Shown here: one piece after another, positions 1-52,116 of the stretch
How the letters are laid out: each line of letters begins with the position of its first letter
Numbering within the stretch: the first letter of the stretch is position 1
Virus record (IMG/VR): IMGVR_UViG_3300025353_000004
Span: 1-52,116 of that record
Length of the DNA: 52,116 nt
DNA from: a virus
Taxonomy: Duplodnaviria; Caudoviricetes
Reading direction: 5' to 3' (one strand)
Notes under the pieces: model-generated
Seen by the model: the letters and a program-made list of their open reading frames with translations, nothing else
Database searches by the model: none
Told to the model about the DNA's origin: nothing
Program-made: the position numbers and the translations under genes

Positions 1-1074
1 TTAGCAAATAATACAACCGCATTTGGCGCACAATCTTTAAATAATAATACTATTGCTAGTAATTTAGTTGCATTTGGACACCAAGCCTTACAAAACAACA
101 CAACCAACGTTGCCACACTAGGCGCAGTAACAGGCGGTACAGGTTACACCAATGGTACATACGCTGGTGTAGTAATGACACTATCTTCGGGTTCCTCTGC
201 AATCACTTACCCTACGGCAACAATCGTAGTCGCTGGTGGAGTAGTAACAACAGTCACACTAACATCTAATGGTGTTGGCTTTAAAGACACTACGACTGTT
301 CTAACAGCACCAGCCGCCTCTATTGGTGGTACTGGTAGTGGCTTTAGTGTGCCAGTAGCTACTTTGCAATCAGGTACAGGCAATGTGGCGGTGGGTTATC
401 AGGCTGGGTATAGTAATAGTGTTGGTAATTCTTTGTCTTTCAACGGCTATCAAGCTGGCTATTCAAATACAACAGGAAATTACAATACTTTTAATGGTTA
501 TCAAGCTGGATATTTAAATTCCTCTGGCGGAAATAGTACATTTTCTGGGTACTTAGCTGGATATTCCAATACATCTGGAGCAGCAAACAGTTTTTATGGT
601 TCTTCTGCTGGCTATTCAAATGCAACATCGTCTTTTATAACTGCAATAGGCTATCAAAGTCTTTTTGCTAATACAGGAGCAAATAATACGGCTCTTGGAT
701 TTTCTGCTGGTCGTGGGCAAACTCCATTTACTAACGCTAATACCACAGGAACTAATAATACTTACATTGGTATTCAGACAGTAGGCTCTGCCAACAATAA
801 CACCAACGAGATGGTGATTGGCTACCAAGCAGTAGGACTAGGCTCTAACACTACTGTCATTGGTAATACAAACACTATACTAACTCAGACCTATGGTGTT
901 ACTAAATCTACTAACTACACAGTAGCTACTCTACCTTCTGCATCAACAAGCGGAGTAGGAGCAAGAGCATTTGTAACGGATGCTTTGAGTCCTACATGGG
1001 GATCAACAGTAGCAGGAAGTGGAGCAGTACCAGTACCAGTCTACAGTTCAGGCACGGCATGGGTCGTAGGTTAA
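1..1074 (+). CDS. Tail fibre C-terminal part, 5'-truncated; alternative allele of 47571..51533
   Basis: Frame is open from base 1. Protein is nearly identical in blocks to the C-terminus of the 1320-aa fibre (MTLSSGS.AITYPTATIVVAGG..., TNYTVATLPSASTSGVGARAFVTDA), with 14-aa N-x-x-x-G-Y-Q-A-G repeats like YadA heads. Confidence 0.85.
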   Translation, partial: LANNTTAFGAQSLNNNTIASNLVAFGHQALQNNTTNVATLGAVTGGTGYTNGTYAGVVMTLSSGSSAITYPTATIVVAGGVVTTVTLTSNGVGFKDTTTVLTAPAASIGGTGSGFSVPVATLQSGTGNVAVGYQAGYSNSVGNSLSFNGYQAGYSNTTGNYNTFNGYQAGYLNSSGGNSTFSGYLAGYSNTSGAANSFYGSSAGYSNATSSFITAIGYQSLFANTGANNTALGFSAGRGQTPFTNANTTGTNNTYIGIQTVGSANNNTNEMVIGYQAVGLGSNTTVIGNTNTILTQTYGVTKSTNYTVATLPSASTSGVGARAFVTDALSPTWGSTVAGSGAVPVPVYSSGTAWVVG

Positions 1075-1090
1075 TTTTAAAGGAAAAACA

Positions 1091-1495
1091 ATGACAATCG
1101 AATTCACAACAACAATCACCTCAATGGAGGCTTATCCTCTTTACGAAGCAGTACCCCTATATGTATTTAGGGTTTATTGGAACTACCTTGGAAAAGACGA
1201 AAAATACGAGACTGCTATGCAGGGTTCCACAGACATCCCAACAAGCGACCCCAAAGCCGCCACGCCATACGACCAACTCACCGAAGAACAAGTCATGGGA
1301 TGGATTCAGACCTATACACCAGCATGGACATGGGCGGAGTATTCCGACAAGATTAGTGCGTGGATTACGGCTCAGTACACACCAGCAGTTGTTAATCCTC
1401 CATTGCCTTGGACTGCTCCTCCAGTAGTTGAGCCTGTAGTTGAGCCTGTAGTTGATACTATTGCACCTATAATTGATGTAATCCCACCAGCATAA
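1091..1495 (+). CDS. Tail-fibre-associated protein (putative chaperone), allele A
   Basis: Directly follows the fibre with an AAGGA RBS; close homolog of 51549..51989. Confidence 0.65.
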   Translation: MTIEFTTTITSMEAYPLYEAVPLYVFRVYWNYLGKDEKYETAMQGSTDIPTSDPKAATPYDQLTEEQVMGWIQTYTPAWTWAEYSDKISAWITAQYTPAVVNPPLPWTAPPVVEPVVEPVVDTIAPIIDVIPPA

Positions 1496-1612
1496 GTGAC
1501 TTATAGAATCCATCAACAAAGACGAATTAGTTTTACTCCTAAAAGAAGTCATAGCGGAAGTGGTAGGCTGGAATAGCTATCAATTATTTAAATATTAACT
1601 AGGAGAAACATA

Positions 1613-1849
1613 ATGGAAAACAAAAAAACACCCATTACTATCGACAATGTAGAGTATCAATTTGAAGATTTAACCACAGAGCAACAGGCTTTATTTAATC
1701 ATTGTGTAGATTTAGACAGAAAAATTAGCTCTAGCCAATTTAATTTGGATCAGCTTAATGTGGGAAAAAATGCTTTTATCACCCTTTTAAAGCAATCTTT
1801 AGAAGCAATTGTTCCAGCAGAAACAGTAGAGCCAACTGCGGTACAATAA
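1613..1849 (+). CDS. Small hypothetical coiled-coil protein
   Basis: AGGAG RBS and ATG; 78 aa; only its last 57 nt remain at the other end of the contig. Confidence 0.7.
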   Translation: MENKKTPITIDNVEYQFEDLTTEQQALFNHCVDLDRKISSSQFNLDQLNVGKNAFITLLKQSLEAIVPAETVEPTAVQ

Positions 1850-1866
1850 TTTTAAATAAACTTTAA

Positions 1867-1884
1867 GGATTAGTGATGCAATCC
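1867..1884 (+). promoter_or_regulatory. RNA hairpin GGAUU-AGUGAUGC-AAUCC covering the RBS and start of the GT2 gene
   Basis: Perfect 5-bp stem; same 8-nt loop as 31092..31109 and nearly the same as 45786..45803. Confidence 0.55.
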
Positions 1885-3111
1885 CCAAAATATTCGGTAG
1901 TAATACCGACTTACAATCATTGTGAGAAATATTTAAAACCTTGTATTGATTCAATAATAAAATACACAGAAATGACTGACATAGAGTTGGTCATTTCTGC
2001 TAATGGCTGTACTGATAACACTAAAGCGTATTTACAATATTTAAAAACTGCTATTCCTAATATGCAATGGTGGTGGAATGATGAACCTCTAGGCTTTGCC
2101 AAAGCCACTAATGTCGGTATTAAAGCCGCTAAAACAAATAAAATAGTATTGCTTAACAATGACACTTTGTTGTTAGAGCAACCAAAAAATCAATGGTTAA
2201 CTAGACTTGATGATTTTCATGCTGACATATCTTCAGTATTAACCCTACATTCTAAAATTACAAATCAAAAGTTTGGTGTTTTCTTTTGCACAATGATTGA
2301 TAGAAAAGTGTTTGATACCATTGGTTTATTAGATGAGAGTTTTGAAACTGGTGGATGTGAGGATATAGACTTTTGCTTTAGAGCAGATCAAAATGGTTTT
2401 AGCCTTGTAGATGTTGGCTTTAAAGGCGATTTTCCTATATATCATGTAGCTGAAGGAACAGTCCATGACAACAGTTTGGTGCAAGATTGGAAACAAAAGT
2501 TTTATAAGAATGAATTAAAATTGGCTAAAAAATATAACCCAGAACACTATAGATATTTGCTTTCTAACAATTATGAAAGAGCCGTATTCCTTAAAGGCGA
2601 TCCAGTATTCCCTAGAGAAACTACCAGATATGAATGGGCTGAAAAAAATAAAAAAGGTTACATTACTTTAGAAATTGGTTGTTCTACTGGATATGGAAGT
2701 CAATTTTTAAGTGGTCAATACATAGGTTTAGATTACGATCAAACTATTATTGATGTAGCTAAAGAGCAAAATTGGTTAAATGCTGATTTTTATCATGCAG
2801 ATATAAATACTTTTGAATTTGATCAATATCAAACAATTATAGCTTTTGAGGTAATAGAACACCTAGACAATGGTTTAGAGATAGTAGAAAAACTTAAAAA
2901 ACATTGCAAAAAACTTTTAATTTCTGTTCCCTACAATGAACCAAAAGGCTTTTGGGGTGAACATCACAGACTACATGGTTTAAATGAAAGCCATTTTCAA
3001 GGTTTTAAATTTGCATATATTAATCATGTAGGACAAATATCAGATATGCCACAAGAAATCACACCTGAAAACCCAAGTAACTTAATGATTTGTAGGTGGG
3101 ATAATGCCTAA
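1873..3111 (+). CDS. GT2-family glycosyltransferase fused to a class I SAM methyltransferase
   Basis: SVVIPTYN, LLNND and GCEDIDF GT-A motifs; C-terminal LEIGCSTGYG and FEVIEHL methyltransferase motifs. Confidence 0.85.
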   Translation: MMQSPKYSVVIPTYNHCEKYLKPCIDSIIKYTEMTDIELVISANGCTDNTKAYLQYLKTAIPNMQWWWNDEPLGFAKATNVGIKAAKTNKIVLLNNDTLLLEQPKNQWLTRLDDFHADISSVLTLHSKITNQKFGVFFCTMIDRKVFDTIGLLDESFETGGCEDIDFCFRADQNGFSLVDVGFKGDFPIYHVAEGTVHDNSLVQDWKQKFYKNELKLAKKYNPEHYRYLLSNNYERAVFLKGDPVFPRETTRYEWAEKNKKGYITLEIGCSTGYGSQFLSGQYIGLDYDQTIIDVAKEQNWLNADFYHADINTFEFDQYQTIIAFEVIEHLDNGLEIVEKLKKHCKKLLISVPYNEPKGFWGEHHRLHGLNESHFQGFKFAYINHVGQISDMPQEITPENPSNLMICRWDNA

Positions 3112-4075
3112 AATACTATGCTCAATAGCAACTAGGGGGCGTTATCACACAACGCTTCCTTTAGTTTTAGAAGCTGTTATTAATCAAACTTGGCTACCTA
3201 ACAAAATTGTTATTTTTGACGACAATGATGAACCCCAAGATATGCGAAAAGAAATGATTTATCAGCATTTCTTTCAAATAATGGCTATTAAAGGTATTGA
3301 ATGGGAGTGGTTATTTGCTGAAAAAAAAGGACAACATCACATTCATCAAATGGCTAATCGGATGGATTTTGATTGGGTTTGGCGTGTAGATGATGATTGC
3401 GTTCCTGAAGCCACAGTCTTGCAAAGCCTGTATAGCCATGCTACACAGTTCCCTAATGTTGGGGCTGTAGGTGGTGCAATACTTACTCCACCATTACAAA
3501 ATACATCTAAATCTACTGGGTTAATTAAAGACATTGATTCTGAGCCTAATATTCAATGGAATTTTATTGATGGCATTAGGGAAGTAGAGCATTTACATTG
3601 TTCTTTTTTATATCGGGCAGGGGTCTATGACTTTAATACAGGGCTTTCTAGGGTAGCGCACAGGGAAGAAACGCTATTTACCTATGGTTTACACCAAAAA
3701 GGATATAAAGTATTGGTTGTACCTAATGCTGTTTCTTGGCACATGAAAAACCCTCAAGGGGGTATTCGTGCTGAAACAAAGAAGGAGATGTACGACCATG
3801 ACGAACAAATATTTAGAAACACACTCAGTTTTGATGACAATACTGTTGTTGTTCTCAATTCTGGACTTGGGGATCATATTGTATTTAATTCCATATTGGG
3901 TTCTATCAAAAATCCAGTTGTCTTTGGTTGCTATCCTGAAATAATCCCTTGTCGTTCTATAGCTGAAGCACAGCACCTTTTTGGTAACATAGATCAATGG
4001 AATATCTATGGCAAGATGGATCAATGGAAGTGGACTGATAGCTTAGAAAATGCCTACAGAAAGCTTTATTTATGA
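3104..4075 (+). CDS. GT2-like glycosyltransferase with a C-terminal GT9-like N-lobe
   Basis: IVIFDDND, RVDDD (DxD) and REET motifs; C-terminal VVLNSGLGDHI resembles the start of GT9 heptosyltransferases. Confidence 0.75.
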   Translation: MPKILCSIATRGRYHTTLPLVLEAVINQTWLPNKIVIFDDNDEPQDMRKEMIYQHFFQIMAIKGIEWEWLFAEKKGQHHIHQMANRMDFDWVWRVDDDCVPEATVLQSLYSHATQFPNVGAVGGAILTPPLQNTSKSTGLIKDIDSEPNIQWNFIDGIREVEHLHCSFLYRAGVYDFNTGLSRVAHREETLFTYGLHQKGYKVLVVPNAVSWHMKNPQGGIRAETKKEMYDHDEQIFRNTLSFDDNTVVVLNSGLGDHIVFNSILGSIKNPVVFGCYPEIIPCRSIAEAQHLFGNIDQWNIYGKMDQWKWTDSLENAYRKLYL

Positions 4076-4500
4076 TAATCATTCACCCTTTTGCTAAACC
4101 ATTAAGAAATGGCAAAACTAACCCTAAAAACTACCCTTATTGGAAACAATTAATCTCCATGATTAATGAGCCTATTATTCAAATAGGCGTAGAAGGCGAA
4201 GAACAGTTAGTACCTGATTTTCGTAAAAATTTACCAATTCCAGAACTTAGAAAGTTAATCCAAGAATGTCGAATCTGGATTGGCGTAGACAGCTTTTTCC
4301 AGCATTTAGCTTGGGATGAAGAAAAATCGGGTATTGTTCTTTGGTCAGTATCAGACCCATTGATATTTGGACACCCAGAAAACACCAATTTACTTGAAAA
4401 TCGTGATAATCTATCAAAAAATCAGTTTCTTTGGTGGGAAGCAACAGAACATAATCCTAGTAGCTTTGTAAAGCCAGAGATTGTTAAAAATTATTTATAA
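4072..4500 (+). CDS. GT9 (heptosyltransferase-like) C-terminal domain protein
   Basis: IIIHPFA...KNYPYW, IIQIG and IGVDSFFQHLA match the GT9 C-lobe pattern. Confidence 0.75.
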   Translation: MIIIHPFAKPLRNGKTNPKNYPYWKQLISMINEPIIQIGVEGEEQLVPDFRKNLPIPELRKLIQECRIWIGVDSFFQHLAWDEEKSGIVLWSVSDPLIFGHPENTNLLENRDNLSKNQFLWWEATEHNPSSFVKPEIVKNYL

Positions 4501-4511
4501 AAAGGCTTTTT

Positions 4512-4766
4512 ATGTTCGACCAAACACTTTTTAATTATGCGTTAGCTTTATGTGGTGCTTTGGGCGGATGGGTTCTAAAAGTTATTTGGGATGCAGTTAA
4601 AGATTTACAATCGGCAGATAAGGTTTTGGTAGAAAAAGTAAACACTATTGAGATTCTTATAGCTGGAAACTATATGTCTAAATCAGATTTTGACAAAATT
4701 GCTATTGCTATTTTTGCAAAATTAGACAAAATAGAGGACAAATTGGATAAAAAGGCAGATAAATAA
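4512..4766 (+). CDS. Membrane protein with coiled coil (holin/antiholin-like)
   Basis: N-terminal hydrophobic helix and C-terminal KLDKIEDKLDKKADK; first gene of the lysis cassette. Confidence 0.55.
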   Translation: MFDQTLFNYALALCGALGGWVLKVIWDAVKDLQSADKVLVEKVNTIEILIAGNYMSKSDFDKIAIAIFAKLDKIEDKLDKKADK

Positions 4767-4933
4767 TGTTTAAAACTATTTGTGCTTTACTTCGTAAAAA
4801 ACCTGAACCAGCTATTATTCCAGTTTTTCCTGTTAAAAAAAAACCAATAGCCAAAAAAGTAGTGGCTAAAACTGCTAAAAAACCAGTAGCAGTTAAAAAA
4901 ACTATCAAAAAGCCTATTTTGAAAAAAAAATGA
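4766..4933 (+). CDS. 55-aa Lys-rich, histone-H1-like peptide (not in ORF track)
   Basis: MFKTICALLRKKPEPAIIPVFPVKKKPIAKKVVAKTAKKPVAVKKTIKKPILKKK; coupled to both neighbours by TAATG and ATGA overlaps. Confidence 0.7.
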   Translation: MFKTICALLRKKPEPAIIPVFPVKKKPIAKKVVAKTAKKPVAVKKTIKKPILKKK

Positions 4934-5115
4934 AAGCAATGCACAAATCAAGGACTATGTGGTTTTCCTTGCTTCTTGTTATATTTGGTGCTTTATTTGA
5001 TAACCTATCCTATGTGCAAAATAGTATTGATCCAAAATATTATGGCTTTATCCTTATTGGGATTGGCGTTATTGTTGCTATATTGCGCTTTGTGACTTCC
5101 AAGCCTATTGAGTAA
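4930..5115 (+). CDS. Putative holin (2 TM)
   Basis: Two hydrophobic segments, 61 aa, upstream of spanin and endolysin. Confidence 0.65.
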   Translation: MKAMHKSRTMWFSLLLVIFGALFDNLSYVQNSIDPKYYGFILIGIGVIVAILRFVTSKPIE

Positions 5116-5519
5116 TGTTTCCTTTATCTATAAATAGTTATTTAATGATTGGTCTTGCTGTTTTAGCAATGGGTGGCATTGGTTATGGAAAATATGAATC
5201 TTATAAATTGGATGCTTATAAAGTAGCTCAAGCTAAAGCTGTGCATGATAAAGAAGTTCAAAGCCAAGAAGATACTGACAAAATAAGGAAATCTAAAGAT
5301 GCTCAAATTGCTAGTATTAATTCCCAGCTTGCTGATGCTCTTATCAGCTTGCGGAACAGACCCAATCGTAGCCAAAGCTCCAGTAATGGACAAAATGGAA
5401 CTGGGACAGCCCTTTCTGCCGAGGATGCAGAATTTCTTATTAGGGAAGCTTCCAGAGCAGACCAAATAAGAACTGGATTAGAAGCTTGCTATGCTCAATA
5501 TGATGCGGTAGCTAAATGA
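5115..5519 (+). CDS. Rz: Inner-membrane spanin (Rz-like)
   Basis: N-terminal TM, helical periplasmic domain with C-terminal Cys (LEACY), and an embedded lipoprotein gene. Confidence 0.8.
   Translation: MFPLSINSYLMIGLAVLAMGGIGYGKYESYKLDAYKVAQAKAVHDKEVQSQEDTDKIRKSKDAQIASINSQLADALISLRNRPNRSQSSSNGQNGTGTALSAEDAEFLIREASRADQIRTGLEACYAQYDAVAK
5299..5469 (+). CDS. Rz1: Outer-membrane spanin lipoprotein (Rz1-like), embedded in the +1 frame (not in ORF track)
   Basis: AAGGA RBS; MLKLLVLIPSLLMLLSAC lipobox; Pro-rich 56-aa product. Confidence 0.85.
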   Translation: MLKLLVLIPSLLMLLSACGTDPIVAKAPVMDKMELGQPFLPRMQNFLLGKLPEQTK

Positions 5520-5959
5520 TTTATTCTAAAAATGGGCTTCATCTTACAGAAAGTTTTGAAGGATGCAGACTTACTTCTTATCCTGATCCGGGAACTGGTG
5601 GTAGCCCTTGGACTGTTGGTTATGGGCATACTGGTTCTGATGTTCATCCCAATATGACCATAACTCAAGAACAAGCTGAAGAATTATTAATGCAAGATGT
5701 TCAAAAATCAGAAATGACAGTAGCTAATAAAATACATACAGACATAACTCAAGATGAATTTGATGCCCTTGTAGACTTTGTTTTTAATGTTGGAGCAGGG
5801 AACTTTGCTGGTTCTACCCTATTAAAAAAAATTAATGCTGGCGATATGAAAGGTGCGGCATTAGAATTTGAAAAATGGGATATGGCGGCTGGTCGTCACA
5901 TGGCTGGACTACTTAAGCGTAGACAAGCTGAAGAAAAATTATTTGATGGGCTGGTATGA
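5516..5959 (+). CDS. Endolysin, GH24 phage lysozyme
   Basis: FEG...YPDPGTGGSPWTVGYGHT (E/D/T triad), FDALVDFVFNVG and GLLKRRQAE motifs. Confidence 0.92.
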   Translation: MIYSKNGLHLTESFEGCRLTSYPDPGTGGSPWTVGYGHTGSDVHPNMTITQEQAEELLMQDVQKSEMTVANKIHTDITQDEFDALVDFVFNVGAGNFAGSTLLKKINAGDMKGAALEFEKWDMAAGRHMAGLLKRRQAEEKLFDGLV

Positions 5960-6165
5960 CCGATATTTACGATATGGCTTCAGACAATGAAGAACGGGAT
6001 CGGGATTTAGCTATTCAAATTGCTCGCTCTAAACCCAAAAATCATTCTTTTACTGGGCGTTGTTTATATTGCAATGATAATATTGTTAAAGGGCTATTTT
6101 GTAATGCCTTTTGCCATACCGATTATGAATCGGAGCAAGTTATTAAAAAGCATCAATGGCGTTAA
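5956..6165 (+). CDS. DksA/TraR-like C4 zinc-finger protein
   Basis: N-terminal DIYDMA acidic helix; CLYC...FCNAFC. Confidence 0.6.
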   Translation: MTDIYDMASDNEERDRDLAIQIARSKPKNHSFTGRCLYCNDNIVKGLFCNAFCHTDYESEQVIKKHQWR

Positions 6166-6428
6166 GCCTTTCTTAGTATTGCTCTAAATTTGTCTGCTAC
6201 ATGGCGATACAAGATTTCCATGTCTGCTTTGCTGTGTCGGTCAAAATGGTTCATCCAATAGTCGGCTGATTCTCTAGCTTCTTTTAATATTTCCTCATCT
6301 GTTTTTAGTGTCTTTGTTGGCTGTGTGTAAAGTGGTTTCCAATAATCAACTTCACAATAAGGCTTCTTCTCTACAATCTTTGTGCCATGACCTGTTTTAA
6401 GAATCCATGCTATTGGTTCATTAGTCAT
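6162..6428 (-). CDS. Hypothetical protein
   Basis: Probable ATG start at MTNEPIAW with GGAG RBS; EP(V/I)AW...PLYT motif common in phage accessory proteins. Confidence 0.6.
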   Translation of the reverse strand: MTNEPIAWILKTGHGTKIVEKKPYCEVDYWKPLYTQPTKTLKTDEEILKEARESADYWMNHFDRHSKADMEILYRHVADKFRAILRKA

Positions 6429-6504
6429 TTCATAACTCCATAAATTCCAGCGCAAAATAACCATACTGCAAGCGCATGACCCGCAATAAAATACAAAAAG
6501 TTAA

Positions 6505-6822
6505 TCATTTCTCTTTTCCCTTTTCAATCCAATAATTGTCATTTTCTTCATAGGCTATGCTTAGTTGTTCTTCTAATCTTTTTATCTCAGCTTGTAGCTG
6601 GCGGAGCATGGTGGCTGTCTGCATAAATCTTTCGCCAGAAAAACCATTAGCCCTAGCTTCAGAGGCTTTATCTCCTTGAAATTCAATCAGTTCATTTACG
6701 TTCAGAGAAGTCCGATTAGGGTTTACTCTTTTCCATATATGTTCATATGTGTAGCCTAGCGCAAGAGCCTCTGCCTCGGTCATTGCGAGCCTGTTTCCAT
6801 CTTTGTCATGAAATATAATCAT
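6505..6822 (-). CDS. Hypothetical protein
   Basis: GGAG RBS; part of a tightly packed leftward operon. Confidence 0.6.
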   Translation of the reverse strand: MIIFHDKDGNRLAMTEAEALALGYTYEHIWKRVNPNRTSLNVNELIEFQGDKASEARANGFSGERFMQTATMLRQLQAEIKRLEEQLSIAYEENDNYWIEKGKEK

Positions 6823-7036
6823 TTTCTTCTCCGATTAACCATATCTTTTTGAATGATAATTCCACCAAAATAAATTAAGACAGCTAAATAAAGCGTTACC
6901 AATACACCATAAATTATTAAATCAATCACAGAATCTCTCCTCATCTGTTAGTGTCTTTAACTGTGGCGAGCAAGTATGAATAGAATCCTCTGTAACCCTT
7001 TTGCCACAATCCAAGCAAGCAGTCCACACTACTGGT

Positions 7037-7201
7037 TCATTTTTCATTATCTTTAAGCCATCCAAAAAAAGGGATTGGTTCATCCGCTTCAAGTATTTTT
7101 ACCGCCATTTGAGGAAGCTCCCCTACTCCACAAGGGACAATAGGGGTTTTATACAGTTCTTTTTCAGCTTCTTCTCTGTCGCTGGTAGTAAAAGTAGTCA
7201 T
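7037..7201 (-). CDS. Hypothetical protein
   Basis: ATG overlaps the upstream stop (ATGA). Confidence 0.5.
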   Translation of the reverse strand: MTTFTTSDREEAEKELYKTPIVPCGVGELPQMAVKILEADEPIPFFGWLKDNEK

Positions 7202-7365
7202 GCGTAATCTGCTGTCTTTATAAGTAATAGTTGAATACAAATTTGTAGCTCTTGAACTGCATCATAAATTGGTTTATAGCCATTGATATGAGCGTTATTA
7301 TCCAGTATTTCTATGTGGCTGAGTAATTGTCTTGCGTGTTTAATGTCATGTGAAAGGTCATTCAT
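7198..7365 (-). CDS. Hypothetical 55-aa protein (not in ORF track)
   Basis: GAGG RBS; MNDLSHDIKHARQLL...IKTADYA. Confidence 0.55.
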   Translation of the reverse strand: MNDLSHDIKHARQLLSHIEILDNNAHINGYKPIYDAVQELQICIQLLLIKTADYA

Positions 7366-7447
7366 TTTATTTATCCTCTAATATATAAAATAATAATTAA
7401 TATAAAGCCAGCTATTACCAAAAAAGCAAATAGCATGGCTATATCGT

Positions 7448-7657
7448 TCATTTAATGCGTACTACTTTTGCCCTTTTTAAAACACTTTCGTACTGGGCTT
7501 TTGCTACATCGTCTAACTTCCGCAAAGGAAGCTCTTGATAATACTTGTACTTTGCCTGATACTCAGGCTGTTCAGATGGGCGAACCCATCCGTACTGTTT
7601 GATCCAGCGTTCTTCAATGTCAGTCCCGCTTGCTGTCCAGATATGTTCATGTTTCAT
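7448..7657 (-). CDS. Hypothetical protein
   Basis: GAGGAG RBS; operon packing. Confidence 0.6.
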   Translation of the reverse strand: MKHEHIWTASGTDIEERWIKQYGWVRPSEQPEYQAKYKYYQELPLRKLDDVAKAQYESVLKRAKVVRIK

Positions 7658-7832
7658 TTGATTTCTCCTCTAGGTTTAAATCCTGCAAAATTAAGGTATC
7701 TGTAACGCTATCCAATATATCCCGCGCTTTAGCTATCGCGTCATAACTGGGTTCTACTTTAAATATGACAATTACTTCTGGTGTCATATATGCCGTTGTG
7801 CCATCAATCAGCATCTTTTCAACTTCGTTCAT
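7647..7832 (-). CDS. Hypothetical protein
   Basis: ATGA overlap with the upstream gene. Confidence 0.55.
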   Translation of the reverse strand: MNEVEKMLIDGTTAYMTPEVIVIFKVEPSYDAIAKARDILDSVTDTLILQDLNLEEKSNET

Positions 7833-8047
7833 TTTTTAGTGACCGCAAATAACTCTACGCGTTCTCTTGCTACGCGCAAAGTGTTGTATCGCTGATGTAG
7901 ACGTTGCAAAATAGACCAACGCTTTTCATTTTTTTTCTCTGATTTAAGCAATTCCAATACTTGTTCTTCATTAAGGCTTGACAAAATATTAGTCAAAGTT
8001 CTCCAGCTATAGTCGCTAGTCTTAGGGATTTGTTTAATCCAATTCAT
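7829..8047 (-). CDS. Hypothetical basic helical protein
   Basis: AAGGA RBS; LQRLHQRYNTLRVARER motif typical of genes beside SNF2 helicases in this kind of phage. Confidence 0.65.
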   Translation of the reverse strand: MNWIKQIPKTSDYSWRTLTNILSSLNEEQVLELLKSEKKNEKRWSILQRLHQRYNTLRVARERVELFAVTKK

Positions 8048-8102
8048 TTTTAATTCCTTTCAAGGATTTTAGTGTAACAGATTTATTTGTAGTGCAACAA
8101 AT

Positions 8103-9434
8103 TTATTTAAGTTCTTCAATTGCAATGTCTGAAATAGCCCTTTTATCCGCTAAAGCCGCCCAGATACGTTCATCAATCGTTTTATTTGTTAATAGGATAT
8201 AGCACCAAACATCGTGCTTTTGCCCCCCTCTATGCAATCTGCCTATGGTTTGCTCAAACAATTCTAAGCTCCAAGGCAAAGATACAAACACCATCTTGCT
8301 ACCACCATGCTGAAGATTTAAGCCATGCCCAGCGGACTTGGGGTGAATCAATAGCAACTCAATCTTGCCTTCATTCCAACGCTCGATAGCCTTATAGTCA
8401 TTGATTGTCTGGGCATGAGGGTAACGGCGTTTGAGTTCTTCTAGTTCTTCTTTGTAGTTGTAAACAAGCAACGTATTAGCGTGTTGATTCTCTGATAAAA
8501 GATCGTCTAGTGACTCAAATCGGTGATCTGAGAACCATACAGGTGTTTTAACTGAATCAAACTGCCCTGCGGTACTAGAGGGTGTTCGTTCTGTGTGATA
8601 ACAAAAGCCTGATGCCATCTGTTGTAGCTTCTGAGTTACTACAGCCGAATTAGCCGCGATGATCTGTGCTTCTGGAAATTGGTAAACAAAGTCCCTTTTC
8701 ATTTTTTCGTATGGTTCGCGGTCTGGCAAATTGCAACGTATCTCTATTGTGTGCAAGGGTGGGAGCTTATCTTTATATTCGGCTGACTCTAATAAGAAGG
8801 TGGCTGGGCGAATCTTCTGCATCACGGCTTCTAATGCGCCCAGCCGAGGTTGCCAATCGCCAAAGTCACGATTGACACACACAAAGTACTGCTGTAGGAA
8901 CGCGCCTTTGCTCCTACCCAATAGGGTTTGGTCTATTACTTTGCATTGACCAAACACATCTTCTAAACCATTAGACGTAAAAGAGCCTGTTAATCCCCAG
9001 CGAAACTTAAAACGATCAATTACTTTAAGTAGGTGTTTATACCTAGTACCAGAAGGATTTTTGAGTTTGGTTAATTCATCAAATACGATGCCATCAAACC
9101 CTGCTAAATCGGGCAAGGTTTGGATATTGTCGTAATTGGTTACAACGATCTGCGCTTTGGATTTGAAGGCTTCTTGACGTTGTTTAGGCGTTCCTACCGC
9201 TATTGCCATCTTCATCTTGGGAGTCCACTTAGCCAACTCTTGCGCCCATACATCGGTGCAAACCCGTTTAGGCGCAAGAACAAGCCAGCGATTGACATGA
9301 TGGTCGTTATATAGGGCTTGCATAGCTGTAAGGGCAATAGCCGTCTTACCTGCGCCAACGGAAGCAAGGATCATCGCCCTATCGCGCTCGTATAGGAAGT
9401 CAACTGATTGTTCTTGATAATCGCGTAGTTTCAT
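8103..9434 (-). CDS. SNF2-family (SF2) helicase
   Basis: LRDYQ, GAGKT (Walker A), FDE, GLTGS, SAGHGLNLQ and QTIGRLHRGGQ motifs. Confidence 0.92.
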   Translation of the reverse strand: MKLRDYQEQSVDFLYERDRAMILASVGAGKTAIALTAMQALYNDHHVNRWLVLAPKRVCTDVWAQELAKWTPKMKMAIAVGTPKQRQEAFKSKAQIVVTNYDNIQTLPDLAGFDGIVFDELTKLKNPSGTRYKHLLKVIDRFKFRWGLTGSFTSNGLEDVFGQCKVIDQTLLGRSKGAFLQQYFVCVNRDFGDWQPRLGALEAVMQKIRPATFLLESAEYKDKLPPLHTIEIRCNLPDREPYEKMKRDFVYQFPEAQIIAANSAVVTQKLQQMASGFCYHTERTPSSTAGQFDSVKTPVWFSDHRFESLDDLLSENQHANTLLVYNYKEELEELKRRYPHAQTINDYKAIERWNEGKIELLLIHPKSAGHGLNLQHGGSKMVFVSLPWSLELFEQTIGRLHRGGQKHDVWCYILLTNKTIDERIWAALADKRAISDIAIEELK

Positions 9435-9733
9435 AGCTTTATACCTGCCGCCCATTCATTAATGGCTTCGGCTGTGTTTAGCAACACATATTGTTGCTTT
9501 AACGCAACCATTGATTCTGCAAATAATTCTTGCATAGGGGATACAACCCCACCTTTAGGACGCTTCAATTCCACAAACCACGTTTCGCCATTGGGTAAGC
9601 AAGCAATACGATCTGCTACCCCACGTTGCGTAGTTGTCTTAAACTTAAAGGTTCTACCGCCCATTATTTCCACCTGCCAGATAAAGTAATTTTCAATTTC
9701 ATGTTCTTTTAATGCTTTTGTTTTTCTTGTCAT
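9431..9733 (-). CDS. VRR-NUC domain nuclease
   Basis: E..IE, GVADRI, WFVELKRP and SPMQ motifs. Confidence 0.88.
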   Translation of the reverse strand: MTRKTKALKEHEIENYFIWQVEIMGGRTFKFKTTTQRGVADRIACLPNGETWFVELKRPKGGVVSPMQELFAESMVALKQQYVLLNTAEAINEWAAGIKL

Positions 9734-9822
9734 GTTGTAAATATATCATAAAATCTGTTGCGCTATCAATTTTATTGTGTATACTGGAAGTTCTAAAGGT
9801 AATCTAATTTAAAAGGACACAC

Positions 9823-10947
9823 ATGGCAAAGCACTCAAGTATCGTAGGCGGATCAACCGCTAAACGTGTTATCAATTGCCCCGCATCAGTCGCTCTTGTA
9901 GCAAAGATGCCACCAAAACCTTCTTCCAAATATGCTGATGAAGGTACGTTATGTCATAACGCTATTGCTGAGATTTTAGATAAAGGCGTTACGCCTGAAT
10001 CTTTACTTGGAATGAAGTACAAAAAGCATACTCTTACACAAGCACTCTTAGACGCCAAAATTTACCCTGCGTTAAAACTTTTAAGTGAAGTTGATCCTGA
10101 TGGTGAAATGGAATTCATGGTTGAAACGGAGATTGATTTTGGTAACCATTTGCCGGGCGCTTTTGGTTCTGCCGATGTATTAGGAAAACTACCTAAAAAA
10201 GCGATTGTGCTTGATTGGAAGTTTGGATCAGGCGTAATTGTTGAAGCAGAAGAAAACGATCAAGGTATGTTTTATGGTCGTGCGGCTATGCACACAGAAA
10301 AAGCCAAATGGATTTTTGAGGATATAGAAGAAGTAGAAATTATCATTATTCAACCTCCTGAAATCCGCCGTTGGACAACAACTGTAGCGCGGTTAGAACA
10401 ATTTGAACGTGATCTTGTAGCCGCTGTCAAAGATTCCACACGCGCTGATGCAATGATGGCTTCAGGCGATCATTGTCGTTGGTGTGCCGCCAAGCCTATT
10501 TGCCCTTTAATGACAGGCGCAGTAGATCGGGCTACACAATTAGCGTTAAAAGATTTAAATCCATCGCAGATTGCAACCTATTTATCTCAGGCAGATATGT
10601 TAGAAGAATGGGTAAAAGATTTACGCGAGTTAGCTCATCAAATGCTTGAAGCTGATGTTAATGTGCCGGGTTATAAGTTAGTAGCTAAGAGAGCAATACG
10701 TCAATGGGAAAATGATAATGTAGCGCTTACAGCACTTACAACTCTAGGTGTACAGCCTTATAAACCACCTGAATTAATTTCACCAGCACAAGCAGAAAAA
10801 TTGCTTGGTAAAAGTAATAAAGCAGTATTAGATGATTTAGTAGTCGCTGTAAGTAGTGGTAGTACGTTGGTAGCAGAGAATGATCCGCGCCCAGCGGTTT
10901 TAAACATCGGGAGGCAACTTACCGCCGCCCTTAATAAACTAAACTAA
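9823..10947 (+). CDS. PD-(D/E)XK Cas4-like exonuclease (DUF2800-like)
   Basis: CPAS, EGT.CH, GSAD, VLDWKFG and C-terminal HCRWC...C motifs. Confidence 0.85.
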   Translation: MAKHSSIVGGSTAKRVINCPASVALVAKMPPKPSSKYADEGTLCHNAIAEILDKGVTPESLLGMKYKKHTLTQALLDAKIYPALKLLSEVDPDGEMEFMVETEIDFGNHLPGAFGSADVLGKLPKKAIVLDWKFGSGVIVEAEENDQGMFYGRAAMHTEKAKWIFEDIEEVEIIIIQPPEIRRWTTTVARLEQFERDLVAAVKDSTRADAMMASGDHCRWCAAKPICPLMTGAVDRATQLALKDLNPSQIATYLSQADMLEEWVKDLRELAHQMLEADVNVPGYKLVAKRAIRQWENDNVALTALTTLGVQPYKPPELISPAQAEKLLGKSNKAVLDDLVVAVSSGSTLVAENDPRPAVLNIGRQLTAALNKLN

Positions 10948-10956
10948 GGAAATATC

Positions 10957-11622
10957 ATGTCAAACTTGACAACTTTTAAATCAGCAGGACTCCCAGCAGT
11001 AAAAGATTTAGCTAATGCGCTTAAATCAAACCTTCCTAAACTTGCCGAAGTCGGTAGTGTCATTATCAAAATGGACAAAACCGGTCATTGGGTGTTTGGC
11101 GCAGATCAAACCGAAGTAGAAGATGGCTCGCAATGGGCGGTTAATCCTTTCAGCTTTATTCATGGTTTTATTGCATGGGGTGATGGTGAGCCTTTAGGTG
11201 AAAAAATGGTAGGCATTAGCCAACCATTGCCTGAGCTAGATGTAGCCCCAGCCGGAGCTAAACGCGGTTGGGAAACACAAGTCGGCTTATCTATAAAATG
11301 TATATCAGGTGAAGAGGAAGGGCTAGAAGCGCGCTTTACTACAACTTCTGTTGGTGGTAAACGTGCCGTTCAAACTTTAGGCGCTTTAATTGCGACTCAA
11401 ATTGATGCAGACCCTACTAAGCCTGTAGCTATTGTGAGCTTGGGATCAGAACACTATTCCCATAAATCTTATGGTCGTATCTATACACCTATCTTTACTG
11501 TAACTGATTGGTTAGATATGAACGCTGAAGAAGCTAAAGCACCTGAGTTGGAGCTTGATGAGCCACCAATGGTTGACGAAGTAGAAGCAGTAGCGCCAAC
11601 GCGCCGCCGTAGAGCAGTTTAA
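10957..11622 (+). CDS. Putative ssDNA-binding protein
   Basis: Lies between the nuclease and polymerase; YSHKSYGRIYTP motif; acidic C-terminal tail. Confidence 0.65.
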   Translation: MSNLTTFKSAGLPAVKDLANALKSNLPKLAEVGSVIIKMDKTGHWVFGADQTEVEDGSQWAVNPFSFIHGFIAWGDGEPLGEKMVGISQPLPELDVAPAGAKRGWETQVGLSIKCISGEEEGLEARFTTTSVGGKRAVQTLGALIATQIDADPTKPVAIVSLGSEHYSHKSYGRIYTPIFTVTDWLDMNAEEAKAPELELDEPPMVDEVEAVAPTRRRRAV

Positions 11623-11628
11623 GTAATA

Positions 11629-11697
11629 TGGGGTTAGTTCGACACTATTCAGCTTGATTACACGAAGTGGAAAGACTAAAAAGACTTACTGACCCCA
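11629..11697 (+). ncRNA. Candidate structured small RNA
   Basis: Intergenic; 10-bp closing stem UGGGGUUAGU/ACUGACCCCA and an inner CAC..UUC/GAAGUG stem. Confidence 0.35.
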
Positions 11698-11719
11698 CCT
11701 AATTTACTAGAGGAATAAT

Positions 11720-11923
11720 ATGAATCACAAAGATCAAATAGTTTTATCTCCTGATGCTCGTAAAGCAATAGCTCAAGTAAAAATGGAGATGGTTAAAGCC
11801 GCGCAGGTAAACATTAGAAATATATTCCCCGGGCTTGGGGCTAAGAGTGCAAAGATTCACCATACCAAGAACGGATCTAGTACCAAAAAAGGGTCTGGGC
11901 GTAAACATCAACAGGGTAAGTGA
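11720..11923 (+). CDS. Small basic hypothetical protein
   Basis: GAGG RBS; 67 aa. Confidence 0.6.
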   Translation: MNHKDQIVLSPDARKAIAQVKMEMVKAAQVNIRNIFPGLGAKSAKIHHTKNGSSTKKGSGRKHQQGK

Positions 11924-12042
11924 TATAATGAGCTATGTGCTTGGCGGCGCAATATAGGTAAGCCCTAATCTGCAATCTGCTCGAACCTATCGAGTCCGCC
12001 AACGTCCGATCCAAAGGACGAGATTGCAGTTTAGGGCTTTTT
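11921..12042 (+). ncRNA. c4/CI-antisense-like structured leader with extended -10 promoter and U-tract
   Basis: TG-A-TATAAT; hairpin with UUGGCG loop; 18-bp stem closing two hairpins around an exposed complementary CCGCCAA; followed by a T run. Confidence 0.6.
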
Positions 12043-12055
12043 GCTTGGAGTTTGT

Positions 12056-12442
12056 ATGAAAGAAATTTGGAAAGATGTGCCAGGGTATGAAGGTAAATAT
12101 CAAGTTAGTAGTTTTGGTAACGTAAAATCTTTTGTAAAAAATAAAGAAGGCAAACTTCTTAAACCGGGTCGTATGTCCAGCGGTCATTTATCTGTGGCTT
12201 TTGGAAGAGGAAATTCAATTTGTGTTCACACGTTAGTTCTATCAACTTTTGTTGGGGGTGCGCCTAAACGCCATGAATGTCGTCATTTAAACGGAAATCC
12301 AGCCGATAACAGGTTAGAAAATCTTAAATGGGGAACTAGGACTGAAAATATTTTAGATGCGGTATCTCATGGAACTTGGATGACTGTTGAAAGAGTTAAT
12401 GCTTTAAATAAAGGTCGCAACACTAGGTGGGGAAACAAATGA
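12056..12442 (+). CDS. NUMOD4-HNH homing endonuclease
   Basis: EIWKDVPGYEGKYQVSSFGNVKS (NUMOD4); RHLNGNPADNRLENL (HNH). Confidence 0.9.
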   Translation: MKEIWKDVPGYEGKYQVSSFGNVKSFVKNKEGKLLKPGRMSSGHLSVAFGRGNSICVHTLVLSTFVGGAPKRHECRHLNGNPADNRLENLKWGTRTENILDAVSHGTWMTVERVNALNKGRNTRWGNK

Positions 12443-14403
12443 GTATTTTGTGGTGCGATTTTGAAACAAAGTCCCGTTGCAATCTGTTAACGCGTGGCGT
12501 GTATAACTACGCGCAAGATAGTTCAACCGAAGTGTTGTGTATGTCTTATGCGTTTGGTGATGCTGATGTTGTAACGTGGACTCCTGACCAACCCTTTCCT
12601 GATGCAGTACGCAATCACAAGGGAATGATCTATGCTCACAATGCCGCCTTTGAACGGCTGATCTTTTGGTATGTATTGCAAATCAATTTTGATTTAGAGC
12701 AATTCTATTGCACCGCTACTCAGGCTAGGGCTAATTGCGCGCCCGGCTCTCTTGAAGATGTAGGGCGTTTCGCAGGGGCGTCTATGCGAAAAGATTTTAG
12801 AGGTTCACAATTAGTAAGAGCTTTATGTATTCCGCAACCTGACGGCAAGTTCAATGACGATCCCATACTTATGAAAGAAATGGTCGAATACTGCGAACAA
12901 GACGTCAGGGTTATGCGGAATATTAGCGGGGCGATGCGCCCGCTATCTAGCGAGGAACAACTCGACTATTGGGTTAATGAGCGCATTAATGATCGAGGCG
13001 TATTGGTGGATGTGCCACTTGCACAAGCCGCGATGCTCTATTCCGAAGAAGAAATCCTTGAAGTTCAAAAGCTGGTAGTAGAGATTACTGAAGGTGAGAT
13101 CACCTCAGTACGCTCGCCCAAGATGCGCGAGTGGGTGCAATCCAGAGTAGGTGATGAAGCTTTAAAGCTAATGGAGTCATATAAAGAAGGACGTAAAAAG
13201 TATTCCATTGATAAGAATGTGCGTAACTCTTTACTTATCTTTGCTGATGAGAATCCCGATCAAGTGCCACCTCATGTTGCGGATGTAATTCAATGTGCTG
13301 ATGATTTATGGGCATCCTCAGTAGCTAAGTTCCAACGCATGGTGAACTTAGCTGATGAAGAAGATCACAGAGTCCGAGGCGCGTTTATGTTTAATGGTGG
13401 TAGCGCTACAGGTAGGGCGTCTAGCATGGGGCTACAAGTTCACAATTTCACCCGCAAATGCGCCAAACATCCTGAGCAAGTGCGTAACGATATGGTAAAG
13501 GGTAGCGATATTGTGCCGCAACATGGTAAACGCGTAACCGATGTACTTAAAGGAATGTTACGCCCTGCAATTATTCCTGCTAAGGGTAAATACCTAGTCG
13601 TAGCAGATTGGGCAGGTATTGAAGCCCGTTGCAATCCTTGGTTATCTAACAAACCGCAAGCTGAAGAAGTACTTGATGTATTTAGAGCAGGGAAAGACAT
13701 TTATATCCGCGAAGCCGCAGGGATTTTTCGTTGCGATGAGGCTGAAGTTACGCCTGATCGTAGACAGCTAGGGAAAGTTGCTATTCTTGCTTGCGGCTAT
13801 GGTGGCGGCATTGGGGCTTTTGCGGCTATGGGTCGCAACTACGGCGTTATTCTTCCTGAGTCTGATGCTCGTAAGACTGTTGATGCTTGGCGTAGAGCTA
13901 ATCAATGGGCTGTTCAATATTGGCAAGAACTAGAAACGGCGTACACCAGAGCCATGCGAAACATAGGGCATGAGTTTAGTGCTGGGCGCGTAACGTATTT
14001 ATTTGATGGCTTGCACCTTTGGTATGCTTTACCCAGCGGCAGAGTGCTATGCTATCCCTATGCCAGACTAGATCAGGAGGGGGTAACTTACGCTAAAGCC
14101 GCGTGGAAACCCGCCGCCCTCGATACTGAATGGGCTAGAGCTAGACTCTGGAAAGGGTTGGCTTGCGAAAATATTACTCAGGCTGTTGCTAATGACATAT
14201 TGCGTAATTCTTTACGATTTTGCAACGAAGAAAAATTAGATGTAATATTGCATTGTCACGATGAAATAGTGGTAGAATGTGACATAAATGATGCGGAGCA
14301 AGTAAAAAATAGATTAAATGAAATTATGTGCGCTGCACCTGTTTGGGGGAAAGAGTTGCCCTTAGATGTTGAAATAAAAATAATGCAAAGGTACGGCAAA
14401 TGA
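12439..14403 (+). CDS. polA: DNA polymerase family A with 3'-5' exonuclease
   Basis: DFET and AHNAAFE exonuclease motifs; motif A DWAGIEAR, motif B RQLGKVAILACGYG, motif C HDE. Confidence 0.95.
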   Translation: MSILWCDFETKSRCNLLTRGVYNYAQDSSTEVLCMSYAFGDADVVTWTPDQPFPDAVRNHKGMIYAHNAAFERLIFWYVLQINFDLEQFYCTATQARANCAPGSLEDVGRFAGASMRKDFRGSQLVRALCIPQPDGKFNDDPILMKEMVEYCEQDVRVMRNISGAMRPLSSEEQLDYWVNERINDRGVLVDVPLAQAAMLYSEEEILEVQKLVVEITEGEITSVRSPKMREWVQSRVGDEALKLMESYKEGRKKYSIDKNVRNSLLIFADENPDQVPPHVADVIQCADDLWASSVAKFQRMVNLADEEDHRVRGAFMFNGGSATGRASSMGLQVHNFTRKCAKHPEQVRNDMVKGSDIVPQHGKRVTDVLKGMLRPAIIPAKGKYLVVADWAGIEARCNPWLSNKPQAEEVLDVFRAGKDIYIREAAGIFRCDEAEVTPDRRQLGKVAILACGYGGGIGAFAAMGRNYGVILPESDARKTVDAWRRANQWAVQYWQELETAYTRAMRNIGHEFSAGRVTYLFDGLHLWYALPSGRVLCYPYARLDQEGVTYAKAAWKPAALDTEWARARLWKGLACENITQAVANDILRNSLRFCNEEKLDVILHCHDEIVVECDINDAEQVKNRLNEIMCAAPVWGKELPLDVEIKIMQRYGK

Positions 14404-14891
14404 AATGGAAAACTATTCCTGAGTGGGATCGATATGAAGTAAGCGAATTTGGGGATGTTCGATCTAAAGACATGAAAGTCGGCGCAAAAGGCGGTAAAAC
14501 GGCTTTGCGAAAAGGTAAAAATTTGGCTTTAGTTACTAAAAATAATGGTTATGTCTGTGTTACGTTAACAAACGGAACAGCGCGTCCTCAAATTGGGGTA
14601 CATCGCTTAGTAGCTAGGGCTTTTTTAGGTGAATGTCCTATTGGGTTACACGTTCTACATTGGGATGGGAATAAATGCAATAACCATTATTCAAATTTAA
14701 GATATGGTACACCCGCTGAAAATGTAAATGATGAGCGTAGAATGAATAAAGAAGGCAGAATATTAAATCGCAATGCAGTTATAGAGATACGAAAAAAGAA
14801 TATGTCCGCTCCTAATCTAGCAAAACAGTTTGGCGTATCTGTCCATACAATTCACGGCGTTTGGTATAAACACTCATGGAAACACGTCTGA
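14400..14891 (+). CDS. NUMOD4-HNH homing endonuclease
   Basis: WKTIPEW..YEVSEFGDVRS, VHRLVARAF, HWDGNKCNN..NL; HTH-like C-terminus. Confidence 0.9.
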   Translation: MKWKTIPEWDRYEVSEFGDVRSKDMKVGAKGGKTALRKGKNLALVTKNNGYVCVTLTNGTARPQIGVHRLVARAFLGECPIGLHVLHWDGNKCNNHYSNLRYGTPAENVNDERRMNKEGRILNRNAVIEIRKKNMSAPNLAKQFGVSVHTIHGVWYKHSWKHV

Positions 14892-14913
14892 AAAGTAGTA
14901 AACTAATAAACCA

Positions 14914-14947
14914 AAAGCCTAAACCCTCGTAAAAAGGTTTAGGCTTT
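14914..14947. promoter_or_regulatory. 12-bp inverted repeat upstream of primase
   Basis: AAAGCCTAAACC-N10-GGTTTAGGCTTT. Confidence 0.5.
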
Positions 14948-14978
14948 CTAACCAATAATCAAGCTAGAGGACAAGATA

Positions 14979-17330
14979 ATGGCTGAAAAAATTATATCAC
15001 CAAACGAATTCATTGACTTTTTAGCAAAACTACCTGCTGAGGGTGAAACTCTTTTGGTGGTTAAGCAAAAACCTGTCATGTCCAATGGTGAACACGCTTT
15101 GCATGGCGACGGGACACCAAAATATACTTGGATTCCGATGTTGCCTGAACGCTACAAGCCTAATGGTTCTCATTACGTTAATACTGGCAGTTTTATTATC
15201 AATCGTTTTAAAGACGGCAAAATGTCGGCTTCTAATGCCAATTGTGAACACACTTTATTTCTGATGTTAGATGATATTGGCACTAAATCTAAAGTGCCAC
15301 CATTAGAGCCAACTTGGAAGCTGGAAACATCGCCGGGTAATCAACAATGGGGCTATGTTTTTGACTTCGATCACCAGCCTACTAAGGGTGAATTCACCGC
15401 CGCTATTAAAGCGATTGCCGCGGCGGGCTATACCGATGGCGGCGCTACTAATGCGGTGCGTAATGTCAGAGTACCCGGTTCTGTTAACTTAAAAGAAGGT
15501 AAAAATTTCTTTGAAGCAAAACTTTTAGAGTTCCATGTGGATCGTGAGTTTAATCTTGACCAAATCTGTAAAGCTTTAGGGGTAAACCCTGAGCAAGCCG
15601 ATACTGCTTTTGTTCGCCCTATCTCTTTAATAGATGATGGGGACGACGACATACTTCAATGGCTTGACGATAACAATCTCATTCTTGAAGAAGGTAATCA
15701 ATCTGGTTGGTATGGGGTAGTTTGCCCGAACTCCGCCGAGCATAGCGATGGCAATCCAATGGGGCGCTATCACCCTCTCAATCGAGCTTACTGCTGTTGG
15801 CATGAGCATTGCCAAGACTTCGGTTCTAAAGCATTTCTATCTTGGGCGGCTGATAACGGCGCGCCTAGACATGAACCCGGTGTGCGGTCTGAACTATTAT
15901 CTAGCGCGCTTTCAATAGCGCTCAAAAAGATTGAGCCTTTTAATCTATTCACAGTTACGCCCGAAGATCAGCTTGCCGAGATCGAGCGTAAAGAGTTGGG
16001 TAGGCTAGAAAAGGAAGATTGGTATGACAGATTCGCCTATGTTCAGTCCGATGATTCTTACTTCGATTTGCTTGCGCGTAACGATATTTCCCGTGGCACT
16101 TTCAATGCGCTTTATCGCCATATCTCTTGCAAGTCTATCCATAATGGGCGCAAGCTTGAAGCGGCTAATTGCTATGATGAGAATCGCGTAGCTCACAATG
16201 CTGTTGCTTTGAGAGGTTTAACCTACGCCGCCGGTGATAGCGCCTTAGTGTCTAGCATGGGTGAATTGCATGGTAATCGGTGGGTTAATGCTCGCCCTGT
16301 TATCCGTTCAAAGGGTGGCAATATTAGCCTTTGGCTTAACCATTGCCATACGCTTGTACCAAACCAAAAGGAACTCGATCACCTTTGGGATATTATGGCG
16401 TTCAAACTCCAAAACCCAAAGATTAAGATCAATCATGCCGTTCTGCACGTTGGCGATGAGGGTTGCGGCAAGGATTTAATGTGGATGCCTTTTGTATGGT
16501 CAGTCTGTGGTGCAGATTCCAAGAATCTTTGCGTAGTTGATAGTGATAAACTTCAGTCCCAGTTCACTTACCATTTAGAGTCAGAGATATTGATTCTCAA
16601 TGAATTAAAAGAACCAGATTCAGCTACCCGTAGAGCATTAGCTAACAAGCTAAAGCCTATCATTGCCGCCCCGCCAGATATGCTGGACATTAATCGTAAA
16701 GGCAAAGATCCATACAAAATGGCTAACAGGCTATTCGTATTGGCTTTTTCCAATGAGCAGATTCCTATCTCTTTATCTTCCCAAGATCGGCGCTGGTTCT
16801 GCATTAGTTCTGAAGCGCAAGCGATGGAAAAGATTAGGGTAGGCTCAGGTCTTGAGCTATACAACTGGTATAGGGCAGGGAACTTTGAACATATTGCTAG
16901 TTGGCTTTACGCCCGTGATGTATCTAAATTCAACCCCGGCTCTGCCCCCGAAATGACTGAATTTAAGATGAATCTTTTAGAGTCAGGCATGAGTAGCCTA
17001 GAGTCCACCATTGTTGAAATGATTAAATCTCGTACAGGTGACTTTGCGCGCGGTGCGATTGGTAGCCCCTTGCATCCTATCTGTGATCGTATTGCTGATT
17101 TGATGGGCATGGGGCGTAATAAAGTACCCCAAAGCGCTTTGCTTCATGCGCTTAAAGAAGCAGGTTGGATTGATTGTGGTAGGCTGGGCGCGGCAGATAC
17201 TAGCAATAAGAAGCGGGTGTTTGCGTCACCAGATGCGGTGCGTAGCTTTAGTAAATCTGAATTACGGCGTATGATTGAGCTACCACCTGAGCCAAAAGCT
17301 GTGGTGTTAGACATGAAGCGGAGCGCATGA
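14979..17330 (+). CDS. Primase-helicase (RepB-like primase, Zn finger, SF3/DUF5906-like NTPase)
   Basis: LDD, ETSPGNQQWGY, RVPGSVN; CP..H..C.H.HC; Walker A GDEGCGKD; ILNE. Confidence 0.88.
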   Translation: MAEKIISPNEFIDFLAKLPAEGETLLVVKQKPVMSNGEHALHGDGTPKYTWIPMLPERYKPNGSHYVNTGSFIINRFKDGKMSASNANCEHTLFLMLDDIGTKSKVPPLEPTWKLETSPGNQQWGYVFDFDHQPTKGEFTAAIKAIAAAGYTDGGATNAVRNVRVPGSVNLKEGKNFFEAKLLEFHVDREFNLDQICKALGVNPEQADTAFVRPISLIDDGDDDILQWLDDNNLILEEGNQSGWYGVVCPNSAEHSDGNPMGRYHPLNRAYCCWHEHCQDFGSKAFLSWAADNGAPRHEPGVRSELLSSALSIALKKIEPFNLFTVTPEDQLAEIERKELGRLEKEDWYDRFAYVQSDDSYFDLLARNDISRGTFNALYRHISCKSIHNGRKLEAANCYDENRVAHNAVALRGLTYAAGDSALVSSMGELHGNRWVNARPVIRSKGGNISLWLNHCHTLVPNQKELDHLWDIMAFKLQNPKIKINHAVLHVGDEGCGKDLMWMPFVWSVCGADSKNLCVVDSDKLQSQFTYHLESEILILNELKEPDSATRRALANKLKPIIAAPPDMLDINRKGKDPYKMANRLFVLAFSNEQIPISLSSQDRRWFCISSEAQAMEKIRVGSGLELYNWYRAGNFEHIASWLYARDVSKFNPGSAPEMTEFKMNLLESGMSSLESTIVEMIKSRTGDFARGAIGSPLHPICDRIADLMGMGRNKVPQSALLHALKEAGWIDCGRLGAADTSNKKRVFASPDAVRSFSKSELRRMIELPPEPKAVVLDMKRSA

Positions 17331-17749
17331 TGTTTTATACCTATATCCATCGTTATCAAGATACGGGGCAAGTGTTTTATGTCGGTATGAGCAAAAATAA
17401 ATCACGCATGACTAGCAAACAACGCCTCCACCAACCTCATTGGTACGCCGCTATTGAAAATAAAGAATGGTTTGCTGAAGCTGTAGCTAATTGGAACACT
17501 AAAGAAGAAGCTGAAAGCCATGAGCAATTGCTAATAGCTTGCTTTAAAGATATGAAACACCCTATCATCAATTTAACCAAAGGTGGGGCAGGGCGCACAG
17601 GCTTTAAATGGACAGCACAAGAACATGAAAAACAATTGGTAAATCAACAAGAACGCGGGCGTAAAGGCGGCTTAATATCTTCAGAAGCAAAGCGCATCAG
17701 CAGTAAACTCAATGGTAAACTAGGTGGTAGACCGAAACGCTTGGGCTAG
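17327..17749 (+). CDS. GIY-YIG-like homing endonuclease
   Basis: FYTYIH...VFYVG, E..LI and NLTKGG motifs; C-terminal NGKLGGRP. Confidence 0.75.
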   Translation: MMFYTYIHRYQDTGQVFYVGMSKNKSRMTSKQRLHQPHWYAAIENKEWFAEAVANWNTKEEAESHEQLLIACFKDMKHPIINLTKGGAGRTGFKWTAQEHEKQLVNQQERGRKGGLISSEAKRISSKLNGKLGGRPKRLG

Positions 17750-17794
17750 AATACACCCCCAAACGCTTGGGCTGAATATTTTATGGAGTTAAAT

Positions 17795-17956
17795 ATGAAC
17801 AAACCAATCAAAAACGATTCAGGCGCAATTAAATACACCAACTTATCTTCGGCTGGTAAAGCAATGGGATCAAAAGGCGGTAAATCTAACTCAGAAGCTA
17901 AAGTACGCGCCGCCAGAGAAAACGGCAAACAGGGTGGCGGGCATACCCCAAAATAA
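17795..17956 (+). CDS. 53-aa KGG/SEAK-type small basic protein (not in ORF track)
   Basis: GGAG RBS; MNKPIKNDSGAIKYTNLSSAGKAMGSKGGKSNSEAKVRAARENGKQGGGHTPK. Confidence 0.65.
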   Translation: MNKPIKNDSGAIKYTNLSSAGKAMGSKGGKSNSEAKVRAARENGKQGGGHTPK

Positions 17957-17967
17957 TATTCCTCTTA

Positions 17968-18036
17968 GGGGCAAAAGCGGATGCTGACCAGTTAGCTGAA
18001 ATGCAAAGGCAGACGTAGCGAGTAGCCCCGCCTTTT
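17968..18036 (+). ncRNA. Candidate structured RNA or complex terminator
   Basis: GGGGC...GCCCC closing stem, inner CUG/CAG pairing, AGUA internal loop, and a downstream T-tract. Confidence 0.35.
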
Positions 18037-18052
18037 TGTTTCATGTGAAACA
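18037..18052. promoter_or_regulatory. parS: parS-like centromere site (host ParB)
   Basis: TGTTTCATGTGAAACA, one mismatch to the chromosomal parS consensus TGTTTCACGTGAAACA. Confidence 0.8.
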
Positions 18053-18080
18053 TTTTTTAAGTCAAAAACACGAATTTAAC

Positions 18081-18095
18081 TGAGAATTGTTCTCA
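18081..18095. promoter_or_regulatory. Fur-box-like 7-1-7 palindrome
   Basis: TGAGAAT-T-GTTCTCA versus TGAGAAT-N-ATTCTCA. Confidence 0.6.
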
Positions 18096-18111
18096 TTTAG
18101 CCGTTTTTCTT

Positions 18112-18122
18112 GTTTTACATAA
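18112..18122 (-). promoter_or_regulatory. XerD-arm-like half site
   Basis: Minus strand TTATGTAAAAC versus the XerD arm TTATGTTAAAT; no good XerC arm. Confidence 0.4.
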
Positions 18123-18150
18123 TACTTTTTTCATTCGGAAAACCCTTATA

Positions 18151-18163
18151 AATCAAGGGCTTA
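18151..18163 (+). promoter_or_regulatory. IHF consensus site
   Basis: AATCAA-GGGC-TTA matches WATCAA-N4-TTR, with AT-rich DNA upstream. Confidence 0.55.
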
Positions 18164-18443
18164 CGGCATTTTTCTAATGCTATTTATACGCAATTTTTTA
18201 ATGAGCGAGCGCGGTCGCATTTGCGCGGGCGCTAGAATAGCCCCGCCGCCGGTTTGCCAATAGAAAAGGGCGCAATATTAGGGCGGCATTAAGCCGCGCC
18301 AATAGAGCGCCCGCAAAATACGGCATTAAATAGCGCGGGCGATATTCTCGCAAATAATCCGCGCCCCTTTAGAGCGCTCAATACTTGCGACAATAGCCCG
18401 CTAAGGGCGCGGCAATGCGCCGCCGCCCCTAAGCTATTGAGAG

Positions 18444-18469
18444 AAAAGAAAAAGCCGCCATAAGGCGGC
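18444..18469 (-). terminator. Intrinsic terminator of the leftward early operon
   Basis: GCCGCC-UUAU-GGCGGC followed by UUUUUCUUUU on the minus strand. Confidence 0.8.
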
Positions 18470-18486
18470 ATTGTTTAATTGTTTAC

Positions 18487-19245
18487 TTAATAGCGCCCTT
18501 CTACACTTAACCAAAAATCCTCTTTTAGCGCTTCGCGGCGCTCGCGGGCGCTGATAATTTCGGCGCGATATTCGCGCAATTTATCGGTTAACGCGTCGCA
18601 AATTGCGCCCGCTAAATCAATGCCCGCCCGCCGTTGCGCTTTAATAGCCACAATGAGAGCGCGCGCCATTTTGCGGGCTTCGCTAATTTGCTCGGCTAAA
18701 TCATCGCGAATTTGCTCGGCTTGAAATTGCGCGTCGGCTTCGCGCCCTTGCTCGGCTTCGCGCTCGGCTATGCTATCAGCGCGGCGGGCGGCATCATATA
18801 TAGCCCCTTGATTTTCTAAATTTTCGCCGTCATTCGGGGCAAATTGCCCTTGTGAAAAGTAGATTAGGGCTATATCGCTTTCACTATAAGCAATAGCGGG
18901 GCAAATAAAAACGCCGCGCCGCCCCGCTTTAATTTTGACAATATAGGGTTTAACTATTTCGCGCTGAAAGCTATCGGCATAATAGCCGGTATATTGAAAG
19001 CGGCGCGGGCTTATATCTTCAATTAGCGCGGCATTATACCCCGTGAGATCATACGCGCTTAAATCGCCGCTTTTATTGTAAAAATTGGCGCTATCATACG
19101 CGATATAGCCCCGCCGTTTATATTTCACTTGATGATTAAGCGCCGCCGCGTAAGCGCCCGCCGGATTATGCACCGCCCATTTTTCAGCTTGTTTTTTTAC
19201 GCTCGCAAGCCGCGCCGTTAATTGATAGCTTATAGAATTGCTCAT
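18487..19245 (-). CDS. Hypothetical early protein with C-terminal coiled coil
   Basis: 252-aa ORF, GAGG RBS, ends just before the terminator. Confidence 0.75.
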   Translation of the reverse strand: MSNSISYQLTARLASVKKQAEKWAVHNPAGAYAAALNHQVKYKRRGYIAYDSANFYNKSGDLSAYDLTGYNAALIEDISPRRFQYTGYYADSFQREIVKPYIVKIKAGRRGVFICPAIAYSESDIALIYFSQGQFAPNDGENLENQGAIYDAARRADSIAEREAEQGREADAQFQAEQIRDDLAEQISEARKMARALIVAIKAQRRAGIDLAGAICDALTDKLREYRAEIISARERREALKEDFWLSVEGRY

Positions 19246-19273
19246 TTTTTAGCCTCTATTCTAAAAACGGGCA

Positions 19274-19328
19274 AAATTACCCGCCATTAGCCCCGCGCTT
19301 AATGCTTAGGGCTAATAGCTGATAATTT
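19274..19328 (-). other. Intergenic 19-bp RNA hairpin (RNase III-site-like)
   Basis: AAAUUAUC-A-GCUAUUAGCCC...GGGCUAAUGGC-G-GGUAAUUU; G-U pairs form only on the minus strand. Confidence 0.5.
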
Positions 19329-19555
19329 TAGGCTTCAATATTTACTATAATTTTTTCACGCCCTTGCATGACGTATAGCGAGCCAATATTAGAATAAATA
19401 CGGCAATAAACCCGCCGCCATTTTTCAGCGTGGAAAATCTTATATTGTGTAGGAATTTTTGAGCCGTAACCCGAAGCCGTATAATTTAAGCCCATTTTTT
19501 GCCATTCTAGCGGCTCGCGTTTAACTTGCGCGCCCGCAAAATATAGGGCGCTCAT
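19328..19555 (-). CDS. Hypothetical early protein
   Basis: YTASGYGSKIPT...WRRVYC..YSN motif; ATGA coupling. Confidence 0.7.
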   Translation of the reverse strand: MSALYFAGAQVKREPLEWQKMGLNYTASGYGSKIPTQYKIFHAEKWRRVYCRIYSNIGSLYVMQGREKIIVNIEA

Positions 19556-19710
19556 TCTAAATTCTCGCTTTCAATTTCGCGTATTTTAAAATATTCGATT
19601 ATTTCGCCATTTTCTAATTGCTCGGCTATTGCATCATATATCCAATTATTTTTTAAAATATAGCCGTTATCATCTAGCGCAATTTTTAACTTAATCTCAT
19701 AATTTTTCAT
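19552..19710 (-). CDS. Hypothetical 52-aa acidic protein (not in ORF track)
   Basis: MKNYEIKLKIALDD...ESENLE; ATGA overlaps at both ends. Confidence 0.6.
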   Translation of the reverse strand: MKNYEIKLKIALDDNGYILKNNWIYDAIAEQLENGEIIEYFKIREIESENLE

Positions 19711-19976
19711 TCTAATAACCCCTTAGCTATCATAATTTTTTGATCGAATTCTTTTAGCTCATAATTTTCTAATTGAATTAGCATAAATTCGGGCGGCGTT
19801 GATGCTTCGCGCTCATTTTCGCCGCGCCGTAAGCCGTCGGCTATTAGCTCGGCATATTCGGTCAGTTTTTCTAATGCTTCGCGGCTTTCTAAAAAAGCCC
19901 CTAAAATGGCGGCTTGCTTAATATCGCCGCTATTGTGCGCGGCTTTTTCTAATTCTGTTAAATGGATAATATTCAT
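19707..19976 (-). CDS. Hypothetical early protein
   Basis: AGGGG RBS; ATGA coupling. Confidence 0.65.
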   Translation of the reverse strand: MNIIHLTELEKAAHNSGDIKQAAILGAFLESREALEKLTEYAELIADGLRRGENEREASTPPEFMLIQLENYELKEFDQKIMIAKGLLE

Positions 19977-20152
19977 TTTTCGCCCCTTAAATTTTGGGCT
20001 TCAATCTCGCGGATAATCTCTTGCGCTTCGGTTATCTCTTCCCGATCACTCCAATATTGCTCACCGCTCGGCTCTTGATCGTCTAAATAATAATCGGCAA
20101 AATCGGATAATCGGCATAAAGTATTGAATTGCTTTTTTGTGATTTTTATCAT
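19973..20152 (-). CDS. Hypothetical 59-aa acidic protein (not in ORF track)
   Basis: MIKITKKQFNTLCRLSDFADYYLDDQEPSGEQYWSDREEITEAQEIIREIEAQNLRGEK; fills the operon gap exactly. Confidence 0.6.
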   Translation of the reverse strand: MIKITKKQFNTLCRLSDFADYYLDDQEPSGEQYWSDREEITEAQEIIREIEAQNLRGEK

Positions 20153-20153
20153 T

Positions 20154-20435
20154 TTATTTAATCCCCTTCATTGTAGAATTGAGCGCTTCGCATAAATCCG
20201 CAAGGTTATAAATAGATCCGAAAATAATCCCGCCGCCAAATTGCTTATTGTGAAATTTTCGCCCGCCTAATTTGCGCGCCCTTGCAAGCGCTAAATTATA
20301 TTTTCTAGTGATAAAATCGCCCGAATAATCGGCATTTTCCGCCGGTGTATTGAGCGCTAGAAAGTGAATACAATAGCGCGGATTACCATTACTATCATTA
20401 TTCATTCTTGAAAAATCGGATTGTGAGATTGTCAT
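20154..20435 (-). CDS. Hypothetical early protein
   Basis: NDSNGNPRY...GGRKFHNKQFGGGI motif; operon packing. Confidence 0.7.
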   Translation of the reverse strand: MTISQSDFSRMNNDSNGNPRYCIHFLALNTPAENADYSGDFITRKYNLALARARKLGGRKFHNKQFGGGIIFGSIYNLADLCEALNSTMKGIK

Positions 20436-20437
20436 TT

Positions 20438-20626
20438 TTAAGCCCTTTCCAAATATATAGCCATTAAATTATTCGCGCATTTTTCGCATATTGCACAATA
20501 GCCGCGCGCTGTCATTTCATCTAAAATTATCGCTTCGCTATCATTTTCGGGGTTATCAATATCCCAAAATAGATCGGTTACCCTCTCAATCGCGCCGCAA
20601 GAGTCACAATTATTTAAATCGCTCAT
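20438..20626 (-). CDS. Small CxxC...CxxCxxC zinc-binding protein
   Basis: CDSC and CAICEKC; operon packing. Confidence 0.6.
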   Translation of the reverse strand: MSDLNNCDSCGAIERVTDLFWDIDNPENDSEAIILDEMTARGYCAICEKCANNLMAIYLERA

Positions 20627-20628
20627 TT

Positions 20629-21522
20629 TTAAACCCCTTCAATTAGTTTTAATTCTTGCGCCATTTTTTCAATTTGATCCCATGCGATAACGTGACAGCC
20701 GACGATCAAATTTTCCCCGTCAAAACTATTAAAGCGATACGCGCCCAAATTGATATTGTGTAAACCGGCTTCAAGTTTGCCGCCGTTGCGTTTTGTGCGC
20801 GCTAATAAAGGGTAAATTTTGAGCGCATCGCTAACGGGTATTTTCGCGCCGCGCGTTGTTTCTATTTGCTCGCCCTTTATTCTTAATAGCGTATTGCTAA
20901 ATTGAAAGCCGTTAGTATTTACGCTTTCACCGGTTAGCCATAAAGCGAGCCGCTCGGCGCTTTCAAGCGCGGCAATTCTATTGTTTTCGGCTTGTTTAAT
21001 AGCTCTCTTAGCGTCGCGCAATTTTGCCGCTTCACTTACATAAGCGCGGGCGGCTTTTTCGGCGTCGTTGTCTTTTATCCATTGTGGCGGCGGCGTTAGT
21101 GTAGCTTCGCAATAACTAAAAGCGGCGGCGTTATTCTCAAATAATTCACTTGCTAAATTGCCGCGTGTTATCTTACGGGTATTTTTATTAAAATCAGCGC
21201 GCAAGCGCTCGGCTCTATTTGCCCATATAGCAAGATTATGCGACGACGGGCGGCTCGGATCGTCGCAATATATTACTTGATAGCTATCAGGAATAGCGGC
21301 GCGGATAATGCCCTTATGTTTGCCCGTTGATGATGAGTAGCCGCGCGAAGTGAATAAAACTATATTGCCGTATTCGGGCGCGAAGCGCGCAACAGGAAAA
21401 TGCCGCCCATAACTATAGATTGTTTGCCCTTCAAATTCGATATTGCCCGCGCGCCCTTCATTTTGCGATTGAGAAGCCCATATATGGGAGGCTTCATTGT
21501 GGCTAGAAAATACCTTTTTCAT
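20629..21522 (-). CDS. Hypothetical early protein (297 aa)
   Basis: Long ORF with IYSYGRHFP and GCHVI motifs; AAGGGG RBS. Confidence 0.8.
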   Translation of the reverse strand: MKKVFSSHNEASHIWASQSQNEGRAGNIEFEGQTIYSYGRHFPVARFAPEYGNIVLFTSRGYSSSTGKHKGIIRAAIPDSYQVIYCDDPSRPSSHNLAIWANRAERLRADFNKNTRKITRGNLASELFENNAAAFSYCEATLTPPPQWIKDNDAEKAARAYVSEAAKLRDAKRAIKQAENNRIAALESAERLALWLTGESVNTNGFQFSNTLLRIKGEQIETTRGAKIPVSDALKIYPLLARTKRNGGKLEAGLHNINLGAYRFNSFDGENLIVGCHVIAWDQIEKMAQELKLIEGV

Positions 21523-21689
21523 AAAAACCCCTTAGCGTAAAAATAAACTGTTAAAACAAGGGCGCTTATAACGCCGCCCAAAATGCAAGCGCCGATAATT
21601 TCAAGCGCTGATACGTCATTTTTTTGGTTAATCCTATCGGCTTCGGCTTGTGCTTCGGCGTAAGATTTATACAGTTTTTGCTTTTCCAT
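21519..21689 (-). CDS. First early gene, small membrane protein
   Basis: C-terminal TM helix; directly downstream of a sigma70 promoter. Confidence 0.6.
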   Translation of the reverse strand: MEKQKLYKSYAEAQAEADRINQKNDVSALEIIGACILGGVISALVLTVYFYAKGFL

Positions 21690-21748
21690 TTTGCCCGCCC
21701 TTATCATTTAATTGTCTAAATTGTCATACGTTTTTAAGCGTATGAATA

Positions 21749-21778
21749 ATTATAAGCTGAATTATTTTTACTTGTAAA
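21749..21778 (-). promoter_or_regulatory. Sigma70-type early promoter
   Basis: Minus strand TTTACA-18 nt-TATAAT. Confidence 0.7.
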
Positions 21779-21980
21779 GCATTTTGTTGCATAAAAGCTA
21801 AATTATTTTCTAGGTGTTTACCCTTAGTTTTTATGGTCAAATTGTCTTTTTTTTTGCGGGGATTGTTGCGATATTGTCAAAATGGCGGGCGGGCTTAGGG
21901 CTATATAAGATAAGCTAAAAGCGGCTTTTATGGTTAAGATTGTCATTATAGGTATGCTATGTTTTAAGCAAGTTTTTATA

Positions 21981-22000
21981 TACTGTATAGATATACAGTA
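21981..22000. promoter_or_regulatory. LexA (SOS) box
   Basis: TACTGTATAGATATACAGTA, 19/20 match to TACTG(TA)5CAGTA. Confidence 0.8.
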
Positions 22001-22080
22001 GTATTTTGGCGTGTAGTTGTAGCGCTCAATATATCCGCCGGTGACAATGGACAATATGACAATGGAAAAATGCTGTTAGC

Positions 22081-22227
22081 TTAGGGATAAATGCTAATGA
22101 ATAAGGGCTTAATTCTTAATGCTAAATGCTAATGAATAAGGGCTTAATTCTTAATTCTTAATTCTTAATTCTTAATTCTTAATTCTTAATTCTTAATGCT
22201 AAATGCTAAATGCTAAATGCTAAGGGC
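22081..22227. repeat. Tandem heptamer array (21 units)
   Basis: Strict 7-nt register of TAAATGC, TAATGAA, TAAGGGC, TTAATGC and TTAATTC (seven in a row at 22144..22192). Confidence 0.9.
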
Positions 22228-22328
22228 AAAATCTACCCGCGCCCCGCTATGCTTTAATTTTTCAGCCCTTAGCCGCAAGCATTCAGCTATTAGCTAACGG
22301 CTAACGGGTGACAATCTAGCCCATTCTT

Positions 22329-22356
22329 ATTTGACATAACGTACGTTATACGCAAG
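22329..22356 (-). promoter_or_regulatory. dif: dif-like XerC/XerD site
   Basis: Minus strand CTTGCGTATAA-CGTACG-TTATGTCAAAT; 11-6-11 layout versus E. coli GGTGCGCATAA-TGTATA-TTATGTTAAAT. Confidence 0.75.
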
Positions 22357-22628
22357 CCGTCAAAAAATAGCCGTTTGCTGAATGCTTTTTATAGGGGGTT
22401 TTTTTGCCTATCAAAAAAGAAAAAGGGGGTCATTAATATCTAGTTACCCGATCAGCGGACTTTTTAGCTTTCAGAACACCGCAAAAAGTTCTTTTGCAAA
22501 ACGCAAAAAAATTTTAGAAAAATTAAAACTAAGTTAGTAAACACTAACATATTATGTCAAACAAGCCACTTGCAATCTATAAGGCTTATGCTAATATCGG
22601 TTTATCAATCAACTATAGGGGAGTAGTT

Positions 22629-23036
22629 ATGGCGCGTTTTACACCAGACCCAGTATTCTATTCAGTTGACCATAAGACCGATAAAATTACCGCTACGCAA
22701 GAAGATTTAGACAAAATCTACGATGCCGCTTACCGCGGGCTAACAGGTGACGCATTAGCTCTTTATTCAGGGTTTATGCCTATAGACTTTAATCGCTTAT
22801 GCCAATTTGATTCAAAAGCGGCGGATATGGTATTAACTGCCAGAGCCGCAAATCAAGCAGAACTTAGTGGCGCGCTAATGACTAACGCCTTAAATGGGGA
22901 TACTAAAGCGCAACATATTGCCTTGACACATTTGCATGGCTGGAAGCCCGCTAGACCAGAAGGTGAAAGCTCCAATGAAATCCGTATCATTGTAGAAAAC
23001 GCAGAAGCTCACATAAAACCGGGCGTAGATGGTTGA
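22629..23036 (+). CDS. terS: Putative terminase small subunit
   Basis: Immediately upstream of terL and overlapping it; helical protein with NGDTKAQ..L...HGW motif; GGGGAG RBS. Confidence 0.7.
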   Translation: MARFTPDPVFYSVDHKTDKITATQEDLDKIYDAAYRGLTGDALALYSGFMPIDFNRLCQFDSKAADMVLTARAANQAELSGALMTNALNGDTKAQHIALTHLHGWKPARPEGESSNEIRIIVENAEAHIKPGVDG

Positions 23037-24318
23037 TATTCGTAGGGTCAAATTACCAAAGTTACACGCTGGGCAAGTTGATCTGTACAAAGGGCAAACG
23101 CGACTCAACGTAGTACGCGCGGGCAGACGTTTTGGTAAATCTATCTTTGCTACATGGTTAGCCGCTAAAACAGCAATTTCAGGAAAACAAGTAGGTATCT
23201 TTGCCCCAGAGCATAAGCAATTAGCTGAAATTTGGGATGCTCTACGGGATACGCTTGATCCTGTGATTAGAAGCGCTAATCGTAATGATGCAACCATCAA
23301 GCTAATTGGTGGTGGCAAGATTGACTTTTGGACAATTTTGGATAATGAGTTAGCAGGGCGCGGGCGATCTTATGATTTAACGCTCATTGATGAGGCGGCG
23401 TTTACCAAAAGCCCCCAAATGAAAAATGACATTTGGTACAAGTCAATTAAACCAACAATGCTAACAACCCAAGGTATTACTTGGGTTTTTTCTACGCCTA
23501 ACGGGGTTGATCCTGATAATTTCTTTTGGGCGGCGTGTAATGAAACCGATTTAGGATTTAAAGAGTTTCATGCCCCAAGTTTGGCTAACCCTTATGTGCC
23601 ACCAGCAGAAATTGAATCTGAAAGATTACGCCAACATGAGTCTGTGTTCCGGCAGGAGTATCTTGCTGAGTTTATTGATTGGCGGTCTATCAGCCTGTTA
23701 GCTGTAGACAAACTGCTAGTAAATGAATTGCCTGTTCCTTATCCTACTCAAGTAGAAACTGTCTATGCGGTGATTGATTCTGCCATGAAAGCAGGTCAAA
23801 ACTTCGATGGAACAGCGGTGGTGTACTTTGCTCTTAACTCGCAAAGCGATCAGCCGTTAACAGTCTTAGATTGGGATATTGTGTCAATTGACGCCGCTAT
23901 GTTAGAGCATTGGATTCCATCTGTGTTCACAAGGCTAGAAGAATTAGCAAAGCAGACAAAAGCTATCTATGGCATTACTTCTACTTTTATTGAAGGAAAA
24001 GGGTCAGGTATTGTGCTATTGCAACAAGGTCAAAATAGGGGTTGGAACGTCCGTGAGATTGAACCTAAGTTCGTGCAAATTGGAAAAGATGATCGCGCTA
24101 TGAGTATTTCAGGTTACCATTTCAATGAAAAGGTCAAAATTAGCGAACACGCCTATTACAAAACAGTCCCCTTCAAAGGTGCAACTCGAAATCACTTGAT
24201 TACAGAAATGGCGGGATTTAGACTAGGAGATCCAGACATTAATAAAAAATCCAATGATTTATTAGATTGTTATGTCTACGGAGTTGCGGTAGGCTGTGGG
24301 AATAAACTGGGGTTCTAG
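23029..24318 (+). CDS. terL: Terminase large subunit
   Basis: AGRRFGKS Walker A, IDEAA Walker B, STPNG, FRQEYLAEF and nuclease DLLD motifs. Confidence 0.95.
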   Translation: MVDIRRVKLPKLHAGQVDLYKGQTRLNVVRAGRRFGKSIFATWLAAKTAISGKQVGIFAPEHKQLAEIWDALRDTLDPVIRSANRNDATIKLIGGGKIDFWTILDNELAGRGRSYDLTLIDEAAFTKSPQMKNDIWYKSIKPTMLTTQGITWVFSTPNGVDPDNFFWAACNETDLGFKEFHAPSLANPYVPPAEIESERLRQHESVFRQEYLAEFIDWRSISLLAVDKLLVNELPVPYPTQVETVYAVIDSAMKAGQNFDGTAVVYFALNSQSDQPLTVLDWDIVSIDAAMLEHWIPSVFTRLEELAKQTKAIYGITSTFIEGKGSGIVLLQQGQNRGWNVREIEPKFVQIGKDDRAMSISGYHFNEKVKISEHAYYKTVPFKGATRNHLITEMAGFRLGDPDINKKSNDLLDCYVYGVAVGCGNKLGF

Positions 24319-24354
24319 TGTTATTATGCAAAATATATTTCTAGGGAATAATCT

Positions 24355-25767
24355 ATGTCTGAAATAACCGTATCCAATACAGGCTTACCCTCCCCGCTGA
24401 TGGAGTTTCTCCAAGCGGAAGCAATAGAGCCGGGCAGTCCTGTAGGCTATCAGACTTGTAAAGCGATCTTTGAGTTTCACCCTTTAGCCGCTAAGATTAT
24501 TGAAAAACCGATTGTATTAGCCCTATCCAAACCGCGCATTTTGGCGATGGATGTACATCCAAAAGATATGCTGATTAAAGCGTTCCAAGATGAATGGGAC
24601 GATTTAGAAGCAACCAATGTAATCCGTGACGTTACATTTTTAAAGCGGGTTTATGGCGTAGCCGCCGTAATCTATGGCGCTGAAGGCGTCCCTACCGATC
24701 AGCCAATTGATCCTTGGGCGTTGCCTGACTTAGATATTTACTTTAATAAACTTGACCCGTTAAACCTTGCTGGCTCAACAGTCACCAATCAGAACCCTAA
24801 CGCGCCAGACTTTCAAAAGCCTAAGACGTTTATTACTGCGGCAGGTCAGCCTTATCACCCATCAAGAAGCTGTATTGTGTTTAATAACACGCCAATTTAT
24901 TTAGCGTATCAATCTTCTGGCTTTGGATTTACAGGTCGTTCTGTGTTCCAACGCGCCCTATACCCCTTAAAATCCTTTGTTCAGTCTATGGTGACGGACG
25001 ATTTGGTGACGTTTAAGGCTGGATTACTGGTTATTAAGCAAAAGCAATCTGGCTCAATCGTAAACCGCTTAATGCAAGTGGGCGCGGGGATTAAGCGCAG
25101 TATGCTCCAGCAAGGCACTACAGGTAACGTGTTGTCTATTGATGTGGATGAGGATATTGAGTCTATCGACTTGAACAATACCGATACCGCCATGACTACG
25201 GCTAGGGACAATATCGTAGCCAATATTGCGGCGGCGACAGAAACCCCAGCCATTTTGCTTAAAGATGAGGCATTTACCAATGCGTTTGCTGAAGGTACTG
25301 AGGACTCTAAAGCAATTGCCCAGTACGTTACAAGTCTGCGTAACGATATGCGCTCCTTATTTACGTTCTTTGACAAAATTGTTATGCACCGCGCATGGAA
25401 CAAACAGTTTTATGAGGCAGTTCAAGCTAAATATCCTGAAATGTACGCGGGAAAGACTTACGAAGAAGCTTTTTATGAGTGGAAAAACGCTTTCCGTCCA
25501 CTTTGGGAAAATTTAATTGAAGAAACCCCAAGCGAAAAAGTAAAAACAGAAGAAGTTAAGCTTAAAGGTATTACCGAAATGCTAAGAACTATTCTGCCTG
25601 TCATTAATCCTGAAAATAGAGCAATTGCCATTCAATGGGCGCAAGACAACTTATCTGAAATGCCAGATATGTTCAAAAGCACAATGCAACTAGATATTGA
25701 TGCTATCGCGGACTATGAGCCTCCGACTCCGCTAACTGCACCTACTGAGCCACCATCTAAGGATTAA
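24355..25767 (+). CDS. Portal protein (DUF1073-like)
   Basis: Follows terL; 470 aa; RVYG, HPSR and GFTGRSV motifs. Confidence 0.8.
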   Translation: MSEITVSNTGLPSPLMEFLQAEAIEPGSPVGYQTCKAIFEFHPLAAKIIEKPIVLALSKPRILAMDVHPKDMLIKAFQDEWDDLEATNVIRDVTFLKRVYGVAAVIYGAEGVPTDQPIDPWALPDLDIYFNKLDPLNLAGSTVTNQNPNAPDFQKPKTFITAAGQPYHPSRSCIVFNNTPIYLAYQSSGFGFTGRSVFQRALYPLKSFVQSMVTDDLVTFKAGLLVIKQKQSGSIVNRLMQVGAGIKRSMLQQGTTGNVLSIDVDEDIESIDLNNTDTAMTTARDNIVANIAAATETPAILLKDEAFTNAFAEGTEDSKAIAQYVTSLRNDMRSLFTFFDKIVMHRAWNKQFYEAVQAKYPEMYAGKTYEEAFYEWKNAFRPLWENLIEETPSEKVKTEEVKLKGITEMLRTILPVINPENRAIAIQWAQDNLSEMPDMFKSTMQLDIDAIADYEPPTPLTAPTEPPSKD

Positions 25768-25769
25768 CT

Positions 25770-26570
25770 GTGACATTCTACGAATGCCTCACAGCCGCCA
25801 TTAATGAATTTATTATTTATGGCTTCGATAGCCAAGATAGACTCGATTATTGGGTAAAAGAGCTTAGAAAAACGGCTGTAAAATCATTAGTTACGCCGCA
25901 AAAGCTCCAAAATGAGCTTGAACGTGCTTTAAAAGGCGCTTTTGATCGTTTAGTAACAAAGGGCGGGTTAGTCAATAAAGACGTAACAAGATTTACTGTA
26001 GCCCGATTAACACCAAAAATGCGCGCTGAATTGGATCGCCGCATCTTAGCTTCGGTTAATCTTATCAAGTTTAACCGCGAAGAATCTATCAGTAATATGT
26101 TGCGCCGCTTCTCTGGATGGGCAACTTCAATTCCTATTGGCGGAAGCAAAGTAGTTGATAAAAAAGAAGAAAAAAAGCAAATTAAAAAAGAATTAGGGAT
26201 GCTTCCGTTTAAAGAACGGCGCGTGATTATTGACCAAACCCACAAGTTAATTGCTAATATTAACGAAATCGTAGCGTTAGATAATGGCGCAATTGCCGCA
26301 AAATGGCATAGTAATTGGAAACAAGCGGGTTATAACTATCGCGAAGATCATAAAGAGTTAGATGAGAATATTTATTTAATTCAAAATAATTGGGCGCAAA
26401 AAGATGGTTATGTAAAGCCAAAAGATGGATATACTAGCAATGTAGTCGCGCCCGGGGAAGAGGTATATTGTCGGTGTCGCTATAAGTACCTTTATCGAGT
26501 TAGTCAATTGCCCGATGAAATGATAACGGCAAAAGGTAAAGAGGCTTTACAAACTAAGAAAATCTACTGA
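25770..26570 (+). CDS. Head morphogenesis protein (Mu gpF-like)
   Basis: IIDQTHKL, REDH and PGEEVYCRC motifs. Confidence 0.8.
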   Translation: MTFYECLTAAINEFIIYGFDSQDRLDYWVKELRKTAVKSLVTPQKLQNELERALKGAFDRLVTKGGLVNKDVTRFTVARLTPKMRAELDRRILASVNLIKFNREESISNMLRRFSGWATSIPIGGSKVVDKKEEKKQIKKELGMLPFKERRVIIDQTHKLIANINEIVALDNGAIAAKWHSNWKQAGYNYREDHKELDENIYLIQNNWAQKDGYVKPKDGYTSNVVAPGEEVYCRCRYKYLYRVSQLPDEMITAKGKEALQTKKIY

Positions 26571-26575
26571 TAAAA

Positions 26576-27136
26576 ATGGCTTTTTTTACATACGCCCATC
26601 AAACTGCCGATACAGGCAAAATTTTCTATATAGGTAAAGGATCTCGAAAAGATCGACAAATCGCTAAAACAGGACGTAATAAACATTGGCATAACATTGT
26701 AAAAAAACACGGATTTATAGCTGAAATATTAGCTTATTGGAATACTGAACAAGAAGCTTTTGACCACGAAAAACTTTTAATAACGAGTTTTCGAGATATG
26801 GGATATAGCTTGGCAAATTATACTAACGGAGGAGAAGGGTCTTCGGGAATTAAAATTACAGAAGAAACGCGAATAAAATTACGAAACCGCCCGTATAAAA
26901 AAGAAACTTACGAAAAAGTAGCAAAAGCTTTATGTAAAAAAGTAATCTGTGTAGAATTAGGCAAAGAATTTAATAGCGGTCTAGATGCGGTAAAATGGCT
27001 AAAACAAAATGGACACCCTAAAGCAACATCAGGGGCAATTTCTGTCGGAATACGAAAAGATAAAGTTCGTTATGGGTATAGGTGGAAATTTAGCCAAAAA
27101 GAAGTAAATAGCGTTAAAATCGAGAAAATTTACTAG
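26576..27136 (+). CDS. GIY-YIG-like homing endonuclease (NUMOD1-like C-terminus)
   Basis: FTYAH...FYIGKG, NYTNGGEG, KKVIC...EFNS and YGYRWKF motifs. Confidence 0.8.
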   Translation: MAFFTYAHQTADTGKIFYIGKGSRKDRQIAKTGRNKHWHNIVKKHGFIAEILAYWNTEQEAFDHEKLLITSFRDMGYSLANYTNGGEGSSGIKITEETRIKLRNRPYKKETYEKVAKALCKKVICVELGKEFNSGLDAVKWLKQNGHPKATSGAISVGIRKDKVRYGYRWKFSQKEVNSVKIEKIY

Positions 27137-27146
27137 GGTTTAACCT

Positions 27147-28523
27147 ATGCCAGCAACAAGTCCTGCACAAGAACGCTTAATGCAAGCCGCCGCCCATACG
27201 CCGGGCGGATATGGTGGCGTTCCTCAAGCTGTAGGAAAAGAATTTACTAAAGATGATTCCGAAGCCGAGAATTTAGAATGGCTTGACGAACTGCTATTAA
27301 AAGAAATGGAAGTTAAGTTGTTAAAAGGCGATGAAGCCCCACAGCTATTAACTCCTGAAGCTCATATTGATTTAAGCCATGAGCTACAAAAACTTCAAGT
27401 TAAAGATATTGGGGATAAACTTCGCCAAATTGCCCAGCACATTAACGGCATAAAATCTGACGAAATAATTGTAAAGCTTGGGAACGAGGAAGATAAAGTT
27501 CCTGAAAATGATTGTAAAGAAGATTCCGTAGAAACTGTACCTGAAGAACCTTCTATCGTTGAGCCTGTAGCCAACGATGCTGGCGCGCAGGGGCGTTGCG
27601 CGGGTATTATGTTTGTCACTAAAGATGAAGAAATATTGCTAATTCGCCGTGGTAATGGCGGGGACTATCCACAAACATGGGCAGTACCCGGCGGACACCA
27701 AAACGAAAAAGATGCAGACCTTGAAAGCGCCGCTAGGCGCGAGTGCAAGGAAGAAACAGGTTTAGAGTATGAAGGCAAATTAGAAGTTTTATTTGATGAT
27801 GGGCAGTTTTGTACTTATATCGCGCGTGACGTAGATAAAGGCAATGTGACTTTAAATTACGAGTCTACTGGCTATGATTGGTGCAATATTAATACCCCAC
27901 CAACACCATTACACCCCGGTATGGAAATAGCTTTTAAAGTAGCAAAAGCCAAAACGGAAACAGATATCGCCCAATTAATTAGTGAAGGCATATTGGCTAG
28001 TCCGCAAATGTACGCCAATATTGGCTTATTTGCCATCCGTATTACAGGCACAGGTTTAGCCTTCCGATCCAGCATTGGCGAACACGTTTGGCGTGACCCT
28101 TCTCTTTATTTAAATGATGAGTTTTTAAAGCGTTGCAATGGGCTAATGGTCATTATGGATCACCCCGAAACGCAAGTATTAACCCCCGAAGAATTTAAAC
28201 TTCGTGCTGTAGGTAGCGTTATGTTGCCTTACATTAAGGGCGATGAAGTATGGGGAATTGCCAAGATTTACGATCAAGAAGCAATAACTGAAATTTGTGA
28301 AGGCGAGATTTCGACTTCCCCAGCAGTCGTGTTTGACAATACTGCTGGAAACATTACACTTACTACTGAGAATGGCGAGCCACTCTTGATAGAAGGTGTG
28401 CCATTTCTGCTGGATCACATAGCAATCGTAACGAAAGCTAGGGGTTCAAAAGGAGTCTGGGACAAAGGTGGCGATGCTACTGGAGTTTTATTAACTAACA
28501 ATGAGGTGTCTGAAAATGACTGA
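27147..28523 (+). CDS. Prohead-protease-like protein (DUF2213-like) with internal NUDIX hydrolase
   Basis: Nudix box GGHQNE...ARRECKEETGL; C-terminal RITGTG, DHP, STSP and DHIAIV motifs. Confidence 0.75.
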   Translation: MPATSPAQERLMQAAAHTPGGYGGVPQAVGKEFTKDDSEAENLEWLDELLLKEMEVKLLKGDEAPQLLTPEAHIDLSHELQKLQVKDIGDKLRQIAQHINGIKSDEIIVKLGNEEDKVPENDCKEDSVETVPEEPSIVEPVANDAGAQGRCAGIMFVTKDEEILLIRRGNGGDYPQTWAVPGGHQNEKDADLESAARRECKEETGLEYEGKLEVLFDDGQFCTYIARDVDKGNVTLNYESTGYDWCNINTPPTPLHPGMEIAFKVAKAKTETDIAQLISEGILASPQMYANIGLFAIRITGTGLAFRSSIGEHVWRDPSLYLNDEFLKRCNGLMVIMDHPETQVLTPEEFKLRAVGSVMLPYIKGDEVWGIAKIYDQEAITEICEGEISTSPAVVFDNTAGNITLTTENGEPLLIEGVPFLLDHIAIVTKARGSKGVWDKGGDATGVLLTNNEVSEND

Positions 28524-29328
28524 AAATAAGATTGAGCCAAAGGCAGATGCCCAAGGCGATAAATTGGATGCCATTATGTCTTTATTGGGTCAAGTAATTA
28601 CCCGTCAAGATGAAATGGAAAAGAACCTTCCTGCTCCACCGTTGGTTTCTGCTGCTGATAAAAAAGCAAAGAAAGACGACGATGCCAAGAAGGATGACGA
28701 TGATGAAGAAGAAGAAGCCATGAAAAAGGATGATGACGATATGTCTGAAGCCAAGGCTAAGAAATTCATGATGCGTAAAGCTAAGAAGGATGCAGAGCAC
28801 TCTGATCCTAAAGAGCATGACGAAGGTGAAATTAAGCCTGATGATGAAGGCGAAGTTGAACATCCGGGTCACATGGAGTTCAAAAAAGATGATGATGAAG
28901 AAGAAGCTAAAAAAGCTGATGAAGATGAAGCTGTAATGGCTGATTGTCAAGCTAAAGCTGATTCTGTTTACTCTGCTTTTGGCAAATCTGCTTCACGCCC
29001 ATTATCTGGTGAAAGCTTAACTGCTTATCGCAAGCGTATGGTTCGTGGTTTGCAAGCCCATAGTGACGAAATGAAGAACGTAAATATCAATGCTATCAAA
29101 GACGAAGCTATGCTTGCAGTCGTTGAAAAGCGTGTTTATGCTGACGCTATCGCCGCTTCCCGTGGCACAGGTGCAATTGCAAAAGGTCAATTGATCGAAT
29201 TGCACAAAAAAGACCGCGCTGGTCGTACCATCACAGAGTTCCGTGGTGATATGGAAGCATGGTTAGGTGATTTCAAACTCCCAGCATATCGGGTTATGAA
29301 GTTTAATACTGAAAACTTTAAGCGCTAA
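28516..29328 (+). CDS. Capsid scaffold-like protein
   Basis: Highly charged KKDDD repeats; lies between the protease and capsid genes. Confidence 0.65.
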   Translation: MTENKIEPKADAQGDKLDAIMSLLGQVITRQDEMEKNLPAPPLVSAADKKAKKDDDAKKDDDDEEEEAMKKDDDDMSEAKAKKFMMRKAKKDAEHSDPKEHDEGEIKPDDEGEVEHPGHMEFKKDDDEEEAKKADEDEAVMADCQAKADSVYSAFGKSASRPLSGESLTAYRKRMVRGLQAHSDEMKNVNINAIKDEAMLAVVEKRVYADAIAASRGTGAIAKGQLIELHKKDRAGRTITEFRGDMEAWLGDFKLPAYRVMKFNTENFKR

Positions 29329-29337
29329 GGATAAGCC

Positions 29338-29997
29338 ATGACCGCACAAATTTCTCTCCAACCAATGGTGACAACCAATGCCGCTGGCTTATTTAACGTA
29401 AACAGCGCAGGTTTTACTCAAGGCGATGCACAAGACGATCCAGCAGTTAAGTTTGCTCTTGCTGGTGGTGTTCTCTCAACTTCGGCTACTACTCCTTTAT
29501 GGGGTGGCGTTCCAATTGCTGAAACAATTCCTACAGCACAAACTGGTTTTTACGCTGGCGATACACAGCCCGGTACAGACACATTAGGTTCTACTCTGAT
29601 CCAAGCAACTGCTTCTATTGCTCCAACAGGTATTTCCGTGTTTAACCAAGCTTTCCAAGGTATTACAACTCCACAAAGTACTGCTCCTTTGTATTCACCC
29701 GGCATGAGCGCAAACTTCTATCGTTTCGGTAGTGGCGCACGAATTCCATTGCCTTGTGATGCTTCAGTAGTCGCTTTGGCAGGTTCTTCAATTGTTGAAA
29801 CTGTTTATTGGGATGTAGTAAATTTCCGTTTAACAACAACCTCTACAAGCAACTTTGCTGTTCCTTGCAAAATCTTGCGTATCAGTACATCTGGTAACAA
29901 GATCGTAAGCTATAGTTCTGTTACTGGTAACGCTAACTGGTCTAATACCATTGTTGGTGGTTCTACTTCTGCTCCTGTAGCAGTAGTTCAAATCTAA
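29338..29997 (+). CDS. Capsid decoration/cement protein
   Basis: Beta-rich 219 aa directly before the major capsid gene. Confidence 0.55.
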   Translation: MTAQISLQPMVTTNAAGLFNVNSAGFTQGDAQDDPAVKFALAGGVLSTSATTPLWGGVPIAETIPTAQTGFYAGDTQPGTDTLGSTLIQATASIAPTGISVFNQAFQGITTPQSTAPLYSPGMSANFYRFGSGARIPLPCDASVVALAGSSIVETVYWDVVNFRLTTTSTSNFAVPCKILRISTSGNKIVSYSSVTGNANWSNTIVGGSTSAPVAVVQI

Positions 29998-30012
29998 GAA
30001 AGGAACTAGATC

Positions 30013-31038
30013 ATGTCAGGTTTTGCACCTTCGTATGTAACAGTAAATCCGCATCACATGATGCCTGAGCTAATTATGCAATATAGCTTGGCTTCTGGCG
30101 CTTTTACAACTCTGGCAACAGAGAATCCTATGCCTCGCCTCGGTGAAGCTGACCTTTATGTTTATGCTAAAAAAGTTCAGTTGACAACTCAAGTATCAGC
30201 TAATCAATCAACGGCTAACCAGTTGCCTAGTGCATCTGTTATCCCTTCGATGATTAGTACTGCTACTTATCGTCTACAAACCCGCGCGCAATATGACAAC
30301 TTCGATGAAGCGGCTACTGGTGCTTGGGGTTATGCCCTACCAGAAGCTCTCCGTTTAGCGGCTCGTCAAGGTATCGCTCAACAGTTGCGTAATGCACTTC
30401 TCTATGGCTATAACCCAGCCAATGGCGAAGGCTTGCTCAATACTGCTGGCGCTACACGCGTGAACTTAGGCGCAGATAGCAACGGTAATACTGGCTATAG
30501 CACATGGGATTCTGGTCAATTGGCTCAGTTCTTGTTGAACATGATTGGTAACCTAAAAACTACCACTCTGCAAATTGGTCAACCATTGCGTTTAGTTTTC
30601 CTAGCTCCACAACGCTTCATTCAACAAATCTCTTACGGCGGCATCGTGTCATTGACACAATTCCAACGTATCGGCGCTGGTGTAGAAACCGCCGCTGGAT
30701 TAGTTGAAACTGTAGCTTCTTGGGCTGGTGGCGATGATGTTTCCTTCGCGGCTGACGATACTCTCGTTGGTCAAGGCTACGGCGGTACTGATGCAATCAT
30801 CTTGGTTGCTCCAGAACTGAAAATCCCACGCGCTAATGCACAAATCAACACCAACGTATTTGCTACTTTGACGCCAAATCAGACAGCTACAACGCTAATG
30901 CTTTGTGACGTAGCCGCACCAACTGAAATTCCTACACCGCTTGCTGATGGAGGAATCACGACTTTGTATACTATGCGCTCAACAAGCGGATGGGGTATTC
31001 GTCCAGAAGGTATGACTATTTTGTCTGCCGCTTATTAA
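30013..31038 (+). CDS. Major capsid protein
   Basis: 341 aa; LLYG...GEGLLN HK97-type motif; strong RBS; followed by a terminator. Confidence 0.8.
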   Translation: MSGFAPSYVTVNPHHMMPELIMQYSLASGAFTTLATENPMPRLGEADLYVYAKKVQLTTQVSANQSTANQLPSASVIPSMISTATYRLQTRAQYDNFDEAATGAWGYALPEALRLAARQGIAQQLRNALLYGYNPANGEGLLNTAGATRVNLGADSNGNTGYSTWDSGQLAQFLLNMIGNLKTTTLQIGQPLRLVFLAPQRFIQQISYGGIVSLTQFQRIGAGVETAAGLVETVASWAGGDDVSFAADDTLVGQGYGGTDAIILVAPELKIPRANAQINTNVFATLTPNQTATTLMLCDVAAPTEIPTPLADGGITTLYTMRSTSGWGIRPEGMTILSAAY

Positions 31039-31055
31039 AATCTCGTGGGGATTTT

Positions 31056-31079
31056 GACCGCCCTTCGGGGTGGTTTTTT
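31056..31079 (+). terminator. Intrinsic terminator
   Basis: GACCGCCC-UUCG-GGGUGGUU plus U-tract. Confidence 0.85.
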
Positions 31080-31091
31080 ACAGTTTTAAGA

Positions 31092-31163
31092 AACCAAGTG
31101 ATGCTGGTTACTTTCTTTATGGGGGGTTGGAGGTCTAAAAAACCTCGCATCATCAATCCCCCA
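31092..31163 (+). ncRNA. Structured RNA with AGUGAUGC loop and complementary GCAUCAU bulge
   Basis: AACCA/UGGUU hairpin, then a 10-bp stem and GAGGU/ACCUC hairpin exposing GCAUCAU (31147..31153). Confidence 0.55.
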
Positions 31164-31182
31164 CCCATCTAGGGGAAATATC

Positions 31183-31692
31183 ATGGAATTATTTATTGCA
31201 AACTGCTCTAAGCAAGATTTTTTGTTTACTTATATGTTGCCAGAGAATCAAAGACCTTTTTCTCATAAAATCAGGGCTGGAGCGCAAATGCGTTTGGTTC
31301 AAACCCAAGTAGAAGCTGACGTTATTATTAAACAGCACCTTCCTTACGGCTTAATGGAAGCAACTCACGTCAAAAAAGGCTTTGGTGGGCTTTGCTATCG
31401 TTTTAGCAAGCCAATTAGCGTAGAAGCTATTGAAGCGGGTATTGGGCAATCGGATCAAGAAAATATTGACCGCGCCCAAGAAGCTAGAAGCATTACAGCG
31501 GCGGCTCAAGATCAGATCATTTCGCTCAAAGCCCAAGAAATGGGTATTAAGCAAAAAGGCGGTATTGAGTTTGAAGTAACTGAAGATAAAAAGAACGCCG
31601 CGGATCAAGAAGTAAAGTTTGACCAAAGAATTGAGGTCATACATGAAGGCGAAGGACAAAAAGGTCGTGGTAGACCAAGAAAGTCGGTATAA
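31183..31692 (+). CDS. Hypothetical head-module protein with C-terminal GRGRPRK
   Basis: AGGGG RBS; AT-hook-like C-terminus. Confidence 0.7.
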   Translation: MELFIANCSKQDFLFTYMLPENQRPFSHKIRAGAQMRLVQTQVEADVIIKQHLPYGLMEATHVKKGFGGLCYRFSKPISVEAIEAGIGQSDQENIDRAQEARSITAAAQDQIISLKAQEMGIKQKGGIEFEVTEDKKNAADQEVKFDQRIEVIHEGEGQKGRGRPRKSV

Positions 31693-31695
31693 AAG

Positions 31696-31716
31696 AACTC
31701 CCTTCGGGGAGTTTTT
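31696..31716 (+). terminator. Intrinsic terminator
   Basis: AACUCCC-UUCG-GGGAGUU plus UUU. Confidence 0.8.
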
Positions 31717-31752
31717 GATTTAGAATGTAAAAAATATTTCTAGGATAGTTCT

Positions 31753-32211
31753 ATGGCTGATCCAATCGTAAGTCCCCCTTCTTTAACAGGATTTATCGCG
31801 TGGGCGCAAGCCGTTATGGGGATACCCACAACTGCTATGTCCCCTGATGATCCGGGCTGGAACTATGCCTATGTAATCGCTAAAGACATTGTTCCGACTG
31901 ATTTTGCTAATACAGTAAAGGACATTTACACTTTAACAGTCTATAACTGGGGCGGTAGCCAATTATTGCAATTTCAGCAAGATTATTCCGGTCAAACCTA
32001 TTTCACCACATTACGCAATCAATTTGGCATTAATAACTTTGTAGCTGGCGTCATAAATGCCGCTGGCGATGTAAGCACCCATGAAGCACTCTCTATAGGA
32101 CACGGATTGCGCGACTTGAGCCTCTTAGACCTCCAGCGCATTAAAGACCCTTACGGGCGCGTAGCGCTATCCTATATGCAACAACTTGGCACTCTTTGGG
32201 GGCTAACTTAA
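31753..32211 (+). CDS. Head-tail adaptor (DUF4054-like)
   Basis: Synteny; C-terminal DPYGR..L motif. Confidence 0.6.
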   Translation: MADPIVSPPSLTGFIAWAQAVMGIPTTAMSPDDPGWNYAYVIAKDIVPTDFANTVKDIYTLTVYNWGGSQLLQFQQDYSGQTYFTTLRNQFGINNFVAGVINAAGDVSTHEALSIGHGLRDLSLLDLQRIKDPYGRVALSYMQQLGTLWGLT

Positions 32212-32723
32212 TGAGTTTAAAATTAGGTCTAGGCGTAATAGATGTTCCAGAACCTTATGGTGACCCTCCAAAATCCACTTATGAAGTAGGTATGGACTTG
32301 GAAAAACGCTACGGCATATTTACAATGTTTTATAACTTCCGTGAAAAAGAAATATCCGAATTAATAGCTAAAGATGCCGCAATTGGCTTAGAAATGATGC
32401 TAAAAGGTGAATCGGTTGATATAGCAAGTGTATTCGCCGTAAGTTCCGAAGAAATTACCGACAAAATGCACGACTTTATTACCCAGCGCGAAGTAGAAAA
32501 CATTGCCTCCACATACGGAGAACAAGGTATCCCTACTCAAGCCGCTAGAGATGGTAAGAGTTTTAGATTTGATAAAGGGTTTACAGCTAAACGTCAAGTT
32601 AAGGGTTTAAAAGGTACAGGCACAGCATTTACTAAACGTAACCAAAAACGCGAAGCTGTTGCGCGCCCATCATTTATGTATTCTGGCGTATTTGAAGCTT
32701 CTTTAAAAGCGGAGATTAAATAA
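32211..32723 (+). CDS. Neck/tail-completion protein
   Basis: Synteny; C-terminal RPSFMYSG..EASL motif. Confidence 0.5.
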   Translation: MSLKLGLGVIDVPEPYGDPPKSTYEVGMDLEKRYGIFTMFYNFREKEISELIAKDAAIGLEMMLKGESVDIASVFAVSSEEITDKMHDFITQREVENIASTYGEQGIPTQAARDGKSFRFDKGFTAKRQVKGLKGTGTAFTKRNQKREAVARPSFMYSGVFEASLKAEIK

Positions 32724-33724
32724 TGGCATCAGCCGTAGAAGCCGCAACAGCAAAACCGCAATTAGGGTCTGGATTAGCGCAAGGCGTAGAAACGCTTTCG
32801 GGTAATGAACAAGTAACCTTTACGCTCTATGTTAAATTGGTTTTGCCTTTAGACGGATACGTATTTTGGGTAAATGCTAGTCTTTTGACTGATTCTGCCC
32901 TTTATAACGCATCGCAATACAACAAATTACTTTATAACAATTACCCTGAAGGCGTACCTGCAAGACAATTAGTAGCTAGTGGCTCATTCCATTTTAGTAG
33001 TGATGTTCAAATGTTGGAAGATCGTCAAACTGTGTTTAACCACACTACTTTTACTTCTTTGGTAGAAATAGCCGATTTCAACTTAATTAACCCTCAGTTT
33101 CAATATATAGCAACTTATCAAGGGATGCGATTTGCCTTTAATACTAGGGCAAACTTCTACAAACAAGCCGATTTATACCATTATCGTGGCGATGCGCTGT
33201 ATTCAGTAATGACTACTCAAATCATTGATTCAATGACAGGATTTGATACAACTAGTGTAATTGTGTCCAATAGCCTACCTATTTGGCTTGCTTTGAACCA
33301 ATTTTTCCCTATGTATCCATCTTATTTGGTAGATCAAAACATTGTTCCACCTTATGCGGCTGTCGATATTAATCCAAGCCTAACTACTGCATTGCAAGAT
33401 TTTCCTTTATTAGACCCAGATTCAAACCCTTTTCAATTAATTAAAGATACTGTCAAAATCACTATGTATGGGATTCGTAACCATGAAGCCCTTAATTTTG
33501 TGCAATATATCCTTGATTACAGCCGAAATACTGACAATATTGGTTTAATGAATATGCCAGTAATGCAAGATGAAAAAATGACTCAATCTGAACTTGGAAT
33601 TATGGCTCAAAAGAAAGTCATTACTTTTGAAGTAAGTTATTACCAAAGTACAGTAAATGACATTGCAAGACAATTAATTGAACACGCATTTATTTCTCTG
33701 ACAGCGGGTACTATTCCAAGTTAA
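32723..33724 (+). CDS. Head-closure/tail-terminator-like structural protein
   Basis: Position between neck and sheath genes only. Confidence 0.45.
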   Translation: MASAVEAATAKPQLGSGLAQGVETLSGNEQVTFTLYVKLVLPLDGYVFWVNASLLTDSALYNASQYNKLLYNNYPEGVPARQLVASGSFHFSSDVQMLEDRQTVFNHTTFTSLVEIADFNLINPQFQYIATYQGMRFAFNTRANFYKQADLYHYRGDALYSVMTTQIIDSMTGFDTTSVIVSNSLPIWLALNQFFPMYPSYLVDQNIVPPYAAVDINPSLTTALQDFPLLDPDSNPFQLIKDTVKITMYGIRNHEALNFVQYILDYSRNTDNIGLMNMPVMQDEKMTQSELGIMAQKKVITFEVSYYQSTVNDIARQLIEHAFISLTAGTIPS

Positions 33725-33778
33725 AATTAAGTAGTAAGATGTGTTATCTCAACCTAAGTGTATAAAAAGGAGTTACAA

Positions 33779-34093
33779 ATGGCAATCGTTACCAACCCAA
33801 CAGTTCAAAATGGTGCTTTATTAACAGCCCAAGGACAAAAAACATTTTTTAATATTACCGCCGCAACTTTAGTAAAAGCTGGCGCTGGTCGTGTAGCAAA
33901 AGTTAGCGTTGTTGTAGCTGGTTCTGGCGCAGGATCAATTAACGATGCAGCTACTATCGGAACTGCCGCCGCCGCAAATGAAATTGCTGTAATTCCTGCA
34001 ACTGTAGGCATTATTAATATTGATTTTCCAGTTTCTAACGGAATTGTTTTAACTCCCGGTACTGGTCAAACTTTAGCAATCAGCTACATCTAA
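33779..34093 (+). CDS. Small beta-rich virion protein
   Basis: AAGGAG RBS; Ala/Gly/Thr/Val-rich. Confidence 0.55.
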   Translation: MAIVTNPTVQNGALLTAQGQKTFFNITAATLVKAGAGRVAKVSVVVAGSGAGSINDAATIGTAAAANEIAVIPATVGIINIDFPVSNGIVLTPGTGQTLAISYI

Positions 34094-34099
34094 TTAGTC

Positions 34100-34660
34100 A
34101 TGTTGCGTTTTTACACCTATTCTCATCAAACTGCCGATACTGGAAAAATTTTCTATATTGGTAAAGGTGCTGAAGGTAATACAACTCAACGCTATAAATC
34201 TGCTGGTCATCGTAATGCCCATTGGCACAATATTGTCAATAGACATGGATTTAATGCAGAAATATTAGCGTACTGGGATACCGAGGAAGAAGCGCACGAC
34301 CATGAAAGACTGCTAATTTCTTGCTTTAAAGATATGGGCTATAAGTTAGCCAATAAAACTGATGGTGGAGAAGGAACAGTCGGACATAAACAATCCAATG
34401 AATTGAAAGCATGGCGTTCCCAAAAAATGATGGGAAATCAACTTGCTAAAGGTAAACAACCTAGATTAGGCATAAAACATAGCGAAGCAACTAAGCAAAA
34501 AATTTCTTTATCCAAAAAAGGTACAGTTTCTTGGGCTAAAGGAATTAAAATGAGCGAGGAAACTAAGGCTAAAATTTCAGCGTCTAAAAAAGGTACACCT
34601 TCAATTTTTAAAGGCGTTCCGAATTCTGAAAGGAAACAAAATGAAGGACACATTAAATGA
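34100..34660 (+). CDS. GIY-YIG-like homing endonuclease with NUMOD3 repeats
   Basis: FYTYSH...FYIGKG, NKTDGGEG, HSEATKQKIS and MSEETKAKIS motifs. Confidence 0.85.
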   Translation: MLRFYTYSHQTADTGKIFYIGKGAEGNTTQRYKSAGHRNAHWHNIVNRHGFNAEILAYWDTEEEAHDHERLLISCFKDMGYKLANKTDGGEGTVGHKQSNELKAWRSQKMMGNQLAKGKQPRLGIKHSEATKQKISLSKKGTVSWAKGIKMSEETKAKISASKKGTPSIFKGVPNSERKQNEGHIK

Positions 34661-35979
34661 CTAACCAAATTGTAAATGTCGTTGTCACCCAACAAGTGGC
34701 AAGCGCACCTAATCAGCTACAGCAGACAGGGGCGTTTGTATCACAAGGTGGTACAACTTTAGCCGCTGGAACTACTCAACTGTTAACTCAGTTAAGTGAT
34801 TTAACCAGCATCCTTAGACCTGCAACTGCAATTACTTCTCTTACTTGGGAAACCAATGTGGTAACTGTTACAACCACTACTGCTCATGGTATTCCAAGCG
34901 GTGATACAGTTCAAATTGTTATTGCTGGATGTACACCAACGGGATATAACGGCACTTTTGCTGGTACTTCTACTGGAACAAATACAGTTACTTATCCATT
35001 ATTGACAAATCCAGGTTCTGAAACTACTTTAGGTACTTTGCAACTTAATTCCACTTTGGAATTAACAGCAATGGCAAACACTTTTTTTGCTCAAGGTTCT
35101 ACAGTAGCAGTATTTGTTTTGGAATTAGGAGCAAATACTGTAGCTAATGGAATTACTGAATTAGAAGCTTACATTACAGCTAATGCTGGTCATCCACCAA
35201 CATCTCCAACGCCACAGTTTTATAGTTATTTGTTGCCTACAGAATGGGATGTAGTTGGCGCAGAAACAATGGCTGGCTTATATGATGGTACAACTGCACA
35301 AGTTTACTTTTATGTATCTAGTACATTAGCTACTTATTCTGGTTGGGAAGGTAAAAAATCAGCATTTGTTACTTTACCAAGTCCAAATGCGCCAGCACAA
35401 GAATTTAGTGCCGCCGCTATTTTTTGGGCTTCTTTGGCTTATAACCCTAATGCCAGCAATTTAGCGCATCCTTTTGAATACACTTATGTTTATTCTGTAA
35501 CCCCTTATAGCACTCTAACCAATACTCAACAAGCTCAATTGTTGGGGGCTGGTGTTAACTGGGTTGGTACAGGCGCACAAGGCGGTATTTCAAATACGCT
35601 AATTGAAGGCGGTACTTATATGGATTTAAACCCATTTAATTACTGGTATTGTGTGGATTGGCTTTCTATTAATGTGGCTCAAGCTTTATCAGCCGCTATT
35701 ATTAATGGCTCTAATTTGCCAACAAATCCTTTGTATTACAACCAAGCTGGTATTAATACCTTGCAAAAAGTAGCACAAGCGACTGTAAATAATGGTATTT
35801 CGTTTGGATTGATTCTTTCACCTGCTAGTGTAAATGCAATTCCATTTACTACTTATGTAGCACAAAATCCGGGTGATTATGCAACTGGTACTTATAACGG
35901 CTTGAGCCTGACATTCGTTCCATTGCGTGGATTCAGTTCTATTACGATCTACTTAACTGCAAGCAACATTCCAGTTTAA
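34657..35979 (+). CDS. Tail sheath protein (DUF3383-like)
   Basis: WYCVDW and YYNQAGI motifs; precedes the tube gene; contains an FCCH-like insert. Confidence 0.75.
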   Translation: MTNQIVNVVVTQQVASAPNQLQQTGAFVSQGGTTLAAGTTQLLTQLSDLTSILRPATAITSLTWETNVVTVTTTTAHGIPSGDTVQIVIAGCTPTGYNGTFAGTSTGTNTVTYPLLTNPGSETTLGTLQLNSTLELTAMANTFFAQGSTVAVFVLELGANTVANGITELEAYITANAGHPPTSPTPQFYSYLLPTEWDVVGAETMAGLYDGTTAQVYFYVSSTLATYSGWEGKKSAFVTLPSPNAPAQEFSAAAIFWASLAYNPNASNLAHPFEYTYVYSVTPYSTLTNTQQAQLLGAGVNWVGTGAQGGISNTLIEGGTYMDLNPFNYWYCVDWLSINVAQALSAAIINGSNLPTNPLYYNQAGINTLQKVAQATVNNGISFGLILSPASVNAIPFTTYVAQNPGDYATGTYNGLSLTFVPLRGFSSITIYLTASNIPV

Positions 35980-35990
35980 GGGGAAAATAA

Positions 35991-36431
35991 ATGGCATCTA
36001 ATCCACAAATCCAACAAGGTACATTAAATCGGCTACTAGCTAGCGTAGTCTATGCTGACTTCACTCAACTGAATGTCACATCAGGCTATTTGGCTAGAGA
36101 AGCTATTAGTTTGTCTTTTGATGGCGATACTTCCCTGCTTATTGGCACTTTAACTGGAGCAGTAACCAGCCCAGAGCCATATATTTACGGAACTGTCACT
36201 ATGCACTTACTAAGAACTCAAGCTCTTGGTGAAGCGTATAGCAGTCAAATTAGAACTAATACAACTTTGGGTTCAGTAACAGTTTACCCAGATACACAAG
36301 TTTTACAGCCATTCCAGCTAAACAATTGCGTTTTAATGAGTATTCAAGAAACTGCTTTTGATGGTACACAAGCTGGTTTAGTTGTTCGCTTGCGTGGTGT
36401 ATATAACATTAACTCAACCCTATTTGCTTAA
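35991..36431 (+). CDS. Tail tube protein
   Basis: 146 aa, beta-rich, directly after the sheath gene. Confidence 0.7.
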   Translation: MASNPQIQQGTLNRLLASVVYADFTQLNVTSGYLAREAISLSFDGDTSLLIGTLTGAVTSPEPYIYGTVTMHLLRTQALGEAYSSQIRTNTTLGSVTVYPDTQVLQPFQLNNCVLMSIQETAFDGTQAGLVVRLRGVYNINSTLFA

Positions 36432-36450
36432 TCTAATGAAGGAATAAAAA

Positions 36451-37035
36451 TTGAAAATTGATCGTAATCTGTCCCTTGTGATGCAGGTGCAGACTGAGAA
36501 TAATGGAACAGTTCACATCCACTCCACTTCTATCAGTCGATCTGTATTTGAACAATTTTATTTGGAATTAGGAAAAGTATTTAGTCAATGTTTTGACAGT
36601 ATTAATCAAGCGCATTTAGCTTTATCCGCACCCCAACTAGCTTATCCAGCCCTAAAGTCAATTGCGACAAAGGCGGGTAACTGGGATGGGGCAGGTGGAG
36701 TTAAATTTGGTTTAATAAATGAAATTATTCGTTTAACCAATGTAATAGTTAGTACTGAAAAAGGCTGGGAAACTATGCCTTTTGATATAGCGGTAAAGAA
36801 TGAAGTTCTTAATGAAGATGAGGAAGCTGAAGCAATTAGCTCTTTAGTTTTTTTTACAGCAATCTCCAAGGTTGCACCGAAGGACTTGAAAAATTCTTTC
36901 TTGGAGATGGCAGGTGCATTGAGAAGTTGGGAGCTTACATTCTCGGAATGTACGGAGTACATGAGTGGTTTGCCGATATTGACCAAGAAAGAAAGTACTG
37001 GCAAGAAGGCGAAGGAATCATTCATAGTGTCCTAG
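36451..37035 (+). CDS. Tail assembly chaperone
   Basis: Between tube and tape measure; AAGGA RBS, TTG start. Confidence 0.6.
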   Translation: MKIDRNLSLVMQVQTENNGTVHIHSTSISRSVFEQFYLELGKVFSQCFDSINQAHLALSAPQLAYPALKSIATKAGNWDGAGGVKFGLINEIIRLTNVIVSTEKGWETMPFDIAVKNEVLNEDEEAEAISSLVFFTAISKVAPKDLKNSFLEMAGALRSWELTFSECTEYMSGLPILTKKESTGKKAKESFIVS

Positions 37036-37157
37036 ACAACATTACTTACATAAATTTTGGTGAGTTTATGAAAGAAATAGGGTTTAAATGGGAAGATGCT
37101 TCAGAATATCGTCAAAGGTATTTAATTAGGGCAATAAAGAATAAGAGTTTATTTTAA
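36855..37157 (+). CDS. Probable -1 frameshift extension of the tail assembly chaperone
   Basis: The -1 frame is open from 36840 to 37157; T-TTT-TTT slippery heptamer at 36849..36855. Confidence 0.45.
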   Translation, partial: YSNLQGCTEGLEKFFLGDGRCIEKLGAYILGMYGVHEWFADIDQERKYWQEGEGIIHSVLDNITYINFGEFMKEIGFKWEDASEYRQRYLIRAIKNKSLF

Positions 37158-37173
37158 TTACTAGGAAGATAAC

Positions 37174-38745
37174 ATGACAGTAAAATCAGTAATTGAAATA
37201 GATGTCTTAGATGAAAAGTTTAAAGCTTTTAGTGCTTCTTTTGAAAAGTATAAAAAATCTGTTGAAGATCATTCCAAAAAATGGAAAGAAGTTAACAAAG
37301 CTTTAGAAGAAGCTGAAAAACGCCAAAAAGCATTTAATAAATCCATTCAAGATGGTGGAGTTGCTTTAAAAAATGCTGTTTCTGTTACAGCTTCTATTGC
37401 AAGCAATATGGCTTCAGCCGCTTTATCTGCGGCTAAATGGCTTACTTATGCCGCATTAGGTGGTGGATTTGGTCTTGGTGGATTGGCTGGATCAGCAAGT
37501 AATCTTCGTAGAGAAGCTACAGGTCTTGGTGTCAATTCAAGTCAATTAAGAGCCGCTAGAACTTATGGTGAGCCTTATTTGGGTGGCATTGAAGGAGTAA
37601 TGTCTAATATTCAAAGACTACAAACTACCCTTACAGAACAATATAAAGTTGGCATTTTAGGCGGAAATTTAAATAAAAATGCTTTTCAGAATCTTCCAGA
37701 TGTCTTAACTAAAGCAAGACAAGCAATGAAAGATGCTGGTGGCAATATAGATGTCGCCAGAGCTATGACCCCCGGTTTGCAAGATGTTCTAAGTGAAGAA
37801 CAGTTACAAACTGTTGGCAATATGAAGCCAAAAGAATTTGCAACCCTTATAAATTCTTTGCGTACTGGCTCTAATAGAATGAATTTAGATGATGCTGACT
37901 ATGAAGCATGGCGTAAATTTTGGGTTCAATTAAAAGAATCTGGCAATGTTATTGAAGAATCATTGCTTAGAAATTTAAAAACATTAACGCCACAGTTAAC
38001 AACTCTTTCTAGAGTTATTGCAGATACCATTAATGACATTCTTAAAAGTAAAGAATTTGGCGAGTTAATGGATACTGTAAATCAAGGAATTAAAGATTTT
38101 GGTAAATATTTAACTTCTGGTGAAGCCAAAGATGATATGAAAACATTTTTAGATGCTTTAAAACTGTTATCTAGGGCAATTGTTGATGTTGCTGAATTTT
38201 TTGGATTAATACCAGATAAATCATTAAAAAATCAACCTAGTGGAATGAATTGGTTTAATGATGCTAAAAACAATAATTGGGCTGGGACTTCTAAAGATGG
38301 TCAACAAGCTATAGGTTTTAATGCAAGAATTAATAGTTCATTAGATAGCTATAATCCTTTTTCAATTTTAAAAGGTGTTAATTCAAAATTAGCGGCTTCT
38401 ATACAAATGGCTGGATTAGACCCAATTAGCGGTTATCGCACAGAATCACAACAAAAAGTTTTATATGATGCTTGGATTTCTGGTGGTAAAAGAGGAAATC
38501 TTGTAGCTAAACCGGGTGAAAGCACACATCAATTTGGTGAAGGCGCGGATGTATCTATGACAAGTTTAAGAAACTTTTTATCCAAACATACTGAAGAAGA
38601 ATTAAATCAGCAATACAATTTAAAAAGACCTTATGGTGCAAAAGATCCTAACCATGTGGAACTTTATAACCCTAACAGAACAGATATTTATGTTCATTTT
38701 GATGGTCAAGCTAGTAAAGCTAATGCCATGTCTGGTAAACAATAA
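37174..38745 (+). CDS. Tape measure protein with C-terminal M15 peptidase domain
   Basis: Long helical body; SGYRT..QQ..LY, AKPGESTHQFG..D and DPNHVE motifs. Confidence 0.8.
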   Translation: MTVKSVIEIDVLDEKFKAFSASFEKYKKSVEDHSKKWKEVNKALEEAEKRQKAFNKSIQDGGVALKNAVSVTASIASNMASAALSAAKWLTYAALGGGFGLGGLAGSASNLRREATGLGVNSSQLRAARTYGEPYLGGIEGVMSNIQRLQTTLTEQYKVGILGGNLNKNAFQNLPDVLTKARQAMKDAGGNIDVARAMTPGLQDVLSEEQLQTVGNMKPKEFATLINSLRTGSNRMNLDDADYEAWRKFWVQLKESGNVIEESLLRNLKTLTPQLTTLSRVIADTINDILKSKEFGELMDTVNQGIKDFGKYLTSGEAKDDMKTFLDALKLLSRAIVDVAEFFGLIPDKSLKNQPSGMNWFNDAKNNNWAGTSKDGQQAIGFNARINSSLDSYNPFSILKGVNSKLAASIQMAGLDPISGYRTESQQKVLYDAWISGGKRGNLVAKPGESTHQFGEGADVSMTSLRNFLSKHTEEELNQQYNLKRPYGAKDPNHVELYNPNRTDIYVHFDGQASKANAMSGKQ

Positions 38746-39371
38746 TGACTTCTTTAGCTCAAACAACTTTTGCCGCCGCCTTTGAAATAGCCCCTATTTG
38801 GCTAGTAGGTGGTCTTGCTGACTATGTTGGTGGATATACTCCAATTACTTTATTAACGGAAATGATGGATATTCCGGGAATTGAAAATGGGGAATTTTTT
38901 GCTCATTACAAACCATTGCCGGGCGGTACTTTAGCTAAATGGCAAGTTGCTGAATATCCTTTTGCCAACTTTGCTACTGCGGCAAATGCTGTAGTGCAAC
39001 AACCTTTAGAAATTAGTATGTTGATGGTTTGCCCAGCACAAACAGGTGGTGGATACCTTATTAAACAAGCTATTTTGACAGCTTTACAGTTTGGAATTCA
39101 AAAACACATTACAACTGGTGGAACTTTTACAGTTTTAACGCCAGCTTTTACTTATGCAAATTGTTTATTAACAGGCATTAGAGATATAACCCCTGCTGGA
39201 GATAAACAAGTTCAATATATGTTTCAATGGGATTTTGTCCAACCATTAATTACTACATCACAAGCTCAGTCTGTTTTGGGTGGGCTGATGAACAAAGTAT
39301 CAAATGGATTGCAAACAACTGCTACTTGGACACAAACCCCAGCCGCAGATATTAATTCTTTTGCGGATTGA
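38745..39371 (+). CDS. Tail tube initiator/baseplate protein
   Basis: Synteny after the tape measure gene. Confidence 0.5.
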   Translation: MTSLAQTTFAAAFEIAPIWLVGGLADYVGGYTPITLLTEMMDIPGIENGEFFAHYKPLPGGTLAKWQVAEYPFANFATAANAVVQQPLEISMLMVCPAQTGGGYLIKQAILTALQFGIQKHITTGGTFTVLTPAFTYANCLLTGIRDITPAGDKQVQYMFQWDFVQPLITTSQAQSVLGGLMNKVSNGLQTTATWTQTPAADINSFAD

Positions 39372-39373
39372 TT

Positions 39374-39643
39374 ATGACTATAGTTAACTTTAATCCAACT
39401 CCTTTTGCAAACTTTCAATTTAATGCCACATTAGATGGTGTTAATTATGTAGTTATTTGCACTTGGAATATTTATGCTCCAAGGTATTACATCAATGTTT
39501 ATAACAACAATGGCACTTTAATTGTTACAAATCCTGTTGTTGCTTCTCCTGATGATTTTGATATTAATTTGGTTTATGGATATTTCACTACTTCAAAGAT
39601 AGTTTATAGGCTTAGTAGCAATAATTTTGAGATAAGCCCATGA
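39374..39643 (+). CDS. Small baseplate protein
   Basis: Synteny; LDG..Y....WN...RYY motif. Confidence 0.55.
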   Translation: MTIVNFNPTPFANFQFNATLDGVNYVVICTWNIYAPRYYINVYNNNGTLIVTNPVVASPDDFDINLVYGYFTTSKIVYRLSSNNFEISP

Positions 39644-40653
39644 GATTTTATGACATCACTATTACCCCGCCATTAGAAGAACCAAATCGTTTTAACGCTT
39701 TTAGTTTTAGCTCACAATCAGGATTTGGATCAGATAATTATTCTTGTCTTAAAGTAGATTTAGACATTTATCAAAACGCATATCATCAATATGCTTCTAA
39801 TGGCTATGTAAGGGTTTTTGGCATCAATTTAAAAGATTTGAGTCAAATTGGAAATTACAATCCAGTAATTACTTCAGATGGAAGAAAAGTTCAACTGTGC
39901 GGAATTATTATTCAAGTGGGAATGTCTAAGGGTTTACCCTATGCAAATCCTAGACAAAGAGGAATAATTCTTCAAGGTTCAATTCTTCAAGCTTTTGCAA
40001 ATTGGCAAGGAACAGAAGTTACATTAGATTTAGTTATTGTTCCGGGGTATGTGGACTCTAACGCTTTGCGTAACATTCCTTTTGTAATGAAAAAAGATCA
40101 AGAATTAACTGTTGCTGTAAAACAAGCCCTTAAAACTGCTTACCCAACAACAAATATTAATGGTTCATTTAGTTCTGGATTGGTATATACAGAAGATACA
40201 CAAGCTCAAAATTTTGACTTATTAACACTTTCAAGTCAAATAAATCAAATTAGCAAATCAATTAAAAAAGATCCTACTTATACAGGAGCAATCATTACTT
40301 CTAATTCTGAAGGGTTTTTTCTAACTGATTCTGCTATTACCACAATTGCTACAAGACAAATTGATTTTACTGATGTTATTGGAAACTTAACTTGGCTTGG
40401 AATCAATACTATTCAAGCTAAAGTAGTAATGCGTGGTGACTTAAATATTGGGGATTACATTTCTTTTCAATCAGGAATACCTATTTTAAATATTGTTAAC
40501 AATAGTTCTCAATATAGAAATAAAATTGCATTTAATGGCGTATTTTTTATTACAAAATTACATCATGTTGGAAGCAGTAGACAAGCTGATGGCAATGCTT
40601 GGGTAACTATTATTGAAGCAATTATCCCTAATTCACCAATAAATCAAACATGA
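39640..40653 (+). CDS. Baseplate hub protein
   Basis: Synteny; C-terminal NG.F.I..L.H.G.SR...W.T motif. Confidence 0.6.
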   Translation: MRFYDITITPPLEEPNRFNAFSFSSQSGFGSDNYSCLKVDLDIYQNAYHQYASNGYVRVFGINLKDLSQIGNYNPVITSDGRKVQLCGIIIQVGMSKGLPYANPRQRGIILQGSILQAFANWQGTEVTLDLVIVPGYVDSNALRNIPFVMKKDQELTVAVKQALKTAYPTTNINGSFSSGLVYTEDTQAQNFDLLTLSSQINQISKSIKKDPTYTGAIITSNSEGFFLTDSAITTIATRQIDFTDVIGNLTWLGINTIQAKVVMRGDLNIGDYISFQSGIPILNIVNNSSQYRNKIAFNGVFFITKLHHVGSSRQADGNAWVTIIEAIIPNSPINQT

Positions 40654-41393
40654 CCGCTGAACAAAAAACGCCCTTTGCGGTATCAATAAGCAATTATGTT
40701 CAATCTCAATTAGAGAAAAACAGGCAATCTTTTGGCTGGCAATTGCCTTGTAGAGTAATAGCTGTTGATGGAGCAATTGTTACAGTTAACTTTGAAATTG
40801 ATACAGGCGGACAATATACTTTTCCACCTGTTACTTGTCCAATAGCCCAAAGTACTTATGTTCGATTACCTGTACAAATTGGTGATTTGGGAATGTGTAT
40901 ATCTGCTGATGCAAGATTAGGCGGTATAACGGGTCTTGGAGTAAAAGGGTCATTATCCCCTTTGGGGCTTCCTTTTAACCTTGGTGCGCTTGTTTATGTG
41001 CCTCTGGGGGCTACTGATTGGTCTAGTGTTGATCCTAATGCGGTAAATATTAATGCTCCAAATGGAGCAGTAATTAGAGATACCAATAATCTTTGCACAA
41101 TCACTTTAGTACCTTCTGGAGTTACCATTGTTCGTGGTGATACCCAAATGGTAATTAATGATGCTGGAGTTACTATTACTGGTAATTTATTAGTTCATGG
41201 AACAATTACTGGTGATAATGGATTTCATATTACTGGTGGAACTGGTGCTACTATGCAAATTACTGGCGATATTCAGCAAACTGGTAATTACACCAGTACA
41301 GGTACACTTACCAATAATGGAAAAGCTGTCGGAAGTACGCATACTCATGGTGGCGTACAAACTGGTAGCGGAACTACAGGAACACCAACATGA
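40650..41393 (+). CDS. Baseplate central spike
   Basis: OB-like N-terminus; C-terminal HTHGGVQTGSGTTGTP iron-binding tip. Confidence 0.85.
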   Translation: MTAEQKTPFAVSISNYVQSQLEKNRQSFGWQLPCRVIAVDGAIVTVNFEIDTGGQYTFPPVTCPIAQSTYVRLPVQIGDLGMCISADARLGGITGLGVKGSLSPLGLPFNLGALVYVPLGATDWSSVDPNAVNINAPNGAVIRDTNNLCTITLVPSGVTIVRGDTQMVINDAGVTITGNLLVHGTITGDNGFHITGGTGATMQITGDIQQTGNYTSTGTLTNNGKAVGSTHTHGGVQTGSGTTGTPT

Positions 41394-41710
41394 GAACTTA
41401 TGGCGTAAATTCTTCAGGTCAATGGATAGAAATCTTAGAAACAGGGTATATTTATTTGGCTACTTTAGCCCAAACTTTAAGGTTAAATCAAGGGGAAAGC
41501 CCTTTTTATGCTAACTATGGCATACCAGCACAAAATTCTGTCCATACTCAAATTCCACCTGATTTAGCGGTTAATAGAACACAAACACAATACGCCCCAT
41601 TTTTTGCTAGTTTGACTGTATTAAAACAACAAAATGCGGCAAACCCAACTTATAATATTAGTGCTGTATTCCAAAACGGAACAACGATTTCTTCTCAGGT
41701 GGCTACTTAA
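41390..41710 (+). CDS. Baseplate wedge (gp25-like)
   Basis: LAQTLRL..GESPFY...GIP motif after the spike gene. Confidence 0.65.
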   Translation: MRTYGVNSSGQWIEILETGYIYLATLAQTLRLNQGESPFYANYGIPAQNSVHTQIPPDLAVNRTQTQYAPFFASLTVLKQQNAANPTYNISAVFQNGTTISSQVAT

Positions 41711-43107
41711 TGGCTCAAATAACTACTGCTGGAGCAATACCAGCTTTACCAACAGACCTATTAAATGCTGAAATTGCGGCGGCTACAGCTTTAGCACCCG
41801 GTCTTACAGCTAACCTTCCGGGTTCTCTTGTAGAAGATATGGCTTCAACTGCGGCTGGCGCTGTAGTAATACAAGATCAAGCCTTTGTGGATTTGGTTAA
41901 CTCTATTAGCCCTGCAACGGCTAACCCTTCAATTCTTTATCAATTGGGGCAAGTCTATGGTGTCGAACAAGGTCAAGGTTCTAATACTTCCGTTTATGTT
42001 GTTTTTACAGGTCTTGCTGGTTTTGTTATTCCTGTTGGATTTACTGTATCTGATGGTACTTACCAATATACAGTTCAGGATGGTGGAATTATTGCTACTT
42101 CTGGACAAACTTCGCCTTTGTATTGTTTAGCAACAGTTCAAGGTTCTTGGGCTATTCCAGCGGGAACTGTTACTCAAATTATTACTTCTGTTCCAGCAGG
42201 GTTTACCCTTACTGTTACTAATCCTGATGATGGATTGCCCGGTCTTACAGCACAAACAATTGCTTCGTATCAAGCTCAAGTAGTTCAAGCTGGTATGGTT
42301 ACTTGTCAAGGTGTACCAACTTTTATTAAAACTCAACTGCAAAAAGTTATAGGGGTTCAAGCTAGGCTGATTTCAATTAGATTAATTGCTACTAATGAGT
42401 GGGAAATTATTGTAGGCGGCGGCGATCCTTATCAAGTAGCTAATGCTATTTTTAATAGCGTTCCTGATATTTCTAATTTAGTAGGTTCTACTCTTGCTGT
42501 TACTGCTATTACTACTGCAAATCCGGGTGTTGTCACTACCGATTTAAATCATGGCTATGCAACTGGACAAGTAATTACCATAGCTGGTGTTACGCCATCT
42601 TGGTTTAATAATAACTACACCATTACTGTTATTGATGAAAAATCCTTTAGTTTAGGAGTAACAACTGTAGGTCATGCTTATACAAGTGGCGGTGTTGTAA
42701 CGCCTAATTTACGCAATATAACTGTATCTATTGATGATTATCCAGATATTTATAGCATTATTTTTGTAAATCCACCTTCTCAAACTGTTGAAATAGTCAT
42801 TACTTGGAACACTATTTCTACCAATTTAGTATCTCCAACTGCTGTAGCTCAACTAACAACCCCAGCTATTGTTGATTACATTAATAGTATTCCTGTTGGT
42901 CAACCAATTAATACTTATGAATTGCAAGATTCCTTTCAAAATGCAGTAGAACCCATTATTTCTGCAAGTCAAGTATCAAAAATTGATTATGTAGTGGCAA
43001 TTAATGGAATAGATACTGCTCCAACTTCTGGAACTTTATTAATTTATGGTGATCCTGAAAGCTATTTTTCTACTAATGCTTCATTGGTATCAGTAGTACA
43101 AGGCTAA
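41710..43107 (+). CDS. Baseplate J-like protein with FCCH-like insert
   Basis: G..IP.G and GG motifs; AITTANPGVVT...HG...G..I.I.GV insert. Confidence 0.75.
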   Translation: MAQITTAGAIPALPTDLLNAEIAAATALAPGLTANLPGSLVEDMASTAAGAVVIQDQAFVDLVNSISPATANPSILYQLGQVYGVEQGQGSNTSVYVVFTGLAGFVIPVGFTVSDGTYQYTVQDGGIIATSGQTSPLYCLATVQGSWAIPAGTVTQIITSVPAGFTLTVTNPDDGLPGLTAQTIASYQAQVVQAGMVTCQGVPTFIKTQLQKVIGVQARLISIRLIATNEWEIIVGGGDPYQVANAIFNSVPDISNLVGSTLAVTAITTANPGVVTTDLNHGYATGQVITIAGVTPSWFNNNYTITVIDEKSFSLGVTTVGHAYTSGGVVTPNLRNITVSIDDYPDIYSIIFVNPPSQTVEIVITWNTISTNLVSPTAVAQLTTPAIVDYINSIPVGQPINTYELQDSFQNAVEPIISASQVSKIDYVVAINGIDTAPTSGTLLIYGDPESYFSTNASLVSVVQG

Positions 43108-43108
43108 T

Positions 43109-43810
43109 ATGCTTACACAAGTGCTTCCAAGCTACCTTTACCAGCAATATACAAAAGATCCGTATAACGAAGATTTACAGGCTTTTTTTACTGCTTACAA
43201 TACTGAATCACAAACTAGGTTAGATGCCACTAATAGCTTAAATTTGCCTATTTATACAAAGCAAATAGCTCCTTTATTAGATTGGACAGCTTATGCCATT
43301 TATGGTGTAACTAGACCTAGCCTTAGCTCTCCTGCTCAATTTTCACCTTTAGGTGTATATGACACAGTTCCTTATGACACTACAGCTTATACACAAAATG
43401 TAACAACTGGCACAAATAGCTATTATATTGTTGATGATGATGTTTTTAAGCGTATTTTGACTTGGAACTTCTATAAAGGTGATGGCTTTCAATACACTAC
43501 ACAATGGTTAAAGCGTAGAGTTAAAAGATTTTTGTTAGGCATTGATGGAATTGATTTTCCTATAGATGAAACTTATAAAATTAGCGTTGTTTATAGTTCA
43601 AATAATACTATAACTATTACAATACCTGATTATGCTATTGCTCCTATTTTTGTTTCAGCTTTGGAATCTAAAGTATTAAATTTTCCATTTCAATATAACT
43701 ACATAGTAACCATTTCTTCAGGGACAGTTTCTTGGGAAAATGATGCTAGCGTTCCTGTTGGATGGGTAAATAATTTTAGTGATCCTATTGGTTGGTACAC
43801 TCCTGTTTAA
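43109..43810 (+). CDS. Baseplate wedge protein (DUF2612/gpI-like)
   Basis: LLDW...IYG..R and DDDVFKRIL motifs; follows baseplate J. Confidence 0.65.
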   Translation: MLTQVLPSYLYQQYTKDPYNEDLQAFFTAYNTESQTRLDATNSLNLPIYTKQIAPLLDWTAYAIYGVTRPSLSSPAQFSPLGVYDTVPYDTTAYTQNVTTGTNSYYIVDDDVFKRILTWNFYKGDGFQYTTQWLKRRVKRFLLGIDGIDFPIDETYKISVVYSSNNTITITIPDYAIAPIFVSALESKVLNFPFQYNYIVTISSGTVSWENDASVPVGWVNNFSDPIGWYTPV

Positions 43811-43821
43811 AGGAAATATTT

Positions 43822-44871
43822 ATGTCAGTTCCGTATACTTTTGCTTCTGCTACATCACCAATTCCTTTATCAGAATTAGATGATAATTTTGCTACTGGAA
43901 TTACTTTAGGTGGAACTACAGTCTATTTAGGCGGAACATACCCTGCTTTTCAAACCTCGGGTTATTCTGGTTATAGTGGTAGTGGCACAAGTGGCTATTC
44001 AGGAAAATCTGGATACTCTGGAATTGGATTTTCAGGTGGTTCTGGCGCATCAGGCTATTCTGGATATAGCGGAATTGGATTTTCAGGTGGTTCTGGCGCA
44101 TCAGGTTATTCTGGATATAGCGGATTATCTGGATATTCAGGATCGGGAATTTCAGGCTATTCTGGATCAGGAATAAGTGGTTTTTCTGGTTATAGCGGTT
44201 TGCCCGGTGCGGCTATTGTTATTAAAGGCACAGTTGCAAATTCAGCCGCATTACCCTCAACAGGAAATACAATTAATGATGCTTATGTAACATCAGATAC
44301 AGGTGACCTTTGGGTTTGGAATGGAACATCTTGGGCTGATATTGGACAATTTGTAGGATATTCTGGCTATTCTGGCATAAGCGGTTATAGTGGTATTTCT
44401 GGATATAGCGGTGTAGGAACATCTGGTTTTAGTGGATATTCTGGAACTTCTGGAACTTCTGGAACTTCTGGGTATTCTGGTTACAGCGGTATAGGTACAT
44501 CAGGCTATTCGGGATTTGGTATTAGCGGTTATAGCGGATCAGGGATTTCTGGTTATAGCGGAAATTCTGGCATTTCTGGCTATTCAGGATTTAACGGAAT
44601 AAGCGGATTTTCAGGTTATTCAGGTACAAGTGGATTTAACGGATATAGCGGTATTAGCGGAACAAATGGAACTAATGGCATTTCTGTTAGTGGATATTCT
44701 GGTTATAGCGGTTTTTCTGGCTATAGCGGTGTATTGGGATTAACCAATTATTCAATAACAGAATCTGGTGGCAAACTAATATTTAAATATGGTGCTACAA
44801 CTATCGCATCATTAGATTCTTCTGGTAATTTTACAACTTTAGCCGCAGTAAACTCTGCTGGCACACCTTAA
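43822..44871 (+). CDS. Gly-X-Ser (SGYSG) repeat fibre protein
   Basis: Two blocks of G-[YIFT]-S triplets around a GDLWVWNGTSW domain. Confidence 0.75.
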   Translation: MSVPYTFASATSPIPLSELDDNFATGITLGGTTVYLGGTYPAFQTSGYSGYSGSGTSGYSGKSGYSGIGFSGGSGASGYSGYSGIGFSGGSGASGYSGYSGLSGYSGSGISGYSGSGISGFSGYSGLPGAAIVIKGTVANSAALPSTGNTINDAYVTSDTGDLWVWNGTSWADIGQFVGYSGYSGISGYSGISGYSGVGTSGFSGYSGTSGTSGTSGYSGYSGIGTSGYSGFGISGYSGSGISGYSGNSGISGYSGFNGISGFSGYSGTSGFNGYSGISGTNGTNGISVSGYSGYSGFSGYSGVLGLTNYSITESGGKLIFKYGATTIASLDSSGNFTTLAAVNSAGTP

Positions 44872-44888
44872 TTTTTAGGAGTTAATTT

Positions 44889-45296
44889 ATGTCAACATCA
44901 ATGGGTAGTACAGGAGTTACATTTCCTGATTCAACAACACAAACAACAGCTTTTACAGGGGGTGGAGTAACTTCAGCGGTTGCTGGTAATGGTGTGGCAG
45001 TATCAGGAGCTACTGGTGCGGTTACATTTAGCGTGTCTGCCCCTTCTGCTAATTCTGTTGGAAGTTATTGTTTTGCATCGATTCAAGCTTATCAAGCTAA
45101 TTGGACTTTTGGTGGTAATTATTCTGTTGGAACAACAAGTCAACAAATACAATTATGGGCAAATGCAGATGGTACTACTGGTGGCACTGTAACAGGCTCA
45201 ATTTCTGGTACTTGGAAATGGATGGGTTTAGGTACTAATTCATCTGGTGGTGGTCAAGCCTCATCTGCTTTTGGTATCGCTGTTCGTGTCGCTTAA
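44889..45296 (+). CDS. Small fibre-like protein
   Basis: GVTFPDSTTQTTA motif; G/S/T-rich; SGTW..MG and VRVA end. Confidence 0.6.
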   Translation: MSTSMGSTGVTFPDSTTQTTAFTGGGVTSAVAGNGVAVSGATGAVTFSVSAPSANSVGSYCFASIQAYQANWTFGGNYSVGTTSQQIQLWANADGTTGGTVTGSISGTWKWMGLGTNSSGGGQASSAFGIAVRVA

Positions 45297-45307
45297 AGGA
45301 AAATAAA

Positions 45308-45532
45308 ATGTTAACTATTGAATATGCAAAAGACCCTATTTGGAATGATGAAGCTCATACAGCAATTCATTTAACTGTTAAGTTTGTAGAAATTCCAGAG
45401 GAATTACCTTTTACAGCAACTCCTAATGACCCTATGCCTTATGGCGTTGTTTTATACAATAACGCATTGGCGGGTGATTATGGAACTATTGCTCCTTATG
45501 TACCGCCTCCAGCACCTATTCCAACTGCATAA
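45308..45532 (+). CDS. Tail-fibre assembly-like small protein
   Basis: LPFTATPND..YG...G.YG.IAPYVPP motif. Confidence 0.55.
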   Translation: MLTIEYAKDPIWNDEAHTAIHLTVKFVEIPEELPFTATPNDPMPYGVVLYNNALAGDYGTIAPYVPPPAPIPTA

Positions 45533-45753
45533 TGACTTACGGAATTTATCCTAATAGCACTCCTGAATTTCGGATGTTTCAAAAAGAAGATGGAACAATG
45601 GAAATGCAAGTGCGATATATAAATACTCTTATGAACTATGTAGGCAAATGGATGCCAGTTAAAATGGAACAAGAAAATGGTAAGTTTCACGAAATCGAAG
45701 CATTAGAAGATGGCACAGTATTTGTAAATGTATTTTCCGAAGGTAAGTATTAA
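45532..45753 (+). CDS. Hypothetical protein, possibly chimeric
   Basis: TAATG coupling; cupin-like C-terminal HEIEALEDGTVFVNVF. Confidence 0.5.
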   Translation: MTYGIYPNSTPEFRMFQKEDGTMEMQVRYINTLMNYVGKWMPVKMEQENGKFHEIEALEDGTVFVNVFSEGKY

Positions 45754-45785
45754 ATTTAGCTGTTTTTAGCTACAATATGTAAAAT

Positions 45786-45803
45786 CGCTTGGTGATGCAA
45801 GCG
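45786..45803 (+). promoter_or_regulatory. RNA hairpin CGCUU-GGUGAUGC-AAGCG in the fibre-gene leader
   Basis: Perfect stem with the shared loop; TACAAT (-10-like) just upstream. Confidence 0.55.
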
Positions 45804-45823
45804 GAAATGTTTAAGGGAAACTT

Positions 45824-46978
45824 ATGACAGTTCAGCTTTATGCCAATAATGCAAAAACAACGCTGGCATCACCTATTAATGCTACTCAGACTACCATTAC
45901 AGTAGCTCCCGGAACAGGTGCGCTTTTTCCAAATCCTGCTTCTGGTCAAGCATTTATGGTTACCTTAGTTAGTGCCGCTTCATCTACAACCTATGAAATT
46001 TGCCTTTGCAATGGAAGATCAGGCGATACTTTATCGGTAGTTAGAGGTCAAGAAGGAACTTCTGGAACGCCTTTTTTACTAAATGATATTGTTGGTAATT
46101 TTGATACTGCTGGCGTAATGGATGGATTGGTTCAATCTGTTCAGCTTCAAAATCAATATTATCTATTTGGAGTAGCTGGTGGATCAGCAAACGCTTTAAC
46201 CGCTAATATTCCTTCGTCTTTAACTGCGCTTCCTAACGGAATGTCTATTGTTATTCAGTCTGCTTTTGCCAATACTGGGGCAACTACTTTAAATTTAACT
46301 TTAGGATCTACAGCAACAGGGGTTTTGCCTGTTCTTTCTGTAAATGCTACAGCCCTTATTGGCGGTGAAATTCCTTCTTCTGGATACCCAATTACTTTAA
46401 GTTATAGCTCTACCTATAATGCGTGGGTTCTTACTAATGGAAGTATTAATTTAAATATTTATGCTTTAATTAATAGTCAAACATTTACTGGAACTCCTAG
46501 AGTTCCAACACCAGCAATTAATGACAATAGTACTATTATTGCCAATACAGCTTATGTAAAAAACAATTTAGCTAACTATGCACCACTTTATAGCCCAAAT
46601 TTAACTGGTATTCCAACAGTTCCAACAGCTTCAAATGGTACAAGTACTACTCAAATAGCTTCTACTGCTTTTGTTGAAAATGCTGTTTCAACTGTCCCTG
46701 TTTTAGGATCGACTTGGACTAATTACACAGGGATAAAAACTTCTTTTACTACCTACACAAATACAACTGGTAAATACATTCAAGCATTTTGTAATTCTGG
46801 CTGTAATGGCGGTGGTAATGGTTCTATTTGGATCAATGGAAATCAAGTAGCTAATTGGGCGGCACAGTTTAATGGATGCGGTGGTTATAGCTGTAATATG
46901 GCGGCAATTATTCCACCCGGAGCTACTTATTACATTAGCTCTAGTGGATCAGTCAATTCATGGTGGGAGCTAGTTTAA
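45824..46978 (+). CDS. Tail fibre protein
   Basis: ANNAKTTLA...RGQEGT N-terminus; SP.LTG.PT.PTA...TQIASTAFV fibre repeats. Confidence 0.8.
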   Translation: MTVQLYANNAKTTLASPINATQTTITVAPGTGALFPNPASGQAFMVTLVSAASSTTYEICLCNGRSGDTLSVVRGQEGTSGTPFLLNDIVGNFDTAGVMDGLVQSVQLQNQYYLFGVAGGSANALTANIPSSLTALPNGMSIVIQSAFANTGATTLNLTLGSTATGVLPVLSVNATALIGGEIPSSGYPITLSYSSTYNAWVLTNGSINLNIYALINSQTFTGTPRVPTPAINDNSTIIANTAYVKNNLANYAPLYSPNLTGIPTVPTASNGTSTTQIASTAFVENAVSTVPVLGSTWTNYTGIKTSFTTYTNTTGKYIQAFCNSGCNGGGNGSIWINGNQVANWAAQFNGCGGYSCNMAAIIPPGATYYISSSGSVNSWWELV

Positions 46979-47274
46979 TGAAACATTTTGTAGACGAAAA
47001 TAATATTGTTCATGCTTATCCAAAAGATGGATCTCAAAATCATTTAATTGGTAATAAAAAAGAAATTACTATTGAAGAAAGAGAAGCTTTAATTCTTCAA
47101 AAACAACAATCTGATTTTGATGCACAAGATTGGTATAGAAAACGCATTTATAGCTATCCCGATATTGGTGATTTTATTGATGCTTATATTACTGATAACA
47201 AAGAAGCAATGGAAGAATATAAACAAAAATGCCTAGAAATTAAGGCTAAATATCCAAAACCTGAAGGATTTTAA
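46978..47274 (+). CDS. Tail fibre chaperone-like protein
   Basis: R...YP...D..DA and KAKYPKP motifs. Confidence 0.6.
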   Translation: MKHFVDENNIVHAYPKDGSQNHLIGNKKEITIEEREALILQKQQSDFDAQDWYRKRIYSYPDIGDFIDAYITDNKEAMEEYKQKCLEIKAKYPKPEGF

Positions 47275-47276
47275 CT

Positions 47277-47549
47277 ATGACATACAACTATGGTAGCCCC
47301 ATTACAGGCACTCTTACTGGAACTACTTTAGAAGTATTAGTTCCTAATTTGGTTTATCCAGCAACAATTGTACTTAACTCCGCTGATGCCAGCAGAGGAA
47401 TTCAATTATCTTTAGATAATGGAGTTACTTATTATGCAAAAGTAACTCCTACTGGAACTGCAACAGGTCAAATTTACTATGTTTTGACTTTCCCAATTAC
47501 AAAAATTAAATTTACTGGCGTAGCAAACGACACTTATAGCATTCTTTAA
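47277..47549 (+). CDS. Small beta-rich hypothetical virion protein
   Basis: AAGGA RBS; 90 aa. Confidence 0.55.
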   Translation: MTYNYGSPITGTLTGTTLEVLVPNLVYPATIVLNSADASRGIQLSLDNGVTYYAKVTPTGTATGQIYYVLTFPITKIKFTGVANDTYSIL

Positions 47550-47570
47550 TAGTATTACTTAGGGTTTACC

Positions 47571-50500
47571 ATGACTATTTTACTTTTTGCTAACCAAGCG
47601 CAAACTACTCTTGCATTACCAGTAACCCCTTCTGATACCACTATTTATTTGGCTAGTGGTACTGGAGAGTACTTTCCTAATCCAGAAATTGGTCAAGCAT
47701 TTAAACTTACTTTAGTTAATTCTACAAACGCATTAATAAACGAAATTGTTTTAGTAACCGCCAGAACAGGTGATGTTTTAACAGTTATTCGTGGAGATGA
47801 AGGTACTATTCCTCAAGCATGGGCTTTTGGTTCTTTTGCAGTTAACTTAGATACTGCTGGTTCTTCAGATGCTTTTGTTCAAACTTATGGTCTAGAAAAC
47901 CATCTTTATTCTGCTTATTTGCAAAATATGAGGGCTACTACAGGACAAGTTGATTCTGTTCCTATAAACCCTACTGATTTAGTAAATAAAGAATATGCCG
48001 ACTATTTAGTTCAAGGCATGACACCAAAAGCAGAATCTCAATGTGCCACAACAACAGTTGCACAAGGCGGTGGCAATATTGCTTTATTTGGTTTGCAAAT
48101 TATTGATGGTTATCAAACTGTAAATGGGGATCGTGTTTTGGTCAAAGACCAAGACAGCCCTGCTCAAAATGGTATTTATGTAGCTAGTTCTGATGTATGG
48201 GTTAGAACAGCAGATATGAATGTTTGGTCAGAAGTGCCAAGTGCTTTTACTTTTGTTCAATATGGTACATATAACACAAATACTGGCTGGGTAGCTCTTG
48301 CTCCAGTAGAGGGAACAATTAATGTAACCCCCATTATTTGGACACAATTTTCTGGATTTGGTATTTCTGGTTACTCTGGTTTTTCTGGCTACTCAGGATA
48401 TTCAGGATTTTCTGGCATTTCTGGATATAGTGGATCAGGCGTATCAGGCTATTCTGGTTTTAGTGGAATTAGTGGCTATTCTGGCTGGTCAGGAATTTCA
48501 GGATTTAGTGGTCAATCAGGCTACTCTGGAATTTCTGGCTACTCTGGATCAGGCGTATCAGGATTTAGCGGTATCTCTGGATATAGCGGTTATAGCGGAA
48601 TAAGTGGTTTTAGTGGCTATTCAGGTATTTCTGGTTATTCTGGAATAAGTGGTTATAGTGGAATTTCTGGATATTCAGGAAGCGGTGTTTCTGGATATAG
48701 TGGTTTTAGTGGCATAAGTGGGTATAGTGGTTTTTCTGGTATTTCAGGGTATTCTGGTTTTTCTGGTATTTCTGGTTTTAGTGGAATTAGTGGATATTCA
48801 GGAATAAGTGGTTATAGCGGAATTAGCGGTTATTCAGGTATTTCTGGTTATTCTGGAATTAGCGGTTATAGCGGATATTCTGGAATTAGCGGTTATAGCG
48901 GATATTCTGGAATTAGCGGTTATAGCGGATATTCTGGAATTAGCGGTTATAGCGGATATTCTGGAATTAGCGGTTATAGTGGTATCTCTGGCTACAGTGG
49001 TATCTCTGGCTACAGCGGTTTTTCTGGCTACAGCGGTATCTCTGGCTACAGCGGTAGTGGTATCTCTGGTTACAGTGGCAGTGGTATCTCTGGCTACTCT
49101 GGCATCTCTGGATACTCTGGTGGAACTTCTGCTGGTGGCTCAAACACACAGATTCAATATAACAATGCTGGCTCATTTGCTGGCGCACCTTTACTCACCT
49201 ATTCCCCACAAGGTAATACTTTAGTAAACCAATCCTACGACCAAGGCACAGGAGTCCTACAAGTAACAGGAGCGTCTAGCTTTAATGGCGCTGTAGTTGA
49301 TAAGAGTCTAAACTTACAGGGTGGTAATAACCTTGTACTTAACTCTGCCATTTTGGTTACCCAAAATATTACTGTAACTGCTAATACTTATACCTTGTCA
49401 ATGACAGGCACAGGAACGATTACATTAAGCGGAACAAGTAGTGGTACTTTAGTTGGCACAGGCGCAAGCACAGTCGTTTCAAAGACATTTACTCCTACGG
49501 CTGGTACGCTTACTTTAACTCCTACTGGCTCATGCACCACAGTTCAATTAGAACTTGGTAACGTATTTAGCGGATATACAGCCACAACAGGAACAGCAGT
49601 TACTACTACTAACGCATTATCAATTCCACAAGGTACTTTTTCTAGTAACGATACGCTTACCGCATCATCAGGCTCTTTAACAGGAACAGCTTTTTCTGTA
49701 GCGCAGACTTGGAATACAACTGGAAATCCAACGGCTTTTAAAGTAAATGTCACTAATATTGCTAACGCTGGTTCAGCACTTTTAGCTGACTATCAAGTTG
49801 GTGGGGTAAGTAAATGCCAAGTAAACTTTGCTGGTGGATTAACTTCTTTCTCGAATATTTATTCACTTGGTGGAGCTTTAATGTATGGCTCTGGCATTAT
49901 TGCTGGAAGCATATATAAAATTGGATTTTCAAGCACTGTAAATGCTTACGATACTCCAGATTTAACTCTCTACCGTGACTCCGCCAACACTCTAGCGCAA
50001 CGCAACTCTACCAATGCACAAGCCTTTAGACTATATAACACCTATACAGATGCTAGTAATTATGAGCGTCTATCTGTAGATTGGACTACTACTGCCAATA
50101 CAGCAACTATCTCTACTCAAAATGCTGGTACAGGGAGTAAGCGTAATCTAGCTATTGCTCAAGATGTAACTATCAACACAGTAACAGTAGGACTAGGTGG
50201 TGGTGCTGTAAGTACGAATACGGCTGTGGGTAGTGGTGTTATGACAGCTACAGCTACTGGAACTGGAAATGTTGCTGTTGGCTATCAATCTTTAAGGTCA
50301 GTAACTTCTGGTTCTGGGAATGTATCTACAGGACAGTATGCTTTATCGGTTAATACAACTGGTATTGCAAACTGTGCTTATGGAAGTGTTTCATTAGGCA
50401 ATGGAAGCGTAGGCGCAAACTACAATTCAGCTTATGGATATTATAGTTTAGGAAATAACATAACTGGCAATAGCAGTTGTGCATTGGGTTATTTTTCTCT

Positions 50501-51533
50501 TTTATACAATACTGTTTCTTCAAACCTTACTGCAATCGGCACACAGGCTTTAACAAATAATACCACCAATGTAGCCACACTCGGCACAATTACAGGCGGT
50601 ACAGGTTACACAACAGGTACATATACTGGCGTAGTAATGACACTATCAAGTGGCTCTACTGCAATCACTTACCCTACTGCAACGATTGTAGTCGCTGGTG
50701 GAGTAGTTACCACAGTCACACTAACATCTAATGGTGTAGGCTTTAAAGATACCACGACAGTATTAACTGCACCAGCAGCATCTATTGGTGGTACTGGTAG
50801 TGGATTTTCTGTGCCAGTAGCTACTCTGCAATCAGGTACAGGCAATGTGGCGGTGGGTTATCAGGCTGGGTATAGTAATAGTGTGGGGCAATATAATACT
50901 TTTAATGGTTATCAGGCAGGATATTCAAATAGCATAGGAAGTTACAATGTATTTAATGGTTACACCTCAGGATATTCAAATAGCACTGGTAATGCCAATG
51001 TTTCCGTGGGTTATGCCTCATTACCAGTAAATACTTCTGGAAGTGGGAATGTTTCTATAGGTTCAACCGCATTTAACGCCAACATTTCTGGAAGTTCTAG
51101 CGTAGGAATTGGAAGGAATGCTTTATATGCAAATATTTCTGGAAACAATTTAGTAGCCGTTGGAAATAACGCTGGCTATGGTACAGGTTCTAACGCAAAC
51201 ACCACAGGTTCTAATAATACTTACATAGGTGTTCAAACAGTAGGCTCTGCTAACAACAACACCAACGAGATGGTTATTGGCTACACAGCAGTAGGACTAG
51301 GCTCTAACACAACTACTATTGGTAATACAAGCACTACACTAACTCAGACCTATGGCGTTACTAAATCTACTAACTACACAGTAGCTACTTTACCTTCTGC
51401 ATCAACAAGCGGAGTAGGTGCAAGGGCATTTGTAACGGATGCAACTGCTACAACCTTTGCTTCAATCGTTGCTGGTGGTGGCTCAAACCCTGTACCAGTC
51501 TACTCGGACGCAACCAACTGGCGAATCGGCTAA
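47571..51533 (+). CDS. Long tail fibre (1320 aa) with about 250-aa Gly-X-Ser stalk and YadA-like head repeats
   Basis: N-terminus paralogous to 45824; GDRVLVKDQ...QNGIY domain; SGYSGIS repeats; 14-aa NTAVG repeats. Confidence 0.85.
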   Translation: MTILLFANQAQTTLALPVTPSDTTIYLASGTGEYFPNPEIGQAFKLTLVNSTNALINEIVLVTARTGDVLTVIRGDEGTIPQAWAFGSFAVNLDTAGSSDAFVQTYGLENHLYSAYLQNMRATTGQVDSVPINPTDLVNKEYADYLVQGMTPKAESQCATTTVAQGGGNIALFGLQIIDGYQTVNGDRVLVKDQDSPAQNGIYVASSDVWVRTADMNVWSEVPSAFTFVQYGTYNTNTGWVALAPVEGTINVTPIIWTQFSGFGISGYSGFSGYSGYSGFSGISGYSGSGVSGYSGFSGISGYSGWSGISGFSGQSGYSGISGYSGSGVSGFSGISGYSGYSGISGFSGYSGISGYSGISGYSGISGYSGSGVSGYSGFSGISGYSGFSGISGYSGFSGISGFSGISGYSGISGYSGISGYSGISGYSGISGYSGYSGISGYSGYSGISGYSGYSGISGYSGYSGISGYSGISGYSGISGYSGFSGYSGISGYSGSGISGYSGSGISGYSGISGYSGGTSAGGSNTQIQYNNAGSFAGAPLLTYSPQGNTLVNQSYDQGTGVLQVTGASSFNGAVVDKSLNLQGGNNLVLNSAILVTQNITVTANTYTLSMTGTGTITLSGTSSGTLVGTGASTVVSKTFTPTAGTLTLTPTGSCTTVQLELGNVFSGYTATTGTAVTTTNALSIPQGTFSSNDTLTASSGSLTGTAFSVAQTWNTTGNPTAFKVNVTNIANAGSALLADYQVGGVSKCQVNFAGGLTSFSNIYSLGGALMYGSGIIAGSIYKIGFSSTVNAYDTPDLTLYRDSANTLAQRNSTNAQAFRLYNTYTDASNYERLSVDWTTTANTATISTQNAGTGSKRNLAIAQDVTINTVTVGLGGGAVSTNTAVGSGVMTATATGTGNVAVGYQSLRSVTSGSGNVSTGQYALSVNTTGIANCAYGSVSLGNGSVGANYNSAYGYYSLGNNITGNSSCALGYFSLLYNTVSSNLTAIGTQALTNNTTNVATLGTITGGTGYTTGTYTGVVMTLSSGSTAITYPTATIVVAGGVVTTVTLTSNGVGFKDTTTVLTAPAASIGGTGSGFSVPVATLQSGTGNVAVGYQAGYSNSVGQYNTFNGYQAGYSNSIGSYNVFNGYTSGYSNSTGNANVSVGYASLPVNTSGSGNVSIGSTAFNANISGSSSVGIGRNALYANISGNNLVAVGNNAGYGTGSNANTTGSNNTYIGVQTVGSANNNTNEMVIGYTAVGLGSNTTTIGNTSTTLTQTYGVTKSTNYTVATLPSASTSGVGARAFVTDATATTFASIVAGGGSNPVPVYSDATNWRIG
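48351..49120 (+). repeat. 9-nt-period coding repeat (GGN-[TAY/ATY/TTT]-[TCN/AGY])
   Basis: Includes a 27-bp unit GGAATTAGCGGTTATAGCGGATATTCT repeated four times from about 48855. Confidence 0.9.
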
Positions 51534-51548
51534 TTAAAAGGAAAAACA

Positions 51549-51989
51549 ATGGCAATCACATTCACAACAACAATCACTTCAATGGAGGCTTATCCTCTTT
51601 ACGAAGCAGTACCCTTGTATGTATTCCGAGTCTATTGGAATTATGAAGGTGACGATGGTAAGTTTTCAACTGCTATGCAAGGCTCTACCGACATTCCAGC
51701 AAGCGACCCACAATCAGCTATTCCTTATGCTGATTTAACGCAAGAACAAGTCATGGGATGGGTTCAGACCTATACGCCAGCATGGACATGGGCAGAGTAC
51801 ACAGACAAGATTACTGCATGGATTACTGCTCAGTACACACCTGCGGTGGTGAATCCTCCATTGCCTTGGTCTGCTCCTCCAGTAGTTGAGCCTATTATTG
51901 AGCCTGTAGTTGAGCCTGTAGTTGAGCCTGTAGTTGAGCCTGTAGTTGAGCCTATTCCACCTATAATTGATGTAATCCCACCAGCATAA
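51549..51989 (+). CDS. Tail-fibre-associated protein (putative chaperone), allele B
   Basis: Homolog of 1091..1495 with an expanded GTTGAGCCTGTA (EPVV) repeat. Confidence 0.65.
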   Translation: MAITFTTTITSMEAYPLYEAVPLYVFRVYWNYEGDDGKFSTAMQGSTDIPASDPQSAIPYADLTQEQVMGWVQTYTPAWTWAEYTDKITAWITAQYTPAVVNPPLPWSAPPVVEPIIEPVVEPVVEPVVEPVVEPIPPIIDVIPPA

Positions 51990-52116
51990 CAATCTTTAGA
52001 AGCAATTGTTCCAGCAGAAACAGTAGAGCCAACTGCGGTACAATAATTTTAAATAAACTTTAAGGATTAGTGATGCAATCCCCAAAATATTCGGTAGTAA
52101 TACCGACTTACAATCA
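51990..52116 (+). repeat. 127-bp exact repeat of 1793..1919 (circularity/assembly overlap)
   Basis: Direct comparison: identity begins at CAATCTTTAG and runs to the contig end. Confidence 0.95.

What the first reader, a model, noticed from the sequence alone, without database searches (positions are those of the whole stretch)
18037..22356. Putative first-injected island bracketed by host-chromosome protein binding sites (parS, Fur, Xer, IHF, LexA, dif)
Seen: a leftward operon of unrecognisable genes with its own sigma70 promoter and terminator, in DNA purged of specific tetramers. The non-coding flanks on both sides hold near-consensus sites for five unrelated host systems, and the right flank abuts terS. 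No ParB, Xer, integrase or repressor gene is recognisable in the genome. Established: pac/termini usually lie near terS, last-packaged DNA is generally ejected first, and T5 ends its first-step-transfer DNA with a repeat-rich injection-stop signal. Inference A: the leading DNA recruits abundant host proteins as a shield or roadblock against exonucleases and translocating restriction enzymes, or as an entry checkpoint. Inference B: the sites form a cis-only kit for integrase-free episomal maintenance (ParB segregation, XerCD resolution, LexA/Fur sensing). I know of no named system combining these.
Basis: partly seen in the sequence, partly recalled or inferred. Interest (0 to 1): 0.92.

Follow-up and report, generated by a model that had tools for sequence, protein, structure and literature searches.

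The report
Phage early island with host sites
A 4.4-kb early-gene block of an uncultured freshwater phage is kept free of several short DNA words and sits beside a convincing LexA operator and a XerCD (dif-type) site. The claimed Fur, IHF and lone Xer-arm matches are at chance level, so a restriction-evading early region is plausible and a host-protein shield is not supported.

Summary
The window is one whole uncultured freshwater phage record of about 50.5 kb. The leftward operon, its promoter and its terminator are real.

Of the claimed host sites, three beat chance:
- a parS-like 16-mer with 1 mismatch
- a LexA box with 1 mismatch
- a full dif-type 11-6-11 site

The Fur, IHF and lone XerD-arm matches occur at chance frequency.

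The tetramer purge is the strongest result. GTAC, GAAC/GTTC, CCAG/CTGG and CTGC/GCAG are almost absent from about 18.0-22.5 kb but common elsewhere. The purge survives composition correction and recurs in 23 of 25 related contigs.

The dif-type site is found in 16 of 20 relatives. Its arms are letter-identical to arms found in bacterial contigs, one of them clearly chromosomal. Its central hexamer takes 8 forms, none the usual chromosomal one, and there is one site per genome.

The LexA box lies at the turning point of an inverted phage iteron array but is patchy (8 of 18 relatives). The parS-like site is confined to the nearest kin.

Best reading: a T5-like pre-early region that avoids restriction words, next to the phage's control or origin region, with a self-recombining Xer site near the packaging genes. 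Termini could not be mapped. The shield idea is unsupported.

The parts
17960..18036 (+). Conserved structured, terminator-like element ending in a T-run, after the small ORF 17783-17956. Its outer parts are conserved and its middle is variable in relatives.
   Evidence: sequences of 8 relatives printed side by side. No Rfam family matched.
18037..18052 (.). parS-like 16-mer, 15 of 16 to the recalled consensus, with the mismatch at the central position.
   Evidence: Unique at <=3 mismatches. 1 of 300 shuffles gives any hit at <=1 mismatch. Present in 3 of 7 TerL-fetched relatives that reach the place (L003, L004, L014). L005 and L010 hold a different palindrome there.
18081..18095 (.).
   Evidence: Its match to the Fur models is at chance level. 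The palindrome itself recurs in L003, L004 and L005, and L010 has a closer Fur-like 14-mer at that place.
18113..18193 (+). Split copy of the two arm motifs of the right-flank site: TTTTACATAA at 18113 and TTATACGCAA at 18184.
   Evidence: The exact 10-mer TTATACGCAA occurs only twice in the window, at 18184 and 22346, both on +. The left copy is present in 9 of 12 relatives scanned.
18333..18402 (.). Conserved GC-rich imperfect palindrome or hairpin with an invariant stretch that contains the iteron core GACAAT.
   Evidence: Alignments of 8 sequences and consensus folds on both strands. On the - strand there are 33 predicted pairs, 8 with compensatory changes.
18454..18469 (-). Terminator hairpin of the leftward operon.
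   Evidence: Conserved in relatives.
18487..21707 (-). Nine-gene early operon:
- 252 aa (phrog_8188)
- 75 aa (phrog_3436)
- 52 aa
- 89 aa
- 59 aa
- 93 aa (Pfam Phage_TreK)
- 62 aa
- 297 aa (phrog_7247; part of the wider family carries DUF8033)
- 62 aa, which reads to me as a tail-anchored membrane protein
   Evidence: Gene content varies among relatives. The 297-aa protein folds at pLDDT 96 with no PDB match.
17988..22644 (.). Compositional island:
- 0 CCAG/CTGG and near-absence of GTAC, GAAC/GTTC and CTGC/GCAG
- CpG odds 1.75 against 0.75 elsewhere
- AC/GT odds 0.43 against 0.87 elsewhere
- no 3-bp W/S periodicity
   Evidence: Relatives.
21749..21778 (-). Sigma70-like early promoter, TTTACA-18-TATAAT.
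   Evidence: 11 of 12, the best match of the region. Promoter-like matches as a class are not enriched (8 found, 12.8 expected).
21711..22315 (.). Phage iteron array. The ATTGTC core lies at 21711, 21720, 21841, 21873 and 21939 on +, and at 22043, 22050, 22058 and 22310 on -. The family consensus is about GGTCAAATTGTCA.
   Evidence: 9 cores in 861 bp (10.5 per kb against 0.73 per kb genome-wide), and their orientation flips at the LexA box. 54 sites in 9 related intergenic regions.
21981..22000 (.). LexA (SOS) box of the CTGT-N8-ACAG type, 19 of 20 to the recalled consensus.
   Evidence: Perfect 20 of 20 in L003, L015, L016, L017 and L020. 8 of 18 TerL-fetched contigs that reach the place have it at <=2 mismatches, and 0 of 13 pattern-fetched contigs do.
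22073..22232 (+). Hypervariable 7-bp tandem arrays (TTCTTAA and ATGCTAA units).
   Evidence: Relatives carry other 7-mers there, such as GCTAACA, GCTAGTT and GCTGAAT. Logan contigs break here.
22329..22356 (-). dif-type site. On the + strand it reads ATTTGACATAA (XerD-type arm), CGTACG (centre), TTATACGCAAG (XerC-type arm). An iteron lies 8-9 nt to its left.
22554..24318 (+). Presumed terS (22554-23036, by position only) and terL (23029-24318).
   Evidence: terL matches phrog_2 at 2.9e-27. The terS candidate has no family match.

Best explanation
The stretch from about 18.0 to 22.5 kb is the phage's early accessory-gene operon, read by host polymerase, together with the phage's central control region.

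(1) The island DNA is under continuing selection to lack four short words: GTAC, GAAC/GTTC, CCAG/CTGG and CTGC/GCAG. The rest of the genome tolerates these words. The whole genome additionally lacks GGCC and GGNCC and nearly lacks CCWGG and GCWGC. The most economical reading is two-tier restriction avoidance. Some sites must be absent everywhere. Others need be absent only from DNA that is exposed before early anti-defence proteins are made. That makes the island a pre-early, first-exposed region in the sense of T5 first-step-transfer DNA. This step is inferred: the entry order is not shown.

(2) The 850-bp right flank is a phage-specific switch or origin. It holds inverted iterons around an AT-rich core, with an early promoter on one side and the packaging genes on the other. 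In several lineages the core has become a LexA operator, which would tie early transcription or origin firing to the host SOS state.

(3) The 28-bp element before terS is a genuine XerC/XerD-type site. Its centre drifts freely and never equals the usual chromosomal centre, and each genome has one copy. It therefore most likely recombines with a second copy of itself. That copy could be in terminally redundant DNA after injection (cyclisation, as Cre-lox does for P1, recalled) or in replicative multimers. Integration at the host dif is less likely.

(4) The parS-like site is a lineage-specific palindrome of unproven meaning. The Fur, IHF and lone Xer-arm matches are chance-level.
For: PURGE
- Island counts against expectation from the rest of the genome: 0 vs 35.7, 0 vs 23.1 and 1 vs 30.6.
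- It is symmetric on both strands. It shifts codon choice, and Thr, Val and Pro fall to less than half their frequency in other genes of the genome.
- It holds against the island's own first- and second-order composition, pooled over 5 lineages and 16.8 kb: GTAC 1 vs 12.7, GAAC 3 vs 54, CCAG 3 vs 49, CTGC 5 vs 101.
- In 23 of 25 related contigs the four words have at most about 0.31 of their density in the terL-portal stretch of the same contig.
- Genome-wide: GGCC 0 (78 expected), GGNCC 0, CCWGG 2 (47), GCWGC 4 (47).

PRECEDENT
- T5-like phages are hit by type I and II R-M only if sites lie in the first-step-transfer DNA (PMC10644984, passages).

EARLY CHARACTER
- Sigma70-like promoter.
- A Phage_TreK domain at 1.1e-17.
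- The 297-aa protein has homologues inside annotated terminal repeats of Caulobacter phages, two places per record.

ITERONS AND LEXA BOX
-.
- A primase-helicase of the prim-pol/VirE kind is encoded at 14979-17330.

XER SITE
- Present in 16 of 20 TerL-fetched relatives at -687..-756 from terL.
- 8 different centres in the family.
- One site per genome in 3 of 3 complete relatives.
- The same arms with the usual centre occur in 7 metagenome contigs of 43-70% GC. One is plainly chromosomal, with TctC, thiolase, TatD and holB.
- The same arms occur in 2 unrelated tailed-phage contigs.
- No recombinase is encoded.
Against: - No read-level data: all 24 runs listed are kept as Logan contigs, so the termini, the entry order and terminal redundancy are untested.
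- Island depth is not doubled (X1 about 22 against 23.6 and 29.7; X6 about 15 against 16.4 and 15.8), so it is not a T5-like long terminal repeat.
- The purge is part of a wider dinucleotide shift (CpG and GpC up, AC/GT and CA/TG down), which could have another cause.
- GCGC and CGCG are enriched, not avoided.
- 2 of 25 relatives (L012, L023) lack the purge.
- The LexA box is absent from most relatives, and no clear promoter overlaps it.
- The Xer-type site contains TGACATAAY, which also reads as an extended -10, with an iteron where a -35 would be. Conservation extends left of the arm.
- Xer recombination normally needs FtsK or accessory factors, and none is identified here.
- The 7 bacterial matches were found by searching with the phage's own arms. 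They show that such dif sites exist, not that the host has one.
Confidence: 0.45

Rival explanations
1. The 28-mer is not a Xer site but the late promoter. It would be an extended -10 (TGACATAAY) without a -35, activated by the iteron-binding protein, with a conserved initial transcribed sequence. Under this rival the island's odd composition reflects mosaic ancestry, not entry order.
For: - TG-n-CATAAT/C is present in all family versions.
- An iteron sits at a fixed 8-9 nt to the left.
- Conservation continues left of the arm and stops exactly after TTATACGCAA.
- The left flank repeats both motifs 61 nt apart, which a Xer site does not explain.
- Composition varies by module across the genome, with CpG odds of 0.3-0.5 in the tail genes.
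Against: - Both arms at exactly 6-bp spacing are identical to arms of bacterial dif-type sites in 7 contigs of very different GC.
- The same arms occur in two unrelated phage contigs, one of 60% GC. This points to a conserved host factor, not a lineage's own promoter.
- Mosaic ancestry does not explain why the same four words stay absent while the island has diverged to 65-75% identity.
Confidence: 0.17
2. The sites would be a cis-only kit for a recombinase-free, repressor-free carrier or plasmid state: LexA as the switch, XerCD for multimer resolution and host ParB for segregation.
For: - The LexA and Xer sites look genuine.
- No integrase, resolvase, ParA, ParB, HTH_3 or S24 gene is found.
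- The closest named TerL and portal relatives are temperate. Chronis is called temperate in PMC7163006 (passages read), and one is a Rac-named phage record.
- GIL01 is a precedent for host LexA holding an extrachromosomal prophage without plasmid modules (abstracts seen).
Against: - parS occurs in only 3 of 7 relatives that reach the place, and other palindromes replace it.
- The LexA box is in 8 of 18 and 0 of 13 relatives.
- The genome has a full lytic-type replication set: DNA polymerase, primase-helicase, helicase and exonuclease.
- No copy was found in 185,579 species genomes apart from one 47% TerL relative.
Confidence: 0.13
3. An IMEX-type lifestyle: the phage integrates at the host dif through XerCD, as CTXphi, gokushoviruses and Jorvik-like phages do.
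For: - A full dif-type site with no recombinase gene encoded.
- Integrase-less phages with dif-like attP are known (PMC10589892, passages).
- A LexA box fits an SOS-inducible prophage.
Against: - 8 different centres, none equal to the usual chromosomal hexamer, and the centre differs even between phages with near-identical TerL proteins.
- No integrated copy in the genome scan.
- No phage-host junction among the Logan contigs. To my eye, the one loose end at 22355 resembles phage variants seen in relatives.
Confidence: 0.1
4. One reading: the leading DNA recruits abundant host proteins (ParB, Fur, IHF, Xer, LexA) as a shield, roadblock or entry checkpoint.
For: Three sites beat chance and lie in the two flanks. 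The left flank is rich in conserved palindromes.
Against: - The Fur, IHF and lone Xer-arm matches are at chance frequency.
- The sites are not conserved as a set.
- One site of each kind is unlikely to shield 4 kb of DNA.
- The flanks are mainly phage iterons and tandem arrays.
Confidence: 0.04

Closest known systems
T5/BF23 first-step-transfer (pre-early) region
   Same: It is a block of small host-takeover-type genes read by host polymerase. The DNA must lack defence recognition sites that the rest of the genome can carry (PMC10644984, passages). The border is rich in repeats and palindromes.
   Different: The phage here is about 50 kb, with no detected T5-like genes. The island is not a duplicated terminal repeat by depth. 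Two-step entry is not shown. The avoided words are 4-mers within a global dinucleotide shift.
P1 Cre-lox near pac (recalled, not read here)
   Same: It is a site-specific recombination site placed close to the packaging start, so that terminally redundant DNA could be cyclised and multimers resolved. The partner is another copy of the same site, so the spacer is free to differ from any host site.
   Different: There is no phage recombinase here, so the enzyme would be host XerCD. The pac site, the packaging direction and terminal redundancy are unknown.
IMEX elements (CTXphi, VGJphi, TLC; gokushoviruses; Jorvik-like phages)
   Same: They are integrase-less viruses that carry a dif-like site for host XerCD (PMC10589892, passages; PMC8026635, passages on CTXphi).
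   Different: Those named in the passages I read (CTXphi, Jorvik-like phages) are not tailed, and to my recollection the known cases are filamentous, micro- or membrane-containing viruses. Two full-text searches found no tailed phage. Here the centres vary and no integrated copy was found.
Plasmid multimer-resolution sites (ColE1 cer, pSC101 psi; Acinetobacter pdif; recalled)
   Same: They are XerC/XerD arms with a non-chromosomal centre, acting between copies on the same replicon. An adjacent accessory-protein site is a possible parallel to the iteron.
   Different: Accessory sequences flank the XerC side in cer and psi. Here the conserved neighbour flanks the XerD-type arm. The replicon is a lytic-type phage.
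GIL01 and CTXphi control by host LexA
   Same: A host LexA operator lies in the phage's early control region, with no CI-type repressor of the phage's own (GIL01 abstracts seen; CTXphi recalled).
   Different: The box here is found only in some lineages, and no overlap with a defined promoter is seen.
P4-type origin (iterons bound by a primase-helicase; recalled)
   Same: Inverted short iterons lie around an AT-rich core, and a prim-pol/VirE-type primase-helicase is encoded nearby.
   Different: Binding is untested. The same iterons also sit over the early leader and beside the late region, which would equally fit a transcription switch.

Membership tests
dif / XerC-XerD recombination site | 11-bp arm, 6-bp centre, 11-bp arm, with partly palindromic inner arm ends | tested here: met
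   22329-22356. The same layout is seen in 24 distinct versions.
dif / XerC-XerD recombination site | Arms like those of chromosomal dif sites | tested here: met
   4 of 22 mismatches to the recalled E. coli arms. The arms are letter-identical to those in 7 metagenome contigs that carry the usual centre, and L060 has a chromosomal gene context.
dif / XerC-XerD recombination site | Bound and recombined by XerC/XerD | not testable with these tools
   Needs EMSA or an in vivo recombination assay. The host is unknown.
IMEX (integration at host dif) | Centre (at least on the exchanging side) matches the host dif; integrated copies are flanked by dif-like sites | tested here: not met
   8 centres in the family, none the usual hexamer. 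The genome-contig scan with TerL gave only one 47% relative. No junction in the Logan contigs. The host dif itself is unknown, so this is not final.
LexA (SOS) operator, CTGT-N8-ACAG type | 20-bp palindrome close to consensus | tested here: met
   19 of 20 in the window, 0 of 300 shuffles. 20 of 20 in L003, L015-L017 and L020.
LexA (SOS) operator, CTGT-N8-ACAG type | Conserved in relatives and overlapping a promoter | tested here: inconclusive
   8 of 18 and 0 of 13 relatives. The nearest scored promoter is about 200 bp away.
parS (chromosomal ParB site) | 16-bp palindrome | tested here: inconclusive
   15 of 16, with the mismatch at the central position so the palindrome is broken. 1 of 300 shuffles.
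parS (chromosomal ParB site) | Conservation, or a cognate ParB | tested here: not met
   3 of 7 relatives, all nearest kin. Other palindromes stand at that place. No ParB_N domain is encoded.
Fur box | Match to the 19-mer or 7-1-7 model beyond chance | tested here: not met
   Observed 3 vs 3.5 and 20 vs 12.9. The palindrome at 18081-18095 is nevertheless conserved in 3 relatives.
IHF site | Core match beyond chance | tested here: not met
   6 observed vs 5.1 expected.
T5-type first-step-transfer region | Lacks defence recognition words that the rest of the genome carries | tested here: met
T5-type first-step-transfer region | Lies in a long direct terminal repeat at the leading end | tested here: not met
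   Unitig depth over the island is not higher than over the flanks in X1 and X6. The leading end itself could not be mapped.
T5-type first-step-transfer region | Enters first, with an injection stop | not testable with these tools
   No raw reads of virion DNA and no infection data.
Iteron origin of the P4 kind | Clustered inverted iterons around an AT-rich core, plus a primase-helicase gene | tested here: met
   Binding and origin activity are not testable here.

The most novel reading that the evidence does not exclude
A tailed, recombinase-less phage uses host XerCD on a private dif-type site placed next to its packaging start. The site's centre is free to drift because it only ever meets its own copy. 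It would be used to cyclise incoming terminally redundant DNA and/or to resolve multimers. The neighbouring 4.4-kb early operon would be a staged-entry, pre-early region kept free of a second tier of restriction words, with SOS (LexA) input at the origin or switch. Together these would be a T5-like entry strategy and a Cre-lox-like function, both built from host factors, in an unrelated 50-kb freshwater phage family.
Probability: 0.3. Interest if true: 0.85.

Novelty: new variant of a known kind. Interest (0 to 1): 0.68.

Why it matters
If the reading holds, three things follow.

First, region-specific word avoidance could be used to read from sequence alone which part of an uncultured phage genome is exposed first. 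It could also show which host defences are neutralised late and which never. That would be a computable marker for entry order and for the restriction repertoire of unknown hosts.

Second, Xer exploitation would extend from small integrative viruses to a tailed phage. The function might be different (self-recombination), and the freely varying centre is a direct, testable prediction of it.

Third, a LexA operator at the centre of an iteron origin or switch would be a simple way for a phage without its own repressor to sense host damage.

If the reading fails, the finding still documents a sharply bounded, conserved compositional island that no simple model explains.

Tried and rejected
TERMINI FROM READS
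- The look-up of sequencing runs gave 24 runs, all kept as Logan contigs.
- Laying 4 of the 24 (X1, X6, X12, X15) showed only contig breaks at the 7-bp arrays (22117-22195) and strain variants to the right of the dif-type site. There were no starts or ends.
- The loose ends at 22145-22193 are unrelated low-complexity DNA.
- I considered the loose end at 22355 in X6 as a possible host junction. I rejected it because, to my eye, its letters resemble the phage variants of L009 and L011.

LONG TERMINAL REPEAT
- Rejected for these samples by depth. The caveat is that intracellular DNA would not show doubling.

PROPHAGE SEARCH
- The TerL scan of genome contigs gave one 47% relative in a MAG.

NEAR-IDENTICAL PHAGES
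- None in the phage collection. Protein searches gave only distant named relatives.

RNA
- No Rfam match at the gathering score (best below it: P26 at 20.6 bits, E 0.63) and no tRNA.

FUNCTION OF THE 297-AA PROTEIN
- The Atlas gave unnamed clusters.
- The PDB profile search gave nothing below E 0.3.
- The fold search of the PDB had a best E of 0.73.
- BFVD gave only uncharacterised or DUF8033 proteins.
- The Atlas gave nothing for the 252-aa protein.

CHI-LIKE ORIENTED WORDS
- GCTCGGC has 9 of its 10 copies in the island, all on one strand.
- Read on the coding strand it is GCC-GAG-C, and the one case I translated by hand gives Ala-Glu-Gln, so I take it as a codon effect. I did not pursue it further.

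HELICAL PERIODICITY
- A 10.9-bp W/S peak (12.8 against 4-8 in other segments) is marginal after allowing for the number of frequencies tested.

SECOND XER SITE ON THE LEFT FLANK
- Only split arm motifs are present there, not a site.

HOST IDENTITY
- Not obtained.
- The LexA box type and, from recall, the TctC-rich context of L060 hint at Betaproteobacteria. That is a hint only.

PAPERS
- Two searches for tailed phages using XerCD found none.
- The supplements of the papers I read were not opened and might hold dif tables.

Full report
WHAT THE WINDOW IS

The window is a whole IMG/VR virus record of 52,116 bases, classed linear and 100% complete. Its first ~1.9 kb and last ~1.6 kb are diverged copies (81-92% identity) of one region. 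The contig therefore runs once round a genome of about 50.46 kb and its ends are not physical ends.

The gene content is that of a tailed phage:
- family-A-type DNA polymerase, primase-helicase, helicase and exonuclease
- several HNH endonucleases
- endolysin
- terL and portal

There is no near-identical phage in the phage collection. The nearest named TerL and portal relatives are 40-50% identical. One of them, Chronis, is called temperate in PMC7163006 (passages read).

All 24 runs listed by the run search, 23 of which hold the stretch or part of it, are freshwater metagenomes.

THE OBSERVATION

Nine leftward ORFs fill 18487-21707. The best sigma70-like match of the region (TTTACA-18-TATAAT, 11 of 12) lies at 21778..21749 on the minus strand. 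A hairpin with a T-run lies at 18469..18454.

Promoter-like matches as a class are not enriched: 8 were found against 12.8 expected.

I scanned the whole window with consensus motifs recalled from memory and compared the counts with 300 dinucleotide-preserving shuffles. Three sites stand out:
- A parS-like 16-mer at 18037-18052, 1 mismatch, unique. A hit of that quality appeared in 1 of 300 shuffles.
- A LexA box at 21981-22000, 1 mismatch, unique. 0 of 300 shuffles.
- A full dif-type site at 22329-22356, 4 of 22 arm mismatches, unique. 7 of 300 shuffles.

The other claimed sites are not better than chance:

| Motif | Observed | Expected |
|---|---|---|
| Fur 19-mer | 3 | 3.5 |
| Fur 7-1-7 | 20 | 12.9 |
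| IHF core | 6 | 5.1 |
| Lone XerD arm | 62 | 54.5 |

Six-frame searches found no match at E<=1 to tyrosine or serine recombinase, ParB_N, ParA-like AAA_31, HTH_3 or S24 peptidase families.

THE PURGE IS THE STRONGEST FEATURE

Against the rest of the genome, the stretch 18037-22356 shows the following:

| Word | Observed | Expected | Gap |
|---|---|---|---|
| CCAG/CTGG | 0 | 35.7 | 17988-22644 |
| CTGC/GCAG | 0 | 23.1 | 18009-22837 |
| GAAC/GTTC | 1 | 30.6 | 18089-22474 |

This sits inside a wider dinucleotide shift:
- CpG odds 1.75 against 0.75
- GpC odds 2.22 against 1.40
- AC/GT odds 0.43 against 0.87

The island is the clear extreme of a genome-wide profile.

The depletion is the same on both strands. 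It reaches into the proteins: Gln is 98% CAA, Gly is mostly GGC/GGG, and Thr, Val and Pro fall to less than half their frequency in other genes of the genome. It is therefore a constraint on the DNA, not on the RNA.

I tested the words against the islands' own first- and second-order composition, pooled over five lineages (16.8 kb). Four words remain strongly avoided:
- GTAC: 1 observed against 12.7 and 14.0 expected
- GAAC/GTTC: 3 against 54 and 45
- CCAG/CTGG: 3 against 49 and 18
- CTGC/GCAG: 5 against 101 and 38

In the rest of the genome, three of these words are at or above their expectation. CTGC/GCAG is moderately under-represented there too (216 against 311 and 289).

GCGC and CGCG are at expectation within the island and are therefore very frequent there.

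Across 25 related contigs with at least 0.8 kb of island, 23 carry the four words at no more than about 0.31 of their density in the terL-portal stretch of the same contig. L012 and L023 do not.

The islands are only 65-75% identical between clades. Their continued lack of these words therefore needs ongoing selection.

Separately, the whole genome avoids other words:

| Word | Observed | Expected |
|---|---|---|
| GGCC | 0 | 78 |
| GGNCC | 0 | 78 |
| CCWGG | 2 | 47 |
| GCWGC | 4 | 47 |

The 66%-TerL clade does carry GGCC in its island. This fits a different host restriction set.

So there are two tiers of avoidance. One covers the whole genome and one covers the island only.

The T5 family gives the precedent. 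Type I and II restriction acts on T5-like phages only when sites lie in the first-step-transfer DNA (PMC10644984, passages read). By that logic the island is the DNA that is exposed before anti-defence functions act.

Two gene-level hints agree with this:
- ORF 20154-20435 is a Pfam Phage_TreK domain, a terminal-repeat-encoded protein of Staphylococcus phage K (1.1e-17).
- The 297-aa protein has homologues inside annotated terminal repeats of Caulobacter phages, two places per record. In several other phage records its homologue lies within a few kb of an end.

The 297-aa protein belongs to a very large family, with 5,821 cluster representatives at E<=0.001. It folds with pLDDT 96 and has no PDB match.

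WHAT THIS DOES NOT SHOW

Entry order and termini are untested. Only assembled Logan contigs were available, and they break at the 7-bp arrays.

Unitig depth over the island is not doubled:
- X1: about 22 over the island, against 23.6 and 29.7 over the flanks
- X6: about 15 over the island, against 16.4 and 15.8 over the flanks

The island is therefore not a long terminal repeat in these samples. The global dinucleotide shift itself remains unexplained.

THE RIGHT FLANK

The 850-bp gap between the early operon and the packaging genes has a conserved architecture in relatives.

(a) A phage iteron with core ATTGTC:
- 9 copies in 861 bp (10.5 per kb, against 0.73 per kb genome-wide).
- Five copies on one strand lie to the left of the LexA box.
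- Four copies on the other strand lie to its right.
- 54 such sites in nine related regions give a consensus of about GGTCAAATTGTCA.
- One iteron sits between the early promoter and the first start codon. Another sits 8-9 nt left of the dif-type site.

(b) An AT-rich core. In some lineages this core is a LexA box:
- 19 of 20 in the window, L002 and L014.
- 20 of 20 in L003 and in the 66% clade (L015-L017, L020).
- 18 of 20 in L012.
- It is absent from the other 10 of 18 TerL-fetched contigs that reach the place.
- It is absent from all 13 pattern-fetched contigs.

(c) 7-bp tandem arrays, whose unit differs between relatives.

(d) The dif-type site.

With a prim-pol/VirE-type primase-helicase encoded nearby, the array looks like an iteron origin and/or an early-late switch. 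The LexA box is genuine-looking but optional.

THE DIF-TYPE SITE

It is present at -687 to -756 from terL in 16 of 20 TerL-fetched relatives. It is absent or degenerate in L004, L012, L021 and L022.

An exact-arm pattern found 28 stretches in IMG/VR:
- 26 are this family, at this place.
- 2 are unrelated tailed-phage contigs: L039, with a serine recombinase and a terS-like gene, and L052, with 60% GC and a TerL.

The family shows 8 different central hexamers. The centre differs even between the window and L002/L014, whose TerL proteins are 99.5-100% identical to the window's.

Each of 3 complete relatives has exactly one site at <=3 mismatches.

The same arms with the usual chromosomal centre occur letter for letter in 7 metagenome contigs of 43-70% GC. 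L060 is plainly chromosomal, with TctC, beta-oxidation genes, TatD and holB. I found these by searching with the phage's own arms. They prove that such dif sites exist in bacteria, not that the host carries one.

Both arms at the right spacing recur in unrelated phages of very different GC. On that basis I rate a real XerC/XerD site at about two in three.

The main rival is a promoter. The XerD-type arm reads TGACATAAY, an extended -10, and an iteron sits where a -35 would be. Conservation runs on to the left and stops sharply after TTATACGCAA.

The freely drifting centre, the single copy per genome and the lack of any integrated copy argue against integration at the host dif. They fit recombination with another copy of the same site.

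Placement beside the packaging genes recalls loxP near pac in P1 (recalled, not read). There, Cre cyclises terminally redundant DNA and resolves dimers.

Two full-text searches found Xer use by filamentous, micro- and membrane-containing phages but no tailed phage (PMC10589892 and PMC8026635, passages read).

THE LEFT FLANK

The parS-like 16-mer directly follows a conserved terminator-like element. It occurs only in the nearest kin (L003, L004, L014). L005 and L010 carry a different palindrome at that place.

The 'Fur' palindrome is conserved in L003-L005, and L010 has a closer Fur-like 14-mer there. Its match to the Fur models is nevertheless at chance level.

One result was unexpected. The exact 10-mer of the XerC-type arm occurs only twice in the window, at 18184 and 22346, on the same strand. 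Each copy lies downstream of a TTT[G/T]ACATAA motif: at 18113, leaving 61 nt between the two motifs, and at 22330, leaving 6 nt.

The left copy is present in 9 of 12 relatives scanned. So the island really is bracketed by a repeated motif pair. The left pair is not a Xer site, and I cannot explain it.

A conserved GC-rich imperfect palindrome at 18333-18402 contains an invariant iteron core.

VERDICT

The best composite reading has confidence 0.45. It has three parts:
- a pre-early region that avoids restriction words
- an iteron switch or origin with optional LexA input
- a self-recombining Xer site next to the packaging genes

EARLIER NOTES

They are not independent support.

Noticed in passing
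window 1-1919 and 50508-52116: The two contig ends are diverged copies (81-92%) of the same fibre-tip region, with different copy numbers of a 12-nt repeat. Two strain alleles are joined in one contig, and the true genome is about 50.46 kb.
   Followed up: partly
whole window: Genome-wide avoidance of palindromic words:
- GGCC 0 (78 expected)
- GGNCC 0 (78 expected)
- GGWCC 0
- CCWGG 2
- GCWGC 4
- CTGCAG 0
- CAGCTG 0
The 66%-TerL clade (L017) does carry GGCC in its island.
   Followed up: yes
window 1-5000 and 34000-52116 against 9000-33000: The CpG odds ratio is module-specific. It is 0.3-0.6 in the tail, fibre and glycosyltransferase genes, about 1.0 in the replication and head genes, and 1.7-1.9 in the island.
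   Followed up: no
window 17327-17749, 26576-27136, 34100-34660: Three paralogous ORFs share 60-85% identical DNA blocks; the first has a homing-endonuclease-like PHROG hit. The copy at 17.3 kb is missing from the relative whose record has end repeats (G003/L020), whose contig ends about 50 nt outside the flanking primase match.
   Followed up: partly
L039:5467-5492 and L052:266-291: Two unrelated tailed-phage contigs carry the same XerC- and XerD-type arms with other centres. One lies beside a serine recombinase gene and the other lies 4 kb upstream of a TerL. dif-type sites may be more widespread in tailed phages.
   Followed up: partly
window 20629-21522 (-): The 297-aa island protein has these properties:
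- a confident model (pLDDT 96) with no PDB fold match
- invariant His, Cys and Arg positions (H13, H69, R214, C276, H277)
- a family of 5,821 cluster representatives
- homologues in the terminal repeats of Caulobacter phages
   Followed up: partly
window 18333-18402: A conserved imperfect palindrome or long hairpin downstream of the island terminator. It has an invariant stretch that holds the iteron core, and a few compensatory changes.
   Followed up: partly
window 18010-22470: The usual 3-bp periodicity of A/T against G/C is absent from the island although it is coding (peak 3.9 against 9-76 in other segments). S-runs and W-runs are longer (mean 2.7 and 3.7 against 1.75 and 2.7).
   Followed up: no
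window 22340-22395: Strain variants in other runs replace the DNA starting at the border of the XerD-type arm, or directly after the XerC-type arm. One variant has 106 letters in place of 56. The site is a boundary of variation.
   Followed up: partly
L012:1-2750: The 80%-TerL relative keeps the iterons and a LexA box (18 of 20). It has no dif-type site and no purge, and its leftward operon encodes an amidoligase-like protein and a weak glutamine-amidotransferase-like protein (below the Pfam cut-off).
   Followed up: partly
   Followed up: no

Follow-up and report, generated by a model that had tools for sequence, protein, structure and literature searches.

Following a comparison of this locus with its relatives in viral contigs, our best reading is that positions from about 18037 to 18486 form a conserved, gene-free and modular control region between two converging phage operons. 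In this reading the Fur-type palindrome and the IHF-type site would be real, the XerD-like string would belong to a promoter-type box, and the parS look-alike would be a small hairpin; we hold it to be about evenly poised between right and wrong. A first-pass annotation had placed four host-factor motifs in this stretch, and the four strings are present: a parS-like string at 18037-18052, a 7-1-7 palindrome at 18081-18095, a XerD-like string on the minus strand at 18112-18122 and an IHF core at 18151-18163. The claim that host-factor sites occupy a gene-free convergent gap was borne out for Fur and IHF but not for parS and XerD, and the order of confidence that emerges is opposite to the one given in that annotation.

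The phage and the gene-free gap

The window, by which we mean the whole stretch of DNA analysed, spans the whole of an IMG/VR virus record, 52,116 bp long, that is classed as linear and has an estimated completeness of 100. It encodes the proteins of a tailed phage (terminase, portal, capsid and tail fibre) together with a DNA polymerase A, a 783-aa primase-helicase, two HNH endonucleases, an exonuclease and a SNF2-type helicase. There is no tRNA or tmRNA gene. A profile search of the record returned no ParB_N domain, and no tyrosine integrase or recombinase is present in the phage genome; from these two absences the phage looks lytic-type. Relatives of its capsid, polymerase and primase belong to phages of beta- and gammaproteobacteria. 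Near-identical DNA was found in 20 public sequencing runs, all labelled freshwater metagenome, and there was no RNA run among the public runs matched. The only GenBank relative is MW202483.1 (primase 49%, polymerase 55%), in which synteny is lost downstream of the primase gene, and a megablast search of positions 16500-19500 against GenBank phages gave no match.

The gene-free gap is 530 bp long and lies between a rightward replication operon on the plus strand and a leftward early operon on the minus strand; the motif stretch is its AT-rich left part. As had been proposed from the sequence, the two operons do converge here after their terminators. The plus operon ends in a structured hairpin followed by GCC and T5, ending at 18036, which we take on these features to be its terminator, and the minus operon ends in a GC hairpin at 18454-18469. 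The last gene of the plus operon in the ORF list (17783..17956, plus strand) encodes a 57-aa protein with a KGG/GG-rich tail that has no Pfam, PHROG or NCBIfam match, and homologous small ORFs in the relatives stop just 5' of the structured element described below. Nothing useful was obtained from NCBIfam and Pfam for the neighbouring small ORFs. An Rfam search over the window gave 0 matches at gathering score, and in 17900-18520 there was only noise at E>=2.1.

The last gene of the minus operon (18487..19245, minus strand) encodes a conserved 252-aa protein of PHROG 8188 (unknown function), and it served as the anchor for finding relatives. A search for the host found no relative of this protein in bacterial genome contigs. 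Its structure model (pLDDT 69.4) had four BFVD matches, three of them to proteins named uncharacterised and one to an unnamed protein; there was no PDB match at E<=0.001, with ERF/Rad52-like rows appearing only at E 0.2-0.3. A role as initiator was considered for this protein and set aside, because the fold comparison with PDB and BFVD allowed no assignment.

Relatives and chance expectations

With the 252-aa neighbour gene as query, 18 related loci were recovered from viral contigs at 52-95% identity. A second search, with an invariant 15-mer of the gap, gave 58 stretches, 22 of which were true homologues as judged by their flanks and the others chance matches. Motif conservation was counted over 16 distinct versions of the gap, leaving out duplicates at >=97% identity and the loci L006, L008 and L014, whose contigs end inside the gap; the distant relatives L017-L019 were read separately, outside this set of 16. 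Synteny is maintained throughout the relatives, with a primase-helicase gene, at times a homing-endonuclease-like gene, a small gene, the long gap and the converging 250-aa gene. Chance tests in the window used 100 dinucleotide shuffles per motif, and the consensus sequences for parS, the classical Fur 7-1-7, the XerD arm and the IHF core were taken from general knowledge.

By counts in the window alone, the parS look-alike would be the only rare motif, since the counts of classical Fur, XerD and IHF matches are at chance level. Ranking the motifs by conservation among the 16 relatives reverses that order, with IHF first (14/16), the Fur-type palindrome second (8/16) and parS last (4/16, in one lineage). 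The XerD string is retained only within the promoter-type box. A scan for DnaA boxes was uninformative: all 16 relatives match at one mismatch, yet the shuffles also give 8/16.

The Fur-type palindrome

The palindrome is of the Fur-box type, 9-1-9 at 18079..18097 with a 7-1-7 core at 18081-18095, and no strand is assigned to it; it was recognised by its match to published Fur boxes and by its conservation. The score of 14/15 first given to it stands only against the GAGAAT variant TGAGAATNATTCTCA, for which this is the only site in the window at <=1 mismatch. Against the classical 7-1-7 it has three mismatches, and the scan found 10 such matches in the window versus 6.75 expected, which is chance level. 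In the relatives, the palindrome was found at <=2 mismatches to TGAGAATNATTCTCA in 8 of 16 (shuffle mean 0.025), the other eight having no Fur box, and it is doubled in L040, L023 and the distant L017. A whole-genome scan at <=1 mismatch found a single site, inside this gap, in each of G000, G001 and G006, and no site in G002-G004. Elsewhere, Fur boxes are known to precede iron genes and a few toxin genes of prophages.

The palindrome was also compared with published Fur boxes. The 19-bp receptor-gene Fur-box consensus of Xanthomonas campestris, AATGAgAATcATTctCATT in the available part of the source (PMC1790865), is matched at 16/19 by the window 19-mer and at 15-18/19 by the relatives, although this consensus may not be that of the phage's host. 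The same 15-mers are tabulated, in the portion of the paper at hand, as Fur boxes of Fur-regulated iron-transport operons in Enterococcus faecalis (PMC6056675). The classical GATAAT half-site is present in two phage copies of the palindrome. The putative Fur box lies against the -35 region that would belong to the -10-like CATAAT box. From the end of the palindrome to the -10-like hexamer there are 22 nt in the window, compared with 12 nt in L023, the spacing varying among relatives. Considering the match to a published consensus together with the conservation, the Fur call of the first-pass annotation was right in substance. The Fur-box reading is thus supported, and Fur would be expected to bind at this palindrome, whose presence, rarity and conservation we observed directly. 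No paper on such a phage Fur-box hub was found among those listed by the literature search.

The IHF-type site

The IHF-type site (18139..18163, plus strand) consists of an A-tract at 18139-18142 (AAAA) and a core at 18151-18163 that is an exact WATCAANNNNTTR, a consensus taken from general knowledge; it overlaps a small hairpin at 18143-18159, and in two relatives the hairpin overlapping the core was scanned as terminator-like. The XerD and IHF matches had both been described as weak. This proved correct for XerD, which is at chance level, but not for IHF. The count of IHF cores in the window is 6 versus 4.96 expected, but the exact core is kept in 14 of the 16 relatives, compared with a shuffle mean of 0.35 and a maximum of 2, and the N positions of the core vary, with eight different N-tetramers and one inverted copy. 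The invariance of the core is partly circular, because the sites were selected by pattern. The flanks lie outside the selection pattern: there is an A at -1 in 15/15 unique sites, a T-run at +19..+24, and at the upstream A-tract (-12..-9) an A in 9-12 of the 15 unique sites. These flanks fit a strong IHF site, and the IHF-site reading is supported by the pattern of conservation; IHF would then bind at this core.

The parS look-alike, the XerD-like string and the promoter-type box

The parS look-alike (18037..18058, plus strand) is a 7-2-7 palindrome at 18037-18052 followed by T6, and forms a small second hairpin after the terminator. In the window, the parS consensus scan at <=2 mismatches found one site (15/16, both strands counted) versus 0.14 expected, and two matches were reached in 4/100 shuffles. 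The match had been called strong, which is fair to its quality and rarity; however, it is confined to four of the 16 relatives, all of one close lineage that has kept the entire block. The other 12 relatives have different, unrelated small hairpins at this position, right after the terminator T-run. The look-alike folds as a 6-bp hairpin (-4.7 kcal/mol), with the T6 after it. In our reading this is a second hairpin of the terminator type, a weak one, that resembles parS by coincidence.

The XerD arm was rejected. A scan at <=2 mismatches found 62 matches versus 54.3 expected, the string at 18112-18122 being 9/11. At the position of the XerC arm there is no partner, with 3/11 at 6 bp and no better than 6/11 when spacings of 5-8 bp are allowed. 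The XerD string occurs in 8/16 relatives, only within a conserved box, GTTTKACATAATA, and it is the reverse complement of a promoter-type box.

This conserved box, GTTTTACATAATAC (18112..18125, plus strand), contains the -10-like CATAAT at 18118-18123. The sequence TTTKACATAA occurs in five copies in the genome versus 0.85 expected, a number that 0/100 shuffles reach, and the two non-coding control regions contain three of the five. The box takes the extended -10 form (TGnCATAAT) in several relatives, as TTTGACATAAT, whereas the window box is without the TG of the extended -10. Three tandem promoter-like sites (10, 10 and 9 of 12) are present in L004, pointing in the same rightward direction, versus 0.8 expected. 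We read TTTKACATAA as a promoter-type box that may be active and directed rightwards. The first-pass annotation had seen no obvious promoter to regulate in this stretch, and our promoter scan called none within 18037-18486 of the window; however, the premise is doubtful considering the recurrence of these boxes and their extended -10 form in relatives.

Repeats, GC-rich block and conserved hairpin

Further into the gap, two conserved AT-rich boxes, TTTATACGCAA and TTTTTTAATGAGC (18183..18206, plus strand), flank the point at which tandem repeats of 21-23 bp are inserted in relatives. TRF found these repeats at 2.7-3.8 copies in L022, L028, L036, L031 and L019, and 16-bp repeats in L018, which places repeats in 4/16 close relatives (at 2.7-3.7 copies) and 2/3 distant ones. 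In the window gap, a single 8-bp unit is repeated twice (18470-18485, score 32). The TTTATACGCAA box recurs beside a TTTGACATAA box at 22330-22356.

The latter position falls in a second control region, a 1-kb divergent gap at 21523-22553. This gap has arrays of an AT-rich 7-bp repeat (heptamer) at 22073-22235 and a near-perfect LexA box at 21981-22000, for which 0.01 matches are expected.

The AT-rich boxes are followed by a GC-rich block (18207..18333, no strand assigned) that is lineage-specific and alignable only in the closest relatives. It has imperfect hairpins, AATAG-plus-GC units and a 13-bp AT/GC periodicity (power 4.4 versus a shuffle 99th percentile of 2.2). Its GC content is 58%, whereas the genome as a whole has 40% and 18037-18200 has 28%. 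A coding function for this block was rejected, as none of the frames of the 187-nt stretch in the window is free of stops; in a coding check of 16 sequences no frame was consistently open, and the only stop-free case was one frame in L031 (+0).

Next to it lies a conserved 66-nt hairpin (18334..18401, minus strand) with a 15-nt arm at 18387-18401 that is invariant in 15/16 relatives. This right part is the best-conserved DNA of the locus, the 15-mer being invariant even where the neighbour protein is 64-69% identical, and it too shows no conserved reading frame. RNAalifold predicted 21 pairs on the minus strand, six of them with compensatory changes; the plus-strand consensus fold was rejected in favour of the minus strand, having eight invariant pairs and no covariation. 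In the minus-strand reading, 95.5% of cells are paired, 0/500 shuffles match the covariation and slid controls are 41-58% paired, statistics that are weakened by the relatedness of the sequences and by the derivation of the structure from the same alignment. The non-Watson-Crick cells of this reading are 22 G-T, 0 A-C and 15 other, and helix columns outside the hairpin model contribute one additional C-A cell. Such a wobble asymmetry suggests that the minus strand forms the hairpin while single-stranded, as RNA or as ssDNA. This preference for the minus strand runs counter to a rightward transcript.

At the right end of the gap, the bidirectional terminator (18454..18469) is a 6-bp GC hairpin with TTTTTCTTTT, found by the terminator scan on both strands and conserved in relatives. 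It ends the minus operon and could also be the end of a rightward transcript.

The structured element ending the replication operon

The hairpin that terminates the plus operon is part of a structured element (17968..18036, plus strand) composed of GGGGYRAAAGCGGAUG, a variable hairpin and CGYAGCGAGUAGCCCC (to 18031), then ACC; in the window GCC and T5 were also noted after it. Folding puts the closing stem where it was predicted, and the covariance model R1 found one copy in the window at 68.2 bits. A 14-mer scan of viral contigs returned at least 120 stretches; among the matches listed, 116 were in fetched loci and 40 also had the 5' half. Taken with the earlier loci this gave at least 50 distinct cores, one of them a false positive. 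The alignment was made from 36 cores, the 14 left out being duplicates, divergent variants and the false positive, and the covariance model R1, which was built from it, found 32 copies in 100 loci at E<=0.01.

Apart from C-G / U-G alternatives the outer stem does not vary, and the closing pairs of the variable hairpin are compensatory (CUG/CAG, CUA/UAG, UUG/CAA, CUU/AAG and CCG/CGG). Two subclasses differ in register by 1 nt, which distorts the column statistics and leaves the variable helix only 57.7% paired. The element is on the coding strand, and the stop of the upstream frame ends <=22 nt before GGGG in 36/36 cases; in L007 the upstream frame runs into GGGG itself. The protein encoded upstream often has an acidic ...DDDVPF-type tail, which we take to be an SSB C-terminal tip, and a polymerase or primase gene is often next. 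The element has no Rfam match and its sequence strings were absent from the literature searched. To judge from the viral contigs it is widespread and common in phage replication operons and, being without an Rfam match, it merits separate study.

Alternative explanations

Several other readings of the region were weighed. That it is the replication origin of the phage appears doubtful, and this reading overlaps our best explanation and does not exclude it: an AT-rich unwinding segment and the IHF site would lie beside repeats and a hairpin read by the primase-helicase, the Fur and promoter boxes serving for activation or architecture. The gap comes right after the polA, HNH and primase-helicase genes, and the segment of 28% GC (18037-18200) adjoins the block of 58% GC. 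The tandem repeats in relatives (21-23 bp, and 16 bp in L018) and the strand-specific wobble pairs of the hairpin, as expected for a single-strand structure, argue in the same direction. The helicase part of the primase-helicase matches the C-terminal region of the NrS-1 polymerase (E 1.2e-5), an enzyme that, according to the part of the source available, needs a specific 8-nt recognition sequence found once per strand, a suggested origin (PMC7102993); the primase domain has a weak RepB_primase match, 21.9 bits versus a cut-off of 24.3. However, the window gap has none of the 21-23-bp repeats, and the 22-bp repeats in L004 are equally readable as tandem promoters. The divergent gap around 22.1 kb (21523-22553) is a second candidate, no origin-binding protein was identified, the fold matches of the 252-aa neighbour are uninformative, and the GC skew tracks gene direction and does not locate an origin. 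It is unlikely, in our estimation, that the palindrome is the operator of a dimeric regulator encoded by the phage and that its likeness to a Fur box is convergent. Its presence in half of the relatives, once per genome, would suit such an operator, and many small early ORFs that might encode a regulator are without annotation. This is opposed by a match that reaches the flanks of the 19-bp Fur consensus, up to 18/19, and by variation between GAGAAT and GATAAT among phage copies that mirrors known Fur-box variation, both as far as the available parts of the published reports go; moreover, the HE-like 140-aa gene, the one neighbour checked, does not track with the palindrome.

A zone of termination and RNA stability, in which the motifs would have no factor role and conservation would be that of terminators and 3'-UTR hairpins, we regard as decidedly unlikely, even though there are terminators at both ends of the gap and both the parS look-alike and the IHF-overlapping hairpin are followed by a T-run. 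The 66-nt hairpin reads best on the strand of the minus operon, like a retroregulatory RNase site beyond a terminator, of which lambda sib is the known case, and the chance-level counts of Fur, IHF and XerD within the window would also be as expected. What such a zone leaves unexplained is the persistence of the IHF core positions while the N positions drift, the recurrence, doubled, of the exact Fur-box consensus in distant relatives, and the 530 bp kept gene-free across the group. The original proposal, a structural or decoy hub that gathers ParB, Fur, XerD and IHF, now seems highly improbable. It draws on the rare 15/16 parS match, on the tendency of this phage to collect host-factor sites (Fur, IHF and a LexA box), and on general knowledge, by which a host that is likely proteobacterial probably has ParABS. 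Against it, the parS look-alike is limited to a single lineage in which the entire block is conserved, the genome is without ParB_N and tyrosine recombinase, the XerD arm is at chance with its XerC arm missing, and neither partition nor dimer resolution is an evident requirement for a lytic-type phage. The stretch may yet have a purely structural or decoy role, but nothing in the evidence calls for one.

Proposed function and implications

If the region is a control region of the kind we favour, holo-Fur would cover the -35 side of a rightward promoter that is weak or of the extended -10 type, and IHF would bend the DNA just downstream of this promoter. Under low iron Fur would come off, and transcription could then proceed into the GC-rich structured block and stop at the bidirectional terminator. 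The outcome may be a non-coding RNA of ~340 nt, or else the activation of an origin close to the primase-helicase gene. We infer the binding of both proteins, the activity and direction of the promoter, and the product from the arrangement and conservation of the sites.

More broadly, and as a tentative suggestion of which we are far from confident, a lytic-type freshwater phage may wire global regulators of its host into non-coding hubs, with Fur and IHF here and LexA at 22.0 kb. If true, the Fur box would let a non-coding transcript of the phage, or the initiation at its origin, respond to the iron status of the host, as an iron-sensing switch in a virulent phage. Perhaps, in a variant of this, replicating genomes titrate Fur and so derepress TonB-type receptors. 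A conserved Fur box and IHF site in the hub of a virulent-type phage would tie phage development to the iron supply of the host. These comparisons also illustrate that conservation can overturn a ranking by match quality, as the best-looking match (parS) is the least supported.

Comparison with known systems

The parS look-alike shares the 16-bp palindrome of chromosomal parS, the ParB-CTP loading site, at 15/16 to a consensus from general knowledge. It differs in being a single copy with a central CG-to-TG change, present in one lineage only and in a phage with no ParB, while relatives have other hairpins in its place. The resemblance to dif, the XerCD site, is limited to an 11-nt string that is 9/11 to the XerD arm of the E. 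coli sequence, as known generally; unlike dif, the string is one of 62 such matches in the genome where ~54 are expected, the XerC position is 3/11, and the string is part of a promoter-type box.

IHF sites are known at attP H' and cos of phage lambda and in iteron plasmids. The site described here shares with them the exact WATCAANNNNTTR core, an A-tract ~8 bp upstream and a setting in an AT-rich cis-acting region. Those sites serve recombination, packaging or an origin, whereas the phage core overlaps a small hairpin.

Origins are found beside primase-helicase genes in several elements, including RSF1010 oriV with its ssiA/ssiB hairpins, the SaPI ori and the P4 ori. With these, and with the NrS-1 sequences as presented in the available part of the source (PMC7102993), the gap shares a site downstream of a primase-helicase gene, AT-rich next to GC-rich DNA, repeats in relatives and a strand-specific hairpin. 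In contrast to them, the window has just the 8-bp unit repeated twice at 18470-18485, and there is a competing AT-rich repeat region at 22.1 kb.

The closest likeness to the palindrome is to the GAGAAT-type Fur boxes. The phage site lies in a gene-free convergent gap and has no iron-uptake gene downstream, unlike the boxes of Xanthomonas campestris (PMC1790865) and Enterococcus faecalis (PMC6056675), but it has, as far as the accessible portions of those two papers go, the same 9-1-9 / 7-1-7 inverted repeat and the same specified bases.

Conserved structured elements within the intergenic gap

A structured element on the plus strand (17968-18031) is made up of GGGGYRAAAGCGGAUG, a hairpin whose length varies from 4 to 85 nt across loci, and CGYAGCGAGUAGCCCC, followed on its 3' side by a conserved ACC tail. 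The basal pairs of this hairpin covary strongly. Other copies were found in loci from viral contigs (L033:4586-4658, and in L090, L099, L116 and L167), and the element is widespread in phage replication operons, with about 40 further loci among the matches listed. It lies on the coding strand, and in the 36 cases examined the stop codon of the upstream frame ends no more than 22 nt before it. The protein encoded upstream frequently has an acidic, SSB-like C-terminus, and a polymerase or primase gene is often found downstream. No Rfam family matched the element and its sequence strings were absent from the literature searched. It may serve for processing or for protein binding, or act as a tRNA-acceptor-like mimic.

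A 66-nt hairpin on the minus strand (18334-18401), positioned past the terminator of the minus-strand operon, is the most highly conserved DNA in the locus. It carries six compensatory pairs and invariant G-G mismatches, and its wobble is strand-specific, with 22 G-T against 0 A-C cells when read on the minus strand. This hairpin may act in retroregulation at the RNA level, or else as a signal for single-strand priming.

Variable and mobile sequences

The stretch that separates the parS look-alike from the Fur box holds the 8-bp unit GTCAAAAA (18059-18069), an A-tract repeat with variable copy number, present once here, twice in the related loci L002 and L055 and five times in L003. A homing-endonuclease-like gene of 140 aa (17327-17749), which only some relatives have, is followed by a small gene (17783-17956). 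Because the KGG...NGK-GGRP tail of the small protein recurs at the C-terminus of the 140-aa protein, the comparison suggests that a mobile insertion brought about a duplication of the small gene's end.

The second control region

AT-rich 7-bp repeat arrays at 22073-22235 (roughly 10 CTTAATT and roughly 5 GCTAAAT units) are flanked by AAGGGCTTA units, of which the genome holds 4 copies versus 0.8 expected. These arrays are a second candidate for an origin, or else a candidate packaging site or variable region.

Further TTTGACATAA boxes occur at 22330-22356 and, on the minus strand, at 22552-22561. After one of them come a perfect 14-bp palindrome and a TTATACGCAAG box; the TTTGACATAA and TTATACGCAAG boxes that are found together here are separated from each other at 18112-18193. 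The other, with the minus-strand sequence TGaCATAAT, is oriented towards the early operon, which would make it a likely early promoter.

A near-perfect predicted LexA (SOS) box with the form CTGT-N8-ACAG (21981-22000) sits in this 1-kb divergent control region, which separates the early operon from the terminase genes. It differs at one position from the E. coli consensus (0.01 such matches expected). ACTGT-N8-ACAGT was also found in the loci of four distinct relatives.

Follow-up and report, generated by a model that had tools for sequence, protein, structure and literature searches.

Loss of short DNA words from one operon of a freshwater myovirus: a possible T5-like leading segment

Results

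A myovirus of ~52 kb, known by sequence alone from freshwater metagenomes, carries an island in which one operon and the untranslated DNA on both sides of it lack a set of short words that are frequent in the rest of the genome. The loss goes beyond what codon usage produces, is symmetric between strands and is present in non-coding DNA. We give roughly even chances to the reading that the island is a leading, pre-early host-takeover operon with two untranslated flanks, similar to that of phage T5, and that it has been purged of nuclease targets.

Direct counting over the window (the whole stretch of DNA analysed, 52116 bp) revealed zero occurrences each of CCAG, CTGG, GCAG, CTGC, GAAC, GTTC and GGCC between 18093 and 22473 (4381 bp), as the initial annotation had reported. 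The first six words are common elsewhere, as it had also stated, with 991 sites in the 52-kb genome (CCAG 130, CTGG 265, GCAG 114, CTGC 142, GAAC 152 and GTTC 188) and, outside the island, one site every 48 bp on average. Between 18089 and 22474 lies the longest gap free of the six words, 4385 bp; the runner-up is 429 bp. The annotation had expected about 10-15 of each word; the computed values range from 9.9 to 20.3 using island base composition and from 10.5 to 24.3 using word frequency outside the island, which together predicts ~91 sites where none is found. For some of the words a trinucleotide Markov model already gives a low expectation (0.9-4.3), reflecting the depletion of CAG/CTG and TGG/CCA, yet it still expects 9.3 GTTC and 20.8 GGCC in the island. 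Altogether 12 of the 256 tetramers are missing from the island, and AGGAG is also absent; AAGGGG serves as the ribosome-binding site in six of the nine island genes. The absence of GGCC had been listed as an island feature, but this word is missing from all 52116 bp, island and remainder alike.

The island also has a distinct texture. It is rich in GCGC (80 copies; 18.3/kb compared to 3.1/kb elsewhere) and CCGC (51 copies), in agreement with the initial description. The observed/expected ratio (o/e) of transitions between G+C and A+T (S/W) is 0.5-0.75 compared to a genome median of 0.94, and CpG o/e is 1.4-2.4 compared to 0.75, making the island the sole long stretch of the genome with low S/W and high CpG values. 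This compositional part covers ~18100-21900, and the word-free part runs on to 22473. The core contains 1006 distinct canonical 6-mers; 81 other windows of 3.8 kb average 1392, with a minimum of 1225. Because the abundant GCGC and CGCG are common restriction sites themselves, the avoidance is not generic.

Genome-wide palindrome avoidance of the kind known in phages is strong in the rest of this genome. GGCC (0 versus 73 expected), GGWCC (0 versus 44) and CCWGG (2 versus 44) are missing or rare, as are 26 of the 64 palindromic hexamers, which are absent altogether. In contrast, the island purge is local, concerns mainly non-palindromic tetramers and is superimposed on this background. The rarity of CCWGG (2 copies) and GCWGC (5 copies) throughout the genome means that neither accounts for a purge confined to the island. 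E. coli Chi occurs in 9+3 copies outside the island.

Codon usage was controlled for by shuffling synonymous codons 1000 times in the nine island genes, a control the initial annotation had proposed; the shuffles kept the proteins and the island codon usage. The shuffled genes contained a mean of 38.7 sites of the six words (minimum 23) compared to 0 observed, so that the depletion stands. Zero was reached in 1.9% of shuffles for CCAG, 0.2% for CTGG, 12.4% for GTTC and in none for GCAG, CTGC or GAAC; each orientation of CCAG/CTGG and GCAG/CTGC is depleted individually. GGCC had a mean of 15.0 and a minimum of 7 in the shuffles, compared to 0 observed. Distinct canonical 6-mers numbered 952 compared to 1288 +/- 16.5 in the shuffles, and the S/W transition value was 0.311 compared to 0.357 +/- 0.004. 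The non-coding flanks are both free of the six words, consistent with the earlier statement that the bias is alike in coding and non-coding parts. At 21708-22473 no site was found compared to 9.3 expected under an order-1 Markov model (zero reached in 0 of 1000 simulations) and 5.0 under order 2 (P(0)=0.006). At 18093-18486 the order-1 expectation was 5.1 (P(0)=0.005), and the absence was not significant under order 2 (P(0)=0.53). The purge of both orientations and both non-coding flanks indicates that the constraint acts on DNA.

The island forms one operon on the minus strand, in which nine small genes lie between a promoter and a terminator (Table 1). It sits between the replication genes and terS/terL, beside a repeat-rich untranslated region. 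The more likely start codon of the first gene is the ATG at 21689, preceded by an AAGGG ribosome-binding site. Profile searches found no family for the 62 aa cysteine protein and no nuclease domain in any island protein, and profile and sequence searches matched no known anti-defence family, T5 A1 or T5 A2. The 252 aa protein weakly matches gp005 of Caulobacter phage Karma (E 0.05), a gene in Karma's terminal repeat. Phage_TreK is the family of a terminal-repeat-encoded protein of Staphylococcus phage K, and the family search matches both repeat copies of that phage. The distal untranslated region is a candidate binding or stop region. The region between the island promoter and terS contains a 7-bp unit repeated 16 times (22107-22221), a 35-bp unit repeated 3.3 times and several TGACAAT/ATTGTCA boxes in both orientations, and shows strain-level indels; it may function in packaging or entry control. 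The neighbouring TerL is 49% identical to annotated terminases.

Table 1. Coordinates of the island, its genes and its surroundings in the window
Feature	Position	Strand	Evidence
Left flank of normal composition: primase, GIY-YIG-like homing endonuclease, 57-aa ORF	14979..17956	+	
Stretch free of the six words, also without GGCC (missing genome-wide)	18093..22473	.	word counts, gap lengths
Distal untranslated region between two convergent operons; short repeats, e.g. GCCAATAGA, CGGCATTAA..GCGC	18093..18486	.	repeat families D1-D9
Compositional core: G/C-only blocks, A/T runs, CpG excess, fewer k-mers	18100..21900	.	S/W o/e 0.51-0.74, CpG o/e 1.4-2.4
Terminator-like hairpin and T run just 3' of the last island gene: GCCGCCTTATGGCGGC then TTTTTCTTTT	18454..18469	-	
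252 aa gene, function unassigned	18487..19245	-	phrog_8188
75 aa gene, function unassigned	19328..19555	-	phrog_3436
52 aa gene, no family	19552..19710	-	
89 aa gene, no family	19707..19976	-	
59 aa gene, no family	19973..20152	-	
93 aa gene, Pfam Phage_TreK PF24229	20154..20435	-	E 1.1e-17, 64 bits, cut-off 22
62 aa gene, CxxC ... CxxCxxC cysteines, zinc-ribbon-like by eye	20438..20626	-	translation
297 aa gene (i297), phrog_7247	20629..21522	-	most widely conserved island gene
First island gene, 62 aa, C-terminal hydrophobic helix by eye	21519..21707	-	
Sigma-70-like promoter TTTACA-18-TATAAT (11/12), facing the island operon	21749..21778	-	consensus match only; scan found 8 sites, fewer than 12.8 in shuffles
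Repeat-rich untranslated region, island promoter to terS	21708..22553	.	
terS-position gene (160 aa, no family match) and terL (429 aa), divergent from the island	22554..24318	+	

The same sharply bounded island was found at all eight loci of one set of relatives; at one of these, 0 sites of the six words occur in a 4024 bp island compared to 157 in 8002 bp of flank. At all 44 loci for which a far flank was available, the i297 gene has lower S/W o/e and six-word density than that flank, although identical or near-identical contigs are included and the loci are not all independent. The bounded composition is kept by relatives whose island genes are 59-83% identical at the amino-acid level and whose gene content differs; the comparison across relatives with different early genes, another proposed check, found the same bounded composition. 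Comparison between relatives gives 98-100% identity for flanking genes but 82% for i297, together with differences in gene content, and variants with pieces of the island swapped occur in other samples. From these sequence comparisons, the island appears to behave as in an arms race, and the purge is probably kept up by ongoing selection. In nine pooled islands, GAAC/GTTC have 9 sites compared to 264 for CAAG/CTTG and 152 for GAAG/CTTC, all of one S/W class. The three reported pairs are the three most depleted tetramers in these islands, at 0.044, 0.067 and 0.072 of their flank frequencies. Island composition persists in other backbones and, in weaker form, at 28-33% i297 identity.

Homologues of i297 occur within 10-kb terminal repeats in phiCbK-like phages and close to the ends of records from other phages. 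Karma gp008 (28.6% identity, E 2e-17) lies inside an annotated 10,254-bp terminal repeat. Two island genes, i297 and the 93 aa TreK gene, thus belong to families that also occur in terminal-repeat gene sets, those of phiCbK-like Caulobacter phages and of Staphylococcus phage K (Tre genes), respectively. As in the island, the Karma repeat is blockier than its surroundings (S/W o/e 0.82-0.88 compared to ~1.02); the phage K repeat has no blocky signature. In two other phage backbones, related modules lie where contigs share an end: contigs G001 and G002 have identical homologous start and end bases and carry the module at the end away from terS, and contigs L008 and L009 have a common homologous start base ~450 bp upstream of the i297 homologue. 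The phiCbK-like and phage K genes belong to repeats of 8-10 kb that each genome carries in two copies. The island, in contrast, is covered to the same depth as its flanks (15.2 compared to 16.4 and 15.8 in contig X6), indicating a single copy, unlike the two-copy long terminal repeat of T5. Own-lineage contigs that begin upstream of terS have variable starts (74, 590 and 1144 bp), which leaves a fixed end unsupported. Headful packaging, if used by this lineage, would make the first-injected DNA variable.

The closest parallel is the first-step-transfer (FST) DNA of T5/BF23 (Demerecviridae), likewise a few kb of small genes, mostly of unassigned function, with host-type promoters and next to a long untranslated stretch rich in repeats, as seen in the T5 annotation and in the available text of the Davison preprint. 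The annotated T5 FST repeat is the only low-S/W part of 120 kb (o/e 0.82-0.86; rest 1.012 +/- 0.028, minimum 0.96), with a CpG o/e of 1.33 (rest 0.76, maximum 1.01), a 6.4-fold enrichment of GCGC and depletion of GAAC, CAGA and GTAC. T5 pre-early genes fall below their synonymous shuffles (S/W z -8.4, 6-mers z -12.3), unlike T5 early genes. The island and the T5 FST thus have in common a blocky S/W texture, CpG excess, enrichment of GCGC/CGC, depletion of GAAC/CAGA/GTAC and a k-mer vocabulary below synonymous shuffles. The island signature is much stronger (S/W o/e 0.5-0.7 compared to 0.82-0.86), and three tetramer pairs are fully missing from it compared to no tetramer from the T5 FST. Comparison with T5 pre-early proteins found no A1, A2 or dmp homologue in the island. 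The T7 early region, with Ocr, lacks the blocky signature, in contrast to the island, as do the first-entering or terminal regions of phage K and SPO1.

Discussion

The initial annotation favoured selection on DNA over simple horizontal acquisition, and the purge beyond codon usage, on both strands, in non-coding DNA and in diverged relatives bears this out, as does island GGCC, which tracks the resident genome. Its further proposal, exposure before anti-defence proteins are made, gains indirect support from the operon anatomy, the terminal-repeat homologues, the shared contig termini and the T5 FST signature. Precedents for position-dependent selection exist. T5-like phages are described in the available text of PMC10644984 as withstanding RM types I-III, CRISPR and Ssp if the FST is free of sites, and nuclease sites as mattering inside the FST only. 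In Murciavirus (Autographiviridae), as far as the accessible part of PMC12455610 describes, a variable, anti-defence-rich leading region that is injected early sets Type I RM sensitivity, and motif location decides it. That study dealt with individual Type I motifs, while the island has lost an entire vocabulary. Against the reading of the island as a leading segment purged of nuclease targets stand the single-copy depth, the variable own-lineage contig starts, the lack of an anti-defence family match, the abundance of GCGC/CGCG and the absence of the signature from the phage K, SPO1 and T7 regions.

Alternatively, the phage's own early nuclease may destroy host DNA at short mixed G/C-A/T words at a stage when the island alone has entered, with the leading, pre-early island free of its targets. 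Two different phage backbones (groups A and B) with similar island genes avoid a common word set, which fits an island-encoded specificity better than host restriction, and the T5 FST is recoded in the same manner. We nevertheless find such self-immunity unlikely: the island proteins have neither a nuclease domain nor similarity to T5 pre-early proteins, and at least nine avoided words are many for one enzyme. The avoided words of distant relatives are partly different, which is compatible with either self-immunity or host nucleases.

It is similarly doubtful that the texture itself serves a physical or binding role, with the missing words as a by-product. Such roles could include the behaviour of last-packaged/first-ejected DNA, binding of host or phage proteins, or very strong early transcription. 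Blockiness is common to the T5 FST, the Karma terminal repeat and distant relatives with differing top words, and GGCC, which is 0 in islands where the whole genome lacks it, is 3-fold enriched in islands elsewhere, as if G/C-only blocks were favoured. Texture alone, however, does not predict that some words of one S/W class are near-absent and others abundant, and the word-free zone outreaches the blocky zone by ~570 bp, to 22473.

There is a slim chance that the phage or a previous host modifies these words and that the early operon has to avoid modification, for instance for transcription by host polymerase or escape from modification-dependent nucleases. This would suit a DNA-level, strand-symmetric purge that ends at transcription-unit borders, and the genome has a glycosyltransferase-methyltransferase fusion and a nucleotidyltransferase-like gene. 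Yet no DNA methyltransferase or base-modification pathway was found in the genome, and the methyltransferase domain matches generic SAM-dependent families, none of them DNA-specific.

Codon adaptation for fast early translation is very improbable as the sole cause. It has been proposed for conjugative plasmid leading regions, which are the first DNA in and anti-defence-enriched, and whose composition is under study; the portion of PMC13478746 available reports codon adaptation and no consistent palindrome depletion. Island codon usage departs strongly from that outside the island: GCG and GCC make up 70% of Ala codons compared to 29%, and CGC accounts for 58% of Arg codons compared to 23%. Unlike in plasmids, codon usage cannot account for the purge, given the shuffle result, the purged non-coding DNA and the effect on both strands; two-fold codons, moreover, end in T (AAT 86%, TTT 84%, TAT 81%), which is no usual translational optimum. 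Recent horizontal acquisition from a donor of like composition, although in keeping with the sharp borders, the GIY-YIG-like homing endonuclease at the left border and the mosaic content among relatives, is largely refuted and scarcely credible, since the bounded composition holds to 59% i297 identity, in other backbones and weakly at 28-33%, avoidance is context-dependent beyond codon usage, island GGCC follows the resident genome, and no bacterial genome contig carries an i297 relative (0 confirmed of 3 pattern matches).

If the island is a leading pre-early segment, it may enter first or alone, its genes may be anti-defence or takeover genes, and host defence nucleases may be the selecting agent. 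It would be present in the cell, and read by host RNA polymerase, before DNA-cutting systems are neutralised, and selection would therefore recode its silent sites, ribosome-binding sites and non-coding DNA. Recoding would strip short nuclease-target words and leave a smaller k-mer vocabulary of G/C-only blocks and A/T runs, whereas the remaining genome would retain the target words because it is exposed only once the island products act.

Word avoidance within the island

The initial annotation described an island at 18093-22473 that lacks the six tetramers CCAG/CTGG, GCAG/CTGC and GAAC/GTTC, and direct counting bore this out to the base, with zero occurrences of each. Across the whole window the same words are found 991 times (CCAG 130, CTGG 265, GCAG 114, CTGC 142, GAAC 152 and GTTC 188), corresponding to a site every 48 bp in the DNA beyond the island. 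The longest gap free of the six words is the island itself, at 4385 bp, and the second longest is 429 bp. GGCC was also said to be missing from the island; this is correct but is not specific to it, as GGCC is absent from all 52 kb. In total, 12 of the 256 tetramers are missing from the island. The described richness in GCGC and CCGC was likewise recovered, with 80 copies of GCGC (18.3/kb compared to 3.1/kb) and a 3-4-fold enrichment of CGC, GCG and CCG.

We quantified texture as the switch ratio, the observed/expected (o/e) frequency of transitions between S (G+C) and W (A+T) letters, a low ratio being termed blocky. In 300-bp windows the switch ratio of the island was 0.51-0.74 compared to a genome median of 0.94, and this was the sole long stretch of its kind. 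CpG o/e was 1.4-2.4 (genome median 0.75). The blocky texture spans about 18100-21900 and the word-free zone reaches further, to 22473. A second, small patch with the texture of the island was observed at 26101-26604 (switch ratio 0.73-0.76, CpG o/e 1.6-1.7), in the head-morphogenesis gene at 25770-26570; it contains the third-longest gap without the six words, 390 bp (26214-26604).

The codon-shuffled control proposed in the initial annotation was performed by permuting synonymous codons among the positions of the nine island genes, which keeps the proteins and the island codon usage. The 1000 shuffles contained on average 38.7 six-word sites (minimum 23) and 15.0 GGCC sites (minimum 7), compared to none observed. 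On the coding strand, zero was reached in 1.9% of shuffles for CCAG, in 0.2% for CTGG and in none for GCAG or CTGC, showing that each of these words is individually depleted. Their avoidance in both orientations points to double-stranded DNA, not mRNA. The vocabulary was also reduced, with 952 distinct canonical hexamers compared to 1288 ± 16.5 in the shuffles, and 393 pentamers compared to 480 ± 5. The purge exceeds codon usage. Non-coding DNA is depleted as well: the left non-coding part has 0 sites against 5.1 expected under an order-1 Markov model (P=0.005; order-2 not significant), and the right has 0 against 9.3 (order-1) and 5.0 (order-2, P=0.006). The ribosome-binding site is AAGGGG in six of the nine island genes and AGGA or TAGGG in other genes; AGGAG occurs 19 times elsewhere and never in the island.

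In nine pooled islands, GAAC/GTTC was the most depleted tetramer (9 sites against 206 expected from the flanks). Words with an identical G/C-A/T pattern differed greatly in number, GAAC/GTTC (9) and GTAC (7) being rare compared to CAAG/CTTG (264) and GAAG/CTTC (152). The avoidance is therefore word-specific and more than blockiness. A physical or binding need for block texture in a leading segment would address the low switch ratio and leave this word specificity aside, and we consider it an unlikely explanation. GAAC/GTTC is the core motif of Dnd/Ssp phosphorothioate-dependent restriction, and its depletion is as expected if Dnd/Ssp is avoided. The candidate PAM AAG/CTT was not depleted in the island (strands summed).

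Organisation of the island and its products

The island carries a minus-strand operon that diverges from terS and terL (see table). Its putative sigma-70-like promoter was assigned by consensus match only. The untranslated region upstream contains TGACAAT boxes in both orientations and both tandem and inverted repeats.

The 93-aa product matched the Pfam family PF24229, Phage_TreK (64.2 bits, cut-off 22, E 1.1e-17), the sole named family among the island proteins. In Staphylococcus phage K, TreK is encoded in the terminal repeats, both of which carry it. The 297-aa product belongs to a large family without annotated function (190 proteins at E <= 0.001). Among cultured phages, its homologues in phiCbK-like Caulobacter phages (Karma gp008) are located inside annotated terminal repeats of 10,254 bp, and those in several other phages lie within a few kb of the record ends. 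These gene families tie the island to terminal regions of phage genomes. In PHROGs the island proteins matched unknown-function families only, Pfam gave TreK only and NCBIfam gave no match; no known anti-defence or nuclease family was hit in the three collections. PDB sequences, searched by profile, yielded no match with an E value under 0.29, and in the ESM Atlas the 297-aa product fell into unnamed viral clusters only and the 252-aa product had no usable match. When the alignment of the 297-aa family was used against genome contigs, none of three pattern matches was confirmed as a relative.

Features of the window
Feature	Position	Strand	Details
SNF2 helicase	8103-9455	-	
DNA polymerase	12427-14403		
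Primase	14979-17330		
Distal untranslated region		 	394 bp of short repeats, past the terminator, facing the end of the plus-strand replication operon
Terminator	18469-18454		hairpin-plus-T
Nine tightly packed island genes		-	62, 297, 62, 93, 59, 89, 52, 75, 252 aa in transcription order
252-aa product gene	18487-19245	-	phrog_8188
93-aa product gene	20154-20435	-	Phage_TreK match
297-aa product gene	20629-21522	-	phrog_7247
Promoter, putative	21778-21749	-	TTTACA-18-TATAAT, 11/12 match to sigma-70-like consensus
Upstream untranslated region			846 bp, upstream of the promoter, ends at terS start; 7-bp unit x16, 35-bp unit x3.3
terL	23029-24318		
Tail sheath	34657-35979		
Tail fibre	47571-51533		1320 aa
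Portal			encoded in the window
PD-(D/E)XK/DUF2800 exonuclease			encoded in the window
Chi octamer GCTGGTGG	232, 29461, 30724, 37735, 46175, 49131, 49830, 50694, 51471	+	
Chi octamer GCTGGTGG	1484, 23599, 51978	-	

Conservation and mosaicism of the island in relatives

All eight loci found with the 297-aa protein (63-83% identity) have the same sharply bounded island, in which the six words are nearly or wholly absent. At locus L005 there are 0 sites in a 4024 bp island compared to 157 in 8002 bp of flank, and at L002 there are 3 in 5025 bp compared to 111 in 6857 bp. The order of terL and terS, island, small ORF, homing endonuclease and primase is kept. The bounded island persists when its gene content differs, a comparison that the initial annotation had suggested: at L004 the flanking DNA is 98.9% identical and the 297-aa protein 82% identical, with several island genes missing or replaced. 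In contigs from other samples, island pieces of 860, 325, 934, 159 and 204 bp are swapped within 18402-20650, and indels are found in the repeat region at 22340-22395. The gene content of the island therefore varies within natural populations.

A wider scan covered 52 loci, from which L049 and L052 (matches of 42-47 residues) and six loci lacking far flank were left out. At all 44 remaining loci, a count that includes several same or near-identical contigs, both switches and the six words were scarcer in the gene for the 297-aa relative than in DNA over 3.5 kb from it. The pattern persists at 28-46% identity, weakly there. GGCC is absent from both island and flanks in the closest relatives and is enriched ~3-fold in the island of other lineages. 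The island therefore has a tendency to G/C-only blocks, and it loses a word where that word is not tolerated by the resident genome. The top avoided words (GAAC, CCAG, GCAG, AGAC, GACT and CAGA) are common to two backbones with similar island genes, and distant lineages avoid partly different words (AGGA, CACC, GGAG and GAGA).

A horizontally acquired island that retains its donor's ordinary composition is ruled out, since codon usage fails to explain the purge, which is kept in diverged relatives, and since GGCC follows the resident genome and the avoided words are shared across backbones and differ by lineage. The finding is not an acquisition artefact and is far beyond chance; the annotation's preference for selection over simple acquisition is upheld. 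Selection on the island acts at the DNA level, is word-specific and is conserved.

Palindrome avoidance and host clues

The genome also shows strong palindrome avoidance that is separate from the island purge. Outside the island, the observed and expected numbers are 0 and ~73 for GGCC, 0 and 44 for GGWCC, 2 and 44 for CCWGG, and 4 and 67 for ACSGT. Of the 64 palindromic hexamers, 26 are absent outside the island, including ATGCAT, ACATGT, AGATCT and TTCGAA. The avoided palindromes (GGCC, GGWCC and these four hexamers) may resemble the specificities of restriction enzymes of filamentous cyanobacteria; HIP1 (GCGATCGC) has 0 occurrences in the window. The E. coli Chi octamer is present in nine plus-strand and three minus-strand copies, none of them in the island. 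For comparison, the plus/minus counts are 7/0 in T7 and 7/1 in T5.

The phage genome and its ends

The window phage comes from freshwater metagenomes and is of the contractile-tail type and carries replication genes of its own. The window yielded no tRNA genes, and the phage collection searched held no near-identical match to it. Two family-2 glycosyltransferase genes lie at 1873-4075, the first of them fused to a SAM-methyltransferase domain. An HNH endonuclease gene (14400-14891) and a GIY-YIG-like homing endonuclease gene (17327-17749) are located within the replication module. The HNH gene is probably mobile, since it has no match in L002, L005 and L007, although these loci cover its position.

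CheckV rated the window 100% complete, and end repeats are absent. Both the first ORF (175-1074) and the tail fibre match phrog_23837, and the break of a related contig, G005, would map at ~48.7 kb within the fibre gene (computed from coordinates). It therefore seems that the record stops where assembly broke off in variable fibre genes, and not at the ends of the genome.

Two complete-looking contigs of another backbone, G001 (43.4 kb) and G002 (42.0 kb), come from different samples, are ~80-92% alike and encode relatives of the 297-aa product at 30-33% identity. They share a homologous start base (GTAGTAAGTGG...) and a homologous end base (...ATGAAAAGAGAGG), as real cohesive or fixed ends would, and their termini look like true fixed ends. 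The left end carries an HNH gene and an island-like module with genes pointing towards that end, and terS is 55 bp from the right end. The terminase-distal end of a phage genome is, as a rule, packaged last and leaves first, as established for lambda; by this rule, the G001/G002 module would enter first. Contigs L008 and L009 likewise share a homologous first base, which lies about 450 bp upstream of their homologue of the 297-aa gene, and this start has no detectable counterpart in the intergenic region of the window. In the window's own lineage no shared terminus was seen among the assembled contigs, which start at differing distances from terS.

Contig depth of the island equals that of the flanks (15.2 compared to 16.4 and 15.8 in contig X6; not above the flanks in X7 and X8; depths of contigs, not raw reads), indicating that the island is not a duplicated long direct terminal repeat. 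A ~2-fold depth at 22020-22320 was considered as a short terminal repeat and rejected because it coincides with tandem repeats and loose ends of other sequences. The 'direct terminal repeat' of contig G004 is a 120-bp overlap at a break inside DNA of normal composition and so says nothing on ends.

The composition signature in T5 and other phages

The left terminal repeat of T5 (1-10219, NC_005859) is annotated as first-step-transfer (FST) DNA that 'enters host cell first'. It carries the pre-early genes, including a leftward set towards the end. At its inner border is an untranslated injection stop signal of 1 kb, in a region that a preprint describes as full of repeats, inverted repeats and palindromes (Davison, 10.1101/866236). 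The T5 terminal repeats (1-10219 and about 111500-120000) have a switch ratio of 0.79-0.86, alone among 2-kb windows over 120 kb; the other 50 windows average 1.012 ± 0.028 (minimum 0.96). Mean CpG o/e is 1.33 in FST windows compared to 0.76 elsewhere (maximum 1.01). The same words are enriched as in the island (GCGC 6.4-fold, CGCC and CGCG each 4.3-fold, CGC/GCG 3.4-fold). AGAG and GAGA are the top depleted words, and the ten most depleted include GAAC/GTTC (0.40), CAGA (0.46) and GTAC (0.46); no tetramer is absent from the FST. The 17 pre-early genes of T5 fall below their synonymous shuffles in switches (z -8.4) and distinct hexamers (z -12.3), compared to z +2.9 and -2.4 for 13 early genes, which are not below. 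The T5 FST thus carries the same composition signature as the island, but weaker.

The terminal repeat of Karma (1-10254) has a switch ratio of 0.82-0.88 compared to about 1.02 in the next 40 kb; TTAA, GTTA/TAAC and CTAG are enriched 5-9-fold in it. T7 lacks blocky texture throughout, as do the repeat of phage K and the terminal region of SPO1. Base-composition-corrected tetramer shifts of the island correlate with those of the T5 FST (r 0.60; at most 0.35 in 23 control windows) and also with those of the phage K repeat (0.50) and the T7 early region (0.27 and 0.51). Since phage K and T7 also correlate, this measure probably reflects in part gene type or amino-acid content, and we relied on the synonymous-shuffle tests instead. 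The uncorrected correlation was discarded as confounded by G+C content (one control window reached r 0.53).

As in the T5 type, words are absent inside the region and present in the rest of the genome. Unlike the T5 FST, the island is not part of a long terminal repeat (two copies per virion) and has no A1 or A2 homologues; when all nine island proteins were compared with T5 1-12000 by tblastn, no match was obtained at E <= 0.1. We do not claim T5-type membership for the island because it lacks both of these features.

Discussion

Earlier work has established that, in T5-like and some T7-like phages, restriction targets have to be missing only from the DNA that is injected first. T5-like phages are reported to withstand restriction of Types I, II and III as well as CRISPR-Cas and Ssp systems if the FST region is without sites, and the same source calls it unclear how they escape degrading themselves (PMC10644984). 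A preprint finds A1 both necessary and sufficient for the degradation of host DNA and does not settle how the DNA of T5 evades it (10.64898/2026.04.02.716235). Sensitivity of Murciavirus is decided by whether one Type I motif is present in the region injected first, and the authors consider restriction to be most stringent on the first-injected segment and this not to apply to headful packagers (PMC12455610). In plasmid leading regions, a 2026 study reports that codons are adapted and that palindromes are not consistently depleted (PMC13478746). In listings and abstracts, we found no description of compositional recoding, either for an island of this kind or for the T5 FST.

On the reading with the most support, the island would have the role of the T5 FST, as a leading, pre-early host-takeover operon. 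Its DNA would be exposed in the cell before its products act, and for that reason sequences that DNA-cutting systems target would have been purged from it. The remainder of the genome would avoid only those targets that the early products cannot neutralise, that is, the genome-wide palindrome set. The sharp borders on both sides, without a gradient, fit a discrete step better than gradual entry. The data show conserved, word-specific selection on DNA, the layout of the operon, gene families tied to terminal regions and the parallel with T5; the order of entry, early expression, an anti-defence function and the identity of the selecting nucleases are our inferences.

The selecting nuclease could also be the phage's own, the leading segment being purged of targets of an early phage enzyme. 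We consider such self-immunity unlikely; none of the island proteins matched A1 in tblastn or a nuclease family in PHROGs, Pfam or NCBIfam. The very high GCGC and CGCG content shows that the purge is not generic avoidance of all restriction sites. The FST-like reading of the island may have a wider form. As a tentative possibility, G/C-block and A/T-run recoding, a minimal k-mer vocabulary and lineage-specific words at zero could be a general hallmark, readable from sequence, of phage DNA that is exposed alone at the start of infection, common to the T5 FST and unrelated uncultured phages. If so, staged or two-step entry and the pre-early anti-defence gene set would be predictable in uncultured phages. 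Taken to its limit, this proposal would make the purged words the targets of the phage's own host-DNA-destroying nuclease, which, if true, would answer the long-open question of how T5 first-step DNA survives A1.

The novelty lies in how far the avoidance goes and in the form it takes. A whole operon, with its ribosome-binding sites and untranslated flanks, has been rewritten far beyond codon usage to exclude words that occur every 48 bp elsewhere, and a family of uncultured freshwater phages has preserved this rewriting. The known principle is thereby extended in an extreme and apparently undescribed form. Given the weaker signature in the T5 FST, leading, pre-early DNA may be recognisable by a marker computed from sequence. 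This would lead directly to candidate anti-defence genes and to phages with staged genome entry, and the signature offers a testable idea of how leading DNA escapes host or phage nucleases.

Follow-up and report, generated by a model that had tools for sequence, protein, structure and literature searches.

Introduction

Mobile DNA exploits Xer sites in plasmid multimer resolution and in small integrating elements, which include filamentous phages, some non-tailed phages and genomic islands. In dif, the six central bases are the place where the strands are cut and swapped, and for recombination by XerCD on the chromosome, XerD normally has to be activated by FtsK. The plasmid sites cer (ColE1) and psi (pSC101) carry a spacer unlike that of dif, recombine with themselves and not with the chromosome, and work without an element-encoded recombinase; they need about 180 bp of accessory sequence beside the XerC arm, which is bound by PepA together with ArgR or ArcA. 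In the pdif (pXerC/D) modules of Acinetobacter plasmids, conserved arms are combined with variable spacers, and each module is bounded by full sites paired in inverted order. Phage P1 has the Cre/lox system, which acts both in circularisation and in dimer resolution, and a pac site with a repeat-core-repeat layout. To our knowledge, the known IMEX elements encode no integrase. In the available text of PMC5357621, the phages VGJphi and TLCphi and the gonococcal island keep homology with the central region of dif on at least one side, and IMEX sites often have one degenerate arm. The DNA of P1 is terminally redundant and circularises after entry, as described in the available part of PMC13070987.

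Here we analysed a stretch of 52,116 bp (the window), a complete IMG/VR virus record classed as linear and with a CheckV completeness of 100, in which an initial annotation had noticed a full dif-like site. The sequence comparisons reported below suggest that this phage borrows the host XerC and XerD to act on its own DNA, and not to become a prophage.

Results

A dif-type site in the genome of a lytic myovirus

The window corresponds to a contractile-tailed phage (myovirus) with its own replication set, as assigned with PHROGs and Pfam across 78 ORFs. Its main genes are listed here.

8103-9455, minus strand: SNF2-type helicase
9823-10947: PD-(D/E)XK exonuclease
12427-14403: family-A DNA polymerase
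14979-17330: primase
23029..24318, plus strand: large terminase (phrog_2, E 2.9e-27; Terminase_6N weakly)
30013-31038: capsid
12041-12442, 14400-14891, 17327-17749, 26576-27136 and 34100-34660: five HNH/homing-endonuclease genes

Portal, sheath, baseplate, collagen-like tail fibre and lysozyme genes are also present. The HNH/homing-endonuclease genes lie among essential genes, flanking the DNA polymerase and sitting within the head and tail modules. With PHROGs and Pfam, the 78 ORFs yielded no recognisable integrase, repressor module or recombinase, and none of the ORFs scanned was annotated as a Xer activator or recombinase. Moreover, a six-frame search for PF00589 returned nothing from the window or from three complete relatives, with the control matching in 14/14 genomes. 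With its own DNA polymerase, primase and helicase and with no repressor or integrase module, the window phage is of the lytic type, and its earlier description as a tailed phage lacking an integrase holds. Note that blastn of positions 21700-23100 against 50,697 records of cultured-phage DNA gave no match.

The two ends of the record (1-1495 and 47571-51989) are diverged copies of one module, the C-terminus of the tail fibre being 73% identical and a DUF7936 protein 83% identical between the copies. The 'linear' record may be a circular assembly that was left unclosed across a strain-variable tail-fibre region, with about 2 kb perhaps present twice. Assembled contigs from four of the 24 runs with this sequence revealed neither beginnings nor ends of molecules, and a depth step in run X1 is equally well explained by strain mixtures.

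The dif-like site is located in a non-coding stretch of about 500 bp, between small early genes that run leftward and terminase genes that run rightward, and a candidate small-terminase ORF begins about 200 bp downstream of it. The site consists of the following parts.

22323..22328, minus strand: flank of the XerD-type arm, ATTCTT (AAGAAT on the minus strand); the host dif continues AAGAAA or AAGATA
22329..22339, minus strand: XerD-type arm, reads TTATGTCAAAT; 11/11 against the XerD-side arm of most Polynucleobacter dif loci
22340..22345, no strand: central 6 bp CGTACG, a palindrome; 0/6 bases in common with the host TCATTA
22346..22356, minus strand: XerC-type arm, reads CTTGCGTATAA; 11/11 against the XerC-side arm of eight host loci

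On the strand of the window, positions 22329-22356 read ATTTGACATAA CGTACG TTATACGCAAG (28 bp, 11-6-11), and on the minus strand CTTGCGTATAA CGTACG TTATGTCAAAT. As in dif, two 11-bp arms with partial dyad symmetry are separated by 6 bp; the symmetry resides in the inner ATAA/TTAT, the outer halves being different. Read by eye, ATAACGTACGTTAT at the phage site forms a perfect 14-bp palindrome. With up to 3 mismatches allowed, the window contains no match other than the 28-bp site, and none of 100 shuffles contained one. The 11-6-11 XerC/XerD layout that had been noticed initially is confirmed.

The phage arms are identical to those of the Polynucleobacter dif

The pattern TTGCGTATAA-N6-TTATGTCAAA was scanned in one genome per species, covering 185,579 species. 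It gave a single match in each of 72 loci. Polynucleobacter is named in the titles of 34 of these, and the remainder come mostly from Burkholderiaceae, Burkholderiales or betaproteobacterial MAGs. In 50 of the 72 genomic loci the spacer is TCATTA and AAGA follows beyond the XerD arm; this AAGA is common to the phage site and the host dif. In eight of the TCATTA loci, all of them from Polynucleobacter (L052, L053, L057, L058, L059, L062, L081 and L098), both arms of the host dif are identical to those of the phage over 22/22 bases. The similarity between phage and host DNA is limited to about 33 bp. A match of 22/22 bases plus the flank cannot plausibly have arisen by chance. In the dif table of PMC2731167, as far as its text was available, Burkholderia mallei is entered with the XerD arm TTATGTCAAAT and Idiomarina with the XerC arm ATTGCGTATAA; since both arms figure in that table, each half of the phage site is a natural dif arm.

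The Polynucleobacter site is a real chromosomal dif, as seen from its copy number, its position opposite dnaA and the switch in GC skew. Each of the three host genomes analysed (G001-G003) has just one copy when up to 2 mismatches are allowed. In the complete chromosome of G001 (1,893,413 bp), dif lies at 588,156 and dnaA at 1,552,495, which places dif 17.6 kb from the dnaA antipode (about 605,800). The sampled GC skew of this chromosome changes from positive to negative between 566-586 kb and 590-610 kb, and back again between 1.50 and 1.60 Mb. A dif match was present in 201 of the 241 genomes from the genus of G001, nearly always a single one and with TCATTA nearly invariant; the reversed pattern, used as a control across the same genus, gave 2 matches. 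Moreover, 3/3 host genomes encode a XerD that exceeds the curated cut-off and a XerC-like paralogue that narrowly misses it.

The region is present in 24 sequencing runs, all of freshwater origin. Since the arms match the Polynucleobacter dif and the runs come from freshwater, freshwater Polynucleobacter is the likely host of the phage, an assignment based mainly on the dif match. The initial annotation had compared the spacer with the usual TGTATA; the relevant comparator is the host TCATTA, and against it the mismatch stands, with 0/6 bases in common.

Several contigs of host MAGs (L042, L047, L080, L086 and L092) break within about 300 bp of dif. These breaks would fit with variable insertions at dif in natural populations.

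Prophages were not found at the host dif

The site could in principle be an attachment site of the IMEX type, the phage or a recent ancestor of it integrating at the host dif through XerCD as do CTXphi, VGJphi and TLCphi. The identity of both arms with the host dif and the lack of an own integrase agree with this idea. The initial annotation had proposed to look for related prophages at dif, and these did not turn up: in tblastn searches of the site plus up to 5 kb on each side, none of the 72 genomic loci had proteins of the window beside dif, and the capsid protein was found in just 1 of the 241 genomes of the genus, at 40% identity and on a small contig. The same annotation had suggested that integration may be poor, in agreement with the spacer (0/6 against the host) and with the lack of prophages beside dif at these loci. 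The spacer is a further argument, since known IMEX sites keep central homology on at least one side (available text of PMC5357621), as is the lytic gene content, with its own DNA polymerase, primase and helicase and without a repressor/integrase module. We therefore consider attachment of the IMEX type to be very improbable.

The arms are conserved in the phage family

Relatives of the site were collected by a TerL search of the viral collection (33 loci) and by two pattern scans (7 and 31 loci). After deduplication, 17 distinct versions of the site were available for the phage family, the window counted. Across these, the frequency of the commonest base averages 0.95 over the XerD arm, 0.92 over the XerC arm and 0.70 over the spacer; the invariant columns number 8 of 11, 7 of 11 and none of six, respectively. 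The left and right 30 bp of flanking sequence reach 0.75 and 0.50, respectively. The flank beside the XerD arm is conserved among the phage versions; on the XerC side, none of the 30 flanking columns is invariant, and conserved blocks appear further right. Lineages with a TerL just 66% identical to that of the window still carry unchanged arms. The initial annotation had made its XerCD interpretation depend in part on conservation of the arms in relatives; since they are kept, and almost invariant in the 17 versions, the interpretation survives this check. Note that contigs carrying the site in other contexts (runs X1, X6 and X12, of four runs examined) match about 22323-22355 only and differ on both sides.

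These figures bear on the idea that the site is a neutral relic, a scrap of host DNA that was picked up once and has not yet eroded. Such an origin would agree with the shortness of the host similarity (about 33 bp) and with the loss of the site in two lineages. However, the arms persist even in the lineages with 66% TerL identity, although agreement per column in the non-coding DNA beside them has dropped to about 50%. Replacement of the spacer while the arms are kept is the opposite of neutral decay, and we find this explanation scarcely credible.

Spacer alleles vary and none equals that of the host

In the orientation of the window, eight spacer alleles occur in the family: CGTACG, CACCAG, CACCGG, CGCCAG, TACCGC, TACCGG, TAGCGG and TCTACC. 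The palindromic spacer stressed by the initial annotation is therefore a feature of part of the family: CGTACG is indeed symmetric, but it is found in 3 of the 17 distinct versions, and the other seven alleles are not palindromic. The alleles are rich in GC (33/48 bases, compared with 34% in the surrounding intergenic DNA). None equals the host TCATTA, the identity being 0/6 for CGTACG and 0 to 3/6 across all alleles.

The spacer turns over faster than its surroundings in close pairs of phages. Thus, L009 and L011 differ in 4/6 spacer bases with a flank identity of 0.86-1.0, L002 and L003 differ in 2/6, and L148 and L170 in 4/6. CACCAG and TACCGG are both present in each of two deeply separated clades, so that the spacer alleles must have had either a reticulate or a convergent history. 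In a breakpoint test, discordant pairs numbered 4/120 at the site, compared with 5 and 0 at the control boundaries, in fixed windows that are disturbed by indels.

The main rival to recombination at the site is docking: the arms would only hold XerC and XerD, as a decoy that lures them off the chromosome or to shape or regulate the early/late control region, and the GC-rich spacer would hinder strand exchange. Conservation of the arms next to a spacer that varies but is always GC-rich (33/48 against 34% nearby) agrees with docking, as does the lack of any recognisable activator for FtsK-independent recombination among the 78 ORFs. Docking leaves unexplained, however, why host-like spacer alleles are absent and why the spacer turns over faster than the flanks, and the benefit of a decoy is not evident. 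Moreover, GC-rich dif spacers occur on functional chromosomes and are thus compatible with recombination, an example in the available part of PMC2731167 being CGTGCG on chromosome II of V. cholerae.

The site adjoins a repeat-flanked core upstream of the terminase genes

The surroundings of the site contain the following features.

20154-20435, minus strand: small early protein of the TreK family (Pfam PF24229, E 1.1e-17)
20629..21522, minus strand: 297-aa conserved early protein (phrog_7247 only)
22073..22235, no strand: tandem heptamer array of CTTAATT and GCTAAAT units
22225..22270, no strand: GC-rich core between repeat arrays, with conserved columns in a 19-sequence alignment
22552..22565, plus strand: inverted XerD-type half-site, TTATGTCAAAC AAG, with a host-like flank and no XerC arm; part of an inverted repeat
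22554..23036, plus strand: candidate small terminase ORF, overlapping the TerL start; in-frame ATG at 22629 after a GGGGAG ribosome-binding motif
22570..22597, plus strand: promoter-like TTGCAA-16 nt-TAATAT with TG upstream, found by eye, kept in relatives and below the threshold of the promoter scan

The site adjoins a repeat-flanked conserved core and lies upstream of terS and terL. Going rightward, the core (about 22225-22270) is followed by more heptamers and then by the block GTGACAATCTAGCCC. The relatives (L002-L021) have other heptamers in the same place, GCTAACA, GCTAGTT and others, which are lineage-specific, and this repeat region or its vicinity is where several related contigs start or stop. 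Judged from its sequence, the GC-rich core at 22225-22270 is a candidate packaging or replication signal; the repeat-core-repeat layout to the left of the site presumably resembles that of the P1 pac site. The small terminase was assigned because of its position only, since the candidate had no family match in PHROGs or Pfam and no meaningful match in the PDB.

This setting raises the possibility that the site is a signal for a phage protein, or for packaging or replication, that merely resembles dif, the XerD-like arm being one more copy of a TGACA-type motif bound by an initiator or by the small terminase. Upstream, in the window and in relatives, TGACAAT and TTGACC motifs do recur, and the region is rich in repeats and adjoins the terminase genes. 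Yet the XerC-type arm has no counterpart among the TGACA motifs and matches the host dif over 11/11 bases, and a resemblance by chance over 22/22 bases plus the flank is not plausible. In addition, two relatives (L022 and L023, described below) have lost exactly the site, something that an essential pac or cos would not allow. A phage signal of this kind is, in our view, improbable.

The inverted half-site lies 195 bp from the full site, overlaps the first ATG of the terS ORF and is located 5 bp upstream of the promoter-like TTGCAA-16-TAATAT. It is exact in the window, L002 and L003 and has one mismatch in L004, L005, L008, L009, L011 and L166; in the lineage with 66% TerL identity it is absent. 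The TTATGTCAAAC variant is also found in host dif loci. A XerD-type half-site without XerC arm, kept in closer relatives upstream of the promoter-like element of the terminase genes, agrees with docking without recombination; its absence from the lineage with 66% TerL identity does not. Taken with the evidence from the spacers, docking appears to us unlikely but deserving of serious weight.

The TreK family (PF24229) comprises the terminal repeat-encoded protein TreK of Staphylococcus phages, and the match is a hint that the early genes running leftward may be situated in a terminal repeat or close to one. The 297-aa protein is not recognisable as a recombinase: it had no Pfam match and no sequence match in the PDB, the ESM Atlas offered nothing but unnamed viral clusters, and its AlphaFold model (pLDDT 86.6) had no Foldseek match in the PDB at E 0.001 or better.

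The site is a discrete and dispensable module

In L022 and L023 (TerL 65% identical), exactly the 28-mer is gone, and the conserved blocks on both sides and the terminase genes are kept. L014 (TerL 80%) has a degenerate copy with a spacing of 9 bp. The site is therefore a discrete, dispensable module, and since L022 and L023 kept the flanks, it is not the packaging signal itself.

More distant relatives gave no sign of it. In viral relatives with TerL identity of 51% or less, the 1.6 kb preceding terL contained no site (the best candidate had at least 7/21 mismatches), and two complete distant relatives had no generic dif pattern. Phages of Yersinia, Escherichia and Actinobacillus share the head and terminase module; they are lambdoid phages in which lysis genes precede a different small terminase, and no dif-like site was found within 3 kb of their terL. 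In these lambdoid cultured relatives the best match was inside a coding region, with 3/18 mismatches.

Four other viral contigs, L163 (G249), L164, L165 and L168, carry GCGTATAA-N6-TTATGTCAAA with non-host spacers. They have neither gene order nor proteins in common with the window, except for a 31% TerL-like match in L168, about 1.5 kb from its site. G249 (41.7 kb, 96% complete) had no PF00589 match and no phrog_2 match. By a rough estimate, an 18-base pattern may produce a few chance matches in the viral collection, so that these four unrelated contigs serve as a lead only. Finally, the IMG/VR contig L145 (5.7 kb) terminates at a site that has the host-type spacer TCATTA and, to its right, host-like flanking sequence; genes for a RusA-like resolvase and a serine recombinase/invertase adjoin the site. 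L145 may represent a different element beside the Polynucleobacter dif.

Discussion

A proposed target for the host XerC and XerD

The identity of the arms with the host dif, their conservation, the divergence of the spacer, the lytic gene content and the absence of prophages at the loci searched are observed. To account for them, we tentatively propose, with nearly as much belief as doubt, that the site is a target for the host XerC and XerD that was copied from the host dif, is kept by selection and is orthogonal to the chromosome, serving exchange between phage and phage. The site would have been copied from the chromosomal dif of Polynucleobacter, the likely host genus, and selection would keep it in a strictly lytic myovirus. 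Since the arms are identical to those of the host dif, XerC and XerD should load on the phage site, to which the arms would recruit them. Since the spacer is always unlike that of the host, the phage site should be able to pair productively only with itself; this private spacer would confine productive pairing to other phage copies and exclude the chromosome, and integration at the host dif is unlikely. The initial annotation had suggested XerCD binding or phage dimer resolution as the possible real function, and we too find binding or recombination among phage copies more probable than integration.

On the phage DNA, the host XerCD would join or separate molecules. One option is that an incoming terminally redundant genome is closed into a circle, as by Cre/lox in P1; another is that replication dimers are converted to monomers. 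Binding of XerCD, strand exchange, activation of XerD without FtsK and the biological pay-off are all parts of the proposal that we infer from sequence. Several points weigh against it. FtsK is normally needed, and among the 78 ORFs no phage activator was found; lytic phages that package concatemers have no obvious need for dimer resolution; the site is dispensable, being missing in L022 and L023 and degenerate in L014; and the breakpoint test, in windows disturbed by indels, showed no excess at the site (4/120, with 5 and 0 at the controls).

A wider version of this proposal would be that lytic tailed phages routinely hijack XerC and XerD through host-exact arms and a private spacer, circularising or resolving their own genomes and leaving the chromosome untouched, with the quickly changing spacer alleles acting as compatibility labels that determine which co-infecting phages recombine with one another. 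We regard this generalisation as doubtful, although if it were true it would describe a step of the lytic cycle that has not been described before. If XerCD does act on the site, a housekeeping recombinase of the host would be a factor in the replication of a lytic phage. The arm match also singles out Polynucleobacter as the likely host of a phage family that is still uncultured; for other viral contigs, hosts could be assigned in the same manner.

Comparison with known Xer systems

The closest system is the dif of Polynucleobacter, a genus of the Burkholderiaceae, at which XerC, XerD and FtsK resolve chromosome dimers. The phage site has the same 11-6-11 layout, the same arms (22/22) and the same first bases beyond the XerD arm. 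In contrast to the host spacer, which is nearly invariant across 201 genomes, that of the phage is foreign (6/6 bases different) and varies among relatives, and the site is carried by a lytic genome, a virus record of 52 kb, instead of marking a replication terminus.

With cer and psi, the phage site has in common an extrachromosomal core of the XerCD type, a spacer unlike the chromosomal dif and no recombinase of its own. It differs in that the XerC side, where the plasmid sites have their accessory sequence, is the least conserved (0.50), in that accessory sites were not identified, and in that the replicon is a lytic phage. The pdif modules are also alike in their conserved arms and variable spacers on extrachromosomal DNA; however, the window has one full site and, 195 bp off, a second element that is an inverted XerD half-site without XerC arm.

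The analogy that we propose with loxP/Cre of P1 is that of a recombination site, here possibly near the packaging start, that would circularise incoming linear DNA. Unlike P1, which has its own recombinase, the window phage encodes none.

The IMEX elements (CTXphi, VGJphi, TLCphi and the gonococcal genetic island) resemble the window phage as integrase-less elements with a dif-like site, and no PF00589 or PHROGs/Pfam integrase was found in the window. The pattern is nevertheless the reverse of that described in the available text of PMC5357621: the arms are perfect and the spacer is foreign, with 0/6 bases in common between CGTACG and TCATTA and 0 to 3/6 for the other alleles. Integrated copies were not found in the 72 loci and 241 genomes of the genus, nearly all of which have a single site.

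The literature on dif-like and XerCD sites that we covered, mostly outside subscription journals and in part only, describes filamentous, microvirus, non-tailed and plasmid cases and no lytic tailed phage. What this case adds is the exact, genus-wide match to a host dif and the pattern of spacer orthogonality in a family of lytic tailed phages. A host-exact mimic of dif with a foreign spacer in lytic tailed phages fits neither the plasmid group nor that of the integrating elements.
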